Positions 1 to 64,000 of a stretch of 64,000 nucleotides of DNA are shown piece after piece. The first letter of the stretch is position 1, and the number at the start of each line of letters is the position of its first letter. Made by a program: the position numbers and the translations under genes. The stretch covers positions 27,342,001 to 27,406,000 of the forward strand of contig CM119376.1 in NCBI GenBank assembly GCA_051294905.1, given 5' to 3'. This DNA is from Botryllus schlosseri (taxonomy: Eukaryota). The notes below the pieces were generated by a model. That model did no database searches, was not told the DNA's origin, and saw nothing but the letters and a program-made list of their open reading frames with translations.

Positions 1-186
1 GGGAGAGTGAACGATCGCGAAGCGCTTGAAGAAATCTTGACGCAAATATCTACGATACTTAAAAAGACAATGACACTGAACTGTATAATTTCCATGTCGT
101 GATGCACAAGGCCTAACAAGCGTCATTGAAGTGCCTTGAATTCATATTAATAATAATATTGTGCAAATATAAAATCAATAGCCACC

Positions 187-880
187 TTAAAACATAACAT
201 TTCGGGCTTTCGCCGAAACAAAATCAGCGATAATATCTTCAAATTCAAGTTTTTGAACGTAGTCTCTTTCTATAGACAGAGTGGATAGAGCTGATAGGCG
301 ATCATCATTCATGGCAGAACGTAAATACGACCTAATCAGTTTGAGCTTTGAGAAGCTCCTCTCACAGCTCGCATTTGAAACACCAATGGTCAGATAAAGT
401 TACAGACACGAGCATAAATACGGTGTCGGTTCAAGTAGCTTTGCATTAACTAACTACTGTAAGACATCAAACGCTGTTGCACTATACGATCAAACGTGGT
501 TTCACTGCTCCGCACCAGCGTCTTAAATCTGTCAATTTCCGCAGCCTACTTCATAAAGTCCACCTCGTCGTCATGAGTGCTTTTAAAAGCGCTGGTGAAT
601 AAATTGGGACTTTCGCTTTGCAGCAGCGCCTGGGGATTAAAAATCAAAACATATCATTTAAGTGGTGTATGCCGGTAAACCTAGTTTCAGCTTCAAGTTT
701 AAATCTGCTTCTGTATTTCTGCTTGTCTTGCTGCCTTCTTCTTTCTAAAGAAAGCTCCATCACTCTCTTGACACGTTTTATTTTCGAGTCTTAATTAACA
801 CTTGTATAAATTTAAGCGCAATCTGTCAATCTGACAATTATTACCATCTTAAGCAATTCCTAGGACTGGTTTATCTTCAC
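187..880 (-). pseudogene. Decayed hAT transposase C-terminal part (Tip100/ZMYM1-like group) with hAT dimerisation domain
   Basis: Minus-strand 399-187 reads LYLTIGVSNASCERSFSKLKLIRSYLRSAMNDDRLSALSTLSIERDYVQKLEFEDIIADFVSAKARNVMF*, the typical hATC motif. Upstream fragments (KIKRVKRVMELSLEEE, ETRFTGIHHLNDMF*FL, PQALLQ...DEVDFMK*AAEIDRF) carry stops and frameshifts. Confidence 0.9.
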
Positions 881-991
881 AGCTATCTCGGTCTGCTGTA
901 CCAAATCGTAACCCAGAGTATAGATCACTAACCTACGAATAGATGCACAACTTAGTTCTCACACTTGAATACGCAGACAAGCCTACTGCTG

Positions 992-1378
992 AGCCAGCTA
1001 AAAGCAGCATTATTTGTCTTGGTCATCCTATAGTTAGCAAGGCCCTCCGAGCGCTCAAATTTAACAATACTGATCTTAAAAGCTATTGGTGCCCCGATTC
1101 CGGAAATACAATTTACATGCTAGTCTGAAAATCGGCGTAGTTCCGAATAATCGCTCGATATAATTTCCATTATCATGGTCAATTGGTCATTGTGTTGCGA
1201 TTGTCAGGAACAACCGGCCATGACGGCTATTTCGGAGTGGCTCCATTGCCATGTTAACTTATTAATTTGTGTTTTCGGAATCAGCGCAACACTAGCTTTC
1301 GATTGAGACTAGTTTGATTAAATTTAACTCGCGGGACGCCAGCTATAGGACTACCAATTACGCTGCTTTTAGCCGGCT
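992..1378. repeat. Diverged inverted repeat pair, probably an old MITE
   Basis: agccagctaaaagcagcatta... (from 992) is the approximate reverse complement of ...gctgcttttagccggct (to 1378); similarity extends about 60-80 nt inward. No TSD found. Confidence 0.55.
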
Positions 1379-1379
1379 G

Positions 1380-1461
1380 GTGCAGCCTCATTTTGCCGCC
1401 CCCTTCGAGCCTGCCGCCCCTGGCGCAGAGCCAGAACCGCCAGGTGGCTGCTACGCCAGTG
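1380..1461 (-). mobile_element. Probable 5' terminus of the hAT element whose transposase remnant is at 187-880
   Basis: The minus strand begins cactggcgtagc (1461-1450), resembling CAGTGGCGTAGC hAT termini, followed by GC-rich ggggcggc subterminal repeats. Confidence 0.5.
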
Positions 1462-1589
1462 GGTACAGGTGTTGTTGGCTTGCTGGGTAGTCTCGATGAA
1501 TCAGTTTCGTGTCTGCAACCGACGTTAAGACATCTCTGCACTCTGAGGATCTAGTTGTCATTTTATTAGAGATTTACATGCGAACCCGC

Positions 1590-1690
1590 GGCAGGTTGAA
1601 CTTTCATGAACGGTACACAGTGGTGAACACGACCGTGAACAGTTGAACACGAACCTATGACGTCACACTGCTAAAAAACGCCATATTTCC
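1590..1690. mobile_element. Fragment related to the MITE at 9358-10346
   Basis: Repeated gtgaac/gaacac motifs followed by cctatgacgtca, the same motif order as 9400-9465. Confidence 0.4.
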
Positions 1691-4600
1691 GCGTGATGTA
1701 AAGTTTACAATGCTTAGGAACAGAGTAGATTTTATGTTACGCGATAATATGATATAGTTTCATTATGACGTTCAGCTGTACGATGACGATGGCGTCACAA
1801 TGACTTGATCCAAGATCAAGAGACAGACGCTTGGCTTGCTTAGTTTCCATGGTCCATATATGTAGAGACTTCAATCTCATAGCTATTCCGTCCATATTAG
1901 GTCCCTACTATATTCTTGGTCCTGCTTGGCTGGATAAATAAGAATCCGGATTGAATTTAGGGAATAGGCCTACAAGCCATTGTTCGTTAAAGTTAGGAAT
2001 ATATATATTAAAGCGCCTAGCCGTATTGCTTGTTGTCTGGAATGTCTGTATATAAGATATTGTCGAAGTATAGTAAAATGGTATGATAGTGATAGTTAAT
2101 AATGACAGTATGCTCGGTGCATTTCGTATGATGTCTCTTAGTGGGATGTGACAGATAAGAATTGTCCTAACATAAGATCATATAATAACTCACTGGCAAA
2201 ATTCCAATAAAGCTAATAGACTCAGTTCTTGGCGATCCGGAATGACTCGTGTTTCTCATCCAATATTGTATACTATAGGCTCATTCTATTGTTCACAGTT
2301 GTAATAGCGGAATATGTCAAGCAAAGTTACAGAAAATTGATATAGTTTTTGACTGTGCAAGGTTTGCCTTGACTTTACGAACGTGAACCGAATATTCGCT
2401 CTATCCCTCGTGTTTATCACCTACACCTACTTTGAAACCACAGACGGCAGTCTCAAAATCAGCGAAAATCGCAACGCATTTATCGGTTTCGTTTTGACAT
2501 CGCATATGGATCGAAAATGGATGTAGGCGCTTTACGGTAATTGCGTGCCACGCCTCGGGGAAATCAAAATATAATAATCATAGCCATTCGGCCAGCTATA
2601 CAACGTTGGTACGGTGGTTAGGTTATACTGCATTCAAGGATAGTCAGTAAGAATATACATTAATCAACTCTAGTCGTCGATCATTGATGTTTCAAGACAC
2701 GGCATACTACAAATATCCTCACCTCAAGACCACTGAACTAAGCGGGGATATTTGATATAGGCGGGGAACGTTATATGCCGCGATCACGATTTGGTTGTCT
2801 GATGAGCTGGGACTAATGAGAAGTGAATTTCCTCTTTACGTCAATTTACAGTTATACGCTCGTAAAGTTAACAAACTCTCGGCCGCGGCCGCGAGTTACG
2901 ACGTGTTTTTGCATCTCGGTAACCCATAAACAAAACACCATCGATTTTCACTCAATCCTCAGCGCAATCCTTCGAACCTAGCTCGTCACCTGCATAAAGG
3001 ATCACCGCGAACAGCCGCTATGACGGAATAGGAGTTGGAAATTCGTGACTTAACAGCAAACTTTGACCGCAATCCCTGCATCGTGTGAACTTGGCAAATA
3101 TCGCCCGAATCGATCCCATGCAGTGGAGTCGCGATTGCGAATTTTTCTACAACGTTGCAGCGTAGAGATTTTACCACTTGAGTTGCCGGTTGAAAGAGCG
3201 GAGCTCAGATAGCTTGTGGGTATTTAAGAGAAGAACCCTTCCCTGAGACCGGCTGGTCGTGAAGTTTTATATTAAACAGAAAAAAAAACTTCACATTATT
3301 CGCAAAAGATAATTAATTCGTAATTGCATTGGTCGAACGTTAGTATTCAAACGAGGTTTCCTTCAGAATGTCAAAAAGTTAAATCCTCTGCCGCGAATTG
3401 TATTTATTTTGTTATTTCATGTGCCTTGCTTTATATGGAATGAATAAAATACTTTGAAAATTATCCTATGTCCACGGGTTATCAGAAGATATTTTTGCGA
3501 TGAGCGATACGTTATCGCAGAATATCTATCGGTGATAAACGTCCGCACTGTAATTCGACTGAATTTGAGTTTCATCACGTTTCGTAACCCATCAACTCGT
3601 TTATTTTGGGTTATTTTTGGTGTTCACCCAATTTTGTTGGGCTATTTCCGTTCAACCGATTTCATGGGTCTACTTTAGATTCAGTAAGTTTATCGAGGTA
3701 TAGGGTCATTACAAAAAGCAAATCACATGACCGACAATAAGCACGGGAAGTATAGAGCACCGTGCAGAATGCCAACATGTAAGTGATCAAGAATCATTAG
3801 TGGATAATCGAAATTTGAGTTGGACTTGGATCCCTAGTATCTTAATCCTATTAAGGATTGTATTTGACTGTCATAACTATTGAGTAACTTCGGATACACC
3901 ACACCCGGAAAGTGTTCGTATTAATAAACCCGGTGAGGAATGCTTTTCTTCATTCTTGTGCGTACTTCAAAACGGCCGTTGCTATATTGATGACACTCTA
4001 CGAAGTCACAATCGTGTCAACATAGTAGTGCAATAACAAAGCAATAATACAAATCAATGCCAGAAGATTAGTAAGGCCATTGGAGGTGTGCCCGACTACT
4101 ACTTCTCGACAAAGCTATGAAAGACACCGACACAGTTGTGGCAGTTAATTGGAGGGAGTAGCCTTTCCTTTATGGGAACAAGATCATCAAACCTGCACAG
4201 TGCACACTGAACTAAGCATTTGTCTCATTGAATGTGACTGGTAATTATGTGTTTATTCATTCTGGTACTTAAAAAGACATGAAAATATTACCGTAATAAA
4301 CAAATATGCTGTAACGCAATGATGAATACATACAAATTTCATATTCACAATTAAAAAGTTTCATGAATAAGTAATGATTGCAATGATAATGATGAGCAAG
4401 CCATAGTAGCATTGAAAGGTTCCTTTTCCATGTTAGTATGAAGTATGATTATGTTTCCGCGATTCGATTTCCTTTGAAGGAGGTCACCTTCCGACTTTAC
4501 CTTACTCCACTGAACCAAAAACAACAAAAAACAAGAAAGTATGTAAGGCGTAGCCTGCGATATATGTACAGATATTTCCTGTCAATCCATCCTTAGTGTG

Positions 4601-5193
4601 ATCGAACAAAAGCACTAATATGTTAGGCACGGGGAATTAGAATCATGAAACACCCAAAGCAGGATAGGTACAGGTACGGTTAGACATGAGTTAATATCCA
4701 AGATTTGCTTAGCCACTGTTTCTCACACTTTTCTCCTTGGGACCCCACGAGCGGCAACAACACATGCATATTGTACATGGATGATATTTGACTGATAAAA
4801 GTCCTTTGAATGTAGACCCGATAATGCAGATATCAAGTTCCCTTTTCATTAAAAGTGTATTCAGTGGAACAAAAACCCACAATCACAAAAAACGAAGCGA
4901 TATATATACAATACAGTAGTCGCCTTTCAGAATATTCTTTCGACTAATCGGAATATTTAACATGCTCGGTATTGAAATGCTATGTTGTTCGTAGGGTATC
5001 ATTCTTTTTCAAATGGGGTAGCAACTCATAGTTTCCGAAGCCTTATGCAAATAAATGACACGAAATCATAATGTTCGTGTGAAGCTTCGTAACACCCATC
5101 TAACCCATTTCTCAAAGTTATAATAAATGATTTCCGTAGCATTTCGGAGCTGCTGTGATTGGTGGCGCAGAAACCAGAGTGGCTACGTTTTTT

Positions 5194-5199
5194 TTTATT
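5194..5199 (-). terminator. Candidate polyadenylation signal of gene 1
   Basis: AATAAA on the minus strand about 250 nt downstream of the TAG at 5453. Confidence 0.35.
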
Positions 5200-5452
5200 A
5201 GTATGCTTTTCGCATGTAGTAGTGTCAATATCATCGATCCTATTTATCATAAATGCATTTGTCAGACACTCGTCCTTCCTGACTTGTTTACTGAATGACT
5301 TGTTTTCATAGATGGAAACTAACTGCTAATCAGGACTTGATTGTATGATTTAAAATGTTGCACGCTTTCAGTTGCAGTAGACACCGTATTTTCGAAAATA
5401 CGACAGCGCACGTACGGAGAAAATGTCACAATGCTTACTTACGGTTTCTAAT

Positions 5453-8069
5453 CTAAGTCTGCCCGGCGTTGTCGGTGCTGTATGTTGTGCATTGACCTCC
5501 GTCCGTTTCTTCGACGCACGTCAATTGTGGCGGATTGTAAACGTAGGCAGTCGTACGTCCCGGGGCGTTCACGCATTTAGCTTCCTCAACGACTCCTGCA
5601 GTTTAAAAATAGCACAGAAGAAATTCGAGAGAGTAGGTTCTGCGTCATTTACCAGCGACACATTTGTAGTACGTTCCGTCGGCGCAGTCCTCTGCTTTAG
5701 TAAAGCTCACTCCGTCGAGTGGTTCGCCGCTTGGATCTGTGCAGTCCATAACATCGGTCTGCAATGGAAATATCCATGAAATATGACTCTGCGATTTACA
5801 TTTTACAACAGTCGTCAAAGACAAGCAAATCGAGTACAACCATAAAGCTCAGAGAATTATCAAGAAGGCACCAATGATCATCATACATGAATAATGAATA
5901 TACTATACTGGCTGACTAAAATCAATATAGGTCTCCCAATGTCGCATGATAAGTCTTTAAAACTTTTAGTTAGGATATTTATAATTGCGATATTTCGAAA
6001 CCTTGAGAGGCTCGCTCGCAATATCAACTAAGCGAAGTTCAGGCGGACATATTTACGACTCATTCCTAACTTCCTTGACAGTATTTATGGGACCTCGCCA
6101 GCTGCCTGCAGTGTTGATAGTTACCGTTAAACAAGCGTCGACGTTGCTGTACCAGTCGCACAGCGTTGTTTCAGGATTATAGACAGTTCCTGGTGCGCAG
6201 TCCCTTTTAATCCCTTCGCCTGTAATGTTGAATATGGATATCGGTGACAACTTTATAATAGATGTATTTTTGATTAAGTGCTTACCATGCACATACTGAC
6301 AATATGTTGAATAACATCCAGGCCCAACAGGGTACCTCTCTCCTTCTGAAACCCCGTGTGCATTGCCGCAATCTGACCAGAAGAACAAAACTACATTTAC
6401 TAAATTTACTCATTACATTTACTTATTATTGAATTTGTTGGTCTACGGTAACATAGACGGTATCATAGGCGACCTTTTTTAGTCAACACAGAATTTTTGA
6501 AAAGTGTCCTCTTTTTACTGATCTCAAAATATGATAACCCTACGGTAACAGTTCCAGAGCTTGCAATCAATTATGATATTTGCCATCGTCTTGAAAATAC
6601 CAGCGCATAGCCAGTAGGACGGAGCGGATCGACAAATTCTTTGGTCCTACTCCGATCCTGTTTTTTCAAGTTATGGTCCGACTCATTTAGGACGGATTCT
6701 AGAAATGACCGTGATCCGGTCCGAAAAACCTCGATAATAATTTATCTATTCACAGGATGGTATTGAATATCGATTAAAACAGTGCAAATAGGAATTTAAA
6801 AGCTCAAAGATCAAACCCAACCTATAGCTGTATTAATTGTGCCAACTTGGACTTTGGATGTCGTTTATTCCCATGAACGTTTTAGTTTCACTAGTGATTC
6901 GAGGGTGAAAGAGGGTAAGGCTGCCGTATTCTTATAAAAAAGTACTGATCCGGCTCCGACCCAACTCCAGCCGTATTAGAAAAAGTACAGATCCGGCGCC
7001 GAACGGGCTCCGACCACAAATGATAAAATCCGACCGGATATCCAATCCGGCTCCGGTCCATGCTCCGCCCTAATAGCCAGATGGACATACGTTTGATTAA
7101 TGTGGTTACATGCTGCCAGTATCTTGCCATATATATCGATTAAATGTATACCTGACGGATATAAAGAACTCGTCGGTGAAGGCGTAGTTGTTGTTGTCGT
7201 GGTGCTTCTGGTAGTACTGGTCGTAGTGGCAGTGGTCGTTGTGCGTGGTTTGGTAGTTGTAGAAGGTTTACGGGTTGTAGTGGTAGTGGTGGTAGGAGTC
7301 GTCGTAGATTGTGTGGTAGTTGTCGTTGTCGGTTTTTCCGTTGTCGTCGTCGTTGTTGTTGTTGTTTTCATCGTTGTCGTTGCTAAAGTCGTAGTGGTTG
7401 GCTTGGTTGTAGTAGTCGCAATAGTCGTAATAGTAGGCGAAGCATCATCTCCAGGGTATCCACTGCTTGGACTCTTGCTGGACCCGCTCTTAGAACTACT
7501 AGGACTCTTACTTGATCCGTATTTCGAGCTTTTCGGACTCTTGCTTGATCCGTATTTAGAGCCCTTCGGACTCTTGCTTGATTTACTTTTCGGGCTGTCA
7601 GGACTTTTGGGAGATTCCGATTTCGAGCCTTTCGTCGTTCCAGTCCCGGGGGAACTGGGACTTTTTCTAGATTTTGAGTCATACCGACTGGAACCGTCTT
7701 TGGATCCGGATTTCGATTTACCGGTAGTCTTAGAAGATTCCGTATCGTAGCGGCCGGGACTTGACGCTGTTTCGTCCGGACTTTTCGAACTTTTAGGGCT
7801 TTTGGTCGACTTTTTCTTAGAACCGCTGCGACCCTTAGTTGACTCGGATCTTAAACTTTTCGATTCAGACCGAGACCGTTTAAGTCGATATAATTTGGGA
7901 CTACTGTCTAAGGCGTCCGCTTCATCGCACAGTTGTGATGTGCGATAAGCTTCGCTAACTGATTAGAACACAAGTATTAGTTAATGATGCCATGTATCAT
8001 GGAAGAATATGCTTTATTACCCATAGTCACGAAGACCAAAAACAGTATCATTGCAATTTGAAGTTTCAT
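5453..8069 (-). CDS. Secreted mucin-like chitin-binding protein (peritrophin/CBM14 x2), paralog 1, 428 aa
   Basis: Exons 8069-8021, 7958-7152, 6372-6286, 6219-6125, 5758-5653, 5595-5453; all GT-AG and phase-consistent (1287 nt). Signal peptide MKLQIAMILFLVFVTMVSEA; RLKR at 7887-7876; Ser/Lys-rich then Thr-rich region. Domain 1 is C-x17-C-x4-C-x11-C-x12-C-x8-C with VYNP..CDW; domain 2 is C-x18-C-x7-C-x9-C-x18-C-x8-C. Confidence 0.92.
6471..6542. mobile_element. Terminal fragment of the gaggac/gtcctc MITE family (cf. 14519, 52874)
   Basis: gaccttttttagtcaac...gaaaagtgtcctc...atatgataacccta matches the end of 14519-14834. Confidence 0.6.
6615..7072. mobile_element. Non-autonomous hAT-type MITE in intron 2 of gene 1
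   Basis: TIRs taggacggagc / gctccgcccta; perfect 8-bp TSD ATAGCCAG at 6607-6614 and 7073-7080; internal tccg/ctccg repeats. Confidence 0.9.
7461..7585 (-). repeat. Coding 30-nt tandem repeat (S-S-K-S-P-x-x-S-K-x-G-like, 4 units) in gene 1
   Basis: ggactctt(g/a)ct recurs at 30-nt spacing; translation SSKSPKGSKYGSSKSPKSSKYGSSKSPSSSKSGSSKSPSSG. Confidence 0.85.
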
Positions 8070-9015
8070 CTTGTGCAACTTGGTCGTCCCGATGCCTCCA
8101 GAAAAAATAATCACTTACAACTGCTATTATTACTTTATATTATAATCAATCTATTCAATTCAAGTTTGCAGCAAACAATAGCAACTTTTGAAATTTAACC
8201 GACACTATATAAAATTACCCTAAATATATTCAATTTCACTCTAAACTGACCATAACGTGTACTTACTCCTTGCCAACTGAGACGTTAAATGCCATACGAG
8301 CGAAGTTGCATCAGTAACCTTGTGACTGTTAAACAGTGAGATTTTCTTGGTACATATTTGCTTTGATGGAATTTATTACCAATTGAAGACCGACTGTTGA
8401 TCAAGATGTTTGAAGCTCATATGTGTTGTTGGGAGTGGCTCCGTGACAAAATTGAGCAATGGATTTACAGCGTAGTTATAAAATCCATAATGTGCTATTT
8501 ACTATAATATATCGCGGGTTAGCGAAGGAACTGCAATATTGCTTATAATTTCATGCCTAAGAGAAGAACCATATATTCGCGAATACTTGACATGTGTGAT
8601 CTATAAAGATTATATGCGTTGTAATGAGTTGCATTGGCCTAATTTTTAACTCAGGCGTACTCGGCCTTCTTCATACCGTGTCCCTCTTTGAAAGTTTTGA
8701 AAAAAGCAATGCCCCCCTATATTTTAAAATTGAGAAACGTTTGTAATGTACAAAACTGGTTTATACATTACCCGGTACATAGAATGATAAAATAATATAA
8801 ATCCAACACGCAATAAAGATGATAGTGCAATAATCAGTTAATACATTTTCAGTTGGTGCGATGGTGGTGTGAAGAGTAAGTCGCATGTCATATTGAATAT
8901 CCAATAAGACACTGCGTCGCTTTGTCTTCGGAAGTATAACATTGTTGAAAACTCACATAACAATATTTCCTGACAAAGTTAACAGCATTGGTATGAAAAT
9001 TCCATTAACCTAGGA

Positions 9016-9090
9016 CAGTGGTTTTCAACTTTTTTGTCGTCGCGCACCCGTTTTAGACCGCCACGGGCCCCGCAATTTCCCTTAGCTTTT
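9016..9090. mobile_element. Solo left end of a Charlie-like hAT MITE
   Basis: Starts cagtggttttcaactttttt, like the termini at 46962/48108 and 40843; no matching right end found. Confidence 0.5.
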
Positions 9091-9357
9091 AGTTCAAATT
9101 TCGATCAATTATCGTGCAACCGTCATCTGTCTTATGCAAATATTAACGGCATAGGCTAGTGATAAACCGCAAGAGGATGACGTTTTTGTAAATAACATCT
9201 TACGCCATGTAGAAATTGGACACGATTTTATTATTTCGAAGCGAATTCTGCAACTGCATTTCTTGAAATATGTTGTAGTGCCTTGTAAATCCGCGCCTTC
9301 GATTTGATATGAACGAGTGCCGAAAATCCATTTCCACAAAGATAGGTGGAGGCGATT

Positions 9358-10346
9358 TAGGGATGGTGTGAACCTCTGAAAGGTTCAAGTTCGTGTGAAC
9401 GCAAACCTTTTTGAAAGGTTCTGTGTGAACGCGTACGTGAACCTCATGACGTCATGTGACGTCATATTGCTAATTTCAACCCTATATTTCAATGACGTGA
9501 TAGCCTATATTAATGTTCACGATACCTAGCGACGACTCGGGCCACATAATGCCACAATGCTGAAGTACATATTGATGATTTAAAAGTCGCTAAATGTATC
9601 AACTGATGCAATCAAATGATATAATAATCCCATAAAATCAATATCTTCCGTCGCATTGCCAACAATTTCGACGAGGACTTGACAGCGAATATAAGCTTAT
9701 GCCTTAACGGTCTAGGCCATACCGGACAATGTATTCGGCGTCTGAGTGTTGCTACATGGATATTGAGCAGAGTGTAAAACGGGTTTCTATACTTGCTACC
9801 GATATTACCCCATTAACAAGTTATACAGCAGTAGCCAACACCCCAATAGCTCGGATTTTGTTTTTATGATACATTAAGATCTCCCTGTACAAGATTGACC
9901 CTGTACGCCTGCTAGATTTTTACATCAGAAAACGATATAAATCTCATTGATTGCATGGTTGAATGAGCATCATTCGCTGACTACATAGTGTATTTCGCTC
10001 TTGATGTTGTGTGATTGCGGGTCAAGCTCACAGCAGAGAGTCACTTAATATTCCCAAACGGAAAGCCAGATATTTCGAGAAAGCTTTTCTAACAAATCAA
10101 GTAACATTTTTGAGATTGTCAAGGTGCATGCTCGTTTAGTGTTGATTGTTCATGCTGCCAGCGCCATGCCGCAGTTGAAATGCAATAAATTTGAACCAAA
10201 TATGTTATAATGAAGTGAAAATTGTAATGTATGAAAAAGGTTCACAGTGCAGAACCTACCTAGGTTCTGTTGTGAACGCGAACCTCAAAATTTCCGAGGT
10301 TCACACACAGAACGCGAACGTGAACCTCACCTTCACACCATACCTA
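9358..10346. mobile_element. Non-autonomous hAT-type MITE between the two mucin paralogs
   Basis: TIRs tagggatggtgtgaa / ttcacaccataccta; TSD AGGCGATT vs AGGCGAAT (7/8); gaac-rich subterminal repeats at both ends. Confidence 0.85.
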
Positions 10347-11592
10347 AGGCGAATGTAATAATAACGGGTAACTGTTCCGACGACATCTTTGGGTATGATC
10401 GCAACAGATATGACACACAAAAAAGAAACAGATTTTTTAAATGAATATATCACGTCCAGCCTAGTCATTTCCATCCAGCAGCTCATCTTGAAGTTATTCT
10501 GGAATAATGGATTTTATGTATGGATCTCGTGGCGCGGTTTCAATTGCTTTATCGGAACAGATTAGATAAAAACTTCGGAAACTATCAATCCAAACGATTG
10601 TCAATTAATTTGTCGAGACTGACTACTTCAAATCCTAAATAAAAAGTAGTAAGTAGTAAGGTCAATCAGGGTGAATTCGAAATGTTTTTTTTACCATATA
10701 TACCCAATGGCTTCAAATTCGATATTGGTTCGCTCGTTACCAATTCGTCTGCCATCCATCAAGTTTAGTGGAGCATAGAAGGTTCTCCTTCAAATGAATC
10801 GAATAAACTCTAAGTTAGTGCCACTGACAATCTGATGGTGCATCAATATTTGAGAACTATATTCAACGCCGTGCATGTCGTGCACTATACAAGTCAGTAA
10901 CCAATTATACTGCAAGCTCGCAAGTGTCGTTGCACGGCACTTCAAGAACACGAGAAGAATCAATACACGAATGAATACGACAAGAATGAATACACAAAAT
11001 TGATTAGAAATTGGAAAGCGCGCATACAATCACTAATTGCCCTCTTATATTCAACACCAGGGCAGGGTTCGGACACCGCATTGACTAGCTCGCATCGCGG
11101 CAATTGTATGCTACATACAGACTATAATAGCGATATGGGCTGCTTCGGTGCATTTCCCTATATTTACGTTCGCAAATCGTTACTGGAGTAAACGATCGTG
11201 CGCTTGAATGAATTTCAATTCATAGGCAAAAACGTAAGCCCCGATAACACACTATCCAATTTGGCGCTACGATTAGAAGCTATCGACGAAGAACGTGCAC
11301 TTGCTCGTCCAATTCAGAAAGGAGACAATGCTTCTCGGCGTGCGACATGAGTAAACAATAAACCTGTGTGGACATGTGCGGCAAGGTCATGGTTATATCC
11401 TATGGCGTCGCTTTTATATTCGTCTCATTACCAATTAGGTATATTGCTCATCTCACAGAAGCATCAATCCCGTTTTGTGACATGCATGGTTTTCATTATT
11501 TTTCGAACCACACAATTAGCCATTACGATCTACGAATTTGAGGGTATAGGTATGCCCGTAATACAGTATTTACGGAGTGCTACTGTTCATAC

Positions 11593-11716
11593 AACCAGCT
11601 CCAGTTCCGACTCCGGTTCCTCTTGAATTTTATGTAGAGATCCGGCTCCAGCTCCGCTGAAAATCCACGGCTCCGGAGCTCTGGCTCCTTGCTCCAGCTC
11701 CGGCTCCAAAGCCCTG
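11593..11716. mobile_element. MITE right-end fragment with (g)ctcc(g/a) repeats
   Basis: Arrays of ggctcc/agctcc ending in aaagccctg; flanks gttcatac / gttcttac could be a degraded TSD; left TIR absent. Confidence 0.55.
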
Positions 11717-11985
11717 GTTCTTACGACGACAAAAAAGCCCAGAAAAAGACCCGATGAGAGAACGCACTCACAAGGAATGAAGCGAGAAGAAAAGAGCCGC
11801 GAAATAGAGATTAACGTCGAAAAAGAACTGTGACATCGGGTACTATAGGTCGAGTTGGATGCCAGTTTAAGAGACTTGTCGTTCGGCATCCTGATATCTG
11901 TTCACTACATCGCATTGTGTGTCTTGTTCAGATGGAAATATAATCTGACGATTATCAAGATACATTGCTATCAAAAGGTGTGTAT

Positions 11986-11991
11986 TTTATT
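11986..11991 (-). terminator. Candidate polyadenylation signal of gene 2
   Basis: AATAAA on the minus strand about 170 nt downstream of the TGA at 12159. Confidence 0.4.
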
Positions 11992-12158
11992 CATCTGTTT
12001 TGATTATGAATTATACATACATCATAAGGCAACATTTATATTACATGTTTGAATCATTACAGTATCGGATTATGAGATTAATTTGCTGAATGTATAACGC
12101 GAAACCGCAGAATGCTACAAATTCAATTTTGCATTGTCGATCACAGCGCAGTGCTCGT

Positions 12159-15100
12159 TCATCTTTTCTTCAAAGGGCGCCGCACTTTTTTATTATTTTT
12201 CAATGCTCTCTTCTTTCTCTTGCTTGCTAAAATGGAATCATTCAAATTTCTAGAAGATATGAATGAGTCACAAAAATATTGATTTAATTACTTTCGCATA
12301 TAGCTACGAAATCATGTCACAGGTAGTGGAATAAAAGCTCTTTTTTTCAATTGCGGGCTAGGTTCATTTATACTTACTAGCTTTGTCAGTACTGAAGGCT
12401 TTGCATTCATCACCGTCGTTAACGATCACGCACATTCCCATCCACGGATTATAAACATACAATACGGGAAGGCCTGGCGGGGTCATGCACATGACTCGCT
12501 GAGCAACTCCTGATATTAAAAAATTAAGTACCAATGAGTACGTGGTGCGTCTCCGAGTAAGCCTTACGTTACCTTCCCAACATCTATAATAGGTCCCATC
12601 TGAGCAATCCTCGGACTTGGTAAAATCTACCCCAGTGAGTGGCTCTCCACTAGGATCAGTGCAACTCATTACATTCGGCTGGAACGAAGAGTAAAAAGAA
12701 GTAAATCAGGCTTATTAACTTGCGAACCTGAATGATCAATTTCATGTCAATAAAAACTTCATCAGAACAACGTCACATTGTTATTGTGAAATATCATGTA
12801 TCTGAAACGCATATAAAAGCTTGCAGGGGCACAGGTAAAAGGTAATGAAGTTGCAGCTAACAACTTGACTAAATACATAGAGTCTTTGTTCTGTTGTTGC
12901 ATTCATGGTGTGTTTCGATTACAATGGTCATTTTGGTCATAAGTTTTTGTTACCGTCAGAAACACTGCCGTTACGCCTGAGAAATTTTTTCGTAGGAAGC
13001 TATAGGTCCTAAAATGAGATATAAGGACCAATATTACATATGTTAAAAGCAATATGCATGTATACTAGGGCTGTTGAAAAAAAAAACATTTTTCCAAGTC
13101 TTGGCTGCTAGGAGATTAAATCGGCAGGTTGCCTAAAATACGATGCACACCAAATTTGAATCCATTCCAACCGGTAATCGCGCATTTCTAACATTTATCT
13201 TTTTTTTATATATTAAAAAAAAATTCAAATTTACCGGCTATCCCATGAAATTGATACGTTGTCTACAAAAACGACGCAAATCAAATTTGACTCAATTCCA
13301 ACTCGTAGAAACGGAGTTATTCAAGTTTTGCGTTGATAATTCTGAAATCACCAACCGTTTTAAGAGGATTTGTCCTCTTGTTTGACTTGTTTGAAAGTGT
13401 CCTCGGAGGACGCCTAAATTATCTATTTTTTGAGAATTCGTCCTCTTTTTTGAAAATATTGGTGAAATGTACGTGAGAATTCAACTGAGATATAGGAAAT
13501 CAGCACTCAAGTAAGGGTCCGGCGGGTCATTGGGGTGTTGAGGCAGAAAGTGAACCTTTTTTTAGTCAACCAACTATAAACTCGAACTAAATTTACCAAT
13601 TTTTCCGGATTTTTGTCTGGTAATGTAAGTCTGAAAATTTTGAAAATGTGTCCTCTTTTCAGATTTCCCAAATCTCGAGTGCAGTACCCCTTTAATTACT
13701 GACCACCAATTTCGACGATAGGGGTAATAGATGCTTCCTCCCCCTTCAATGGGATGTTTTCGGACCCGGATTTTATCATTAAAGACGCCAACAGGACCTC
13801 GATTGGATCAGAATCCCGGATCCCGAAATCCATACATCTCTAGCAGGCGTATATGGTGTCGGCATTAAACAGACGACGTAATAACAAATGAAAAGAAGTT
13901 GGTACCGGTACCGCTAGGAAGGTTCACCAAGAACTACACCCAGGTGATCGTTGTCTGTTCAGCGCTGGGACTGTATGCCAGTACGTACACCGCAACGTGC
14001 CCGTCGTTGTTCGTAAGACACAGTTCCTTCATAATATCGGCTATCGGCTATCTAAAACCCCTTCTCTACTTTAATCGCGTCTAGGAAGTGAAACAGTGAT
14101 GAAATGACCTTCATCTTTAACTCGAGACCAGCGCAGTGTGCCTTTAACAACGACCAAGGGCAATATACATACCGACTTGTTTAAATTACCTGCGTGCAAG
14201 CATCCACATTGTAATACCAATCGCAATGTCCATTTCCAATTGGATTGTATACTGCTCCTCTAGCACAATCCATTACGTACCCAATACCTTATTAAAATGA
14301 TAGACGTTGTAAGTTCGCATAGCCTCAACTTGAAAACTCGCAATCTGAATTCGGGGTCAAACTTTAATATTGAATCGGAAAACAGTTATTCCTCATTTAG
14401 ACATCCCAAGGAGATTTCAAATGTCGCTATATTTATGTGAGGGGCCATTACGAGACAGAGGTAAGAAGTAACCTGTATTGATTTATTTGGGTTATATCTG
14501 CGACATGTAGACATAGGTTAGGGTTACCATACGTCTCCTTTAGGAGGATTTGTCCTCCGTTTTCAGGTTTTTGAAAATGTCCTCCGAGGACGCCCAAAGG
14601 GCCTCCTTTTTGGAGATTCGTCCTCCTCTACAGCTTTTGGAGCTAAGAAATGGGCATAAATGACGCTAAATAGGAAATTCGTACGAAAGTGACGACCTTT
14701 TTTCAATCAACCAACCACAGAGTCGGGAAGTTAGGAAAAATTTACTATTTTATCCGAATTTTACTCAACAATTCTAAGTCTGAAAATTTTGAAAAAGTGT
14801 CCTCCTTTCCCGACCCCAAAATATGGTAACCCAAGAGGTGTCTGGATAAGGGTGTCCGGTCAATACCGAGAAAACCATTACCGAGAATGCCATTACCGAG
14901 AATGGACACCACCGAGAATGGACATTACCGAGAATGGACACCACCGAGAATGGACATAACCGAGAATGGACACCACCGAGAATGGACATTACCGAGAATG
15001 CAATATATGCAATGCAGGCATGTTATGCACATGAACTGGTCGTGTGTGAGCACCACGTCGTTGCCACATTCGGTATCAATGCTCAGGCATAAATTTATCA

Positions 15101-17987
15101 ACAACGTCAGTCCCAGTAAGCTATATTCTTGACATTGGCCATTCTCGGTAATGTCCATTCTCGGTGGTGTCAATTCTCGGTAATGACCATTCTCGGTAAT
15201 GTCCATACTTGGTAATGTCCATTCTCGGTAATGGCATTCTCGGTATTGTCCATTCTCGGTAATAGTTTTCTCGGTAATAGTATAGAACCCTGGATAAGAC
15301 TTTCAAGTATTAAGATAATCTTTTCAGCATTCAAAACTGGAAGAATTTATATCATGTTGCTTACCATTGACATGTCTGCAAAATCTCGAGTAGCATCCAG
15401 GACCAATCGGATAAAAATATCCATTGGGAAGTCCACTGACATCACTGCAATCTGAAAGTACAATAGCACCCACTAGCATCAACTGCACCGTGTATAAATT
15501 GTTGCTGGTAATTGATTGAAGTTTGACACCCGTGCTTATCTGATTATCGAATCTTCAGAAGCATACGAAAGCTTTTTTGTCAGTAGCTTACCTACGAAAG
15601 CTTTTTTTGTGAGTAGCTTACCTGCAGGCCTCTGTGTGGTCGAAGCCAGAGTGGTTTTGGTTGCTCCACTGTCCACATTATCGCCGTTTTCTGATTCAGG
15701 TGGGGGTTCAGTGGTAGCGGTGCTTTCAGTGGCTTCCGTGGTTGGCGGCATTGTCGTCTGGGTGGTAGTTTCTGGGCTACTGCTCGTGGTAGACGCTGTT
15801 GTAGTAGTGGACTTTGTCGTAGGAGCAGCTGGGGTGGTAGTAGATTTCGTTGTCGACTCAGTGGAGGACTGGGTGCTTTGTGCTGTGGGAATCGCTTCGG
15901 TAGTTGTGGATATCGGCACGGGTTCGGTGGTTGTAGGCTCGGTAGTAGATTGAGTACTTAGCGTAGTTGAGGATTCAGTTCCCACCGTTGTTGTGGAAAT
16001 AGATGGATTCGATTCGACATTGGACGTTGTTTTAGGCGATTCGCTGCTCGATAGTGGATCGGTTTCTACTTCGAGGTTCTCTGTTGTACTTGAAGTTCCT
16101 TCAGTGGTTGTAGATATCGATGATTCAGTTGTAGATAAAGTAACCGTTTCAGTGGTAGTAGTAGATTGTGGTACAGTTTTGTCAGTTATCAGAATAGTTG
16201 TGGAGGATACAGTGCTCTTGCTGGTTTCCGGCGTAGGCTCAGTAGTCGACTTGCTTGTGGAAATTGCTTCGCTTGTGGTGGTTGATTCTAGTGTTGGTTC
16301 AGTGTCCGGCTCGGCGCCTAGAGTAGATGAAACAACTCCGCCGGTACTGGTAGTTGTAGATGCACCTGGTGTCTCAGATGCCTCAATCTCGGGATCGGCG
16401 GTGCTGCTGGTTAATACTATCTCTGCTGTGGAAGACTTCTGCGTTTCAGTACTGGAGATCGTGCTCGTGGATACCGTTGTTGTCTTCGTCGATGTGGTAC
16501 CGGTGTTTTCCGTCTCTGATTCAACCGGCGGTTGGGTACTAGTGTGGACGGTTTCGGGCTGAGTCGTCGTAGTCGGCTCAGTTGTGGTCGGAGTTGTCGT
16601 TGTGGTAGTTGGAGCTGGTGTGGTAGTTGTAGTTGTGGTTGGTGTAGTTGTTGTGGTCGTTGGAGCTGGTGTGGTCGTTGTAGTTGTAGTTGGAGTAGTC
16701 GATGTGGTCGTTGGAGCTGGTGTGGTCGTTGTTGTAGTTGTAGTTGAAGTAGTCGTTGTGGTCGTTGGAGCCGGTGTGGTCGTTGTAGTTGTAGTGGGAG
16801 TAATCGTTGTGGTCGTCGGAGCCGGTGTGGTCGTTGTAGTTGTAGATGCACCTGGTGTCTCAGATGCCTCAATCTCGGGATCGGCGGTGCTGCTGGTTAA
16901 TACTATCTCTGCTGTGGAAGACTTCTGCGTTTCAGTACTGGAGATCGTGCTCGTGGATACCGTTGTTTTCTTCGTCGATGTGGTACCGGTGTTTTCCGTC
17001 TCTGATTCAACCGGCGGTTGAGTACTAGTGTGGACGGTTTCGGGCTGAGTCGTCGTAGTCGGCTCAGTTGTGGTTGGAGTTGTCGTTGTGGTAGTTGGAG
17101 TTGGTGTGGTAGTTGTAGTTGTGGTTGGTGTAGTTGTTGTGGTCGTTGGAGCTGGTGTGGTCGTTGTAGTTGTAGTGGGAGTAGTTGTTGTCGTCGTTGT
17201 AGTCGGTGTGGTTGTTGTAGTCGTTGTGGTTGGAGTAGTCGTTGTGGTGGTTGTAGGAGTCGTCGTTGTTGTGGTTGTTGTGGTAGTTGTAGTAGTTTTC
17301 GGCTGTTGTTGTGGGGTTCCACTACTACTACTACTACTACTACTGCTGCTGCTACTGCTACTGGAGCTGCCCGAACTGGATCTTTTGAATCGTTTAAACT
17401 GCGGACTTTGGGGAGATTTTTCACTTTCTTCCACAGAAGGCGCCCGGAACGCATCGGCCACTATAGTGATAAAATGGAATCAAATTCGCTGAAGTCCATT
17501 TTTAAGGTCATGGTGAAATCAATTTTTGTAAGATTTTCATTTTCTGTCGGTCATATCTTGGCCATGTTTATGTATATCGCAATATTACAAACTTGATTAT
17601 CCCAAGATGTTGAAAATGGACATAAGGCTATACTCTGATTCCACAACGACGATATAATCCGCGTTGAAAATATGTTACTCAGAAATTCTAATTGAAGTTA
17701 CTCTTCCCGACTCTCTCGCCCTCTCCTCACATTAACTTTTGACTGGACAGAACACGCACACACACGTTAAACATACATACATACCCAAGCTATTTTGAAA
17801 ATATTTCAATACCCAATTATGCTGTTATATGTCAGATTAGTTCATACAAATCGAAATAGGGTTAGTGGGCAAATATTCAGACTGATACAGACAGCAGCAT
17901 ATGTTGAGATACAATAAAAGAGTAACTATGTACTTTACCTACGCCGAGAACCAGCACAGCTACTAGAAATGTAGCTAAAATCTTCAT
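12159..17987 (-). CDS. Secreted mucin-like chitin-binding protein (peritrophin/CBM14 x2), paralog 2, 792 aa
   Basis: Exons 17987-17939, 17460-15622, 15451-15365, 14287-14190, 12678-12573, 12509-12378, 12226-12159; GT-AG and phase-consistent (2379 nt). Exons 1, 3 and 5 have the same lengths as in paralog 1 (49, 87, 106). Signal peptide MKILATFLVAVLVLGVVADA; RFKR at 17392-17381; poly-Ser; ~600-aa Thr/Ser/Pro/Glu mucin region; two Cys6 domains; basic tail TSKRKKRALKNNKKVRRPLKKR. The last exon is less certain; without it the stop is at 12364. Confidence 0.92.
13358..13673. mobile_element. TIR-less copy of the gtcctc/gaggac MITE family in intron 4 of gene 2
   Basis: gaggatttgtcctc...gaaagtgtcctcggaggacgcc...ttcgtcctc aligns with 14535-14630 and the reverse complement of 53220-53320. 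Confidence 0.7.
14519..14834. mobile_element. hAT-type MITE (tagggttaccata family) in intron 3 of gene 2
   Basis: TIRs tagggttaccata / tatggtaaccc(a)a; homologous to 52874-53332; TSD not recognisable. Confidence 0.8.
14851..15289. mobile_element. MULE-like foldback MITE whose arms are inverted arrays of a 16-nt unit (ACCGAGAATGGACATT)
   Basis: About 9 tandem units on the left, inverted array on the right, and a ~135-nt unique spacer; 9-bp direct repeat CTGGATAAG at 14842-14850 and 15290-15298. Confidence 0.85.
15564..15622 (-). repeat. Tandem 29/30-nt duplication that duplicates the 5' splice site of gene 2 intron 2
   Basis: tacgaaagc(t)6-7gt(c/g)agtagcttacc occurs twice; minus-strand AG|gtaagc donors at 15621 and 15591. 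Confidence 0.9.
16350..17185 (-). repeat. Recent 486-nt-period internal duplication in the mucin exon of gene 2
   Basis: 16350-16699 and 16836-17185 are nearly identical (EPTTTTQPETVHTSTQPPVESETEN...ETPGAST twice), separated by PAPT-rich short repeats. Confidence 0.95.
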
Positions 17988-18880
17988 ATTCGCTTTACGA
18001 AAAGGTAATGATGCCAAGAGGAATCTTCTTCAAGCTCCTACTCTGATCGGTCTGTCGTATGATACCTAGGCATTGTCACTTAAAGAAACTTTTTGATAGA
18101 CAAAAATCCGTATTTTTTCGTGCCCACTGTAGTCTTTCGCACGCTACCTAATATTGTCAGGTGTTGCTAATTGTTTAACATCTTCAATTTCAATGTGTCT
18201 GCGATTGATGCGTGAAATGGCCCATCAACTAATATTGACTTATCGAAGCACCCATATTGTCATGAATAGAAATTGCTCTGTCTTTGAACATGTCCCCACC
18301 GTTTTTTTGCACGATTAAAATATTTTTGGTACATTTTACCATGACCTGAAACTTCAAACGTTTGTCGTCCGCTTTTCCCATTATCACCAAGTGTATACGT
18401 ACAAATAGACGATCTATTATTGACCAGTATTCCTTTCTCTGACTGCGTTTTTCATGCGAGATGGCGATTTAAAGAAAGACTTTGAGGATTTCATCTCACG
18501 ATTGCTATTGCATTCATAATCTTTATTAGATGAAGACGGCAGTGACGGTTGTTATTGACGTTTCAAAACTGTATTTGGTAAAATTCCAGTTTGCTCCGAG
18601 AAAACGCGACCACCGATCGAGTTCGTTTGGTAGTTTCAATTACTGAGCGTATCTAGACGCTTCCGGCTTACTGGCTATTAAAAGCCTTCAGACATGGCAT
18701 GTTTACTTTACTCACTGGTCAAAACGTAATTGAGACATGACTAACCAACACTCTGGTCATACAGCATACCTTAACATAGTTATAGTTGGAGTAATTCAAC
18801 AATTATCAGGTCATGGTTATGATTTCTAGTCTCAACTAAGTGAATTGGCATTCGGCCTCTCGCTCAGCATGTATGAAATA

Positions 18881-19000
18881 GCACATTTTCGAAGTCATGA
18901 TCCTCCCACAACATTGTCACCAAGTGCAATGAAATCAGTATGGTCGAAAACATACCAGCATAGTATCTTTAATGTGATGGATAACAGGCATTATATCAAT
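18881..19000 (+). repeat. Solo copy of the interior of the MITE at 19473-19987
   Basis: gcacattttcgaagtcatgatcctcccacaac...aacaggcattatatca is nearly identical to 19724-19839. Confidence 0.85.
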
Positions 19001-19472
19001 TTCGGCCTTTGAACGCGTCGCATATCTTCAAATGCACTGCACATACTATATTTTTGAGTATGCCACACACTCAGTAACAGGCCTATACCTAATATGATTC
19101 GATCTCATTTCCTGGAGTTGCAGCAAACTGTATGATATCATTCATCTTCAGAGGAATAGTAATATCGTTTTATATGTGAAATGAATTTTAGCGATTGAAT
19201 TTCACATTGAGAACACAAAAAGCGTTCGTAAAATATATTATCTGGGAAATCCCGCATATTATGCTGATTTGCGACTCAGCCGCGGTCATTAATATAAGGT
19301 GTTATCACCTTCAAGGCTGTGTAATTTCCATTGCTCAACTTTCAGTACAATATAGGGCCACACATCGCTGTCTCGTGTCTCGTTTACAATTGAATATATT
19401 CGCTCTATTTTGTCTCCCGTTGCAGACAGCTTTGCAACAATGAACGGACTCGCGAACAAAAAGAATCCCACT

Positions 19473-19987
19473 TAGGGCTGGGCACAATGATTCGAATACT
19501 CGAATCTGAATCGAGTATTAATTTTAATGATTCGAGTCGAGTAGTAAAAGACGATATTTTTGAGTACTGAAATTATACGATCCGTGCCTCTGAAAGTTAC
19601 TTCATCAACGAGAATTATAGTTCCGATAGTAATTTTCCCTGTCGAACCTTGAATCCTTAGTTGACCGTATCGTAGCATACGAAACATATAATACGTACAA
19701 AGCTACGAAAGTTACTGGAAAAAGCACATTTTCAAAGTCATGATCCTCCCACAACATTGTCACCAAGTGCAATGAAATCGGTATGGTCGAAAACATACCA
19801 TAGTATCTTTAATGTGATGGTTAACAGGCATTATATCATTTGCGGTAGCATAAAAGCTACATATTTGAACTTTGACATATTCCATTATTTTATGACGTCA
19901 TAATGAGTGATCCTCGATCACTCGACTCGAAGCGTATTACGTGATTCCGAATCGAATCACTCAGGTGCTCGATTTTGCCCAGCCCTG
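19473..19987. mobile_element. hAT-type MITE (tagggctgggca family), copy 1
   Basis: TIR tagggctgggca / tgcccagccctg; tcga-rich subterminal repeats; degraded TSD atcccact / atcccgct; homologous to 59076-59591. Confidence 0.88.
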
Positions 19988-20261
19988 AATCCCGCTATGC
20001 ACATGCAGTTCCAGAAAACAATTTTGAACTGCCTGCCTCAAACGAGCAACAGTCACCACAAGCGCAACATATCATTTCATGTTCGGTCATAGCACTGCCT
20101 TATCAACTATTCAATATTGGATGTATCGACTTCAATTTCTATACTTCGTGTTCCGTCGGAAATTTGAGTATCAACGTTGTTGCTTTCTCCTGAGAATATC
20201 TTTTGACCCGCAATCGTTTAACCATCCCAGTTATCAAATTCATTCTTCCCCGAAAACAATT

Positions 20262-20301
20262 TCTCTCTCTCCCCTCTTTCTCTCTCTCTCTCTATATATA
20301 T
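20262..20301. repeat. Compound (CT)n(AT)n microsatellite
   Basis: tctctctctcccctctttctctctctctctctatatatata. Confidence 0.8.
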
Positions 20302-21435
20302 AATGTCCCTAATATCCTAAATATCATATAAAATGCAAGATCGGTTGAAAGCGCCACCTTTTCCATCCCCCTATTTTAATTTGCTCTTGTTCACAGCAAT
20401 GGTTTCAGTATGTCACAATGTATGGGTAATGCCGCAGCACAGTGGTCCTCAACCACAAAATCCATGATGGTCCGCCAAATATTTTTAACTTATAGACGAT
20501 CCTTCATTAATTAGATAAATGAATTATCAAATTTTAAATTGATTTCGAAATTTGAAACGTATTTTTTGGAATGGTGTCGTAATATAGAATTTATTGTCTG
20601 CTTTGGACTTTGCGTACGTCGCATGCTGCAAGTGTTGTACAAAACTGTTTAAAGCAAAAAAACTCCTTGAGGAACAGCTATATTTGAAAGCTACAAGGAC
20701 ACAGTTAAACAAATTACGTTACATTTGGACGGCACAATTTAGCAGCAGAATAGAGGCTACTAAGCAGCAAACTCGCATTTCTGTCTGAAGAACCAGGAAA
20801 ATCAAACTCAAGTTTGTGGTTTTAACAGCACTTCGCATTACGGGAACTTCGATAAAACCACGTATAATACGTTTAATATCAAAAGGCAGCATTAAATTAA
20901 GTCTCCAATATTTACCTTTAAGTTGAATACATTTGTCGTAATTGTAATATGGGTAAATTTTGAAGGTACGCCAGTCCTTGGCATATATTTTCGTGTTCTA
21001 CCGGTCCGCAAGGTCAAAATGTTGCGTACCACTGCATATATATTGTACTTCAGCGGCATACTGAAATCGTACAATGCAGCGCACTACGCACTACGCTCAA
21101 TGTGCAATTGTAATATTTATTGTTCACAACAAAATCTGGACACATGAGGCAAGAAGCGTTCTTACATGCCGAGCATAGACCATATAGACATACCCGTATG
21201 AACCAAATTGGATTCATAATTCTTAATCGATGGACGTCATCACTATCATTGCATCGCGATGAAATTGTTAAAATCATTTCACTAGCGCTGAAATAAGGAA
21301 AATATAATATTCGTGAAGTTGAAATTCTTCCATTCCCTTTATAAACTCGTGGTGTGCACGTCCTGTAAAGTGTTGAATTCAGGTTACGATGCAGTATATT
21401 TTAAAATCGTTTCCGCGCCACGCACCTCCATCATC

Positions 21436-23295
21436 TCACTCGCATTTACACATGAAACAGTCTCTCGAAATTTGGCAAATGTTCATCGTACCACTGCAGC
21501 CCATCTGGCTCGGGCTGCATCCAGACCAAGTGCTGTGACACAGCGCTCGTGGGCACGCATGTTCACATTCTGACTTTGTCTATACGTAAATAAACGAAAA
21601 ATTGATATACTTATTATTTGGTTCAAGGGGTTTGTGAGATGGATTGGCCTTTCGACTCTATGCGACTTACCATGAAACCATTTGCGTTGCCTGCACATTC
21701 TCCTGCCGGCAATTTGATGCACTTTCTTTCTTCTGAATTGTAATAGAATTGTCCTCGCTTCCCATCGCAGCTATCTCTCTCCACGTTCATGAAGCACGAT
21801 TGTCTACATATATGAAATCATACTGTGAAAAGTAACATGCACGCCATGTTCCTGATTTGAAATAGCTGAAGAGATACAAATTGACCGCTATAGTGCTGTT
21901 CGGGTGGCAATCCACAACGTTTTACTCGATATAGATTTGACTTACCTGTTTATCATAGGTCCGTCGTAGCACTTCATCGACTGCAAAGAAATAATTGTGT
22001 CATTAAATACAGCAAGTACACTCGTTTCAAATTAAATTTTAGATTTATGAGACACGGTGTAGCGATTCTCCATGACGCGCTTTTCTAGATTTAATCGTTT
22101 GATTGATTACCAATTGGTCCAATGTCAAATCTGAGCATCGTTTTGAGGGAATTCAAATGGTGCTGTGAGTTGAACTCCAATTTTTACATTGCCAAGCGTT
22201 CCTGTACACCAGGCCACTGATGCTATAACTTGAGTAGTGTTTATGATTGCCACTTTTAAAAATCGCATCTGAAATTTCACGCCTGAGCTGGTGATGATCG
22301 ATCACAGGCGTAGCCAGGAAGAAAACTTTGGGTTAGGGTGAAATTGTGTAAGGTAATGACGATACATCACGAATACCCATTGCTGCATATAGTGAGAAAG
22401 ATTGACGTCGAAACGTCAAAGTCGAAAATTTGAAGTGCTACGCCATTGTGCATCTTTTATGAAAAGGGATGTCCGGACTACAACAAAATAAAGATTTATT
22501 GAAACATTATTTTAAAACAGCAGCGTAGTGGCCTGCGGTTGAGAGAACAACATCATTTGAAAGACGAAGCAAATGTCAAAACTAGCGACAAGACATATAA
22601 CGAGCGTAACTAACATAAAACTATATTGACAACAGCATCGGTAAGCTATTAGAAAAGTCCCAGAGAAATTGGATAATGGACATCTATAAACTAACTCAAC
22701 CAAATCACGTGTGTGACATATACGGGCTCAATTGCTTTCATAATTACTATTGCAGATTACGGCAGTATCACGTAAGATACACATTTATATGAGTAAGAAA
22801 CTTTTGCGACTGTACAGTGTACCTGAAGGAATACATGATATCATGTACTTTTGAGGTTTGAAATTAACGGAACCAAATGACTGGCTATGCTGCAAAATAT
22901 TGCGATAAAGTGTTACATCCGTACAGCAGACAGGTATACGAGACTGTGAAATGATGTATGGTTACCAGCTGAGGTTATTCATTTACTGGGTGTTGTGGAT
23001 ATTAGGCTATGATGTTTGCGCGGCAGATCCTGTACGTACTCCTAAGAACGAAACTACATGTATGCTCGTCAAGTTCGTGAGCCTTGTGAGTGGGAGATTG
23101 GCACTACAACGAAATCCCCTGCCTCTGGACTCGCTGTAGATCCACGATTTACCCTGCCATCGTATTTACGCCTACGTCTGTTTACGATGTGCAATGCTGA
23201 TTTAAGCCATAAAATACGGCTGCCAACAGTTTGCAACGTATTACAGATTGGTTAAACTGTCTTCATTTTGCTTACTTTAATCGCGTCTTCGGCAT
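21436..23295 (-). CDS. Small secreted Kunitz/BPTI-domain protein with Cys-rich C-terminal module, ~156 aa
   Basis: Exons 23295-23276, 22620-22583, 22268-22188, 22130-22111, 21980-21946, 21803-21671, 21579-21436 (471 nt, phase-consistent). Protein: MPKTRLNFMLVTLVICLVANA-IFKSGNHKHYSSYSISGLVYRNAWQYLTLDQLSMKCYDGPMINRQS-CFMNVERDSCDGKRGQFYYNSEERKCIKLPAGECAGNANGFMTKSECEHAC-PRALCHSTWSGCSPSQMGCSGTMNICQISRDCFMCKCE. The Kunitz six-Cys pattern, FYYN and GNAN.F are clear. The 5' exons are less certain (weak GTTTTG donor at 22582), and the 3' end may extend further. Confidence 0.85.
22305..22448. mobile_element. Small degraded hAT-type MITE in a Kunitz-gene intron
   Basis: Ends caggcgtagc ... gctacgccattg, the same terminus type as 1450-1461; no TSD. 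Confidence 0.45.
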
Positions 23296-24789
23296 CGTCG
23301 AATCGTCGGGTCGATGGTGGTTTCCCGGTAGCTGAAATTACAAGTTTCCATTGTTATATTACAAGACAATTCAATGCGCTCACCCTCACACTTTCGAGGT
23401 TTACTTTGATAAACATAATGAAGACTTAAACGTTGACGTAGCACTTCAGTGCTCAAATGCTTATCTGTCACGAAAGGATTTTGGTGACTGATAAATATGG
23501 AAATAGGTGATCACAGAGGTATGAGTAGCCCTTTGGTCTCACACGTATTGAAGACCATTTCGTCGCTTCGTGAAGGATATCGCTGATATAAACGTGTGCT
23601 CTGCACATAGACATAACAAATTTACTGTGCATTGTCTGGTAGAAATCTTGCAGGGACACTGGGACAATGTCACGAAGAAATAAGTCTAGCCCGAACCCTT
23701 TCCAACTGTGCTATATTTGCACTTCAATTTGTTTCGATGTCCCCAATCCTGATTTGGGGTTTCGATCTTGCAAACCGTAGTTCAGTTTGTCTTGTATGAG
23801 TGTAAAGATATTATCTGTAATGTTTTGAAACGGTAGGTCCATATCTTACCCACACCAAATTGGATACTCGCTGGACATTACTCCTCTAGGCGCCACAACT
23901 ACTGACAATATCATTAAAAAACATATATCGCTGGAATATCAGTATCATGAACGCCAATATAATTAGTCTCTAGCTGCATCAAACGTGGTCATGAGCAATC
24001 ATGTCCAGTGTCCACCTTTTCCTCATATCTCGGTAATCCCGCTTTAGTAAAATTTTAGGTTTTATTGCCCGATGTCAATGACTGAAATAGGCTGTCGTAT
24101 GTATAATGCTATCTATACTTAGTACCTACCAACACTCAAACATATGACGATCATTACGATAAATGTATACGTCTTCATGATTGTAAACTGCTGAATCTTC
24201 GAATCCCCCAGTATTTTTAGGAACTAGGTAGTCGGTACTTAGCAAAGTAACTGATACAGTCTAAAGATATACTTTTATACTTCTTACTGATGTTGTAAAA
24301 TATGACCATCTTGATATAACGGTATACTTGGCACTCCTTCTTGTCAAACAAAACGGGTGATCATCAAGAAGCTGGCACAGCATATTTGCCTTTGCTGGTC
24401 TATTGTGTCTCGTGTGAGCTGGGTTCTCATTTCAACTTGGCCAGTACGGAAATGCAAAAAAGTTATGATATACTCACAAGAAATATGGACAAATGCTGGT
24501 CTATTCAATTGCAACTACTTCGACAACAATAGTTTTCTGGAAAAGCGATGTCCAAATCCAAAATGTGCTTACAGATGATTTTTATGGTGCATGTTTATGG
24601 TCGTAGTACATGCTACATCTGTGTGGATGGCGAAACAATTTCATTTTCTAACGATTTCAATTTCTATTCATAATTCACACGGGAAAATCGCGGCAGTCCG
24701 TGGTTCAGGTCACCATCTATTTGTTAAACACTGGTGCAGCATTCGCATCAACACTGTGGCGTCATAAGGAGACTTTCTCTCGGCTGCTA

Positions 24790-24930
24790 TGTTGCTGCGT
24801 TTATATTATCTTAAATCTATTGCCTGTTTGACGTCATAAGAGGCAGCCATTTCCGCAGATCGTAGGAAGCTTCGCGGTATCGTTAGAAAGATCATAAGGA
24901 TGTGCGGAAGCTCTCCTGGTCAATTTCATC
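24790..24930 (+). mobile_element. Possible LINE (Rex/CR1-like) reverse transcriptase C-terminal remnant
   Basis: Plus strand with frameshift reads ...ILS*IYCL...ISADRRKLRGIVRKIIRMCG, recalling the post-RT DRKxLQRVVxxAxxIIG motif; short and degenerate. Confidence 0.3.
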
Positions 24931-27900
24931 ACGGGTGAGAGTGACACCTGCCCTATAGGCTGCTTGCTGCTCACTGGGACATACCGAGATATTTTTAGCG
25001 TAACGGTTACGACAACACAACGCATAAGTCAGATATAGACGGTTGTATCCGGGTGATACGTCCAGTCGTTCATATACCGTTAAATATTTTACTATTTGCT
25101 TGACTTATTGACCCAGTAGTTGATAAAAATCTGCTTTTCTGGAATCCGTCGTACCAGCACCAATCATTGGGAAGGAATGTGAAAATGCGTAGATTCATGA
25201 CGTGCTTATGACAACTGCAAACTAAATACGACGTCTTTGTCAATATGTCAATATACTTGTAGTAACATAGCGATAATACGTTTCGTTAGTAGCGCCAATG
25301 TAAAGTGATTGTCATGTGAGAGTATGCATTTATCATAATTATTTATCGACAATCCAGAGTTTATCGCGAACAATAGTCTCCAATATCTTTCTATTCAAAA
25401 GTGAAATGCTGTCAGTACCGTATATCCCCCGTTTATAACGGAACTGTTTCGAGTATAAAAGGGTAACTCAGAAAATTTCACAGGAACCAACTGGGTTTAA
25501 AAGCAGTTTGGAAGAAATCTCCGGGAAATATAATTTGAAATGTCCAAATTCTACCATCATCATGTTTTGTTACTGGAGATGTACTGCAGTTTGAGCCAAA
25601 TCATCGCCCTACATTGTTGTAGTGCAATTTGTGTTCATGTTGGCCCTTTTGTGTCCATTATTGGTGGCATCGGGTTAAGGCGCTCGATTGGTGGTTATAA
25701 CGCACGCCCCCTGTTTTATTATAGTACGCAGCACTATCGCTATTTTTTTTAATGGACAGTCATCACTAGATCGCCAGAATTTTATTGGACATCCTACTAT
25801 GACGTTAATGTGTCTGCCGCTTGGTATTGTTCAAATATCACCAACATGTCCTTACTTGTTATGCCCGTGTGTTCGAAAGTATGACTGAAATGCAACGCGT
25901 GTGCCTAATTAGATTGGAATTTGTGCTGCGCACGTGGTGTATCGATCGCTGGACCGTTGTCATAGTAGAAAATGGACAATCAAAATGTTTTGTTGGTGTC
26001 ATCAGCATTCAGGATCGGTCGTTACCTATTTAATACGGTCTATTACACCAGAAACAATTCAGTGCGAGTCATATTTCATTCATAATACATTGCCACGTTT
26101 AGTCAAAATGCATATTGGATTCGGTTTTACGAGTCACCAAGAAAACTCTGTAGAACGTCCAAAAATAAGACAAATTTTGTTACACTTGACTTCTAACGGT
26201 GATGTCACACCTGATACGTAGATCCTTGGAAAGTTATATTCCTCCTTCATGTAGCTAATTCAAAATTCCAGTTTTACAGTCTTTAAATCGATTGGAGGCG
26301 GAATACAGTCAAAACCACGTTAAAAGAGTCTACCGGTCTATAAATGGTAGCTTCAGTATCGTGTTTTGCAGTTTTATTGCTAAAATCAATATAGCATCAA
26401 ATATATAGGCTATACACAGTACACATATTGCTACACATATTCGCCCTGTGACGCTTATGCCATGAGCTCTCCGAATGAGGATGAATATATGCAGCAACAT
26501 GCAAATGTGTATTTGTTGCAATTTCCAGATTTTAAACCGTCCGGATCTCATCGAAACTCTTATTTTGCATATTTCCACGTATATCATATACAGAGCGCGG
26601 ATGCACATTGCACACACAGTGAGCATTCTGTTATTTTAAGACGTTTGTGACGAAGCAATTCTTTGGTTTTCGTCTGTTATTCTACGTTTTCTGCCAAATT
26701 CGTGATACTTTCCGCACATACGCGACTGATATGTTGAGAGTAACCCTCCGCAATAAGAACGCACAGTCAGGTTGATTGCCTTTCGACCCCGATGTGTCAT
26801 CAATCAGTCCTGATTCTTGGCGTCCCGCAATTAAAACTATTTGCGAACAGTTTGCCAGAGTGTCTGTAAATATAACCTGTAAGGCTAAGATTAGCTAGGT
26901 GGCAAACTCGGACCGAACCATAATCGCGAAATCGTGGACTTATCGCAGCACGTGGACCGTATATAAGTATTCAAATTCCACTGGAAGTTTTTTGCAAATC
27001 CAAAATGAACACCTATTTTGGTGGTGACTCTATTTAAAGCATCATTGTCGTACAATTCAAACCGAAAGATCGTGCGATGCATTCTCTCACAATTTCTTGA
27101 TGTTCAGACAGATATTCCTGGAAATGTATACGCTTCACTGCGCCGCGGCAGTCTAGACTTTCGTCTGCGTACTCCATGAAATCTCAAATTGGTTATGCAT
27201 TGCATTACCGGCTCGTTGTATGGTAGAGTAATAAAACAACATTTTTGAAGTTTCTGTATGTCTCTACTTTCACTTGTCGTTTAGTATTAAAGCGTTTCCA
27301 CTCGGCTTCAGACTGATTATTACTGTTCTTTGCTTATTTACTTAACGTTGCGTCGTTTTTGGATAAGTGCGTTGACGTATACGCATGCAATTCTAATTCC
27401 AAAGCAATAGGGCACTTCCAGTTTCCACACCTGCTTCAAGGGGCTAGTAGATAACTACAGATTCCAGCACGAAACTCGCAACTGTATTGGAATTCACAGA
27501 GTGTACACAAGGAGTGTAAACGCACCGATACATATCGTTCCAATTGGAAGATGTAAGATAACGCAAGCTTCTTCTACATCGGTGGTTCTTGACCGGGCAT
27601 ACCGGGATCCCCAGGATAGTGTCAAGACACAAATTCAACGCATGCATATTATTCGTGATATGACGCTCGTATTAGCGATAATTGGCTACCAGCAGTCGAA
27701 ATGGGATTGCAGTGGCGTATACAGGGGAGGTTGTGGTTCCAGATCGGAACCCCGTGTTTCTGAAATACCGACACAATCTCCTATATTTGTTAGCTCGTTT
27801 GCAATTAATCAGTTGGCATCACGCTGTTGCGTCTAGACCGAACATTATGATGGCACTTTCTAGGGCGAAGCCTCGCATTTCTGAACTGGTCTCTGAAAAG

Positions 27901-29789
27901 GAAAAAAACAAATGTCAATATTGACTGTGTGAAAATCATATCTTACTGTTTCTTTTTCTTTCAGCACTTCGTCGATACACTGTTAATTTGTGTACCAGTA
28001 ATCACCAGTATAGTATGTATTATATCTGTAGGTATATGTATAATGTTGTAGATTTTGGTTTTGGGGGTTCAACGAAGACTTGTGGATTAGTCTACGGGTT
28101 CCCCGGTTTATTAAAGGTTAATAACCGCTGTTTTACTAGATGTTCGTTGTTGATGAATTCATACAAAACTTCATTATATTGATCAAATTCGCATCGATAA
28201 ATGATAAGATCATCGGGTTTCCTGATATGAGATGACGCCGACATGAAGGATTATGCTCCACTTTGAATTAGGGTCAAGTGCGTGTGTCACAAGTCCTCTA
28301 CACTTCCGCGTGCATCACAGTAATTTGAATGGAAAACAGGATGCAATCAGACACACACGTGGCTGCGCGTCTAGGCGATATAGTTATAAATTACATCTTG
28401 CCGCATACGAGTCATAAAGTCACAGACTCGTTGGTAAAATGTCAGCGAGATGAATAGTGCTTATGTAAATTCTGCGTCAGGTCACCAGTAACTGATTTTC
28501 GGTCTTGCAACCTTCTTGATTATATATACCTTTGATTTGAATATTCGATTTCTTCCGTGTCCAAAACACAGATCACTTAGATAGAAATATACCAGCCCCA
28601 GTTGATAAAGACCTGAATAATCTGCAAACGTCCCGAACACTTCAAACCATATGGTTTGGTAACTACAGCAATCGATCGACCTAATAGGTTTGCTCTGATA
28701 TGTCTCTGCACGACACTTTGATTGGCTAACGTTAAAGTGTACAATACTCGTCTTGAAACGTAAATAGCATCCATAATCGACAATGTTGTAACCACAAAAA
28801 TCGATTTTATATCAACATATACAGGTAACAAGATCGGGATCTATGTCATCGTAGTTGCTGGTTTTGCGATTGTGTGACGTCAAATTCAAGTGTTAGATAT
28901 AATATATTTGCACTGATCTGTCCTCGTCATCATGTTGCATTGAGAAGTAATATTTATCTGATTTTCTTGCGTCGATAATCCAATTACAGGCGTGAATCAA
29001 TCGATCGATTGATTGAGTAATAAGATTCCAACCACGCCTGTCGTGAACAACGTGTCTTATTCTAGAAACGCTCACAAATCAACCGATTTGCCATAACTTA
29101 GGAACGACCTGTAAAACGAAAATGATCACCGTATCGCTGACAAAAGGGTTACTTATATGGCTATGATGATCGACGTTTTATTCATACTAATTTTGTTGGG
29201 AGATATATTTTGATTTGCATTGTCGGCAAATTTTTACCGTCCCTAATTCTGAGCCTTATTTCAAACTGAAAACTAGCCTATCCGCATATATGGCTTTTCA
29301 CAAACTTATTAGGCTTGAACTAATTATGACTACATCAGCAAGCTTTTTGGGGTACTTTCTACTATTTAGAATATATTTTCTGCTAAAGGGATGTTCCACG
29401 GTTTATGTGAAACAAAATTAGATTTAAAATAAAAGCCGACATAAACATAATATTTTGAACTTTTTAAAAACTGTATTTTAGTCTGTATGATGATGAAAAC
29501 GCAATTAGAGCTGGAGCTTACGTCTCGCAGTCATCTGTCAACTGTCAGTTCCCGAACGAGTCGAAGATTTACCGCCATTGTAATGGAATGCTATGAGAAT
29601 AGTCCAGTAATACCTTGAATGAACTTTCGAAACGACTACAGGGGCTTTTTTTTGAAATTGCGACCTTGCAAAATTTGTCACATTGAGAATATTATTCAAA
29701 TTCACAACTATCCACATTTAACAATGAGAGAGCATATTTCGGGATCTACCGAATGTGAGTTCATGAGTGACTGAAATTTTTTAATTCGC

Positions 29790-29905
29790 GAATGCTCTTC
29801 GTGCCGCAACCCTACCCATTTACTCGGGCCAGGGAACGGCACTGGCTTCATACGACGAGATTCGAATCCGAGACCATATGTGTAACATTGAGCTGCGGTA
29901 GCTAA
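29790..29905 (-). mobile_element. Possible tRNA-derived SINE remnant
   Basis: Minus strand has B-box-like ggattcgaatct (29870-29859) followed by taaatgggtagggttgcggcacgaagagcat; no cloverleaf recoverable. Confidence 0.35.
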
Positions 29906-32697
29906 ATACAACACGGCAGTAGCATCCGTTAAAGTTTATACTACCTCCGAAAATAGAAAAGAATCGTAGTCGTTATGCATCACTTAGTGCGTTTCTTCCA
30001 TGCTCAACTGGAAAGTGGTCCCATTTTATTTTCAAATCGCAAAATTTCCGAAAGTGAAAGCATAACCTTGTATTGTCGATTCTTTTAGATTCCGGATGGG
30101 AATATCTTTCCCATTTACACATTACAAACGGCGTTGCAGCACACAATTTTATGAGGCTCACAATGATAATACTTGTGTCACGGATCATTGATTCTAGTTC
30201 AAATCGGAAACGATGTTATGCCGGGTCGACGCGCGATCGCGTACGGCTGTAATAGACAGACATGACTTAACGATACGTATCGATTCTAAATTTTCCATGC
30301 AGCTCGGGCCGAATGATAATTAGCCGTCTGCCGGCTCAATCGAGGTCAGACAAGTGTACGTCTACGCGACCTTACACTCAACTGTTTGACCTTACGTACC
30401 ACCTGAACGATACAGGACTGTCGGATGACCTATTCACCTTAACTTTCGCCAGCCTCGCCAATCGAAACGAGAATTATCACATTTTTTGCTATGTTCCTGC
30501 CAAACTGAGCCATTGAACGTCTAGATCGGATGAGACTTATCACGCATTTCACCGCTATTGAGACTTCGGCAAGCTCTGTATTGCTGCCATAGATAGGATT
30601 GTGCCGTGTTGCTGGTGTGAGCCCACGTGAAAGAGACATGGCTGTGTTGGCCTTGTCCTACATAGCAACTGTAGTAACATCGGTAAACATGTTGCAGATA
30701 ACCGTGAAAGAATTACCCACGACCTGCTTCACACCACTCCACTGATGGTTTCTTCAAAACCGACCCTATCTTCCGATTTATTGTTTTAAAACACCACAGT
30801 AGAACGCGAATCTAATCTTGCTTTAAACTGTATTTGCATAAGATTGAACATTTCATTTCCTTACTTGTATGGTTTCTCGTCTGCAGTGTGTAATGTGCAT
30901 GCGTCTTAGATTTCAATTAATTTAATTTGCGTCGCAGAATATGGTCACTGGTCATTTTGATCATTCTTTATCTCGCCATTGCACTATTAATAAAGTTTCT
31001 AAATGCGATAATATGCATTTGGTCTCATGTACAATACCGACAGTAGTACATACAGACTTACAGAGCATCGGTAACATGATTTCGATTAAATGTATAATTT
31101 CTGGGCTACGATCCGACAATTGATATCCTAACTCCGCCATTTTCCATTGCACCAAAAACACGCAAATGTCCTTCATAGCGATCTCGGTAAATTGCAGTAT
31201 ATAGTTAGCACGTATATTCTTGTATTGCAAGACCTGAGAACTATACAAATTTTACAACCCCCGTGGTCCACATTACTACTCCACGGTTTACTGGCCCTTG
31301 CGAAGACAGCATTCCGGATTCCTAAATAACATCTAGCATCTATAATAGGCACATATAGTGACTAACGAGTAATTTATATGATGTTTTTCGAAAAGAGGCC
31401 ACACATGTTATGAAGGATCTGCGTGAGGCTATGCAAATTTCGATTTGGGGTCAACAGATGGATTATAGTATCGCACCTTTATAATCTTGCAAAGTTATGT
31501 GAGTCACCGACAATGCATAGTCAGCGAGTTTTTGCGATAGTGTTCTAAAAGTAGGAGACCTCGGTAGGAAACCTAGGACGCGACGTCCTAGGAATTTTTT
31601 GCTCGTCAACGCCATGAATGTAAAAGATCTGAGTAAATCTGCCAAGAACGCTTTATTCGTCACCCCCGTATAGAATACCAATAGGAATTTTACGCGTGAC
31701 GTGCCTGCATCCTGTCGAGTGCGGGAAATGATCCTGGAAAGATATGGGTTTGGCTTGATTAGCACAATTGAAGGGTTGTTTTTGAGCCCAAAGACTCTCA
31801 CTAAACGATTCGGCTTCCCTTATAATTTGCATAAAACTTTACCGGAATTCATGAAATTCTACCGAATGAGAGCGTGAATAAAGCGTAACTCAAGCCTCTA
31901 GTATTGCAATCAATTCGATTTTCTCCCTTAGAATCGGAACACGGCGGATTTGAATAAGTCAAATGCGCTCATATCTTCTTGGTACACCAAAGCGTATATT
32001 GATCGAATTTCCTATATATTCCGGCGTCGGCGCCTATTAAAATTTTAATTGCCGGGTCATTAAAGCTCTGAATATTATGCATCCGGTATATATTTATATC
32101 CCAACGTGTTCATTCCTAGAGATCCGTTGATCTTGAGTTCATTGATGTGACTTTGTAAACATTTCCGATGTTCCTAATTATAAGTGCAGAATAAAGGGAT
32201 TAATATGATTAGCGATCTAATTAACTGGTTTCTTTTAATCAGAGCCGATAATACACCGGTCGGATGGGAAGTCACGTTAAGGAATTTGGAGCTATATGGG
32301 GATATGTCAACAACACGTTCGTAGTATTTTACCGCGAATTTGACTCAAAACGTGGGTTTTATTTAAATTTCTAAACTTCTTCAGAAGCACCCACATAATG
32401 GTAACTTTATAATTACTACATTTTACCATGATTATTTCCGATACGGCAATTCTCGGTAGGGGCTATTCTTTCGTTTTTTAATGTTACCAACGTCAGAACC
32501 ATGCCCAAAATCGACTTCAAATGTAACTTGGACTTGATAAAACCTCACTATTAGGAAGCACAAGTTCAATAAGGTTGCTGACCTCCCCAGTCCGCTACAC
32601 GCACGTAAATATATTGTTTCATTTACTAACTTCTACAGAAGCTGACGTATTTCTCGGCCAAATCAAATCGGTATATGTCTTAATGAATTATCCACAA

Positions 32698-32740
32698 AAT
32701 ATCCAATAATGTGACAGTAAATATCCAATAATGTGACAGT
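32698..32740. repeat. 22-nt-period tandem duplication
   Basis: aatatccaataatgtgacagt occurs twice. Confidence 0.85.
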
Positions 32741-34422
32741 GTGTGTTAAAGCTTTTGGCTAATTTGTCGGCCGCAGTGTATATGTTGAAGATTTTTCACT
32801 TACTTGCAGGTAAACGGTACCTAATCTTGACGTCAAGACACGACCGCAAATGATGAGTATTTTCAAATGTTTGCTAAAATTACTCGAAACCTTTTGCCCT
32901 CAAGGCATAATATACAAGTAAAACATTAAATCCAGGTTGCAGTTTCTAACCACGATATCACCTCGAACCAATTTTACAGGGCATAAGCACATTCTCAAGA
33001 TATTGCTACAAGCAAAAAAATCCACAAACACACAGATACCGGTTCAGGAACACGGAAAGCGTCTATTTCAACAGTCGGTGGTCTCATGCTGTGATCGGTT
33101 ATTTCCACAGAAGAGGCAAAATCAGTATAGCAAAGACTTGACGGATGATGATTCCTGTTCGCTTCATGGTGGACATGACACTTGAATTGATAAACAGATG
33201 CATTGGAATCGGTGAAAACATTTATAGTATTAACAGTCAGTCTTCTGTATTTCCCCGTCCTGGCTAAAAGGCATTATATGTTATTAGGCTATATAGTATA
33301 TCTAAAATCCGAAGAGACAAAAACACAGGAATTAAAATATCCAAAGATATATAGTTTATCACTGGAACACCTGAAATCGCATACAATAAGACAACAATAA
33401 ATTAAGCTATTTTTAAATAAAAGGAGATAACAATCCAACGTGCAGAGGAGGGTGACATTATTGCCAAATGTGCAAAATGACATCGCATATATAGACCATA
33501 ACGCTACAGCGAAATGTAGAAATATAATTTCGTAATGACACTGATAGCAAAAAATTAGCCGAGTAGGGAAGCTATCAATAAGGAATACATATTTTGATTC
33601 CAGCGTGATTTCATGTGGCTTTATTTTCGTTCGTCGATGTTAAGCCTGTTTCAAATAATGCAATGTAAAATGTGGCGACATTGTCTGGGGTCACATTGCG
33701 CGCTACGTCGGCGATGTGAAACAGTTATTTGATATGGTGCGAGTGTATCCTTTGGCGTTCCGATTACTGGGATCACTCTTGTAGTTGGTTTGGTGTTTCG
33801 TCATCAAAATTTAGTTGAATTTGTTTTCAGGAAATGGAGGTGTGTGTGAGTCACACTTTCCTCCATCCGCTCGATATAATGAGTCACAATGTTCAATTGA
33901 AGCATTTCCAAACGGTGAATAATAATATTTGTGACACCGACTCACGGCGAGAGATGAGACTTGTGGACATTCACATAATTCCCATATACTAGCAACTTCA
34001 TGTAAACAATCAAGTTTAAGTAGGGACCGGTATCTCAGAATCGGTTACGCCCGGTTTGTTTTATCTATTTGGAAGTAACTATATACCGGATCCGATGTGT
34101 GTCATCATATTTTAGCGAGACACGATCGGAAGGGGCGATATGCAAGATTTGGATTTCCGGATTAGAATCATCATCGGTCCAATTTCCCATTATTTAGCCA
34201 AGAGACGCATCTGTGAAGGTCACCGTCAGTCATGTCCGCCTTGGGAAAGGAAATGCTTTTGAAAACCATCCCTTAATTTGACAACGTGTGCTGTTGAAGC
34301 GTAGCAATGGAAATTCATTTCAAATTAGTATGCACACTTACACACCAAAGTAGATCGGGAAATTCGATACCTGTGCTCACCGAGTGCTTGTTAGAATATC
34401 TGCCTATATCATGATGATAATA

Positions 34423-34600
34423 CCGGCGTGGTAAATGGCTAACATATTTGGTTTGATTGAGTGACTTCATCATTTTGAATATGAACACCGGTAGGTAGTG
34501 GGCTCAATCACCGGCCAGGTCAGATCAAAGACTTGATCAGAGAAACTGGAATCTGTAACTTCCCGGCTTGGCGCTTAGCAGTTCCGGGAAAGCATGAAGG
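34423..34600 (+). mobile_element. Possible tRNA-derived SINE remnant
   Basis: A-box-like ggcgtggtaaatggc and B-box-like gggctcaatcacc, followed by ggccaggtcagatcaaagactt and cggcttggcgcttagca, resembling invertebrate SINE cores. Confidence 0.45.
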
Positions 34601-37600
34601 GGTGGTGCCAGACTTAGAAAGCCTTACAAGGCTATATCCGCACCGCCCTAGCCCAGCGGCATATGCACATTCACATAATGCACTCATGGTATGCATATGC
34701 GAAGATCATCGTGTGTGCGTGTATCATGAGTCGGTATATATGCCGCAAAAACATCAGGGACAGAAATACATAACGTCCTACTCGCATCTTCTTTTTGTGT
34801 CGTATGATGGTATTCAGTAAGGCTGCTGAAGACTTTCGACTTGAATCTACGCGTACGAGTCTTATAATTCCAAAGAAAACGTCATACCTGTCATGGACAA
34901 GTCTTGCACTGTACGATTGTCACTAAGGTACATTTATCCAAATATGCAAAGATTTGCCACTTATTTGGGATTTTGCCGCCCATTATCTAAACGAAATTAT
35001 ATTTTCATCGAAGTTGTGGAAGGGTGCGATGTATTTTCGTGTAAAGATTACAAGATTCTTGTCTAGCAATTGCTTGTCTGCGTGCGTTCGAAAGCGATGC
35101 GAAAAATCCGATGGATAAATTTCTGCTGTAATGACATCCGTACTAACGAATGCTACAAGTCACGTTTAGCATTGAATTCGTGACATCCCATCAGAATGGA
35201 TGCTGCGATTACCTTTCCACGTGTTTATGCGAGATATGATTTGTAAATTGTTATGACAACGTTGTTTAATTCTTCGTCTGCAGTACTTTCCAACATCACG
35301 ACAGCAATGGCGGTATTTAACTTTGATATGAAGAGAAGAGACGCAACCCACTGTTGTAAATACCGTACGATTGTAAAGTGATTACGATCGATTCCGGTTT
35401 GATTTATGGAATAAACAAATATCCCAGAATAAGATCTTGTTTTGAAGGAAGCTTCTCCCATGTTTTCGTTGAGGAAAACCTAATCAAATTATTTGGGTAT
35501 AATTTTGTTTACTTGCATCGAGAGTTGAGTCAGTCAAACTGTTGACAATTGGAGTGTCACGAGTGTGGAAATGTATCGTCCTGTTGCAAACTCGGGAAGT
35601 GTATGGGTGCAAGAAAAATCTCGTGGCATATTATTTCCCTATAAATGCAGATTGCATCACATCCACAGCCGATATATAGCGAATTTAACGTTATAGAGAA
35701 GGCTGGATTCATTCTCTCCGGTTTTGCAGTTTTTTTCAATTGTAGCTATATTGTTGATCTATATAAAATATCCATATTTATGAATTGTGAACATCTTTTG
35801 CGAAAAATCCATTAGACATTGGTGTAAATTGGTTTGCGACTTTGCATTGCAATACTAACTGACTTCCTGACTGATTGGCGTTAGTTGCACTGTTTGTTGT
35901 AACAGATAGTTAACGTGGAATATTAATTTGAGTAGAGCGTGTGATAAACATATACTTTCTTTGTGTTACGTGTTGCCGACACACCGATCCTTGCAAGTAG
36001 TAAGTCCCATGTGACCTTTGTTCTTTGATGATAATTTAAAGTTGTTTTGTATTTTGAGAGGCTCGGTCCTGGGAGGAGGCATGCACGGCCAACGCCTATG
36101 CGTTTCACGCTTCATTAGATCAGTTAGTGTTTTGACCAAATTTTGAGCGTAAACCGCCGCGAACTAGCCTGTGTGTACCGCCGGTATCCGTCGACATTTT
36201 TTAAAGAGGGGCATTCCAGTCCATCTTTTGAGAATTCCATTGAGGTCGTGTTTCCTGCGTTTGTTAGCGTGACGCAAATCCTGAATGTGATATTCCTCTA
36301 CAAACGACTTAAGACCTCAACAGATAAATAAAAGAAAAGCGAGCGTTTCCTTGTATTCTGTACCGGCAAAGTGGTTCACTGGAGAAATGAGAAGGTTGAT
36401 GAATGATAGTGGGGAAATGGGAAGATAATCGTAATTAATGCCTTATGCTGTTAAGTTTTAATGCCATAAAGTGCAGTCAGAATGCTGTCAGAGAGTAAAG
36501 GGCCTATGTTAATCACCGGTTATACTGAAGCATCATCACAACGTTGGAGCACTTCTTTAATACCCTGCACGCGTTACCACTCCCATAGAGGTTATTGATT
36601 TCAGGCTTGTAATTTCAGGCCTGCAACATTTTCCAACGAACGTTGTTGATTTACTGAGCATTGAGCAAACCCATGTTGGTACGCCCATTAATAGAATTCG
36701 TGACACTGACTAGAATTGGAATATAGCCCCACATTAACCCTGTTAACCAGGCCTGGCGCAGAAAGCCCTAATTGTGGAGTGCCAAACTAACCCCATACCC
36801 ACGCACAGGATTACGTATCCCTAGAAGATGAAACAACACGCCGTGACGAGAAACATCGATCGTACATCCTCAATCAAGAATAGGATATCCATACAATACG
36901 TTTCGCTGGGCTTTGATCATATTTGCATCACTGTGAACCGAACATCAAGCTTCCAAGTGATGGTTATAGTTGCCAGGCGATATCGCCTGATGATCGGAAG
37001 ATCGCGAAAGTGGGGTAGAATTTAGGAACAGGAGTTTATAACCGCCCATGCAAACTGATACATTCTTTGTAAATTCCTTGCCGGCGTATGTAATGTCCCC
37101 CGAAAGCGAAACTGCAAACACAGAAGTATTGTTGCAACCGTCGCCATGTTTGATGACCTCGATCAACTCGACCGTATGGTAGTCCATTATTTACTACGAC
37201 GCGAAAGACAACAAGCTCTTTCAGGCGTGACGGGTAATGATTGGTCTTGGAAAACAGGGCGTGCGTTGTACGTGTTTCGATTTGGGATTGGCACAATGGT
37301 TCGAGTCGCCACTAACGTAAAATTTTTGAATAAAACTTATAGTTTCGATAGCATTTTCCACTATGAAATCTTTGAAACCTCGATTCGTCGTTATCGCAGC
37401 ATACGAAACACGCGTACAAAGAATAAAAGATACACTGCACACGTTGGTGGAAATAACGTTGTGATCAACGAACAACATTGTCCCAAAGTACAAGGGAATA
37501 GGCATGGTATAAATATTCCAATTTAACTTTTATGTGCTGTAAAACTTGCGTTATATTCTTTGTGGTTGCATATTTTAACTTTTCTTGTCTTCGATCCTGA

Positions 37601-40600
37601 AATAAGCTACTAAAACGATTGGTTTTGGGGCTGAGGGCTGAAGAGATTTCTGTATGTATGTTAAATGAAGACGAATTAAATGCTGTGATGGTACGTACCA
37701 TTTATCGCCATTGCTCATAAAATCCGGAAGGCTACCAATACCCACCATTCTTATAATAAATCTACGTCATTTCCTATACTGGTATTCTCGTACCAGGCCT
37801 AGCTACAGTTCCCCGACCAACCTTGAGAATAGCTGCTTCAGTGCTTCATGCGTGAACCTTGCAAGAGAAATACCCTAAAAATCATACAGGTGTAACATAT
37901 CATGACACACCAATTAGGTCGATGTTTTGACGCAATTTTGTGACAAAAATTAGATCAACATCCTGCGATTTATATTTATCTTCTTATCCAAATATAGATA
38001 CACGTGTCTTATTTATAACTGCAAGTTCTTATTATGCAACATTAGCAGAGTATACGCATTGCGTTAACATCGCCTCTTCCGCGTATTCACGTATAAGTCT
38101 TTGGATTTTATGAATATCTGTCAACAGTTGATTGATTGCACCGATGTGTTTAATAAATCATATTTTCGCGAATCGCTGGCATGATATTTGACTGGCTGAC
38201 TTGCTCGGTTTATTTTACGATAAGAAGCGTCATCTGTGACGTACATTCGCTGGTATTATTTCTGGAATGAAGGGCCTTTCACTCAACGCATAATGGCCTA
38301 ATCAATCTCACCTCGCAATCAGCCTTCGCGTGAAGAGGGCTTCAACTTACATGTTCGTTGCGTGCAGAATATGATGACATTTCGAGTCAAAATTCTGATG
38401 CGATTATTCGTGGTTTTGCGTTTTCGCCCCAAGACTGAAAGTGAGATTGTGTGAAGGGAATATTTTGATATTAATACCACAGATGATCATTTGACGCAAG
38501 CGGCTCAAATACGGCTCGATCGTGCGGCTGTGCGTATTTTTCGAGCATTATTCCTTCTAAGCCACCCGGATTCCTGAAAACATGCGTCATTTCAACATTC
38601 ACATATGTCGAATAATGTTTGGAAGTCGTTAATGAGATAACAACGACTCGTATAGTTCATGAATATCTCACATACCCAGGACATATTAACATTTCAATAC
38701 GATTTCTGGAATTATCTAGCAATATACTTGAGACATGGTTGGCTATAGTTTTTAGGCTTTACTATCGTCATTAATCAATTTGTAATGTTTAACGAACTTG
38801 CATGATGGGCAATCAAGCATAAAACAAATATAGTTGGTTGTTAAATCGGTGGATAAATAACACCGCATATAGTCCTTCAAGAGCGCATTTTAATAGCTCC
38901 GCTATCCCCACACCTGCACAAAGCACATCTTCTAGGGCTTTGCGATGAACATTTGGGACCACAGCGATGAACTATTACATCCCTCTCCATTCTATTCCAT
39001 TCACATCGCTTCACTGTAGTCAATTCGATTGCACCAATAAAAACATTGGCTGCATGGCGTCTTTACCCGGCTATGGCTCCCATCTCGATAAATACTTTTG
39101 TGGATACCACCTAACTCTAACAGATATAATTTGTACTGCGCAACGACGTTGTTACGAAGTTTACTGAGTAACCGATACGTTATCGCAAATTTATGTAACA
39201 ATGTGGTATGCTGGTATTTTAGAGACTTCATGGGAAACAAGCAATACGCAACACTGTGATGCTCCCTGAAACCTGCATAGTAATGAGGAACTTGTATATT
39301 ATGTGGCGAATGCTCATCGTGTTCGATTGCGCGTGTTGCCTTCAGAGTCACACCGAATAACGCTTTGTTTTCGATAAATAGTCAAAACAATGCAATTTGA
39401 CTAGGGATCTAAGCTGGACCAGACATGGAACGATCATAGTCATGTATCGTAGTACTTCATTGAAATTCTTTCCATCGTCTACCTAGTACCTACACGGCTA
39501 CACGTGGATCATTATTATTCCCTTATGACGCAATCAACCGCATAGCCACTACTTGTGATGTAAGAATAAGCAGTGGAGTTCACATATCAAACGTTTCTAC
39601 CGTCCGTAACTATTAACAACAACGCACTATTTCTTGTTCAGCTGCTGTCATGTAAAAGTGAAAAAAGCTTTCGGTACATGGTATGGATTTCAGTTCGCGA
39701 AACACTCGCCAATACTTCCGATGACATTACCGTATAGAACTTGTTGACACTGTCCAATCCAGCATTCGCTGGAAAGTTCTCCAAAACAATATAACATTCA
39801 TGTTGTCGAGTTGCCTGTCGGTGTTTAGCTATTTATGAGAATAGCTGGCTCTGTATTCCAGTAAATCGACAAGTGACAATTCACTCATCAAGCTCTGTTT
39901 ACCGTCACGAGCGTTCAAATCCAGTACGGTCAATCATCGATTTTACATTCTCTTCAATAAATATACCAGAGTCAATTACCAAATATCTCACATTATTATT
40001 GGAACAATTGCGCGTAAAATTGGAGTTTACACCTGCCTTCCGACATTGCAATTATAGCGCTCCTTAATCCCATTCTTCGACCGCTTTTATCTCACAAGAA
40101 CAGGCCTTAAAGACAAACGAGTGCTGGTTCAATTACGCTGCCCGTTTATCCTTGTTCGGCGAGCCTGGGCTTCAATTAGTCTCGCGCGGAAGCAGCGCGC
40201 ATTTCGGCGCTATAATTGTTCCTGTTGACGGACGTTTAACTCTGTCGGAACAACGCGGCATTTCCTGTCGCCTGCGTGAATGTCATGATTATCTCGATAG
40301 AAATACATGAGATGTCAAATATAGACAGCCGGTGTTAAAAAGACGGATCTTATATGGCGATCGAGGCTATCTTGAAACCAATGCAGCCACCGTGAATGCC
40401 TGCAATGTCTAATTTGTCCATATAGAGCCCACAGTTGACAATTTAAATTCGAGATTGTCCTGACTGGACAATTTCTTACCCCTACACAGCAACCACGTTA
40501 TCCTTTCTCTATTGTTTGTCTTATTTACGATCTATCTATTATGATAACAACATTAAACTTCATTGATTTCTGGTAAAGCCATTTGTAAAATCACTTATTG

Positions 40601-40734
40601 TAATATTTTTCGCATACGTGATATGTGAGTTATCATCAGAAGTGTTCAAAGTTGATGTTAAAATAGAAGTGGAAGTACTCAATTCCAAGTAAAAGTATGG
40701 CGATTTTTAAGGCACATCAAAACTAAAACTCGCC

Positions 40735-40843
40735 GGTGATTACAGTTTGTATTCCCATTTTTCAGTTCCCAATATTTGGGGGGCGATGATCGGTGTGGAG
40801 CTTGAAAAGGGGGCGATGAGTCGAAAAAGGTTGGGAACCACTG
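40735..40843. mobile_element. Solo right end of a Charlie-like hAT MITE
   Basis: ggggcgat twice, then aaaaaggttgggaaccactg, identical to the terminus at 48089-48108. Confidence 0.55.
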
Positions 40844-43800
40844 TTCTATATCGAGTATGGACTATAGATGCGCTGTTAATCCCAGGTTAAACGTAACTAA
40901 CGCGTGACAGAAACCAGTGTCGATTTCGACTCCAACCATGTTTCGTATTTCGCTCCGAAACTAAACCATGACTTCAGTCGAGTGGATGGTCTCAATGGGC
41001 ACGCACACGTGCACGTGTGTAGCGTTCCCTGAAAGACGAGCCTTGTCGAACCACTGGCGACGATAGGACGAACCCAAATCACTATCAACAGCCGTTAGGT
41101 CTGGCCTAAATTTTCTTATGAATAGACCGTGCCTTTCACGTGTTTGTGGTGTTGAGTATAACCGTTTCAGCGAATTTAATGCTGGCATTGTTCGCGTATT
41201 TTGTGTCGATGCGAACGCCAGCCTGGCGTGGCGTAGCCGTGTCGTCTCCCGAAACAAAACCGCCTGCCAAGCTCTCAATTTCCGATAAGGAAATTTCAAT
41301 TTCGTCGACTGTACGACGCAGTTGCATCACAGATAACAGTGATATATCACCGAAAAGAGTTCTCGTCAACCCCGCCATTTCTCATCCAATATGCAAACAT
41401 CGCGGTGGATATCTGAGAATTCGTTTTGATACTTTCAGGTCGTCAAATGTTACTATCAGGTATAATCTTCCCGAAATTCAAATGAGAACATCTGTTTCAT
41501 AACGCTCCCGATGCGTGCACTTTCGAATGGATAGGTCGGGTTTCGTTACAGGCTGAGACAATTAATCGCACATGCGCGTCGTAGTATAGAATAAATGCGT
41601 CATCAATCCATTGCAATTCTTGAAACGAATATGCAGCGTCAATATCTACGAATCTATACGTTAATCAGAACAATTATATGCATAATTACGGACTTTCGTT
41701 CTTCCAGTTAACATGCACTCTGCCAATAAGCCTTTATGTATTTTGTATTATATATTATACCAGAAAAACAACATACCTGGAACGTTGGCATGAATTGAAT
41801 AGGTGTGAGTGTAGCGAGTAACCTTGATCGCTTTTCAGAATAGGCACGGCTTTGAATAAAGATACATTGATAAGATGTAATTGTCCGGTATTTTCAACAA
41901 CTATATTTTCGACGAAACGTGCCATAAATGTTCGATGTAACAACTCCGGATTAATCGCCGCAATCAGAGGCTGTTAATGATCAAAAGACCGGTTATAATT
42001 GCGTACTTTGGCACTCAAAAGACAGTGGTTTGACTCAATCCTTCCTTGTACGGATATCAAACGAGAGACGTACGATTCTAAGCAATGGCCACGAGTGTTT
42101 AACTCGAAGCGATACACACGAACACGGTCCGTTGCAAACAGCGTTTGTAACATGTTGCCGCGCAAGGACAGTAATTGTAGACATCTTCAGATATTCATAA
42201 TCCTCCTTACCGTTCTGTGAAAAGTTATTGCATTAAGGTCTATTGACTACAACTTAGCTACCGATGATACTCGGTAAGAGATGTTTGTCGCGATTGAATA
42301 ATTCATAGCAGGCGATACATTTCAATTGCAGCCCACTTTGTTCCGTGGTGTTTACCAGAATTTGAGAAAGTTCGCGTTTCGGTAAACAACAAACACATCG
42401 CACAAGCACATTATAATCAGATATCGAGATATTACGCCTCATGCATATCTGCACGACGCAGAATGCTATGTCAGTATCTATTGTTTTAAATTGAACCAAA
42501 AGATATACCACCAACAAATAAATATACACCAGTAAGATCTGCTTTAATAGGTGCAGATAACTTAACGAGGCAACTGTATACAAACAACGCATTGAAATTC
42601 ATGTGTACCCTTTGTGTTAAAACTGTCAATTTCATGCCAAAATTTACCAAACATACAAGTTCGGCTGCGAGTAAATTCATTTCTTTTGCGTGCCCTTGTA
42701 AATCTTGCTGATGAACATTCGATTAAATGCTCGCGTTAGTGGGTTTCACGAAATCTGCATGCATTAATAGTGTAAATGCCAGGTAGACAACCCTATACTC
42801 GAACACTCTGATGCATATGTCACCCTTCTAACTACAAACATGTGGAATAAGCTGTAAATAGATTGCCAACCACCATGGGGCGCACGTGACGTCCTTTGGC
42901 GGCAATGCATCGGCGTAAATCAATCAGAATTGTGATCGGAACAGTTGGACTACACGATTTTGTTTCGCATTAATACTATAATTTGTTGCACTTGGTTGGT
43001 CCACAACTGTCGTAGAATGTATATATTCTCACAAGTAAGCACTAAGCATACAGTTACGCAGACTCCTTCGGACTGCTTATTTCGCACATGATAAGACACA
43101 TAAAGACAAATAGTCCTCCCGTCTGATTGCAAGACTTCATCCCAAACATATAGTTTAACACCTTTGTGTCATCGTTAACTCTAATGTTGTCTCAGGTGGT
43201 CGGGTAGCGTAAACAAGCTACATGTGGTCCTGACTTCATAATCATATCGCGTAGTCGCAACTATGACTATGTACGTCGGCATACACAATTGTACAGTACA
43301 TACACTGAAAAAAACTTCGTTAAATATATCCACACTGTGAATGAGTCAGGATTGAGGGAGGACACCAAACTGGTTAACCAACTACTGAAACAATCAACTT
43401 TTTGTTGTGTGGTATGCATCGGACAACCGATATATGTCGCCAATGGAGACCACCATATTCAAGCAGATATCTGAAATTCCAATCGCAAACATTTCAAACC
43501 TGATACAAGCAAACATGGAAACGAACTCGACATGTCGCCGACCTGGGTGCCCGCATAGGCGGTCGCTATACTGATATCATAATAGGGAGTATGTCAGAGC
43601 GCGTGCACTGCACAAGTGCCCGCATAAGCTCATGTTGAAATCGGTCTCATTTTTGCCTTAGCATTGCTGTTCGTAACTGAGTGGATAAGAAATGAACCCG
43701 ATTCCGTGGTAATTCAAATGTAACGGATAACATGTACACAAGTCGCAAGTGGTTTTGCGCTTGTAATTCGTTTCCTCTTTATGTATTTGTAATGCTAGCA

Positions 43801-46800
43801 TTACCCATTTCCATCTTCGATTGCAACCAACTTAATATCTGATACCGTACGATCTTTGTCTTTCGTTAGCTGTATGTATACGTGGACTCGCAGTTACATG
43901 ACTTTTATTTCGAGACAATATCGCATTGCAATATTGTTCCATCGTGACTCGGAACTAAAGCAAACACGTAACCTGAGAAAGCCCGACGAGACGTTACACA
44001 TGTTTTCGTAATGGAGTTCGTTAGTAACTGCAAAAAAAAACACGTCTCCCAAAATGGGTTGTGTTGTGTCTCATGTATGTAATCCCATTCGAGTCATAGA
44101 CGTTGAAGTTGAATCTTTCAACCCAAACCGATGAACTACATTTCAGGGTCGCCGTGAACTATCTGATGAGACTGTGTTGTTCCTTATTCTTAGACGAGTC
44201 ATATCGCGATGGGTGAGTAACAGTACACCACCCTCATGTACTAGATTAGTTACGACTCATCCAGTACTTTGGCGGATCCATTTAAATTACATGCGGGTAC
44301 TTCAGGCATCGCTGCAAAAATACGCGGCAAAGGCTTCTTCGATCGCGGCTCGATATGTTGAGTCGGGTTAACCGCGTAAATATGTTTTCAAAACTTCTCC
44401 TGTTGTCGGAAACTTCATCGGCGGGCCTTGTTTTGCCTTCATTACGACTTTGTGCTGTCATAACGGTAACGGTTGGAAGGTTACATTGCTAAACTAGTTG
44501 GGGCCGTTTATTTATTTATCAGTAGTTCATATATTGATTTTTACTATTGCGCTGCATAGCTACACAGGTCTTTATACGATGACACCCTATACACAAAGCT
44601 GTCGTTATGTTTCTACACATCAAACTTTGATATTATCCACGAATCAGTATGATGTGCGATGTGCCCAACGTACAGTGTCCACGCCGTAATCCCTAACCGA
44701 TCACGAACTATAAGGATATGAGCTTCTATTTTGGCCGGATGAACTCATAATTTGAGCGGATGCCGACTCTTCACGAACAAAACGGGATTTCCTTTGATTA
44801 CAAGGGAGATGGGATGTTAAATAATGTCATTGGGATCAAATGATATGAGTAATAACTCAATTCAATCAAATCTCATTGTTTTCGTATCAGCGCTTATGCT
44901 AATTAGTCTTGCATTCAAATTCTCGCTTCCCATGTTTCGCGAAGGAATGCGAACGTATTAAAATTACTAAATAGCCGTCTTTCGGCAACAGTCCAATTAA
45001 ATTCACGAATGTAATCGAAATGGAATTGTATGATAATAAACGATTTTATAGATATCCCGGATATATGTCGTCAGTTATTGCTCGGTCGGCATATTCAAGT
45101 TTGTGAGAGATATCGTCCCATCGCACTGACCAGATTTACGACGTTTCGATGTTGACTGCGACTTACAGAAAGGAGGACATGTCAGTATTTCCTTGACAAT
45201 ATTTTTGTGGATCTTGAACTTAGAGTATTCTGTTGCTCGGTTACGTGAAATAAATTCTGTCATCACAAATACACCTTCAAAAGAGTTTTTATGATATCGC
45301 CACTTAGCCGTAGTACAAAAGCAAGAGTTATCAAAATTACTCTAAATTGAAGCAATAAGATACTCGATCGAAAAGATCTTATACTTTACTCCAAATTGCC
45401 CCGATTTAAACGATAAACATCTTTTGATTTTCACCACATAATTGCCATACGTGACACCTATCTGTGGTTTGCTTGTATGCTTTGTTTTAAATCATATCCG
45501 TGTCGCGACTTCGATGTAGTTATCCGCCTTAAATCGTTACCAAAGACAAAAGGGGCATCTAGAAAATCAGCGCTTTGCTGACTCAAATCTTAATGATTCA
45601 TTGTTCGCGGCTCGTACCAAATTTCCCGATTATATCGTTTTACATAGTTGCGGTAATAATTGCGGGTCATGGCGACCTGTACTCAACCGTATGAGGCTTG
45701 AATGCGGCTCGCTTATTATCGCGGTATTGGCATGAATGTTTCCAAAAATGAATTTTGTAAATGCATCAGAAATTTGAAACCGTAATTCCAACGATTAGGC
45801 GACCCGCGTCGACTGCTTCGAATGCCATAATTTAAGAAGCCCGCCTGTATTATCCGACTCAATGCATCCGTATGAGAATCAAATCAATGCCTATAACCCG
45901 TGATACTACTTGTACGGATCACCCGTTTGATAGACTATTTATGTGCATTTGCCCTCCAGAGATAGGAATTAAACCCGAGTGCAGTATCGGTAGCGGCTCA
46001 TAAGCGTCGGAATTACAGCGTTAGCGTGAATCGTGCCTTCCAATGGACAAGGAGCTTATGACGTCAAACACATGATGTTCCTAATACAACGAAGGTATTA
46101 TTATATTATGATATCCGTAATATATGTATACAATTGGACAGAATACGCACGCACCTTGCACATTGTACAAGGTGTAATTTGTAGGCCACCAGGCTAAAAC
46201 CGTGCGTTATGACGCAGAATCTACGTAATGTACGTATACTCGTTACTAGAAATGGTCTTACCAGAAATAGCGTCCCAAGGGGAGTTTTCGGGAGCGGATA
46301 ATCGATGAAAAGCATTGTTAATATTATAGCAACGCATCCTGAATTCCAACTGGGCTTACGTTACTGCAACACTCCTCTTCCCTATGCTTTCTCAAATTTC
46401 AACCACATTTACATGTGGATAGCATTTGCCAAGTGATTGGTATTAAACTCTAGGGTCGTAAAGGCGTAAATGGGAGTAAGTGAGTTGGAATGTGGGTCTT
46501 GATTTGTGGTGTTTGTGATAAGTTGGCGACAATACCTGTCAACATTGATAAGCTTCTACTTGATGCGTCGTCATTATGCAGTACTGTTCTCGAGTTTACA
46601 TTGTAACAATCCATTTTATTCTCTAATTTGAAAATTTACAAGCATTCCCTTTACGGTTTTGTGATGTATAAACAATATCAAACAACACAAGGATTTCCTG
46701 AATAACTACTATGCTTCAGTTGAAATTATATCATCTGTGCGTCACTATCGCAAGATATACGCTAAATTACGTTTTTCGATATGTAAAAATAGCACGCCGC

Positions 46801-46961
46801 ATGCACAGCACATGCATAGAGTTCTACTACTTGGGCGTGCACTTTTCAGAATCAGCATGACAAAGCTTATTAGATTTCGTCAAATCCGAATTAGGTGCCA
46901 AAATATAGTTTTCCAAACGCTTACCAGTAACCAAAGTATGGTATTTTGTGTAGCCATAGGC

Positions 46962-48108
46962 CAGTGATTCCCAACCTGTGGTACGCGTACCACTAGTGGT
47001 ACGCGAAGGTCCTTCAGGTGGTACGCGAGTAGATTCCGTATTTTTTTCGACCGAAGGGAGTTATCAGTTCACGTGGGGTTGATTTTGAGTTTTTTTTGAA
47101 GCCGTCGTCGTCCTGGTAAGGTGCGTCCGTGGTAAGGAAGCCTACGTCAAAGAAACGAAACCGACTTGTTGCGCCCCTGCATGACTTTCGATGCGGTGTG
47201 AGCAAACGTATGCCACCATAGTGTCCTATATGGTGTGGACACAAGCAAATCTCACGGCTCAGTATAATTGGTCTACGTCACACTTTCCACTTAGTCAAAG
47301 GCAACTTTACGGCCCTTTTACACCGGCTTGCCGAGCGCTAAATTCGATAAAACGGGTATCAATGGAAAGCTGCTACTGTACTGATTCCGAAATTCTAAAT
47401 TTTATTTTGCTCATGGTCCTCGAACCTCCCAAAATCTGCTTCGAATTTTGGATTGTGATCGAGTTTTAAAATTGTGACGCAACAATTCTGTCTGGCAAAC
47501 CGAGAGTGTAGCTAACAGAGTTGTTGTGTCACAATTCAAAACTCTATCACAATGCAAAATTCGAGGCTGGTTTAGGGGGGTTCTAGGACCATGAGCAGAA
47601 TAGAATTTATATTTTTGTAGTCAGTACAGCAGCAGCTTTCCATTGATACCCTTTTTCCGCATTTAGCGCTCGGCAAGCCGGTCAAAAATGGTCTTAAAAT
47701 TGCCTTTGACCAAATGGAAAGTGTGACGTAGATCAATTTCACTGAGCGGTGACATTTGCTCGTGTCCACTGTCCACATCCACACCATATAGGACGCTATG
47801 ATGCCACGCATCGACCGGCTAGTGCAAAATAAGCAATACAGCCATCGCATTTAATAAATATACTTTTGTTGTTTATTGTTATTTCAATATGTTGTTCTTC
47901 TTGTGACTGGCGGTGAAAAAACAATTCCATGCATCCCATCAAGGCATCAACCCTGACTGGTGATGCCTAGTTTAATAGAACTTGTTAACACACCTAGCTC
48001 ATGTCAAATACCTGATTATGACGTCATAAATGGTGGATGTAGGTGGTACGCGAGCACTGCATAAAACTTCAAAATGGTACGTGGGCGGAAAAAGGTTGGG
48101 AACCACTG
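46962..48108. mobile_element. Charlie-like hAT MITE carrying a nested foldback element
   Basis: TIRs cagtgattcccaacc / ggttgggaaccactg; perfect 8-bp TSD CCATAGGC (46954-46961, 48109-48116); ggtacgcg subterminal repeats. Confidence 0.92.
47217..47800. mobile_element. Foldback element (Galileo/P-like), short copy, nested in the hAT MITE
   Basis: Ends catagtgtcctatatggtg / caccatataggacgctatg; about 270-nt inverted arms nearly abutting; 7-bp TSD ATGCCAC (47210-47216, 47801-47807). Confidence 0.9.
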
Positions 48109-51100
48109 CCATAGGCTAACATTCATGCTGGGGTTATACTAAATTGTGTAATGGTATGGTGTGTTATAAGTCACCTGTACTTGACACGCCTTCTAAACGC
48201 GGTATTTCGGCAATCCCAATCCACAAAGAGGCACGCCATATCGGACAACTACATGCATAATTGGGCAGTTGCAGCTACATGTATTTGGAAATAATGAATG
48301 CAGCGTGCATTTAAATCTGTTCAATAGTCATATGGTGTACCGGTGCGACTTACTTCAGGGAAGTCGGATGCATCGAATATACGCTACAATAATGGCGGCA
48401 CATAAATATTGTGAGAATTAGGCACCATAATAACATGTTGATAGCATTCGACCTCCCGTCCACGAACGCGTTACCTAAGCCTTCGTGTACCAACGAAAAC
48501 ACGAGAAGATTTGTTGATCGGAAGTTACCAGTCTGGAGCTTAAAGTAGAATCGGTAAGTGAGTCTGCGGTTTGATCTGTCCCCGATGCACAAGTCGAGAG
48601 TATGTCATGTCCGCCGGAATGATAGGAAATTATCGTCAGTATCAAGGTCAAGTACATGATGTGAAGAGACAAGTTGGGTGTCTGAGTGAAAGACTACTTC
48701 AAGTCGTGTCGACGCCTTCCTCTCTTTTGATATTATCGCGATCGTGTGTTGTTGTGAATTGACGACAACATTAATAAAACGAACGAGAACCAGGCACCAT
48801 TGCACCACGAGTGTTTGTAAAAAGAATCGGCAATTATTGTTTTTCGCCAAGAAGCAACTTACAGAAAAACGACTGTTTTATGGTGAAATCTAGAATCCAC
48901 ACAAAGCGTTAACAACTTTTGTCAACTGGACGCGGCGATTAAACCGAATGCTGCGCTTCACAAAGAGATAAGGCGCAACGATCGATTGAGATATTATGGC
49001 TGTAACAGATCACATGTCCAGATCGCCCGCTTATTCCCACGGCGGCTAGCAGACACGGCCTGTCTGATTTGCTACAGTTTAACAAAGCCGTGTCAAAATA
49101 TAGGGCATGCGACCGCTGACAGGCAGAGCATAAGGAAACCATGGTATATCTCCCTATTATGTATCGTGATGGATGCGTATACCGGGTAGTTCTGCGGTAT
49201 CCCGTAACGGATTTATCATGTCTTTGTTTATTTTCGTGGGAAGACAAGAGCCCGTCACGCGCCACTTAGCAATTGAAACAACAAATCCTGTCTCGGAAAG
49301 GCCAGCTTACTTTCGCGTACTGAAGTCGAGCCTCTGAGAAACGAGAGAGCCGCGCTTCTATGAACCGAAATAGCGTCCATATATAAACACAGCCATCGCA
49401 AACTGAACTCATTCCGCTGCTTTGACGCCGGGCTGCAAGGATGCTTAAACCAAACGTGGGCTCGCCGAAAAAGACGGAATACCTCAACCTGGAAGGGAAG
49501 AGTAATCAGATAACCTGATCAAATTAGCAAAAAAGAACTATTGCCAAAAGCAAATATGGAATACTATAAAGAAACATGAACTGAAGAATGCTATTCAATT
49601 GCATATCAAGCCAAGAGTGCGAAGGGGCACTGTGGATATGACCGCGGTCGAAGATTGGAATTATACAAGATAATCCTTGAGGACTCTAAAGGTAGATGAG
49701 AGGATATCTTATCCAATCGGAGCAATGTGAGCAACATCCACGACTACTTGATATCATGAAGCAATTGTCGATGCGACCATTCGACTTCTTCGTACCAGTT
49801 CGACCCACGACGAAAACGAATTCGAAAGAAATATTGCTATCGGTAAGCTGACTCTCCAAGCCTTTTTGTAATTGCTATTTCATCATACAATGTCTTAGTT
49901 TAGCCAATCATATACATTTTGGGAATCATATATTAAACATACACTTCTCCTTTTCAGATTGAAAATCATCGATTTTTTACCGATTACCAACAACAAGCAA
50001 TTGAAGCTTGGAACGAAAAGACAGCTACACGCCACACGAACGATACGCATTTGCAGTACCGACTTCTGTTTAAATGCAAGATACAAGCGCAATTACAAGA
50101 ACTATACAAACGCAACCATCGAAGAAACGCGTCTAGGCCTTGCCTTGATTTTGCACTGCATTTCACGGCGCTGCCTTGAGTTTTATAACATATTTACCGT
50201 TGATATAAATTTTTTACGAATATCTTCATTACGTCTTTTTTAATAAAATGAATCTGCAATCTGCAACTGATCGAAGTACTATATCCATTTCAGGGCGGGT
50301 TGAAGGTGTAATTATCGTGGTGTAGTCTTTGTTGAGAAAAACCTTATTCGCGAGACATTTGGTTACTGGAGAGACGCATTAAAACGGTTGGTTGTTTACC
50401 ATCTGGCGCTGCGGTACTTTTATGCCCGTGTTCCTTTGTGAGTGTACTGCCTGCCATCTGCACCATAATAGAACCGGTTAAGTATAGCGATTTTCACATG
50501 ATTGCTAAAATTCGTGTGATTCCATATCACCTCACGGTGACAATTACGCGCCGTGCAACGCAGATGAGACATTGTTATGCAACACAATGACAGATAGTTG
50601 AACTGAGAAGTAATGAGCGTTGTGTAACGTTTACTCAAGGGAGAGATGCATTGTTACATAACTACGGCCTGCTCTGCAGCGATTAATAATGCAAGTCATC
50701 CGATTTGCGAGACCCAGCGTGTAACTTTATTGCGTGGAAATTATGAAGGAAATTGAACATTGTACCGACGCTATTACTAAATTATCGTCGCCTCAAAGCA
50801 TATTTTTCGCAGTAACTCGCCTTAATAGACGCCAGTGTCATATCACATTCTGAGTAGGATTATTTCCATTCCAGTGCTATTCCTATTATCGTAAATGATA
50901 CACGCAAATGGTCATTATTACTTCAACTTACTAAAACCGGTTACTAATGATATTCATATTCTTTGAAGCCTCCATTCGTTACATGTAGGAAATTAGCACA
51001 ATGGGAATTAAAATTATCGTAAAAAGATAGTTTCTCGAAGTCAAACGCCGAAGATTTAATGTGGATACAACAGTAAATAAAGTGCGCACTGTGCATTGTG

Positions 51101-51719
51101 CACGACATAGATATTTTACGTGACGTTCTTAGCAGTGATTAGGATTTATCAATGATTTGATCTAGGATTCTATACATTAGCATGAACGACGGGATAAGTC
51201 ATGACAAATTTCACACTGTCGACAAAATGTGATAGCATGAAAATATGCATGATACACCCACGTGAAAGTTTGGAAATCGTGCGGAATTTACCACAATGTT
51301 TGGTCAATGAAGGCAAGTGGTGGATTTCATTTGAGCAGAGCGTGGGGAGTGGAATCCCTGCAGATAAGGCGTAATCATGTACACGTACGCCTATAACATA
51401 ATGATAAGATAAACTGTTAAAGTGATGTAAAGGTAGTGAAAGTTATTGCCAAGAGTAAACAAGTGTCGGCAGACAGGTAGTAGGTTTGTCATGAAGAGGG
51501 GGTCTGTATTAGACTATTGTTTTCGTAGGCGGAGTCGTGAATTTCCAAAGTTGACTGAAATTCCCCAGTTTTCCAACACAATTTACGGAATTAATTTTCG
51601 GGAAAATTGCTAGTTTTGAATAAAGCTCGAACGAGGCGGGAGTGGTCTGCGCTTCATACAATACAGAATCTGTCTGTCTGACGACTGTTTATCGTTACAG
51701 GCGAGGTAAAAAGTAAATT

Positions 51720-51880
51720 ACTTCAATATACAATTGAATAATATATTCATATTGATATAAACTCGAATATTTATAACTTACACTAGGCAGGGGTAGTCGT
51801 CAGCAACTAAAGTAGAGTATGGGTTTATTTCAATATGAAAATATTATTCAATTGTATATTGAAGTTCTGTAGCCCCAAGA
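51720..51880. repeat. AT-rich hairpin repeat family, copy 1
   Basis: acttcaatatacaattgaataatat...atattattcaattgtatattgaagt (~40-nt inverted arms); related copy at 53652-53828. Confidence 0.75.
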
Positions 51881-52873
51881 AGATTAGTAAAAGACTTGCA
51901 AAATACCCACGAACGACGAACTTTCATTGTTAGTTGCAGTATTCATGGCGCTTTATGATTCAACCCCGAATTTTTCAGAAGATAAATTCGTGCTGAGTAT
52001 ACACGCGACAGCCATAATTGGAAAATTTCCGGGATCGCAACCCATCATCCATGTGATAAACCGATACAATTTTGTACGGCTTGCATTATATGAACACGGC
52101 TGGACGGCGTGATAAAAACCGTGCGGGATATGCCGTCATTGTAGCCGCGTGGCATAAATGGGCAGCCTGCTGCTGTGTAAAATACAAATTCAATGGACGG
52201 TAGTGAATATTGGTTCGCTCATGTTGGAACGGAAGTGTGACCAATGACCATGAAAAATTTCCTAGCACAGTATGAGATAAAGCTGACTTATGCGAATAAA
52301 GTATATACGTCGTGATTAAAATCTCTGTAACGTTGGGCTTGATCGGTTTTGACGGGCGAAATTGATGCTACATTTGCACCTTGAGATGGGCGACGAAACT
52401 CAAATTTTGATTCTCAAGGTTTGAATAAAATCAATGGTTGATTAAGTCAATATAGTCGATCGCGAAAGACCTGCTAGTCTCCCTATAATGATAAGGTAAG
52501 ATATACGCTCATTGCTCTGTATTACTGCTTTTGCTACAATCACTCATATTTGGCAAAAATGACTTAACACTCAACTTAGGGCATGACTTGATGAATTGAT
52601 ATCTACTTCTTGTTAGTAGCCCTCACTGGAGAGCAAGAGCAGTAGCAGCATTTCTACAGCGTGTGAACTTGCTGCACAGTTTGTTCTCGCTACCGAACTA
52701 ATTATTAATTCTGTAGAAATTTGGTAAAAAGATACGAGAACCGTTGCTCATCATGCATTATTTATTGTGCGCTCTCGAACATTTGCTTCTCTGAAATTTG
52801 ACACAGGTCAAGTCATGTAGCCTTTTATGCATTTCTGTTGACTTGTGATGAATGTTAATTCGATATCATATAT

Positions 52874-53332
52874 TAGGCTTACCATATTTCGGAAATGAAA
52901 AAAGAGGACACTTTTTCAGAAATTTCAGACGTGCAAAACTGGAGAAGAATTCTCAAAAACCGGTAAATTTTTCCCACTTCATGATCGGTTGACTAAAAAA
53001 AAAAAAAAAGGTCTTCACTTCCGCTCAGAGCTCAAAATCACGTTTTTCACTCCACATTGCCGGGTGGGTGACTAAAAAAGAAAAAGAAAAAAAGGTCTTC
53101 TTTTCGCTCAGAGCTGAAATCACCGCTTTTCCCTCCGAAATACCCGCCGGAGCTTCACTTCTGCACTAATTTGCGGCATATCACTCGCAATTTGCTCTAA
53201 ATCTGACCTAAATTTTCAAAAAAGAGGACAAAATCTCAAAAAAGAGGACAAAAGGGCGTCCTCCGAAGACACTTTCAAAAAAAGTCAAAAAAGAGGACAA
53301 ATCCTCTTAAAAGAGGACGTATGGTAAGCCTA
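52874..53332. mobile_element. hAT-type MITE (taggcttaccata family)
   Basis: 13-nt perfect TIR taggcttaccata / tatggtaagccta; perfect 8-bp TSD TCATATAT; gaggac subterminal repeats. Confidence 0.92.
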
Positions 53333-53651
53333 TCATATATATTATATGGTATAGTGTGAACTAACCAAGGTTTCTATAAAATGAGTTCAATAGGACTGTG
53401 CTGAACAGTTCCTATATTTTCCGGAAGACAGAGTCGCTGTAGTAGTTATAATGCATGGACATTTGGTATCAGACCTAGTCAGGTAATTCGCATTAACGCG
53501 ACTGGTAGCGCACTTCTTCTTATGTTCCTTGGCGATCACCAGGCATGGACATTGGACATGGACATGAGCAGGAGGTGGACACCAAATCCACTGTCTTTTA
53601 TGCAACCCGAGTGGGGAAAATGAAAATTCGACTCCTTTGCATTAGGTTGTA

Positions 53652-53828
53652 TTACACAGTTGAATAATATATACTGACGTCGAAATAACCCCGAATATTT
53701 TCGTCTGACACTCGTCAGGAGTAATCGTCAGCAACTGGTAGAGAAAGTTCTCTCCAATTCACTTCTGTTCGGTTTATTTCAATGAATATATTACTCAATT
53801 GCATATTGTAGATCTGTACCTCCAAGAA
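53652..53828. repeat. AT-rich hairpin repeat family, diverged copy 2
   Basis: Shares tacacagttgaataatatat, gtaatcgtcagcaact, gtttatttcaat and tctgta..ccaagaag with 51720-51880. Confidence 0.65.
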
Positions 53829-54378
53829 GCTATTCAGATATTGTATTATGTAAAAATCTCTTTTTTAAATCGAAACAGTCTGAGATCCGTTGGAAACAGA
53901 GCAGGGGTGTGCGTGAGTGGTATAGCATCCTATTGGCTACGATACGTCACAGTCGCCATTTGACAGCTGTGTTCGCGTGTCGATATAAAATAGGTATTTA
54001 AAAGAAAAGACACTCACAGTCGGAGGCTTGGTGTATTTACAAGGGGGCGTTAGCAGTATTTGCTATATGCTGAATGCTAATAATGTGCGAAATGTCGTAC
54101 CTATTCCTGTCGATTCTTGGAATCGGTTAGCGTGCTCTGCATCGTTTGAAGATGCTGCAGTAAACTCGCGAAACGCGCAAACGTTATTTTTTTGGTGTTG
54201 TTTGCTCTTCTGAAACCGAAATTTATATATGGATGTATTATTCAAATGTTTATAGAAGTTCTGTTCCTACGAGATTCTCCTCAAAGAGCATGCGGCATTG
54301 CTAACGAGAACACACATTTCATCCGAAGAGTTGTAGTTGTTACGGATCGCAGTCATGTTACTAATGATGTTATTATTA

Positions 54379-55136
54379 TTAAAGGCAGTTGGTAATATCG
54401 CCATGGAGACCAAAACATTCGTCGGTTCGAGAATCAGTAACGTTAAAAGCGTCAATATACTCATTGGCAACTCTTGAAAAATTAATTAGTCATCCACCGG
54501 TAGTGGAGTTAACGCTCGCTAACTTGCTATCTTGTGGACATTCCAACTTACAAGTTCTTTCCGCGCATGACTATCTATTTATATCGAAGTAGAACGAACA
54601 GTTGTGTTGTTCAGAGAATTTCATAAGAAAAACAACCACAAGATTGCAATACAATGAAAAGACAGAATTGAGTCGAAATTACATGGTGAAATCAATCAAT
54701 CAAACTATCACTATAGCCTACAAATATAGTAAAAAGGGAAGGGAGTGTTAAAACAGGCATGTACTGTACAATTGTAAACGCAATGAGAAATAGTCTACAT
54801 CGAAAATTAGATGGGTGATGAAGAGACATGACACCATTGAATACAGACGAAGTCGATTCGGTAACTTCAATACCTCCGCTGGTAGTAATCCAATTGAAGT
54901 TGCGTGTAAGTGTCCGATGTTGTAGGACTTGCAGTACTGACAGTGCATGGGTACTTGAGACCCCCCAGTATAGAATGCCATGTAGTACTGCATAGATTGG
55001 AAAATTGAGAAGAAACGAATGGTCAACACTAAGTTCGGAAAGATGGGTGTATGTGCGGCGTATGCGCAACATGTCGCATACGTGGTATAATTTTTCTCTA
55101 TGGTGACTCATGGCTCTTCCAGGACAAGTCTGAACT
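54379..55136 (-). CDS. Candidate 3' part of an unidentified spliced gene
   Basis: Phase-consistent GT-AG chain 55136-55082, 54987-54874, 54574-54552, 54472-54379 gives VQTCPGRAMSHHREKLYH-YYMAFYTGGSQVPMHCQYCKSYNIGHLHATSIGLLPAE-IVMRGKNL-VANEYIDAFNVTDSRTDECFGLHGDITNCL*. No start or recognisable family. Confidence 0.38.
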
Positions 55137-55887
55137 CTGAATCCAGTGATAAACCACAGTATTTGAAAGTTTCAACTCGGGAAATAGGCTATCCACTGCC
55201 AAGCAATGACAACAATGATATATATACAACATACAAATTGTAAACAGTATTTGCTTTTTGTTTATGGGTAGACTTGCCTAGATATTCGATTAAATTTGAT
55301 TCGCAGCATCAATCTCAGGTATATGGCGATCAGAATGAGTTTCGTGGTGTAACCTTTTGCGTCTGTTACTTCAGAATTATAGACCATCCTTGACTCATTT
55401 AAACCTCGATTGCCGCCATTATGTATTTTACCTACGCGATATAGTAATGCCTTTGTAGTGACGGCACCAAAACATTGCGTACCGCCACCGTCACGGTTGT
55501 TGATGGTGTCGCGCAAAGCTCTCTACAGCTTCTTTTGTTTCAGTGATTCCAAACAGGGACCGTGCTGTGTCTAAAGATCACCTCCATACGACCAGGTAGC
55601 GAATTCGTGGATAACAAGAGGGAAATTATTGCTGCAGAATATAGCAAGCAGCCTTTGTCTGAATGTGCTGGCGTGGCACAGGCGGGAGACGGAGCCACTG
55701 GCTTTGCCACACCTCCGGTTGCAATATTAGCAGTACTAGATTGTTCTGGTCTTCTTATGTAGGCACTGTTGTGTTGCAGTATAACCAGCAATCACGGCTA
55801 TCCAACATTACCCAATCATTATGGCTGATATTGTCCATTGCTATTGTGGTCTGTAGCATTTAGGGTGAATATTTCTATATCCACAGT

Positions 55888-56312
55888 TAGGGTTGCATTT
55901 AAAACAAACATATTTAAAACAAGGCCCTTGTTTAAAACATGTTTTTTAGTGTTTTTCTTTGTTTTTTAAGCCATGATGTCACCAATATTCAATTGTGACG
56001 TCATAGTGGATTCACACTCACCATTGAAAGTATAGGGTAAATATAGCGCCTTTGACGATATATATATTTACGTACTATAGCTGTTTAGCCGACTATTTTG
56101 AGGTTTCCAACCATCCCATATCGTGTACGTCGGCACTATAGGGTGGTAGTCGTCCGTAGGCTCATACAACATGTTTTTTGAAAAGTATTTACACAATTGT
56201 GGCATAATTATACAACTTTAAAACAAATTGTTTTGTGAAAAAAGGCCTCTGTTTAAAACACTGTTCTTTTAAAAAGTGTTTAAAACAACCATTTATTTTA
56301 AATGCAATCCTA
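55888..56312. mobile_element. hAT-type MITE (tagggttgcatttaaaa family)
   Basis: TIR tagggttgcatttaaaa / ttttaaatgcaatccta; TSD tccacagt / tttacagt (6/8); ttaaaaca repeats. Confidence 0.85.
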
Positions 56313-56799
56313 TTTACAGTGCACTGTGCAGTGCACTGCTGTATACGTTAAGTTTTAAGGCAAAAATTATGCTATGAGGTTGACGGATATGATATTACAT
56401 TCACATGGTACACTGCTGATTGTTACATCAATTTCGAAGTCAAGGCTTATGCTATGGGTCTGGCTGATATGGTACTACATTTACAAGGTGCGACAAATTA
56501 CCGCTGGTATATCTCACTAATGATATCAAGTGTTTGCTATAGTTGCCATTGCGTATAAAGTTTAGTAGACGCATCCCCGAATGCTATTAACGCATGTTGT
56601 GTTGGTTTTCCAATAACATTAGGCTCACCTATCAGCCCAAATCGCTATTGCGAGATTTTGTTGGAAAGCCGTAGTAGTATCGGTCTTTGTTGTTTGTTGT
56701 CAACAGGGTTCGTTAAAGAGGTCATACAATTCGTATTACCGCTTTATACAGACTTACAATATATCTTTGTTGGATGCGTGTATACAACAACGATCGTAT

Positions 56800-58905
56800 C
56801 ATAGTGTCCTATATGGTGTCGACACAAGCAAATCGCACGGTTCAATGAAATTGTATCACGTCACAGTTTCCATTTGGCTACAGGCAATTTGACGGTGATT
56901 TTTGACTGGCTTGCCGGGCATTAAATTTGATGAATCGGGTATCAATCGAAAGCTGACTCTGCACTGATTACGAAAATATAAATTTTATTCCGCTCGGGGC
57001 CCTGGAACCCCCACAATCAGCCCCCAATTATTCATTGTCGAGTAGATTGGCAGTGTGACGCAACAATGATGTCTGGCGAAACGAGAGACACGCTCAAGAG
57101 CAAGGATGCGGCCGAGCGGCGAGAGTGGGATCAGCTGACGTCGCGGCAATAGCGATGTGCAAACGCGCGACAGAGAAACGCTGCGCTGTTGATACTTTTT
57201 CTATGCGTTTCGGTACAAGCGAGCACACACCAGCCTTTCCTTGACTTGTAAGGGTAGAACTGGGTCCACAGAATGTATTAGGGCCCTACCAATTTTCGCG
57301 CAATATCCTTCAGCTGATAAAGATATGTAGGCTACGTCTAAGTAGTCTACATTGGATATGTCAGATTATTATGATATCGATTGCCTTAGCCCGCTTGTTG
57401 CGTAGGGCTCCAGAGACACGTCGCGCTGTTGATGGCGGGTGTCGATACTTTCTATAGTCGCTTTTATGGTCAAGTGTGAGCAGGGAGCATTGAGCATGAG
57501 CATACATTACAAGCTTTTATTTGATCCGTATGGGTAGGACTTGGTCCGCGAATGCAGCAGGTAAAATGTTGATTGTTGAATAAAGTTTAACAGCAGGAGT
57601 GTCGAATTAGACTGGTATCGCTGTCCGGATTCAATCCGTTACTAGAAAGCTTGCGGGCCATACCTGCCAAATGGTTCCAAAATGTTACCACCAAATTCAT
57701 ACCTTTGTTTTTCACTGGAACATATCTGATATCACTATAAACGTTGACGTTGGAAGTTGGTTTAGCATTTTTCAATCACCAAATAGTTTTTTTGAATGCC
57801 GGGGACCTTTTGCGTCAAAAGTAATACAGTGGTATCACAGATCGAATTATATTCATTATGTAGCCTGTATGTATATTCCTAATGTAACTTACGTAATACG
57901 GATTTGCAGTATTTTTTTCGCATCTGTGAATAACTGAATGTCCATTGTCCATTCGGCCCAACAGAGTTTGCACTTTTTGCCTTCTCGGAATTTGGCAAGG
58001 TCACCGACGTGGTGCTTATGGGGACTAGAGTGAAAACTCAACACTGTAGTTGTATTACTACAATATGATATCTTTACATTATCTAAATTTGCTGTCTTGA
58101 GTGAATCTTATTACTTGAAAGTATATTTTTCTTACTAGAAATATCTCTAACAGCTGAAGGATTGCGCGAAAATTGGTAGGGACCAAATACATTCTGTGGA
58201 CCCAGTTCTACCATTACAAGTCAAGGAAAGGCTGGTGTGTGCTCGCTTTTAGCGAAGCGCATAGAAAAAGTATCAACAGCGCCACGCATCTCTGGAGCCC
58301 TACGCAACAAGCGGGCTAAGGCAATCGATATCATAATAATCTGACATATCCAATGTAGACTACTTAGACGTAGCCTACATATCTCTATCAGCTGAAGGAT
58401 ATTGCGCGAAAATTGGTAGGGCCCTAATACATTCCGTGGACCCAGTTCTACCCTTACAAGTCAAGGAAAGGCTGGTGTGTGCTCGCTTGTACCGAAACGC
58501 ATAGAAAAAGTATCAACAGCGCAGCGTTTCTCTGTGGCGCGTTTGCACATCGCTATTGCCGCGACGTCAGCTGATCCCACTCTCGCCGCTCGGCGGCATC
58601 CTTGCTCTTGAGCGAGTCTCTCGTTTCTCCAGACATCATTGTTGCGTCACACTGCCAATCTACTCGACAATGAATAATTGGGTGCTGATTGTGGGGGTCC
58701 CAGGGCCGCGAGCGGAATAAAATTTATATTTTCGTAATCAGTGCAGAGTCAGCTTTCGATTGATACCCGATTCATCAAATTTAATGCTCGGCAAGCCGGT
58801 CAAAAATCACCGTCAAATTGCCTGTAGCCAAATGGAAACTGTGACGTGATACAATTTCATTGAACCGTGCGATTTGCTTGTGTCGACACCATATAGGACA
58901 CTATG
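56800..58905. mobile_element. 2.1-kb foldback element with ~634-bp TIRs and 7-bp TSD (Galileo/P-superfamily-like, non-autonomous)
   Basis: Arms 56800-57433 and 58272-58905 are near-perfect reverse complements starting CATAGTGTCC; extra 240-nt-period tandem copy at 58141-58282; TSD ATCGTAT (56793-56799, 58906-58912); no transposase ORF. Confidence 0.92.
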
Positions 58906-59075
58906 ATCGTATCATGTTACGTTCACGTGTTGGGCTTATGGATTTCCAGGATGTAGTAAATTAGTGAGTGCTGTGTTTTGTTTCGCTTGAGTGCCTCCGG
59001 TGATCGCAATTTCTAGACGATTATGTCCTATTCGAAGCGACACCGTTAGCGCACACGGGCTATTTCGGTTATAAC

Positions 59076-59591
59076 TAGGGCTGGGCAAAATGATTCGAGT
59101 ACTCGAATCTGAATCGAGTATTAATTTTAATGATTCGAGTCGAGTAGTAAAATACGATTTTTTCGAGTACTGAAATTATACGCTCCTCGCCACTGAAAGT
59201 TAATTTATCAACGAGAATTATAGTTTCAATACTCATTTTCACAGTTGAAGCCTTGAAACCTTGATTGGCGGTATCGTAGCATACGAAACATATAGTACAA
59301 AGCTACGAAAGTTACTGGACGTAGCACATTTCCAAAATCATGATTATGCCACAGAATTTTCACCAAGTGGAATGAGATCGGATGGACAAAATAATACCAA
59401 AGTATCATTTATGAGATGTATAATAGGCATTATATTCTTTATGGTGGCATAAACGGTACATATTTGAACTTTGACTTATTTTATTCAGTTATGACGTCAT
59501 AATGAGTGATACTCGATTACTCGACTCGACTCGAAGCATATTACGTGATTCAGAATCGAATCACTCAGCTACTCGATTTTGCCCAGCCCTA
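59076..59591. mobile_element. hAT-type MITE (tagggctgggca family), copy 2
   Basis: 16-nt TIR tagggctgggcaaaat / attttgcccagcccta (last base matched); perfect 8-bp TSD GTTATAAC. Confidence 0.92.
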
Positions 59592-62244
59592 GTTATAACT
59601 TGCGTATATTATTACTGCAGGCATTGCTACATGCGTTAGGATGGGGTAGGTGAACTTCAAATTACGTGGCGTAATCGTCGTATTAACACCGTGTTTTTCC
59701 GAGGATTTGCCAATGTCCAGCTCCCGTCAATGTTCTCTGCTTTTGAAAGTAAATATGTTTTGGACGTGCTTCAAAATCTATTGCGAAGTCGGCGTGAATT
59801 ATAATCCCAAACAGTGCCTTGGGTATGTCTCTCATACGTGAATCGCCATTTCATTGAGATAACTAGATGTTCTACTTTCGCTAGCTGCAAAACTCAACCA
59901 AATACCATCTCAATCACCAAATTCATGCTTTACACAACACATATTCAATATGAAATCTTGGTACTCACTACCAAACAGAAGGTGTTTACTGTAAACATAT
60001 TAATACCACTAGTGTCGTGTCTTATGCAGTGTAAAACGCCTATAAATTTCGCAGGACTTTTTACAGTGCTACACTTCTACATACATCGACATTGCCATGG
60101 TCTCCTGGTGTTATTGAAAGGTCACAATGCGTCATTTGCATGAACATAATAATCGAATGGGCGTATTGAGGGGCTGTCGAGGTGTTCAATGAATTGGTTG
60201 CTATTTGTCTTGAATACAGTCATTAGTAATGTGTCTGATGACCAATATTATCTTCCAACTTGTTGCAAGACTCACCTCTTTGTGTATGTATAGATTATAT
60301 AACGTGTTTATTAAGCTTTAACCCATTTACTATCACATCAGCCTGCGGACACAACCAGATTTACTACGAGACAAAGCATTGCGCAACTTTTAGAAATATA
60401 CGCGATCGAACACGCCCAAACATGTTGGCACAGAACAAAGCCATTGGCTGCCAGCTGCCTACTCCAACCAAAATATTAGCGGTGCCGACTGCCGAGCACC
60501 ACTAACTTCGCCTGTCATTGAATCAATAAACTCTGTTACAATTCAACATGAAGATTTACAGATTGCGTGAAACAGAGTTAATGAAAAAGATGTTGTTTTG
60601 AGTAGCAGTAGAAATGAAGAATCACCGTAAAGTCGCTGTGTTCTACTGTTGATGCAGTGCTAGAAAGTATATTCTCGCGATGCTGGTCACAGCCACTCGA
60701 CATCAATAATTTCATTTTTGCTCAACGATTACATATTACCAAGCTCTATATGTTTCCTAGCCCTAGAGTAGAGACCGTGCAAACCTGCCTGTCGAGTAAC
60801 GATGAGCTTGAGCATTGGTGAATTGAATACAATATGGTTGACGCTGTCGGAATGGTTCCCCCGAACTGATTCCGTACACTCTTGTGTGAAGTTTGTATTA
60901 GCCGCTTTCCCACAATGAACACCACTATTCATAAATGACCACTCGCGAATAAAATGATATTACAGTATGCAATGCTACTAACGTAATTAGCTATACCATG
61001 AGAAACGTTTGTTGTCATAATTTTGAATGACGAAACGTAAGCTACTGCTATGCAAAGAGGCAATCATCTACTAATGTTAGGAAGTTATTTTACAATTTAT
61101 CGTCTTGGCCGTTAGGTGGCGGAAAAGACAGAGCTTATATTATAGGTCAACTGCGACACTGGCGGATGACCAGCTGTCTCATCGTTGTCGTTTGTTAGAA
61201 ACTTCTACGACTCTTTACATACAGCAGTCCTAGATTTACAGTGGTGAAAGTATTTCTGCGACCCACAGTTGCGAAGCTTCTACTCCGAGACCAACTGCGC
61301 TCATAACATTAAGTGCTTGTTGATATGATGTGATTTACTTCCTGCGAACGTAGTTGGTGACGCACTCCGAATGCAAAAGCACTCCTGCGTGCGTTTTTGG
61401 ATGCGTATTGACATAAACAATTGTACTGGCAACGTGGGCTAGGTAGAACACACCATAGTTTAATATTATTTTGCAGTATCGCAGCGTCATGTTTCAAATC
61501 ACTAGTATCACGTGAGATCACACCGCAAACACTTTTCCTGTAGGAAGCAATCCCACGATTATTCTACAGATCAATATCAAATACCCACTATTGCCCAATC
61601 CGGATTATTCTCGGCAAATGGTATGTTTCTTGATAGCAAATGTCATCTGCGAAGTCACTACAGTGGCGGGCATGATCACGTATATAAATAGATGATGTTC
61701 TTAAATCGAGGTTGGGCGTGTTTTCATAAGGTTGTAACGCCGCGAGAACCAGACAATCAAAAGAATTTCACAGGTATTTTGGTCCCTATGTGGCCGACAT
61801 GGTGTTGCCGATACGTTTTCTAGAATTCTCCCAACATATTCACAGATCACTATGTGTGTCACCAATGTCCACGCCTTTTCACTGCCCTATAGTCGCGTGG
61901 GATCCACTTCTAACATGCATATTACATAACCCTAGTGGTTATATAACCAACGGAAATTAAACCAATGAACTCATGCATCCGGTATGAGCTATCGAAGCAT
62001 GGAACGCCCGCGTGGATACACTATGCGTAGTTTATTACTCTTCGAATTACCGCGGTAGTGTCATGCTATTTGTTTGTTATTACACCGTTACATGATATAT
62101 GACTTGCATCACATGTGTTTTGTCCGGATTATTCAACTGTATATTGAAAAGTCACAAATCACTCATTGAGGTCTGGCTGCAGCTGGCAGAGATCGAAAGT
62201 AACAAGCAAACTAATTTAGTAGCGCATGGCCTTTTAGTAGGCCA

Positions 62245-62760
62245 CAGTGATGAGCTAATACTGATTTCTGAGAATCCGTATCCGTCCTACATCTTGAGTC
62301 TATGATGAACTATCCGTCCGGGTCCGAACAATCCCAACCAAAAATCCACTCGAATCCGAATAATGCGGTCCAGAATCCGAAAAATCCGAATCGAATAACT
62401 TTTGCGAATAGTCCTAATTGTACATCTGAGCAGAGTAGTCTTTACAAATGCTAAGGTTAGGGTTAACTGATCTATATTTACTTGGACCTTTGACAGAAGA
62501 GCTTTAGGGTGCCACCAGTCCTATCAGAACGTGTTTACTTTCCGTGTTAGGTTGTCGAACGGACGATTTTTTGAAATCAAAAGTCACTTTTGGTCAGAAC
62601 TATCCAAAATTATCCGAAGCAAAAGTTACAAGTATCCTAAAATATCCGAAACAAAATCTGCAATATAATCTGCAATATAATCCGAATCCGATCCGACTGT
62701 CTCAAAATGTTGCAAAATCCGGCCCGAACGCTATCCGAGTCCATCCGATGCTTATCACTG
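62245..62760. mobile_element. hAT-type MITE with atccga repeats
   Basis: TIR cagtgatgagc / gcttatcactg; TSD gtaggcca / gtaggcag (6/8); many aatccg/atccga repeats. Confidence 0.75.
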
Positions 62761-62954
62761 GTAGGCAGGCCTGTTTATTTTTGGATTTCTCCAAAAATAA
62801 CAAAAATAGCTTAGTTTTGGATGTTTTCAAATTAAATTTTGGAGAATCTCCAAAAATAAGAAATGAAGGTGTTTTTAGCCCTAATAATACATAGAAAACT
62901 TCACCGAAAGTATGTTAGTATCATGTATTCATGTTCTTCAACACATCGACATCA

Positions 62955-64000
62955 TCAGTGAATTTGATCCAACTGTCTAATATTCGTCACAAAGTCTTTG
63001 GCCTGGAGAATGCCCTCCAAATAAAAATCAGTTGGTGACGCCTGGTAGAGACCTTTCTCCCAGTTGATTTTCGAGAAATCGGCTTCGACCGTCGCAGTTG
63101 TGGGAAACATCGAGCCATGTGGGTCCAAAGAACTGTCGCTCGTCAATAATGCGCTTGAAAGTGACGTCCATTTTATATCAGACAGACATGGATTGGAATT
63201 GGTCTTCGATATTCTGTATCTACTCAGGTGTCCACTTGTTCGACAGCCCACCCCGGTGTTTGTCGATCAATTCACTGATCTGCAAATAAAGTAGCTTACA
63301 TATATGTATCACTCTTGTTTATATTATTAGAATCTAAAAGAGCAAGAAGTGTTTGTTCTGTCCTGCCTACGAGGTTGCACCACTTGATGTGGTAGACAGG
63401 GCAGAACCCTTTCATTGTCGGCAACTTCAATTTTCTTTATGCCGTCGATGAGCCCTGCTATAAGGATCCTGGCTGCCTCGAACGTGGACTGCTTCTCTTC
63501 TTCGTCGATATTCTCGAGAAGGTCGAGGACTGCACAGTGCACACTCTGACCCTCCACAAAATTGCGTGACTCAGTGAACTTGAAATTCCAGCACCCTCTG
63601 ACCAGAGGACATTCCTTGCCGCAGGTGTCATTGTCCCAGTCCTCAGCGGGCACCGAGCTCGAAGGCGTTCGACCAGGCGATGGAGCTCATCCTGATGCTC
63701 CACGATCAGATGACCAAGTCCCTGAATCTTTGTGACGGTAGTGCTCAGCTCTGTGGCCATGCACTCGAGGATGATAAGTTGGATCCACCAATGCAGCGGA
63801 GGTGCACAGGCCGGACTTTTATCGTTTATAACCCCGAGGAGTTTGGTACGGTGTCTAGGCAACCAAGTGGTCATCTTCTTAATTGACAACCAACACGTGT
63901 CTACAAACTTGGGGCACATACTTTTCTTTTCCTGGATCAAGTCCTGTTGCCGTTGGAGGTAGCCATTCAGTCCCATCATCGTGTGGACGAAGTTATTGTT
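62955..64000 (-). pseudogene. Decayed hAT-like transposase of a second subfamily, truncated by the window end
   Basis: Fragments in three frames: MCPKFVDTCWLSIKKMTTWLPRHR...KSPACAPPLHWWI...KIQGLGHLIVEHQ; ...VLPCLPHQVV; ISELIDKHRGGLSNKWTPE*IQNIEDQFQSMSV*YK; MFPTTATVEADFSKINWEK...TDFYLEGILQAK (hATC-like). In-frame stops at 63222-63220 and 63180-63178, plus frameshifts. Confidence 0.85.

Follow-up and report, generated by a model that had tools for sequence, protein, structure and literature searches.

A tandem pair of intact Botryllus schlosseri genes predicted to encode secreted CBM14 mucins with an N-terminal RxKR motif

A 64-kb window of the Botryllus schlosseri genome (the 64,000 nucleotides of contig CM119376.1 that were analyzed) carries two intact, neighboring genes, A and B, whose products share one order of parts: a predicted signal peptide, a short pro-segment, an RxKR motif, a Ser block, a Thr tract, and two CBM14-type domains, as a first-pass annotation of this DNA had described. 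On balance, their sequences favor the reading that A and B are secreted, non-gel-forming mucins of the peritrophin or invertebrate-intestinal-mucin type, putatively chitin-anchored and convertase-matured, and most likely acting in the gut barrier. The pair is unannotated and adds a new case to an already known protein type.

Two intact genes in tandem

Gene models rebuilt from the raw sequence placed A and B head-to-tail on the minus strand, each intact with six exons (Table 1), and the span 5453-17987 runs exactly from the A stop codon to the B ATG. The ATG of gene A is the first in frame downstream of a stop. GT..AG borders were found at 10/10 introns, and both coding sequences are multiples of three with zero internal stops. 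Exon sizes are 49/807/87/95/106/143 nt in A versus 49/1839/87/98/106/146 nt in B, with intron phases of 1,1,1,0,1 in both genes; the tandem arrangement, the identical phases, the conserved 49-, 87-, and 106-nt exons, and the differing second exon that had been proposed at first reading were thus all reproduced. No third paralog or stray CBM14 exon was found within the 64-kb window beyond A and B, where a Pfam scan of the larger ORFs also returned zero matches.

Table 1 Coordinates of genes A and B and their coding features within the window
Feature	Coordinates	Strand	Description
Gene A	5453..8069	-	428-aa predicted pre-pro CBM14 mucin; spliced CDS 1287 nt; introns GT-AG
Gene A exons	8069-8021, 7958-7152, 6372-6286, 6219-6125, 5758-5653, 5595-5453	-	
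A exon 1	8021..8069	-	49 nt; start codon and most of predicted signal peptide
A exon 2	7152..7958	-	807 nt; signal peptide end, pro-segment, RLKR, S/K-rich block, Thr tract
A exons 3 + 4	6125..6372	-	87 + 95 nt, intron 6220-6285; first CBM14 domain
A exons 5 + 6	5453..5758	-	106 + 143 nt, intron 5596-5652; second, divergent CBM14, short tail, stop
Gene B	12364..17987	-	774-aa predicted pre-pro CBM14 mucin; spliced CDS 2325 nt; introns GT-AG
Gene B exons	17987-17939, 17460-15622, 15451-15365, 14287-14190, 12678-12573, 12509-12364	-	
B exon 1	17939..17987	-	49 nt; start codon and most of predicted signal peptide
B exon 2	15622..17460	-	1839 nt; pro-segment, RFKR, poly-Ser, acidic PTS tract
B exons 3 + 4	14190..15451	-	87 + 98 nt, intron 14288-15364; first CBM14 domain
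B exons 5 + 6	12364..12678	-	106 + 146 nt, intron 12510-12572; second, divergent CBM14, stop

Two CBM14-type domains at the C-terminus

The proteins contain 13 (A) and 12 (B) cysteines, 12 of which, in each, fall within the two CBM14 modules, and all six cysteine columns of both domains align with those of canonical CBM14 repeats. Against Pfam CBM_14 (PF01607; gathering cut-off, 22.1 bits), domain 1 of A scored 31.3 bits and that of B 26.3 bits, both over the cut-off. The cysteine spacing of domain 1 is 17/4/11/12-13/8, with Cys3 shifted by two residues, and the domain keeps the canonical C-x-x-G-x-x-Y-N-P...C-D-W-Y pattern. The best PDB matches were all CBM14 proteins (EHEP, Avr4, the CHIT1 CBM14, and tachycitin), with EHEP on top (Foldseek E of 1.6e-4), and comparison of the A domain 1 fold with VIA gave Z values of 8.2 for EHEP domain 1, 6.7 for the CHIT1 CBM14, and 6.2 for Avr4. 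The AF2 model had a pLDDT of 74, with a strand pattern alike in both domains.

Domain 2 reached 15.9 bits in A and 15.2 bits in B, under the cut-off of PF01607, with CBM_14 still its best match. It has a cysteine spacing of 18/7/9/18/8, has lost the CDW motif, and has gained a 6-residue insertion. A domain-2 profile aligned by hhalign to the canonical CBM14 profile scored 95.8% (E of 8e-9), and fold matches in the Swiss-Prot AFDB set (CPG-2, CBD-1, Obstructor-E, and peritrophin-48/44; E of 2e-7 to 7e-6 across the first three) cover both domains, over residues 4-132. On the strength of these two comparisons, domain 2 is best read as a divergent CBM14 homolog that lies below the curated threshold. 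For one relative, P0040, Pfam does include the corresponding domain among its CBM_14 stretches. Modeled alone, domain 2 had a low-confidence pLDDT of 57 and non-significant Foldseek matches, among which CBM14 proteins ranked first, a result given no weight here. Two CBM14-like domains had been called at first reading, with HMMER against PF01607 as the suggested check; domain 1 passes that check and domain 2 is sub-threshold, yet reads as a divergent CBM14 by profile alignment and fold.

Ser-rich blocks and Thr-rich tracts

The stalks of the two proteins are opposed in charge, with A being polycationic (pI 10-11) and B polyanionic (pI 4.1). In A, a Ser block at residues 45-188 (144 aa; S 38%, K 19%, pI 10.2), a Lys/Ser/Tyr-rich stretch that contains KSPKSSKYGSS repeats, is followed by a Thr tract at residues 189-285 (97 aa, 61% T). 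The Ser block of B occupies residues 44-64 (21 aa, 90% Ser), is encoded by an (AGT)n microsatellite, and leads into a Thr-dominated PTS tract at residues 65-629 (565 aa; T 46%, S 13%, P 10%, pI 4.1). Repeats occur within both second exons, as a 486-nt unit present in 1.9 copies at 95% identity in B and as internal 33-nt and 21-nt repeats in A. A has zero cysteines across residues 45-285 and B has zero across residues 44-629, and each protein has five SG dipeptides.

Relationship to known CBM14 proteins

The features that insect intestinal mucin and the mucin-type peritrophins share with A and B are a signal peptide (predicted in ours), a long Thr/Ser/Pro tract, and peritrophin-A (CBM14) modules, together with the absence of VWD/CK polymerization domains and tandem-repeat growth in the mucin exon. 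Unlike insect intestinal mucin, in which modules flank the mucin tract, A and B have a single C-terminal CBM14 pair; no Cys-rich module was found N-terminal to the mucin tract in either protein, with all 12 domain cysteines being C-terminal. The N-terminal RxKR pro-segment and the chordate host are further differences. An insect-intestinal-mucin-like architecture, as first proposed, describes the domain types and mucin tract, but not the cross-linking layout, as the CBM14 modules are C-terminal only.

The nematode proteins CPG-1/CPG-2 and CBD-1 of Caenorhabditis elegans likewise combine CBM14 with a Ser/Thr-rich glycosylated region, and they gave the best reviewed two-domain fold matches to the A model (E of 2e-7, query residues 4-132), which aligned to C-terminal residues 402-523 of the 524-aa CPG-2. 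They differ from A and B in being eggshell matrix proteins that bear chondroitin on Ser-Gly sites, at an identity of about 20%. A CPG-type chondroitin proteoglycan is a conceivable identity for A and B, against which stands the low number of SG dipeptides in each. The best solved-structure match, EHEP of Aplysia kurodai (PDB 8IN3/8IN6), also has tandem peritrophin-A domains, but has three of them, has no mucin tract, and binds phlorotannin, not chitin (PMC10619976).

An exhaustive phmmer search gave 181 matches, multi-CBM14 proteins by appearance. The closest named relatives of the CBM14 pair were ascidian: a Styela clava protein (XP_077975042.1) in which 17 CBM14 domains occur together with PTS linkers and VWA, and a Ciona cluster of "cbd-1-like" and "hemicentin-1-like VWA" proteins. 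These ascidian CBM14-PTS-VWA proteins combine CBM14 and PTS as A and B do, with the PTS sequence forming linkers between CBM14 units; they differ in their VWA_4 domains and many CBM14 repeats, and in having neither a long single mucin tract nor an early RxKR (31-38% identity to A). Ci-GFM1 and the VCBPs of the Ciona gut barrier are also secreted chordate proteins in which a CBM14 domain is present (PMC6109156). GFM1 is a 2880-aa polymer-forming mucin with VWD/C8/TIL/CK modules, which A and B do not have, and a PTS stretch of only 50 aa, and VCBPs carry Ig-V domains, which A and B do not. A gel-forming mucin of the MUC2 / GFM1 type was rejected as a candidate identity: VWD and CK modules are absent, and Pfam gives CBM_14 alone in the C-termini. 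No close Ciona ortholog of A or B was found, which suggests that the pair is lineage-restricted.

Proposed mode of action and likely site

After removal of the signal peptide at about residue 20, the C-terminal CBM14 pair would fold in the ER with three disulfides in each module, and the Thr/Ser/Pro tract would be densely O-glycosylated in the Golgi. Late in the secretory pathway, a furin-type proprotein convertase would cleave after RLKR44 in A and RFKR43 in B, shedding a pro-segment of about 23 aa. Outside the cell, the CBM14 pair would hold the molecule on chitin nanofibrils while the glycosylated stalk (about 240 aa for A, about 590 aa for B) extended as a hydrated brush, with the chitin-framed gut mucus barrier being the most likely site. 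Because the chitin-binding modules are C-terminal only, a tethered brush is suggested rather than a cross-linker.

Tunicates have a chitin-mucus gut barrier (PMC6109156, PMC4757023), and likening A and B to peritrophins and to this barrier, as had been done from the sequence, was reasonable. Work on Ciona argued that the chitin frame of the tunicate gut membrane is like that of the insect peritrophic matrix but that its proteins are more like those of mammalian mucus, since proteins of the insect type (chitin-binding plus PTS) were missing from its components, in contrast to MACPF, VCBP, and GFM proteins (PMC6109156). The membrane proteome includes a "hemicentin" with 3 chitin-binding domains, and no A/B-type protein is listed in it (PMC6109156). 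A and B are plausibly part of an ascidian chitinous gut barrier, and as intact, long-retained genes of an insect-like type in an ascidian genome they offer a concrete candidate for testing the Ciona-based contrast. Heavily glycosylated mucins are poorly seen by mass spectrometry and easily missed in proteomics. If A and B do work in the gut barrier, the link between the peritrophic matrix and chordate mucus would cover protein types as well as chitin.

There is a smaller, still appreciable chance that A and B are the same secreted CBM14 mucins serving another matrix: the tunic, which is cellulose with possible chitin, the pharyngeal/endostyle mucus net, an egg coat, or a larval adhesive. Nothing in either sequence specifies a tissue, the reviewed entries that match best in fold belong to the eggshell (CPG-2, CBD-1, and CPG-1), the Lys/Ser/Tyr-rich block of A is compositionally like cationic adhesive or matrix proteins, and the absence of the type from the Ciona gut-membrane proteome points the same way. 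The gut, however, is the documented site of a chitin-containing matrix in ascidians (PMC6109156, PMC4757023), and the nearest ascidian relatives are CBM14-PTS-VWA proteins, a similarly described protein being present in the Ciona gut proteome. Were another tissue the site, A and B would be an ordinary lineage-specific secreted glycoprotein pair.

A bolder extension of the gut-barrier reading, which we hold to be doubtful, is that ascidians keep a second, invertebrate-type class of chitin-anchored gut mucin beside the vertebrate-type gel-forming mucin, with A and B being matured by a convertase and co-assembling electrostatically on the chitin mesh. If true, the published contrast of insect CBD plus PTS proteins with tunicate MACPF/VCBP/GFM would be incomplete.

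Chitin itself as the ligand can be questioned. The CBM14 fold occurs without chitin binding in EHEP and Der p 23 (PMC10619976), the former being the top PDB match here; chitin-contact residues vary across the CBM14 family, and domain 2 has both its missing CDW motif and its insertion. The modules could then bind dietary polyphenols, as EHEP does, other glycans, or microbes, and A and B be soluble protective or scavenging mucins. We judge this unlikely, as the canonical pattern of domain 1 is intact, the great majority of characterized CBM14 proteins bind chitin, and gut chitin is produced by the host.

An N-terminal RxKR motif retained in both paralogs

Judged heuristically, both N-termini look like signal peptides: each has Lys2 and a hydrophobic core of 14-15 residues by Kyte-Doolittle values (means over residues 3-17 of 2.67 in A and 3.07 in B), and positions -3/-1 are occupied by small residues (SEA|Y in A, ADA|F in B). 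The predicted pro-segment, 23-24 aa in both proteins, ends in R-L-K-R in A (residues 41-44) and in R-F-K-R in B (residues 40-43), in each case followed by Ser and placed between signal peptide and low-complexity block. Cys27, the sole unpaired cysteine of A, lies inside the predicted pro-segment, so that mature A would carry 12 cysteines.

Only 4 Arg are present in residues 21-629 of B, and shuffling this whole stretch never gave an RxKR (P below 0.001), while shuffles of residues 21-70 put the probability of RxKR by chance at 0.009. Among 63 relatives that bear a signal peptide, zero had RxKR at residues 18-80. The motif sits at an aligned position in two old paralogs, a comparison of two paralogs within one genome, and this position together with its lack in the relatives makes a chance occurrence unlikely at the sequence level. 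A and B are probably trimmed by a furin-type convertase; of the furin processing proposed in the first-pass annotation, the motif stood and was non-chance in shuffles, whereas the processing itself is a prediction from the motif. A convertase site near the N-terminus is uncommon among CBM14 relatives, and it makes for a readily testable maturation step.

The pro-segment itself fared less well. Residues 1-46 of A and B are 27% identical with the RxKR-S core alone kept, so that the conserved propeptide described earlier is reduced to this core, and with pI values of 8.2 (A) and 10.3 (B) it is not acidic, where "acidic/polar" had been the first description. It has no recognizable domain in its sequence, and A residues 1-45 used as a query against a 5.8-billion-protein collection gave zero propeptide orthologs. 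A further proposal was that the mucin is held inert by its pro-segment until loss of that segment after secretion triggers matrix assembly, comparable to ZP-domain proteins, which polymerize in a cleavage-dependent manner. Such a switch would suit a motif that is common to both paralogs and absent from relatives, but it is improbable: the segment is short, poorly conserved outside the motif, and domain-free, no polymerization module (ZP, VWD, or CK) accompanies the Cys-free stalks, and furin-type convertases act mostly in the trans-Golgi, before secretion. Assembly triggered by proteolysis after secretion is thus unsupported, and the favored reading retains cleavage as a probable maturation step within the secretory pathway.

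Duplication age and retention of both copies

Compared by sequence, A and B stem from an old tandem duplication of which both copies have been kept: their C-terminal regions are 54% identical, with a dN of 0.36 and a saturated dS, and 24/24 domain cysteines have been retained in the two proteins. Neither A, B, nor a full-length ortholog was found in the protein collections searched, and the whole A exon 2 had no match in the 5.8-billion-protein collection, a search in which low-complexity candidates dominated so that the blank says little. In the searched literature on CBM14 or peritrophin in ascidians and on furin with peritrophin, in which subscription journals were thinly covered, no account of the architecture in tunicates was found. 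That the genes are silent or decaying, or the models partly wrong and the motifs functionless, would fit with no transcript or annotated protein having been found in those collections, but is very improbable given complete six-exon ORFs that encode 428 and 774 aa, ten canonical introns, cysteines kept since a duplication old enough for dS to saturate, and related exon fragments in another sequencing sample. Those fragments are 64-97% identical; the relatives P0038, P0091, and P0031 are C-terminal fragments on contigs of 2-3.3 kb from Logan sample SRR25569784.

Gene models of the tandem pair

Translation of the minus strand, with exons joined at GT..AG sites, yielded two complete head-to-tail genes, here termed A (CDS of 1287 nt, 428 aa) and B (CDS of 2325 nt, 774 aa), each starting at the first in-frame ATG downstream of a stop. 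Their exon sizes are 49/807/87/95/106/143 nt and 49/1839/87/98/106/146 nt, respectively, and both have intron phases 1,1,1,0,1. The rebuilt models match exactly the coordinates and exon sizes of the first-pass annotation, which had also reported identical phases. No third copy was found in the window by tblastn using the C-termini and N-termini of both proteins as queries. The B exon 2 donor falls inside a 30-nt tandem duplication (exon end, 15564-15623, minus strand), creating two GGTAAG donors 30 nt apart; splicing at the distal donor would lengthen the stretch separating the mucin tract from the first CBM14 module by 10 in-frame residues.

Features of genes A and B in window coordinates
Feature	Position	Strand	Basis or remark
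Gene A exons	8069-8021, 7958-7152, 6372-6286, 6219-6125, 5758-5653, 5595-5453	-	spliced translation
Gene B exons	17987-17939, 17460-15622, 15451-15365, 14287-14190, 12678-12573, 12509-12364	-	spliced translation
Intra-module junctions	A 6286/6219, 5653/5595; B 15365/14287, 12573/12509	-	phase-1 intron, Gly codon after Cys3
Recent 486-nt (162-aa) tandem duplication in B mucin exon	16350-17253	-	95% identity
B poly-Ser block, plain (AGT)n microsatellite	17321-17362	-

C-terminal modules

A and B both terminate in a pair of six-cysteine modules, domains 1 and 2, which had been called CBM14-like. Against Pfam CBM_14 (PF01607; curated cut-off, 22.1 bits), domain 1 scored above the cut-off in A (31.3 bits) and B (26.3 bits), whereas domain 2 fell under it (15.9 bits, E 0.014, and 15.2 bits, E 0.024), with CBM_14 still its best Pfam match in both proteins. 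For domain 2, a profile combining A, B, related fragments, and P0040 (a relative that shares the two-module cassette and has both modules counted by Pfam) matched one made from 16 canonical CBM14 units with 95.8% probability (E 8e-9). In alignments, all six cysteines of the modules occupied canonical CBM14 columns, but a 6-residue insertion precedes the YNP motif of domain 2, where the CDW motif is no longer present.

The AlphaFold2 model of the A C-terminus (pLDDT 74) contained one strand pattern twice over, and its top Foldseek matches in the PDB were all CBM14: EHEP (an Aplysia kurodai protein of tandem peritrophin-A domains), Avr4, the CBM14 of chitotriosidase, tachycitin, Blo t 12, and Der p 23. 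VIA-align scored domain 1 at Z of 8.2 to 6.1. Swiss-Prot AlphaFold models matching residues 4-132, and thus spanning both modules (E 2e-7 to 8e-5), were nematode CPG-2 and CBD-1, Drosophila Obstructor-E, and blowfly peritrophin-48 and -44. Domain 2 modelled alone was too uncertain for use. Domain 1 of A and B belongs to CBM14, and domain 2 is a divergent CBM14 homolog that fails the curated threshold. In all four modules a phase-1 intron falls at the identical point, which suggests duplication of an ancestral two-exon module.

Low-complexity stalks

In A, RLKR is followed by a 144-aa basic Ser/Lys-rich block with 33-nt repeats (S 38%, K 19%, pI 10.2) and, directly after it, a 97-aa tract of 61% Thr. 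In B, RFKR precedes 21 residues that are 90% Ser and encoded by an (AGT)n microsatellite, then a PTS tract of 565 aa, acidic (pI 4.1) and 46% Thr, in which a 486-nt unit is repeated 1.9 times at 95% identity. Judged by this duplication and the microsatellite, the low-complexity parts appear to be evolving through repeat slippage. The paralogous stalks are oppositely charged (A residues 45-285, with the Thr tract at pI 11.2; B residues 65-629), and, speculatively, they could interact electrostatically.

N-terminus and putative processing site

Read heuristically, both signal peptides are typical, with Lys2, hydrophobic cores of mean Kyte-Doolittle 2.7 (A) and 3.1 (B), and, after the core, SEA/Y in A or ADA/F in B. 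The pro-segments between signal peptide and RxKR span 24 aa in A (ending RLKR/S) and 23 aa in B (ending RFKR/S). R-x-K-R-S sits at an aligned position despite only 27% identity over residues 1-46. B has four Arg in residues 21-629, two of which make up the motif; shuffles of residues 21-70 reproduced it with P = 0.009, and those of the whole 21-629 stretch with P < 0.001. The corresponding figure for A (0.135, residues 21-70) was higher because this region is basic. RxKR was found at residues 18-80 in none of the 63 relatives having a signal-peptide-like N-terminus, making this putative convertase motif unusual, and the sole unpaired cysteine of A lies within its pro-segment. The aligned motif in old duplicates, the shuffling, the relatives, and this cysteine together point to a predicted dibasic processing site that is likely to be functional.

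Other proposals for this region fared less well. Instead of being acidic, the pro-segments have pI 8.2 and 10.3, and of the supposedly conserved propeptide the RxKR motif is kept while the remainder lacks conservation. Nothing favoured assembly triggered after secretion: the proteins lack a polymerisation module, and furin-type convertases act mainly before secretion.

Relatives and age of the pair

Searched exhaustively with phmmer, 1.84 billion representatives yielded 181 matches, multi-CBM14 in appearance. The closest named ones were ascidian: the top match, from Styela clava, combines 17 CBM14 units with PTS linkers and a VWA_4 domain, and the two-module cassette also occurs in a Ciona cluster of cbd-1-like/hemicentin-1-like VWA protein. 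The sole close relatives (51-97% identity per exon) were ORF fragments on short genomic contigs, all belonging to one Logan sample. The protein collections searched held neither A, B, nor a full-length ortholog, so the genes appear unannotated and confined to this lineage. With C-termini 54% identical (dN 0.36, dS saturated), A and B are, on sequence divergence, old duplicates. Another match, P0025, has RAKR sites between CBM14 units (residues 390-514) and could be a convertase-cut polyprotein of chitin-binding modules.

Function and site

Architecturally, A and B correspond to mucin-type peritrophins in all but one respect: their chitin-binding-type pair is at the C-terminus only, which predicts a tethered glycan brush rather than a fibril cross-linker. 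The tandem pair described in the first-pass annotation is confirmed as an observation and supported in part as an interpretation; as predicted proteins, A and B are a new unannotated chordate example of the known CBM14-mucin type.

Mucins are difficult to detect by mass spectrometry, which makes absence from a gut-barrier proteome weak evidence. No protein of the A/B type is among the entries of the published ascidian one, which includes MACPF, VCBP-C, GFM1, a chitinase, CLCA, and a "hemicentin" with three chitin-binding domains, and whose authors set this barrier against insect matrices of CBD/PTS proteins (PMC6109156). Ascidian guts do make a chitin-framed barrier (PMC6109156, PMC4757023), and the gut would be our preferred site. 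The proteins may instead act in another tissue, as the best reviewed fold matches of the A C-terminus are eggshell proteins. CBM14 folds do not always bind chitin either: EHEP and Der p 23 do not, and the modules of A and B might behave likewise.

Rest of the window

No ORF of at least 110 aa in 18000-64000 matched Pfam, and by this crude test the flank looks gene-poor. Intron 3 of gene B holds a foldback (14858-15283) in which a 16-nt unit (ACCGAGAATGGACA...) forms two arrays facing in opposite directions. This unit has no other occurrence in the window and is therefore not shared with the foldback family at 56793-58912. The foldback arms reach up to 124 nt, with 85-92% complementarity.

Follow-up and report, generated by a model that had tools for sequence, protein, structure and literature searches.

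The canonical inhibitory Kunitz/BPTI domain carries Lys or Arg, a large hydrophobic or a small aliphatic residue at P1, in a loop framework marked by the motifs Gly-Pro-Cys and Tyr-Gly-Gly-Cys. The complexes formed with trypsin and chymotrypsin are weakest when the P1 side chain is acidic (PMC3407930, citing Helland et al. 1999), and in BPTI an acidic P1 yields lower association constants than any other residue for each of the four serine proteases tested (PMC9312475). Such variants nonetheless retain trypsin binding, which is strongest at low pH (PMC9312475); an acidic P1 does not strictly exclude inhibition. A natural Kunitz transcript with Asp at P1, Kun_Lyd-37798, has been described from the blister beetle Lydus trimaculatus (PMC9312475).

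Other Kunitz proteins retain the scaffold, have a changed reactive loop and depart from trypsin inhibition in their activity. Domain 2 of boophilin, with Ala at P1, inhibits no proteinase tested (PMC2230226), FhKT1 of Fasciola inhibits cysteine rather than serine proteases (PMC5016662), and Kunitz proteins of cestodes and sea anemones are ligands of channels or of TRPV1 (PMC5325619, PMC5192466). More generally, cysteine proteases or ion channels are the targets of Kunitz proteins that have an unusual P1 or a basic surface (PMC5016662, PMC5325619). Additional C-terminal domains are also known: SmKI-1 of Schistosoma mansoni has one Kunitz domain followed by a domain without similarity beyond a narrow lineage, and a leucine point mutation at its P1 site enhances neutrophil elastase inhibition, making it an active inhibitor (PMC7846107).

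Here, we analyse a locus on the minus strand of a 64-kb stretch of DNA (the window), at roughly 24.25 to 21.1 kb, in which a Kunitz domain with Asp at P1 is joined to a Cys-rich tail. It resembles boophilin domain 2, FhKT1 and the channel and TRPV1 ligands in its conserved scaffold and changed reactive loop; the combination of Asp at P1, the motif P-A-G-E-C and a Cys-rich tail is reported for none of them. That the locus is a real small multi-exon gene is part of a joint reading, set out below, which we regard as evenly poised between right and wrong.

The Kunitz domain and the seven-cysteine tail

The 3′ part of the locus contains three exons, here called A, B and C, whose phases match and whose borders are canonical GT-AG:

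21980-21946, minus strand: exon A, 35 nt; acceptor tttctttgcag/T, donor CAG/GTAAGT (score 12.7)
21803-21671, minus strand: exon B, 133 nt; Kunitz Cys1 to Cys4, AG acceptor, GTAAGT donor
21579-21436, minus strand: exon C, 144 nt including the TGA; AG acceptor
21579-21553, minus strand: first 27 nt of exon C; end of the Kunitz domain, T-K-S-E-C-E-H-A-C (Cys5 and Cys6)
21552-21436, minus strand: remainder of exon C; 38-residue tail with seven Cys, TGA stop at 21438-21436
21121-21116, minus strand: possible polyadenylation signal AATAAA, the first after the stop and 315 nt beyond it, recognised by motif only

Joined, the three exons form one open frame of 103 codons, the sole stop being the terminal one. 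At the N terminus of this product is a short piece containing a single Cys; the complete Kunitz/BPTI domain and then the tail follow. Exon A encodes S-M-K-C-Y-D-G-P-M-I-N, including the lone N-terminal Cys, and provides the two further nucleotides needed by exon B. The 5′ border of exon B is forced, because an in-frame TGA lies five codons upstream of the only AG. Splice-site scores here and below come from rough weight matrices of our own making, not trained on this species; with these, the donors after exons A and B are very strong. None of the three exons is present in the list of open reading frames of at least 60 aa, confirming that the gene had been missed by that track. No repeat overlapping 21.0–24.3 kb was found, nor any second Kunitz or tail-like exon elsewhere in the 64-kb window.

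Membership of the Kunitz family, proposed in the initial annotation, is borne out by the Pfam profile PF00014 (Kunitz_BPTI). Exon B alone scores 29.6 bits over profile positions 2–42 of 53; the join of B and C reaches 42.5 bits (E = 7.7e-11, positions 2–52 of 53, cut-off 21). The spacing is C-x8-C-x15-C-x7-C-x12-C-x3-C, in which the x12 and x3 gaps appear only when the 91-nt GT-AG intron between exons B and C is removed. The scaffold is intact, with its six Cys, the F-Y-Y-N core, the G-N-x-N-x-F motif (as C-x-G-N-A-N-x-F) and the C-terminal C-x3-C (as E-C-x3-C), all shared with its Kunitz relatives. Among PDB sequences, those closest to exon B are SmCI domain 3 (4bd9_B), textilinin-1 (3d65, 3byb) and boophilin (2ody), and the matches also include alpha-dendrotoxin and mambaquaretin. 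A single-sequence AlphaFold2 model of the Kunitz domain is of low confidence (pLDDT 51.3), with strands at 19–22 and 27–30 and a helix at 46–52, compatible with the fold; the matches of this model to Kunitz structures in Foldseek are not significant (E ≥ 0.28, TM 0.2–0.3).

Homologue searches covered the 57-residue join of B and C and the single exons, in protein collections from which the source genome is seemingly absent. The word-indexed protein search returned no candidate for the joined Kunitz domain, none sharing three 5-residue words with it, and an exact 32-mer and degenerate peptide patterns matched nothing in metagenome contigs. The large open reading frames of the window have no database record, and one 173-aa open reading frame has a single fragment of 87% identity in an ENA metagenome contig.

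The seven Cys of the tail are separated by 6, 6, 6, 5, 2 and 1 residues, exactly the pattern first noted, and nowhere in the non-repetitive sequence of the window are Cys denser than in exon C. Stop-free stretches of 38 aa with at least seven Cys number 12 among 16,478 in the 64-kb window, and half of the 12 belong to exon C; for 38 codons, the binomial probability of at least seven Cys is about 4e-4. A density of seven Cys per 38 codons is also reached by chance at three further loci of the window. Exon C matches no Pfam family at E ≤ 1, and neither 1.84 billion representative proteins nor Pfam nor the PDB sequences contain a credible relative of the tail. Two matches to exon C (47 aa) in the 1.84e9 proteins are to long repeat proteins, their scores being sums over 8–9 repeats, and were rejected as spurious; against PDB sequences only PsaC-like matches were obtained (E ≥ 0.1), attributable to chance. 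The earlier suggestion of a ShK domain (PF01549) is not upheld by the Pfam search, and the tail has seven Cys versus the six of the ShKT pattern. Nor is there any sign of resemblance to the C-terminal domain of SmKI-1. AlphaFold2 without an alignment yields a low-confidence model for exon C (pLDDT 43.5). As one element of the joint reading, and with the same evenly divided confidence, we take the tail to be a lineage-restricted module.

A count in the joined frame gives 14 Cys, as had been stated. The tail has an odd Cys, as does the piece ahead of the Kunitz domain, and the two probably pair; this linkage is a matter of parity.

The 5′ end

The initial annotation described seven exons. The last three are those given above; the four micro-exons upstream of them have weak splice sites and are not retained. 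They had been assembled into a "clean signal peptide" starting from the ATG at 23295. However, when micro-exons are allowed, 125,115 open GT-AG chains link this ATG to exon A, 3,610 of them signal-like, and the most signal-like has poor splice sites. The ATG itself is located inside a better-flanked exon (23331-23276) that is read in another frame. We infer that a model starting from an ATG at 24178, outside the span first annotated, is the better 5′ end:

24279-24249, minus strand: candidate core promoter, TATAAAAG at 24279-24272 and Inr-like TCAGTT at 24254-24249; 71–74 nt upstream of the ATG at 24178
24178-24130, minus strand: candidate exon 1, 49 nt; ATG, MKTYTFIVMIVICLSV and 1 nt; donor TTG/GTAGGT, phase 1, score 6.5
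23464-23384, minus strand: possible extra exon, 81 nt, phase 1-1, adding one Cys; acceptor score 1.7 (about the 95th local percentile), donor score 9.0 (about the 99th)
23331-23276, minus strand: candidate exon 2, 56 nt; charged linker or pro-region (including TGKPPSTRRFDDAEDAIK); acceptor taatttcag/C, donor AAA/GTAAGC (7.3)

The peptide of candidate exon 1 is the most hydrophobic ATG-initiated one in the 8.6 kb upstream (Kyte-Doolittle 3.76), with S-V-A preceding a putative cleavage site, and the donor score exceeds the 95th percentile for GT sites nearby, as does that of the donor of candidate exon 2. The protein is predicted, from sequence, to be secreted by means of this putative signal peptide. 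Candidate exon 2 leads from phase 1 to phase 0 and links exon 1 to exon A without a stop. It may contribute a dibasic pro-region, and its 3′ 20 nt are what had been taken for the first exon of the gene, in a different frame. The frame is open with or without the 81-nt exon, whose splice sites are just as convincing; after the predicted signal cleavage, the Cys count is 14 without it, an even number that speaks for the model, and 15, an odd number that speaks against it, with it. In all, 178,511 chains are open, this upstream structure being one of them. Across both strands of the 64-kb window, the pattern TATAAA-N16-26-TCAGTY of the candidate promoter occurs at this site only (0.42 matches expected by chance), and the argument for a promoter role is its position beside the signal-like exon. 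The window has a CpG observed/expected ratio of 1.11 and contains no tRNA or Rfam matches; with the CBM_14 exon described below, this ratio is no more than a hint of an ecdysozoan whose DNA is little methylated.

Other 5′ ends were considered. A single first exon at the ATG at 22268 has a weak donor and a polar h-region, the ATG at 22616 is without a usable donor, and a model skipping exon A was examined as an alternative.

The label "micro-exon gene", applied when the locus was first described, does not suit it. Schistosome micro-exon genes are encoded mostly by very short symmetric exons, with lengths that are multiples of three. In the model favoured here the exons measure 49, 56, 35, 133 and 144 nt, and one of the five is divisible by three; the 35- to 144-nt exons are ordinary small exons, mostly not multiples of three, and no series of symmetric micro-exons lies between longer terminal ones.

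Contact loops and possible roles

Exon B contains both the reactive loop, R-D-S-C-D-G-K-R, and the secondary loop, P-A-G-E-C. The P1 residue, directly after Cys2, is Asp (codon 21766-21764), aligned with the P1 Arg of textilinin-1; the alignment with SmCI likewise places Asp after Cys2, at the P1 position. Arg is also the native P1 residue of SmKI-1. In front of P1, D-S-C replaces G-P-C, so that Ser and Asp occupy P3 and P4, where Pro and Gly are usual, and P-A-G-E-C takes the place of Y-G-G-C. The acidic P1 and both altered motifs had been read correctly at the outset. Together with the extra N-terminal Cys and the tail, these residues distinguish the domain from its Kunitz relatives. Given the blister-beetle transcript, Asp at P1 is not unprecedented; by description, the beetle Kunitz proteins differ from the present one in keeping Y-G-G-C and six Cys, a Cys-rich tail not being reported (PMC9312475). 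Both protease-contact loops being remodelled, canonical lock-and-key inhibition is not the most likely working mode.

In the joint reading, the product would be a secreted, disulfide-rich protein of about 120–140 residues, opening with a signal peptide and a short charged linker or pro-region, which one Kunitz/BPTI domain and the 38-residue tail would follow. In it, the rigid scaffold of the Kunitz domain and the added Cys module would bind another partner, through a non-canonical protease site or on a non-protease target. The prediction is of a secreted Kunitz-scaffold binder that is not a classical trypsin-, chymotrypsin- or elastase-type inhibitor, and we would put no more weight on this explanation as a whole than on its opposite, and no less.

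A canonical inhibitor is unlikely, though it deserves consideration. Its Asp P1 would suit a serine protease whose S1 pocket is basic or favours acidic residues, or else trypsin-like enzymes at work in acidic surroundings, for instance a section of the gut, in keeping with the low-pH optimum of acidic-P1 BPTI. The intact scaffold is compatible with it, as is the Gly at P1′, a small residue as required for canonical binding, and the neighbouring genes provide a context of the gut-lining kind, mucin-like and chitin-binding (CBM_14). Against it, the secondary contact loop is changed as well as P1, acidic P1 residues give BPTI its lowest association constants with the four proteases (PMC9312475, PMC3407930), and a candidate protease for it to target is not known. 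Caspases, suggested earlier among the proteases to consider, are cysteine proteases, and to our knowledge none is a Kunitz target.

We think it improbable that the product is a toxin-like peptide blocking an ion channel or receptor, in the manner of dendrotoxins, conkunitzins or the cestode and sea-anemone Kunitz proteins, with the Cys tail as an extra pharmacophore. The gene is small, Cys-rich and lineage-restricted, with a possible dibasic pro-region. The characterised K+-channel-blocking Kunitz proteins (dendrotoxins) are strongly basic, whereas the Kunitz core here is slightly acidic, with a pI of 5.7 and 7 Lys and Arg versus 8 Asp and Glu (the 103-residue product has a pI of 7.4); this disfavours the dendrotoxin-like channel blocker envisaged in the initial annotation. 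Channel-acting, non-inhibitory Kunitz proteins are well documented (PMC5325619, PMC5192466), but the locus lacks a known venom or secretory-gland context, and a single copy in 64 kb is not a tandem family of the toxin type.

An equally improbable role is that of a component or guardian of an extracellular chitin or mucin matrix, of the peritrophic-matrix or cuticle type, in which the Kunitz domain and Cys tail would cross-link or protect. It is suggested by three coding regions downstream on the same strand:

15536-17461, minus strand, downstream: Thr-rich mucin-like open reading frame, 641 codons
6979-7962, minus strand, downstream: Ser/Thr-rich open reading frame
6056-6388, minus strand, downstream: CBM_14 exon

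The Cys arrangement, which looks unpaired, could also permit intermolecular disulfides. Proximity does not amount to co-regulation, however: about 4 kb and a dispersed repeat lie between the genes, the Kunitz gene ends in a stop of its own and has a separate candidate promoter, and its product has no chitin-binding motif.

The least probable of these explanations, an unexpressed or decaying Kunitz relic whose tail is chance read-through of a former 3′ UTR, would account for the lack of a homologue, transcript or annotation, for the loss of key consensus residues of inhibitory Kunitz domains and for a Cys density that recurs by chance at three loci, but it is at odds with three 3′ exons that are open, in phase and set between canonical GT-AG sites (the donors of A and B are very strong), with the retained six scaffold Cys and structural core, and with a tail whose Cys are regularly spaced, bring the total to an even number and have the low binomial probability given above.

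Returning to the secreted Kunitz-scaffold binder, a bolder version can be formulated, which we hold to be doubtful, if less so than the toxin, matrix and relic explanations. The tail would be a new, independently folding disulfide module, stapled by way of the single N-terminal Cys across a Kunitz scaffold in which the face that binds proteases has been rebuilt around an acidic P1; the resulting two-module binder would have a target class new to Kunitz proteins and found a lineage-specific family.

Kunitz domains with Asp at P1 and Kunitz domains followed by a lineage-specific C-terminal domain are each already known. Taken alone, the locus adds one more lineage-restricted, putatively secreted, Cys-rich protein and leaves current understanding unchanged. 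It also illustrates how small Cys-rich genes in short exons escape tracks based on open reading frames. If expressed, it would be a natural case of a Kunitz scaffold in which neither protease-contact loop is canonical any longer and to which an unrelated module rich in Cys has been added, and its value would lie in the insight it offers into the repurposing of a very common inhibitor fold.

A Kunitz domain encoded across two short exons

The window has about 40% G+C, no N and a eukaryotic-looking composition, with a CpG observed/expected ratio of 1.11 over its whole length, i.e. no depletion. On the reverse complement of 21300-23450, three short segments stay open and have canonical GT-AG borders; introns of 142 nt (A-B) and 91 nt (B-C) separate them.

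Exons of the 3' part of the gene (exon borders marked /)
21980-21946, minus strand, exon A: 35 nt; acceptor tttctttgcag/, donor CAG/GTAAGT
21803-21671, minus strand, exon B: 133 nt; acceptor tatatgtag/, donor ATG/GTAAGT
21579-21436, minus strand, exon C: 144 nt; acceptor tacgtatag/, terminates in TGA

The exon phases are compatible (0 to 2, 2 to 0 and 0 to stop), and joining the exons yields 312 nt, with 103 codons before a single terminal stop. Where exon B begins is fixed by an in-frame TGA located five codons upstream of the sole available AG. As the initial annotation stated, these exons escape the ORF track: they are absent from the default list, and a lowered threshold recovers only a 55-amino-acid piece of exon B that begins with ATG.

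On its own, exon B reaches 29.6 bits against Pfam family PF00014 (cut-off 21 bits), covering profile positions 2-42 of 53. Exons B and C joined into 57 residues, also a query for the word-indexed and metagenome searches, reach 42.5 bits (E=7.7e-11) over positions 2-52; taking out the intron thus supplies the part of the domain that exon B lacks. The cysteine gaps of 8, 15, 7, 12 and 3 are the exact Kunitz spacing, and the structural core is kept (F-Y-Y-N, C-x-G-N-A-N-x-F and E-C-x3-C). By sequence, the nearest solved structures are those of SmCI domain 3, textilinin-1, boophilin, bikunin and TFPI domains. HMMER pairs the Asp encoded at 21766-21764 with the Arg after Cys2 of textilinin-1, which places the Asp at P1, with Gly at P1'. 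The usual G-P-C is replaced by D-S-C (local sequence R-D-S-C-D-G-K-R), and the secondary loop reads L-P-A-G-E-C where F-x-Y-G-G-C is usual. The core is slightly acidic (pI 5.7, 7 basic versus 8 acidic residues). Judged by its sequence, the domain belongs to PF00014 but not to the canonical inhibitory subclass. The core of the initial annotation, a Kunitz domain with Asp at P1 and both motifs changed, is correct. Taken as a whole, its observation is confirmed in part and its interpretation supported in part; its micro-exon signal peptide and the ShK family that it proposed to check find no support.

No second Kunitz-like or tail-like segment is present in any frame of the window. Relatives of the domain were found neither by word-indexed protein search nor in metagenome contigs, and the large ORFs of the window have no record in protein collections. 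The source species is apparently absent from those collections, so this absence of homologues is weaker evidence than it sounds.

The cysteine-rich tail and the 5' half of the gene

After Cys6 the chain continues for 38 residues and then stops; these contain seven Cys with gaps of 6, 6, 6, 5, 2 and 1, the pattern read initially. At least seven Cys occur in 12 of the 16,478 stop-free 38-codon windows from non-repetitive parts of the window; six of these 12 are exon C, where the sole window with eight Cys also lies. The binomial expectation of at least seven is about 4e-4 per single 38-codon window. Seven Cys per 38 codons are reached by chance at three other loci in the window, so cysteine density alone is suggestive and not proof. 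More telling is that the tail runs on unbroken and in frame from Cys5-Cys6 inside a single exon. A ShK identity (PF01549), which the initial annotation proposed to check, is unsupported: no Pfam family matches exon C at E<=1, and PDB sequences give only chance PsaC matches. The only two matches among 1.84 billion representative proteins were rejected, being 1,200-residue repeat proteins with scores summed over 8-9 repeats. A single-sequence AlphaFold2 model of exon C is uninformative (pLDDT 43.5).

Because exon A cannot open the protein with a signal peptide, further exons should lie upstream. A signal peptide had been assembled from micro-exons beginning at ATG 23295. When exons may be as short as 18 nt and at most four lie upstream, 125,115 open GT-AG chains connect this ATG to exon A, and 3,610 have a short hydrophobic N-terminus; one peptide among these is not evidence. 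On a rough scale, using our own approximate splice-site tables, the most signal-like chain includes a donor at -4.5 and an acceptor at -5.8. The most hydrophobic ATG-initiated peptide within 8.6 kb upstream begins at 24178 (MKTYTFIVMIVICLSV...). TATAAAAG lies 71-74 nt upstream of this ATG and is followed 25 nt after by TCAGTT; across both strands of the window, TATAAA-N16-26-TCAGTY matches here alone (0.42 expected).

Candidate exons of the 5' half
24178-24130, minus strand, candidate exon 1: 49 nt; donor TTG/GTAGGT, phase 1
23331-23276, minus strand, candidate exon 2: 56 nt; acceptor taatttcag/, donor AAA/GTAAGC, phase 1 to phase 0
23464-23384, minus strand, optional phase 1-1 exon: 81 nt; acceptor 1.7, donor 9.0; would add 27 residues and one Cys

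Joined to exons A, B and C, the 49-nt and 56-nt exons produce no stop at the exon A join and give 417 nt, or 138 codons and a stop. Among 198 GT sites scored across 3 kb, the donors of these two exons rank above the 95th percentile, and 14 Cys remain after predicted cleavage behind S-V-A. The first exon proposed initially coincides with the 20 nt at the 3' end of the 56-nt exon but is read in another frame. As a candidate, the five-exon structure is the best on offer, though not proven: 178,511 open chains can be drawn from ATG 24178, and the sites of the 81-nt exon are equally good. An ATG right after a tttcag acceptor-like site opens a further 81-nt frame (MRFLKVAII...TLGN; 22188-22268, minus strand). 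As an alternative first or internal exon joining exon A it was judged less likely than the 24178 exon, its phase-0 donor being weak.

Surroundings of the gene

Few long ORFs are present, making the region gene-poor and repeat-bearing; searches of the window for tRNA genes and for Rfam families at gathering thresholds found none.

Other features of the window
6056-6388, minus strand: CBM_14 (peritrophin-A chitin-binding) match, 24.2 bits
6979-7962, minus strand: 328-codon open frame, Ser/Lys-rich, then Thr-rich
12367-12705, minus strand: Cys pattern resembling another chitin-binding domain, no Pfam match
14876-15283: 16-nt tandem array CCATTCTCGGTAATGT, about 8 copies, within short inverted repeats; 72-81% copies of its flanks at 13359-13660, 14539-14809, 52876-52974 and 53135-53282
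15536-17461, minus strand: 641-codon Thr/Pro/Ser-rich mucin-like open frame, with 1.9 copies of a 486-nt unit (95% identity) and nested 15-105 nt repeats; Cys/Gly/Val-rich ORFs on the opposite strand are artefacts
18875-19986 and 59076-59590: dispersed repeat family, several blocks of 82-96% identity, with an extra 83-nt copy at 18875-18957
56798-57433 and 58272-58907: foldback-like inverted repeat, 636-nt arms, 98% complementary, 838 nt between; related 80% copies at 47210-47769
63461-64000, minus strand: open frame of at least 173 amino acids running off the window end, no Pfam family

The sequences of the CBM_14, Ser/Thr-rich and 12367-12705 segments and the mucin-like frame point to at least one gene of peritrophin/mucin type that lies downstream of the Kunitz gene and on its strand. 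Taken with the undepleted CpG and the TATA/TCAGT-type promoter motif, the CBM_14 exon and the Thr-rich mucin-like frames would fit, at the level of a guess, an arthropod-like ecdysozoan. About 1.4 kb separate the Kunitz stop from the end of the dispersed repeat, which lies downstream and is probably a non-autonomous transposable element. The frame at 63461-64000 may be transposon-derived; in the databases it has a single relative, a fragment with 87% identity on an ENA metagenome contig of 669 bp (ERZ928222).

Possible function

Acidic P1 side chains give the weakest complexes with trypsin and chymotrypsin (PMC3407930), and BPTI variants with acidic P1 form the weakest complexes with four serine proteases (PMC9312475). 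A boophilin domain whose P1 is Ala failed to inhibit any tested enzyme (PMC2230226). In the present protein the secondary loop is altered too. The reading with the best support, which we consider an even bet, is that the gene encodes a secreted Kunitz-scaffold protein that is not a classical inhibitor: the scaffold would bind another partner, and the seven-Cys tail would be a disulfide module added to it.

Some Kunitz proteins whose loops are changed are known to act on cysteine proteases or channels (PMC5016662, PMC5325619). Inhibition of an acid-preferring or low-pH protease, with Asp at P1, appears unlikely. Still less probable is a channel or receptor ligand, which the acidic Kunitz core disfavours, and a matrix-associated protein tied to the adjacent mucin and chitin-binding genes is just as doubtful. 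A non-functional relic is the least probable reading.

The scaffold protein we favour has partial counterparts. A natural Asp-P1 Kunitz transcript of a blister beetle is regarded by its authors as far from a canonical inhibitor (PMC9312475), and SmKI-1 carries a lineage-specific C-terminal domain after its Kunitz domain (PMC7846107). The combination of Asp P1, P-A-G-E-C, an extra N-terminal Cys and a seven-Cys tail that lacks credible relatives was not found among known Kunitz proteins. Natural Asp P1, a lineage-specific C-terminal domain behind a Kunitz domain, and changed loops are each already known singly; what is new is their combination here.

Follow-up and report, generated by a model that had tools for sequence, protein, structure and literature searches.

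Among the superfamilies of eukaryotic cut-and-paste transposons, only the P-type elements, for example, 1360 and Galileo, typically create a 7-bp target-site duplication (PMC3698922). The length varies within that superfamily, being 7 bp for 1360 and Galileo and 8 bp for P (PMC3698922). Duplications of 8-9 bp occur in P-type families outside the Galileo/1360 type. The target consensus of Galileo is GTAGTAC, GTANTAC, or GTATTAC within a 15-bp palindrome, and the targets of P and 1360 contain the halves ANAGT and ACTNT (PMC4168063). The P transposase makes a staggered cut, which lies at the tip of the element on the 3' strand and 17 bp inward on the other, an arrangement that a review of the enzyme calls unusual and characteristic (PMC7776569), and an old site can therefore keep up to 17 nt of each element end. 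Gene-less derivatives are represented by BuT5 of the Drosophila repleta group, a P-element MITE that has been implicated in inversions (PMC3698922). The Galileo literature consulted counts only three members from Drosophila in the P superfamily (P, 1360, and Galileo) and mentions P-like genes in Ciona without foldback derivatives there. P-type transposons or THAP9 homologues in Ciona are attributed to Kimbacher et al. (2009) in the passages of PMC3698922 and PMC7776569 that cite this work.

Here, we describe an element from the sea squirt Botryllus schlosseri, found in a stretch of 64,000 nucleotides that is referred to below as the window. The element spans positions 56800-58905 (2,106 bp), begins with CATAG, ends with CTATG, and is flanked on both sides by ATCGTAT. 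Its 634-bp inverted arms are 98% complementary and enclose 838 nt. We consider it very probably a non-autonomous, foldback-like DNA transposon of the P superfamily, with a layout closest to that of Drosophila Galileo and belonging to a young family of about 1,700 copies, which we call the CATAG family. The parts of the element, its relatives in the window, and the neighboring MITE are as follows.

56793-56799, no strand: left 7-bp target-site duplication ATCGTAT, from reading of the flank
56800-57433, plus strand: left inverted arm, 634 bp, with the CATAG start, from inverted-repeat pairing and the family consensus
57434-58271, no strand: non-coding interior, 838 bp, with no Pfam match in its open frames and no tblastn match to P-type proteins
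about 58141-58294: extra partial copy of the 243-bp arm unit on the right side, within the interior/right-arm region
58272-58905, minus strand: right inverted arm, 634 bp, with the CTATG end, from inverted-repeat pairing
58906-58912, no strand: right 7-bp target-site duplication ATCGTAT, from reading of the flank
1264-1327, no strand: old fragment of 65 bp related to arm positions 122-185 (78% identity), from sequence comparison
47210-47216, no strand: left 7-bp duplication ATGCCAC of a short relative
47217-47800, no strand: the short relative, 584 bp, of a sister subfamily, from arm comparison and folding
47801-47807, no strand: right 7-bp duplication ATGCCAC of the short relative
59076-59591 (59068-59599 with its duplications): hAT-type MITE, 516 bp, directly downstream of the element

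The 2,106-bp element is non-autonomous and codes for nothing, since Pfam, even at E = 1, gives zero matches in any of its open frames and tblastn with P-type transposase proteins of the same genome gives no match inside it. A segment of 134-156 nt recurs 240 bp apart, corresponding to about 1.5 copies of the repeat unit in the arm region, and Tandem Repeats Finder made no call for this partial unit. The preliminary description had credited the element with internally repetitive, unequal arms. The window copy bears this out only modestly, through the recurring segment and the extra partial unit on its right side. Across members, the 243-bp tandem unit is present in 1.5 to 2.8 copies, and the members with 2.6-2.8 copies make variable internal repeats a property of the family. 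The same description had recognized a second copy at 47217-47800 with a 7-bp duplication and termini of the CATAG...CTATG type, and this reading holds, with ATGCCAC on both flanks. The short relative consists of little more than two arms of ~290 bp, which are ~78% identical to the outer 290 bp of the arms of the 2.1-kb family. Folded as a single strand, it gives one long hairpin (z = -30.7 relative to shuffles).

The size of the family was estimated by counting the terminal 20-mer with at most one mismatch over the 495-Mb assembly (219 contigs), with the reversed pattern as the control. This genome-wide search with the terminal sequence, which had been recommended from the outset, yielded 1,717 forward and 1,745 reverse occurrences (3,462 in total, against 0 in the control), or roughly 1,700 elements genome-wide. 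Paired ends in the first ~18 Mb of contig 1 fall into two main size classes of ~2.1 and ~0.6 kb and minor classes of 1.4 and 2.3-2.9 kb. The closest copies are 96-99% identical to that in the window, and the arms diverge on average by 1.2-1.5% from their side-specific consensus. Near-identical arms had initially been ascribed to either youth or gene conversion. Four or five sites that distinguish the consensus of the left arm from that of the right are fixed family-wide, and the window copy adds private changes of ~1% (7 in one arm and 4 in the second, counted over 2 x 649 columns). The close match of its arms is therefore a sign of youth and does not require gene conversion.

Some further observations concern the family and its surroundings. 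At one locus, a repeat of ~430 bp (L032 8998-9427) is inserted into a family arm; its copies are 94-96% identical, and a first look gave more than 1,800 candidates genome-wide. The loci L017 and L018 (C10, at 3.273 and 3.285 Mb) lie 11.6 kb apart in opposite orientations and match at 100% identity for more than 3 kb, a stretch that takes in a family copy with its flank; this points either to an inverted duplication of very recent date or to a fold-back of the assembly. The depth of the family is very high in four independent sequencing runs. One of these runs is labelled as a different organism and contains a 657-bp contig of the interior with 10 differences. The sequences from the runs that cover the window locus are short unitigs, and among them no allele lacking the element was seen. 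Moreover, of the words sampled from the element, about half are also present in the runs X7, X15, and X14, which comprise two other labelled organisms and a seawater metagenome. These foreign matches could stem from close relatives, cryptic species, or environmental host DNA. The terminal 20-mer was not found in metagenome contigs or viral contigs of public collections.

The length of the duplication and the sequence of the target are well defined. All 11 complete copies have a direct repeat of exactly 7 bp, and two copies rebuilt from paired loci agree. The 7-bp duplication proposed in the preliminary description is thus established, and the 8- or 9-bp duplications that would have spoken against it occur in none of these 13 copies. 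Over 49 distinct ends, the seven bases beside the tip read R-T-R-n-Y-A-Y, with T at position 2 of the duplication in 46 of the ends (p = 9e-21) and A at position 6 in 44 (p = 8e-19). A further preference lies outside the duplication, where an A stands at a distance of three bases in 34 of the 49 (p = 6e-9). The target of the family is a palindrome, A-n-n-[RTRnYAY]-n-n-T, whose form agrees with that of the published motifs of Galileo, 1360, and P.

The duplications may themselves serve as targets. Family ends lie back to back at a distance of no more than 30 bp at five genomic sites (C6:12472034; C11:1143646, that is, L015 1692-1718; C12:5549929; C15:11967885; and C13:19018141). Four of these gaps measure exactly 7 bp and the fifth 2 bp, compared with ~0.006 pairs expected at any one exact spacing under random placement, and all four 7-bp gaps fit the target motif. 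This suggests that the duplication beside a resident copy has been re-used as a target. The tips would allow it: CAT... and ...ATG could supply the outer T and A of the motif, in which case a duplication adjoining a resident copy would stay a full target.

A second type of trace was sought in the form of vacated sites. The whole genome was searched for places where the 9 bases at the start of the element are followed, after 0-30 bases, by the 9 bases at its end, and a second version of the search used 12-base anchors. Mini-palindromes consisting of the two element tips alone were found at 18 sites, as compared to 0 in the control, and they look like excision scars. Most of them (14 of 18) are 24 bp long, and 10 of these are identical, being composed of the first 12 and last 12 bases joined across TATA. 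The others measure 25 bp, 33 bp (16 + 17), 34 bp with filler, and 42 bp (21 + 21), one of each. Expressed as bases kept per side, 16 putative scars (24-33 bp) retain 10-17 nt, one retains 9 nt around filler, and one retains 21 + 21. The only scar with readable flanks (L179) is bordered on both sides by GTCACAA, a 7-bp direct repeat that agrees with the target motif. The 42-bp mini-palindrome (C8:24417277-24417318) comprises the first and last 21 bases and is centered on a palindromic GTCGAC at positions 19-24; since 21 nt per side exceeds the 17-nt cut, it would need a second route, for example, interrupted gap repair.

The genome is rich in P-type transposases. The RNase H domain of P transposases (PF21787) has at least 150 scored matches genome-wide, many of them in open frames of 400-850 aa, and intact frames of 799, 813, and 792 aa contain HTH, RNase H N-terminal, GTP-binding-insertion, and RNase H C-terminal domains. 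For the 799-aa frame, comparison with the solved P transposase of Drosophila gives a match at E = 2e-15. Among the P-type families, P-A is the main one; it is ~7 kb long and includes this intact 799-aa frame (L073, C13:16230300-16238290). Its tips are unlike each other (CAAGCC... and CACTGAG..., with ends also read in L076-L079 and L161-L177), and a subterminal inverted repeat of at least 235 bp starts ~35 bp in; many copies are 97-99% identical. The P-A duplication is 8 bp, with the consensus GTnnnnAC (two complete copies, 20 flanks). A second family, P-C, is 3.5 kb long and comprises at least 30 copies that are 88-96% identical and carry a decayed gene (L032 3553-7092 and L140). Its terminal repeats begin CAATGATATATACAATG. 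The readable tips of both P-A and P-C are unrelated to those of the CATAG family.

A copy combining CATAG ends with a P-type transposase reading frame, which the preliminary description had proposed to look for, did not turn up in 18.4 Mb of listed paired ends, where no pair of CATAG ends encloses a P-type match, or around 17 P-type loci probed from outside. The sole 5.25-kb pair, on contig 1, consists of two elements nested in a 2.1-kb copy and lacks a long ORF. When three P-type proteins were compared by tblastn with the window and 42 family loci, only an unrelated neighbor was matched. Probes of 70 bp taken 0.7-2.9 kb upstream of the 17 further P-type loci gave no arm match except in L140, and no CATAG was seen at the ends of another P-type element, whose coordinates were deduced and are possibly inexact. 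Several candidate partners were considered and rejected. Six ends at which the likeness to the element soon breaks off belong to copies interrupted by nested insertions; a P-type fragment near a family end in L032 is part of the separate P-C family, which has its own ends; and the arm match in L140 comes from a piece of a family member that sits inside a P-C-type element and whose tip points toward the gene. Cross-mobilization of the CATAG family by P-A is likewise unsupported, as the two share no more arm 8-mers than shuffles do (p = 0.09).

The evidence has to be weighed against other classes of transposon. The CATAG family could in principle belong to another or an undescribed superfamily, whether Mutator-like, Dada-like, or new, that generates 7-bp duplications and cuts its ends in a staggered manner. 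Such a reading could draw on the facts that no transposase is tied to the family and that the P-type families examined do not have its ends. However, MULE duplications are usually 9-10 bp, as opposed to 7 bp throughout the CATAG family, and Dada elements target specific RNA genes. Nor are features of Transib or RAG-like elements present (a 5-bp duplication and a heptamer starting with CAC), the duplication being 7 bp and CATAGTG having T at position 3. Duplication length, target motif, and scar length together all match published P-type behavior, and we regard a different superfamily as improbable.

Less probable still, to the point of being very unlikely, is that the family is a non-autonomous member of the hAT superfamily whose transposase happens to give 7-bp rather than 8-bp duplications. 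It is true that hAT targets likewise have the form nT....An or GT....AC, that hAT-type MITEs are abundant in this genome, and that a hAT fossil lies within the window. The MITE directly downstream of the element illustrates what the class looks like here: it has TAGGG ends with TAGGGCTGGGCA tips and an 8-bp palindromic duplication, GTTATAAC, in keeping with the hAT pattern, and the genome contains 2,862 occurrences of its terminal 20-mer. (Its sequence, too, has very high depth in all four runs.) Against this adjoining family with its 8 bp, the duplication of the CATAG family is 7 bp in all copies, and the CATAG tip does not conform to the YARNG rule that hAT tips follow. Excision provides a further distinction. 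hAT elements leave via hairpins on the flanks and no element ends stay behind, whereas the CATAG family has scars; the similarly abundant hAT-type family of this MITE, taken as the control (its 2,862 ends were counted by the same method), shows no comparable mini-palindrome genome-wide. In this genome, inverted-repeat elements thus do not generally leave ends behind. None of the three hAT features, that is, the 8-bp duplication, YARNG tips, and excision without retained ends, is seen in the CATAG family.

Finally, a local inverted duplication or assembly artefact, for which one might cite that assembly errors can create long palindromes and that one locus pair elsewhere is a 100% identical inverted duplication, merits practically no credence and is already refuted by copy number and site-specific duplications, with thousands of ends at separate sites, each having its own 7-bp duplication, and high depth in four independent sequencing runs.

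Three independent lines of evidence, the 7-bp duplication, the palindromic target, and the scars that fit a ~17-nt cut, therefore indicate a P-superfamily enzyme, of the Galileo/1360 type with regard to these features. The architecture is Galileo-like in its long inverted arms, internal tandem repeats, and variable length (classes of 0.6-2.9 kb). The P/Galileo-like interpretation put forward in the preliminary description is thereby supported by duplication length, target motif, and scars. We infer that a P-type enzyme moves the CATAG family, and the choice of any particular one is equally presumptive. A model for the movement of this P-type family can be proposed as follows. The transposase, of P type and acting in trans, would bind the arms; its cut would fall at the tip of the element on the transferred strand and ~17 nt further in on the second strand. 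Insertion would occur at a staggered 7-bp cut in the palindromic target A-n-n-RTRnYAY-n-n-T, and repair would result in the 7-bp duplication. At the donor site, the two ~17-nt tails would be joined. In the commonest join, the self-complementary TATA at positions 11-14 would pair and the flaps would be trimmed, leaving a 24-bp mini-palindrome between the two copies of the duplication.

A bolder proposal, which we put forward tentatively and regard as rather doubtful, is that a Galileo-type branch of the P superfamily, with long repeat-bearing arms, 7-bp duplications, GTnnnAC targets, and 17-nt cuts, is active now in a chordate relative, driven either by a rare transposase gene or by the P-type enzyme of an element with unrelated ends. 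Were this so, thousands of long palindromes and back-to-back ends at 7-bp spacing would be an active cause of inversions and breaks in wild populations. The long palindromes and reversed end pairs are also plausible candidate breakpoints for rearrangements. The presence of the whole behavioral signature, namely the 7-bp duplication, palindromic target, scars that fit a ~17-nt staggered cut, and long repeat-bearing arms, at high copy number in a genome distant from Drosophila suggests that such traits are old features of the P superfamily. Tunicate P-type transposases could also be tested on the CATAG family as a natural substrate.

Compared with known systems, the CATAG family shares with Galileo the 7-bp duplication, a palindromic target of the GTnnnAC type with flanking A/T, and long arms that contain tandem repeats and vary in structure; in both, most copies consist of two arms and a short non-coding spacer (PMC4168063). 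It differs in its host, a sea squirt rather than a fly, in its arms (0.3-0.6 kb), which are shorter than the longest of Galileo, and in that no transposase-bearing CATAG copy was found in the search described above; the likeness described here is one of layout and behavior. With 1360 (Hoppel), the family has in common the 7-bp duplication and the A..GT and AC..T halves of the target, but 1360 has short terminal repeats without foldback-like arms. BuT5 is similar in being a gene-less, high-copy derivative dependent on a P-type enzyme in trans, as is presumably the CATAG family, but has 3-bp terminal repeats, duplications of 8-9 bp, and a link to its master through shared ends that is missing for the CATAG family. 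The Drosophila Foldback (FB) elements also have long arms made up partly of tandem repeats and the potential to fold into a hairpin over the whole element. However, their duplications are 9 bp, as opposed to 7 bp here, and the CATAG scars point to P-type cutting. With Ciona, lastly, the present genome shares the tunicate P-type transposase genes, of which it also has many, some of them intact.
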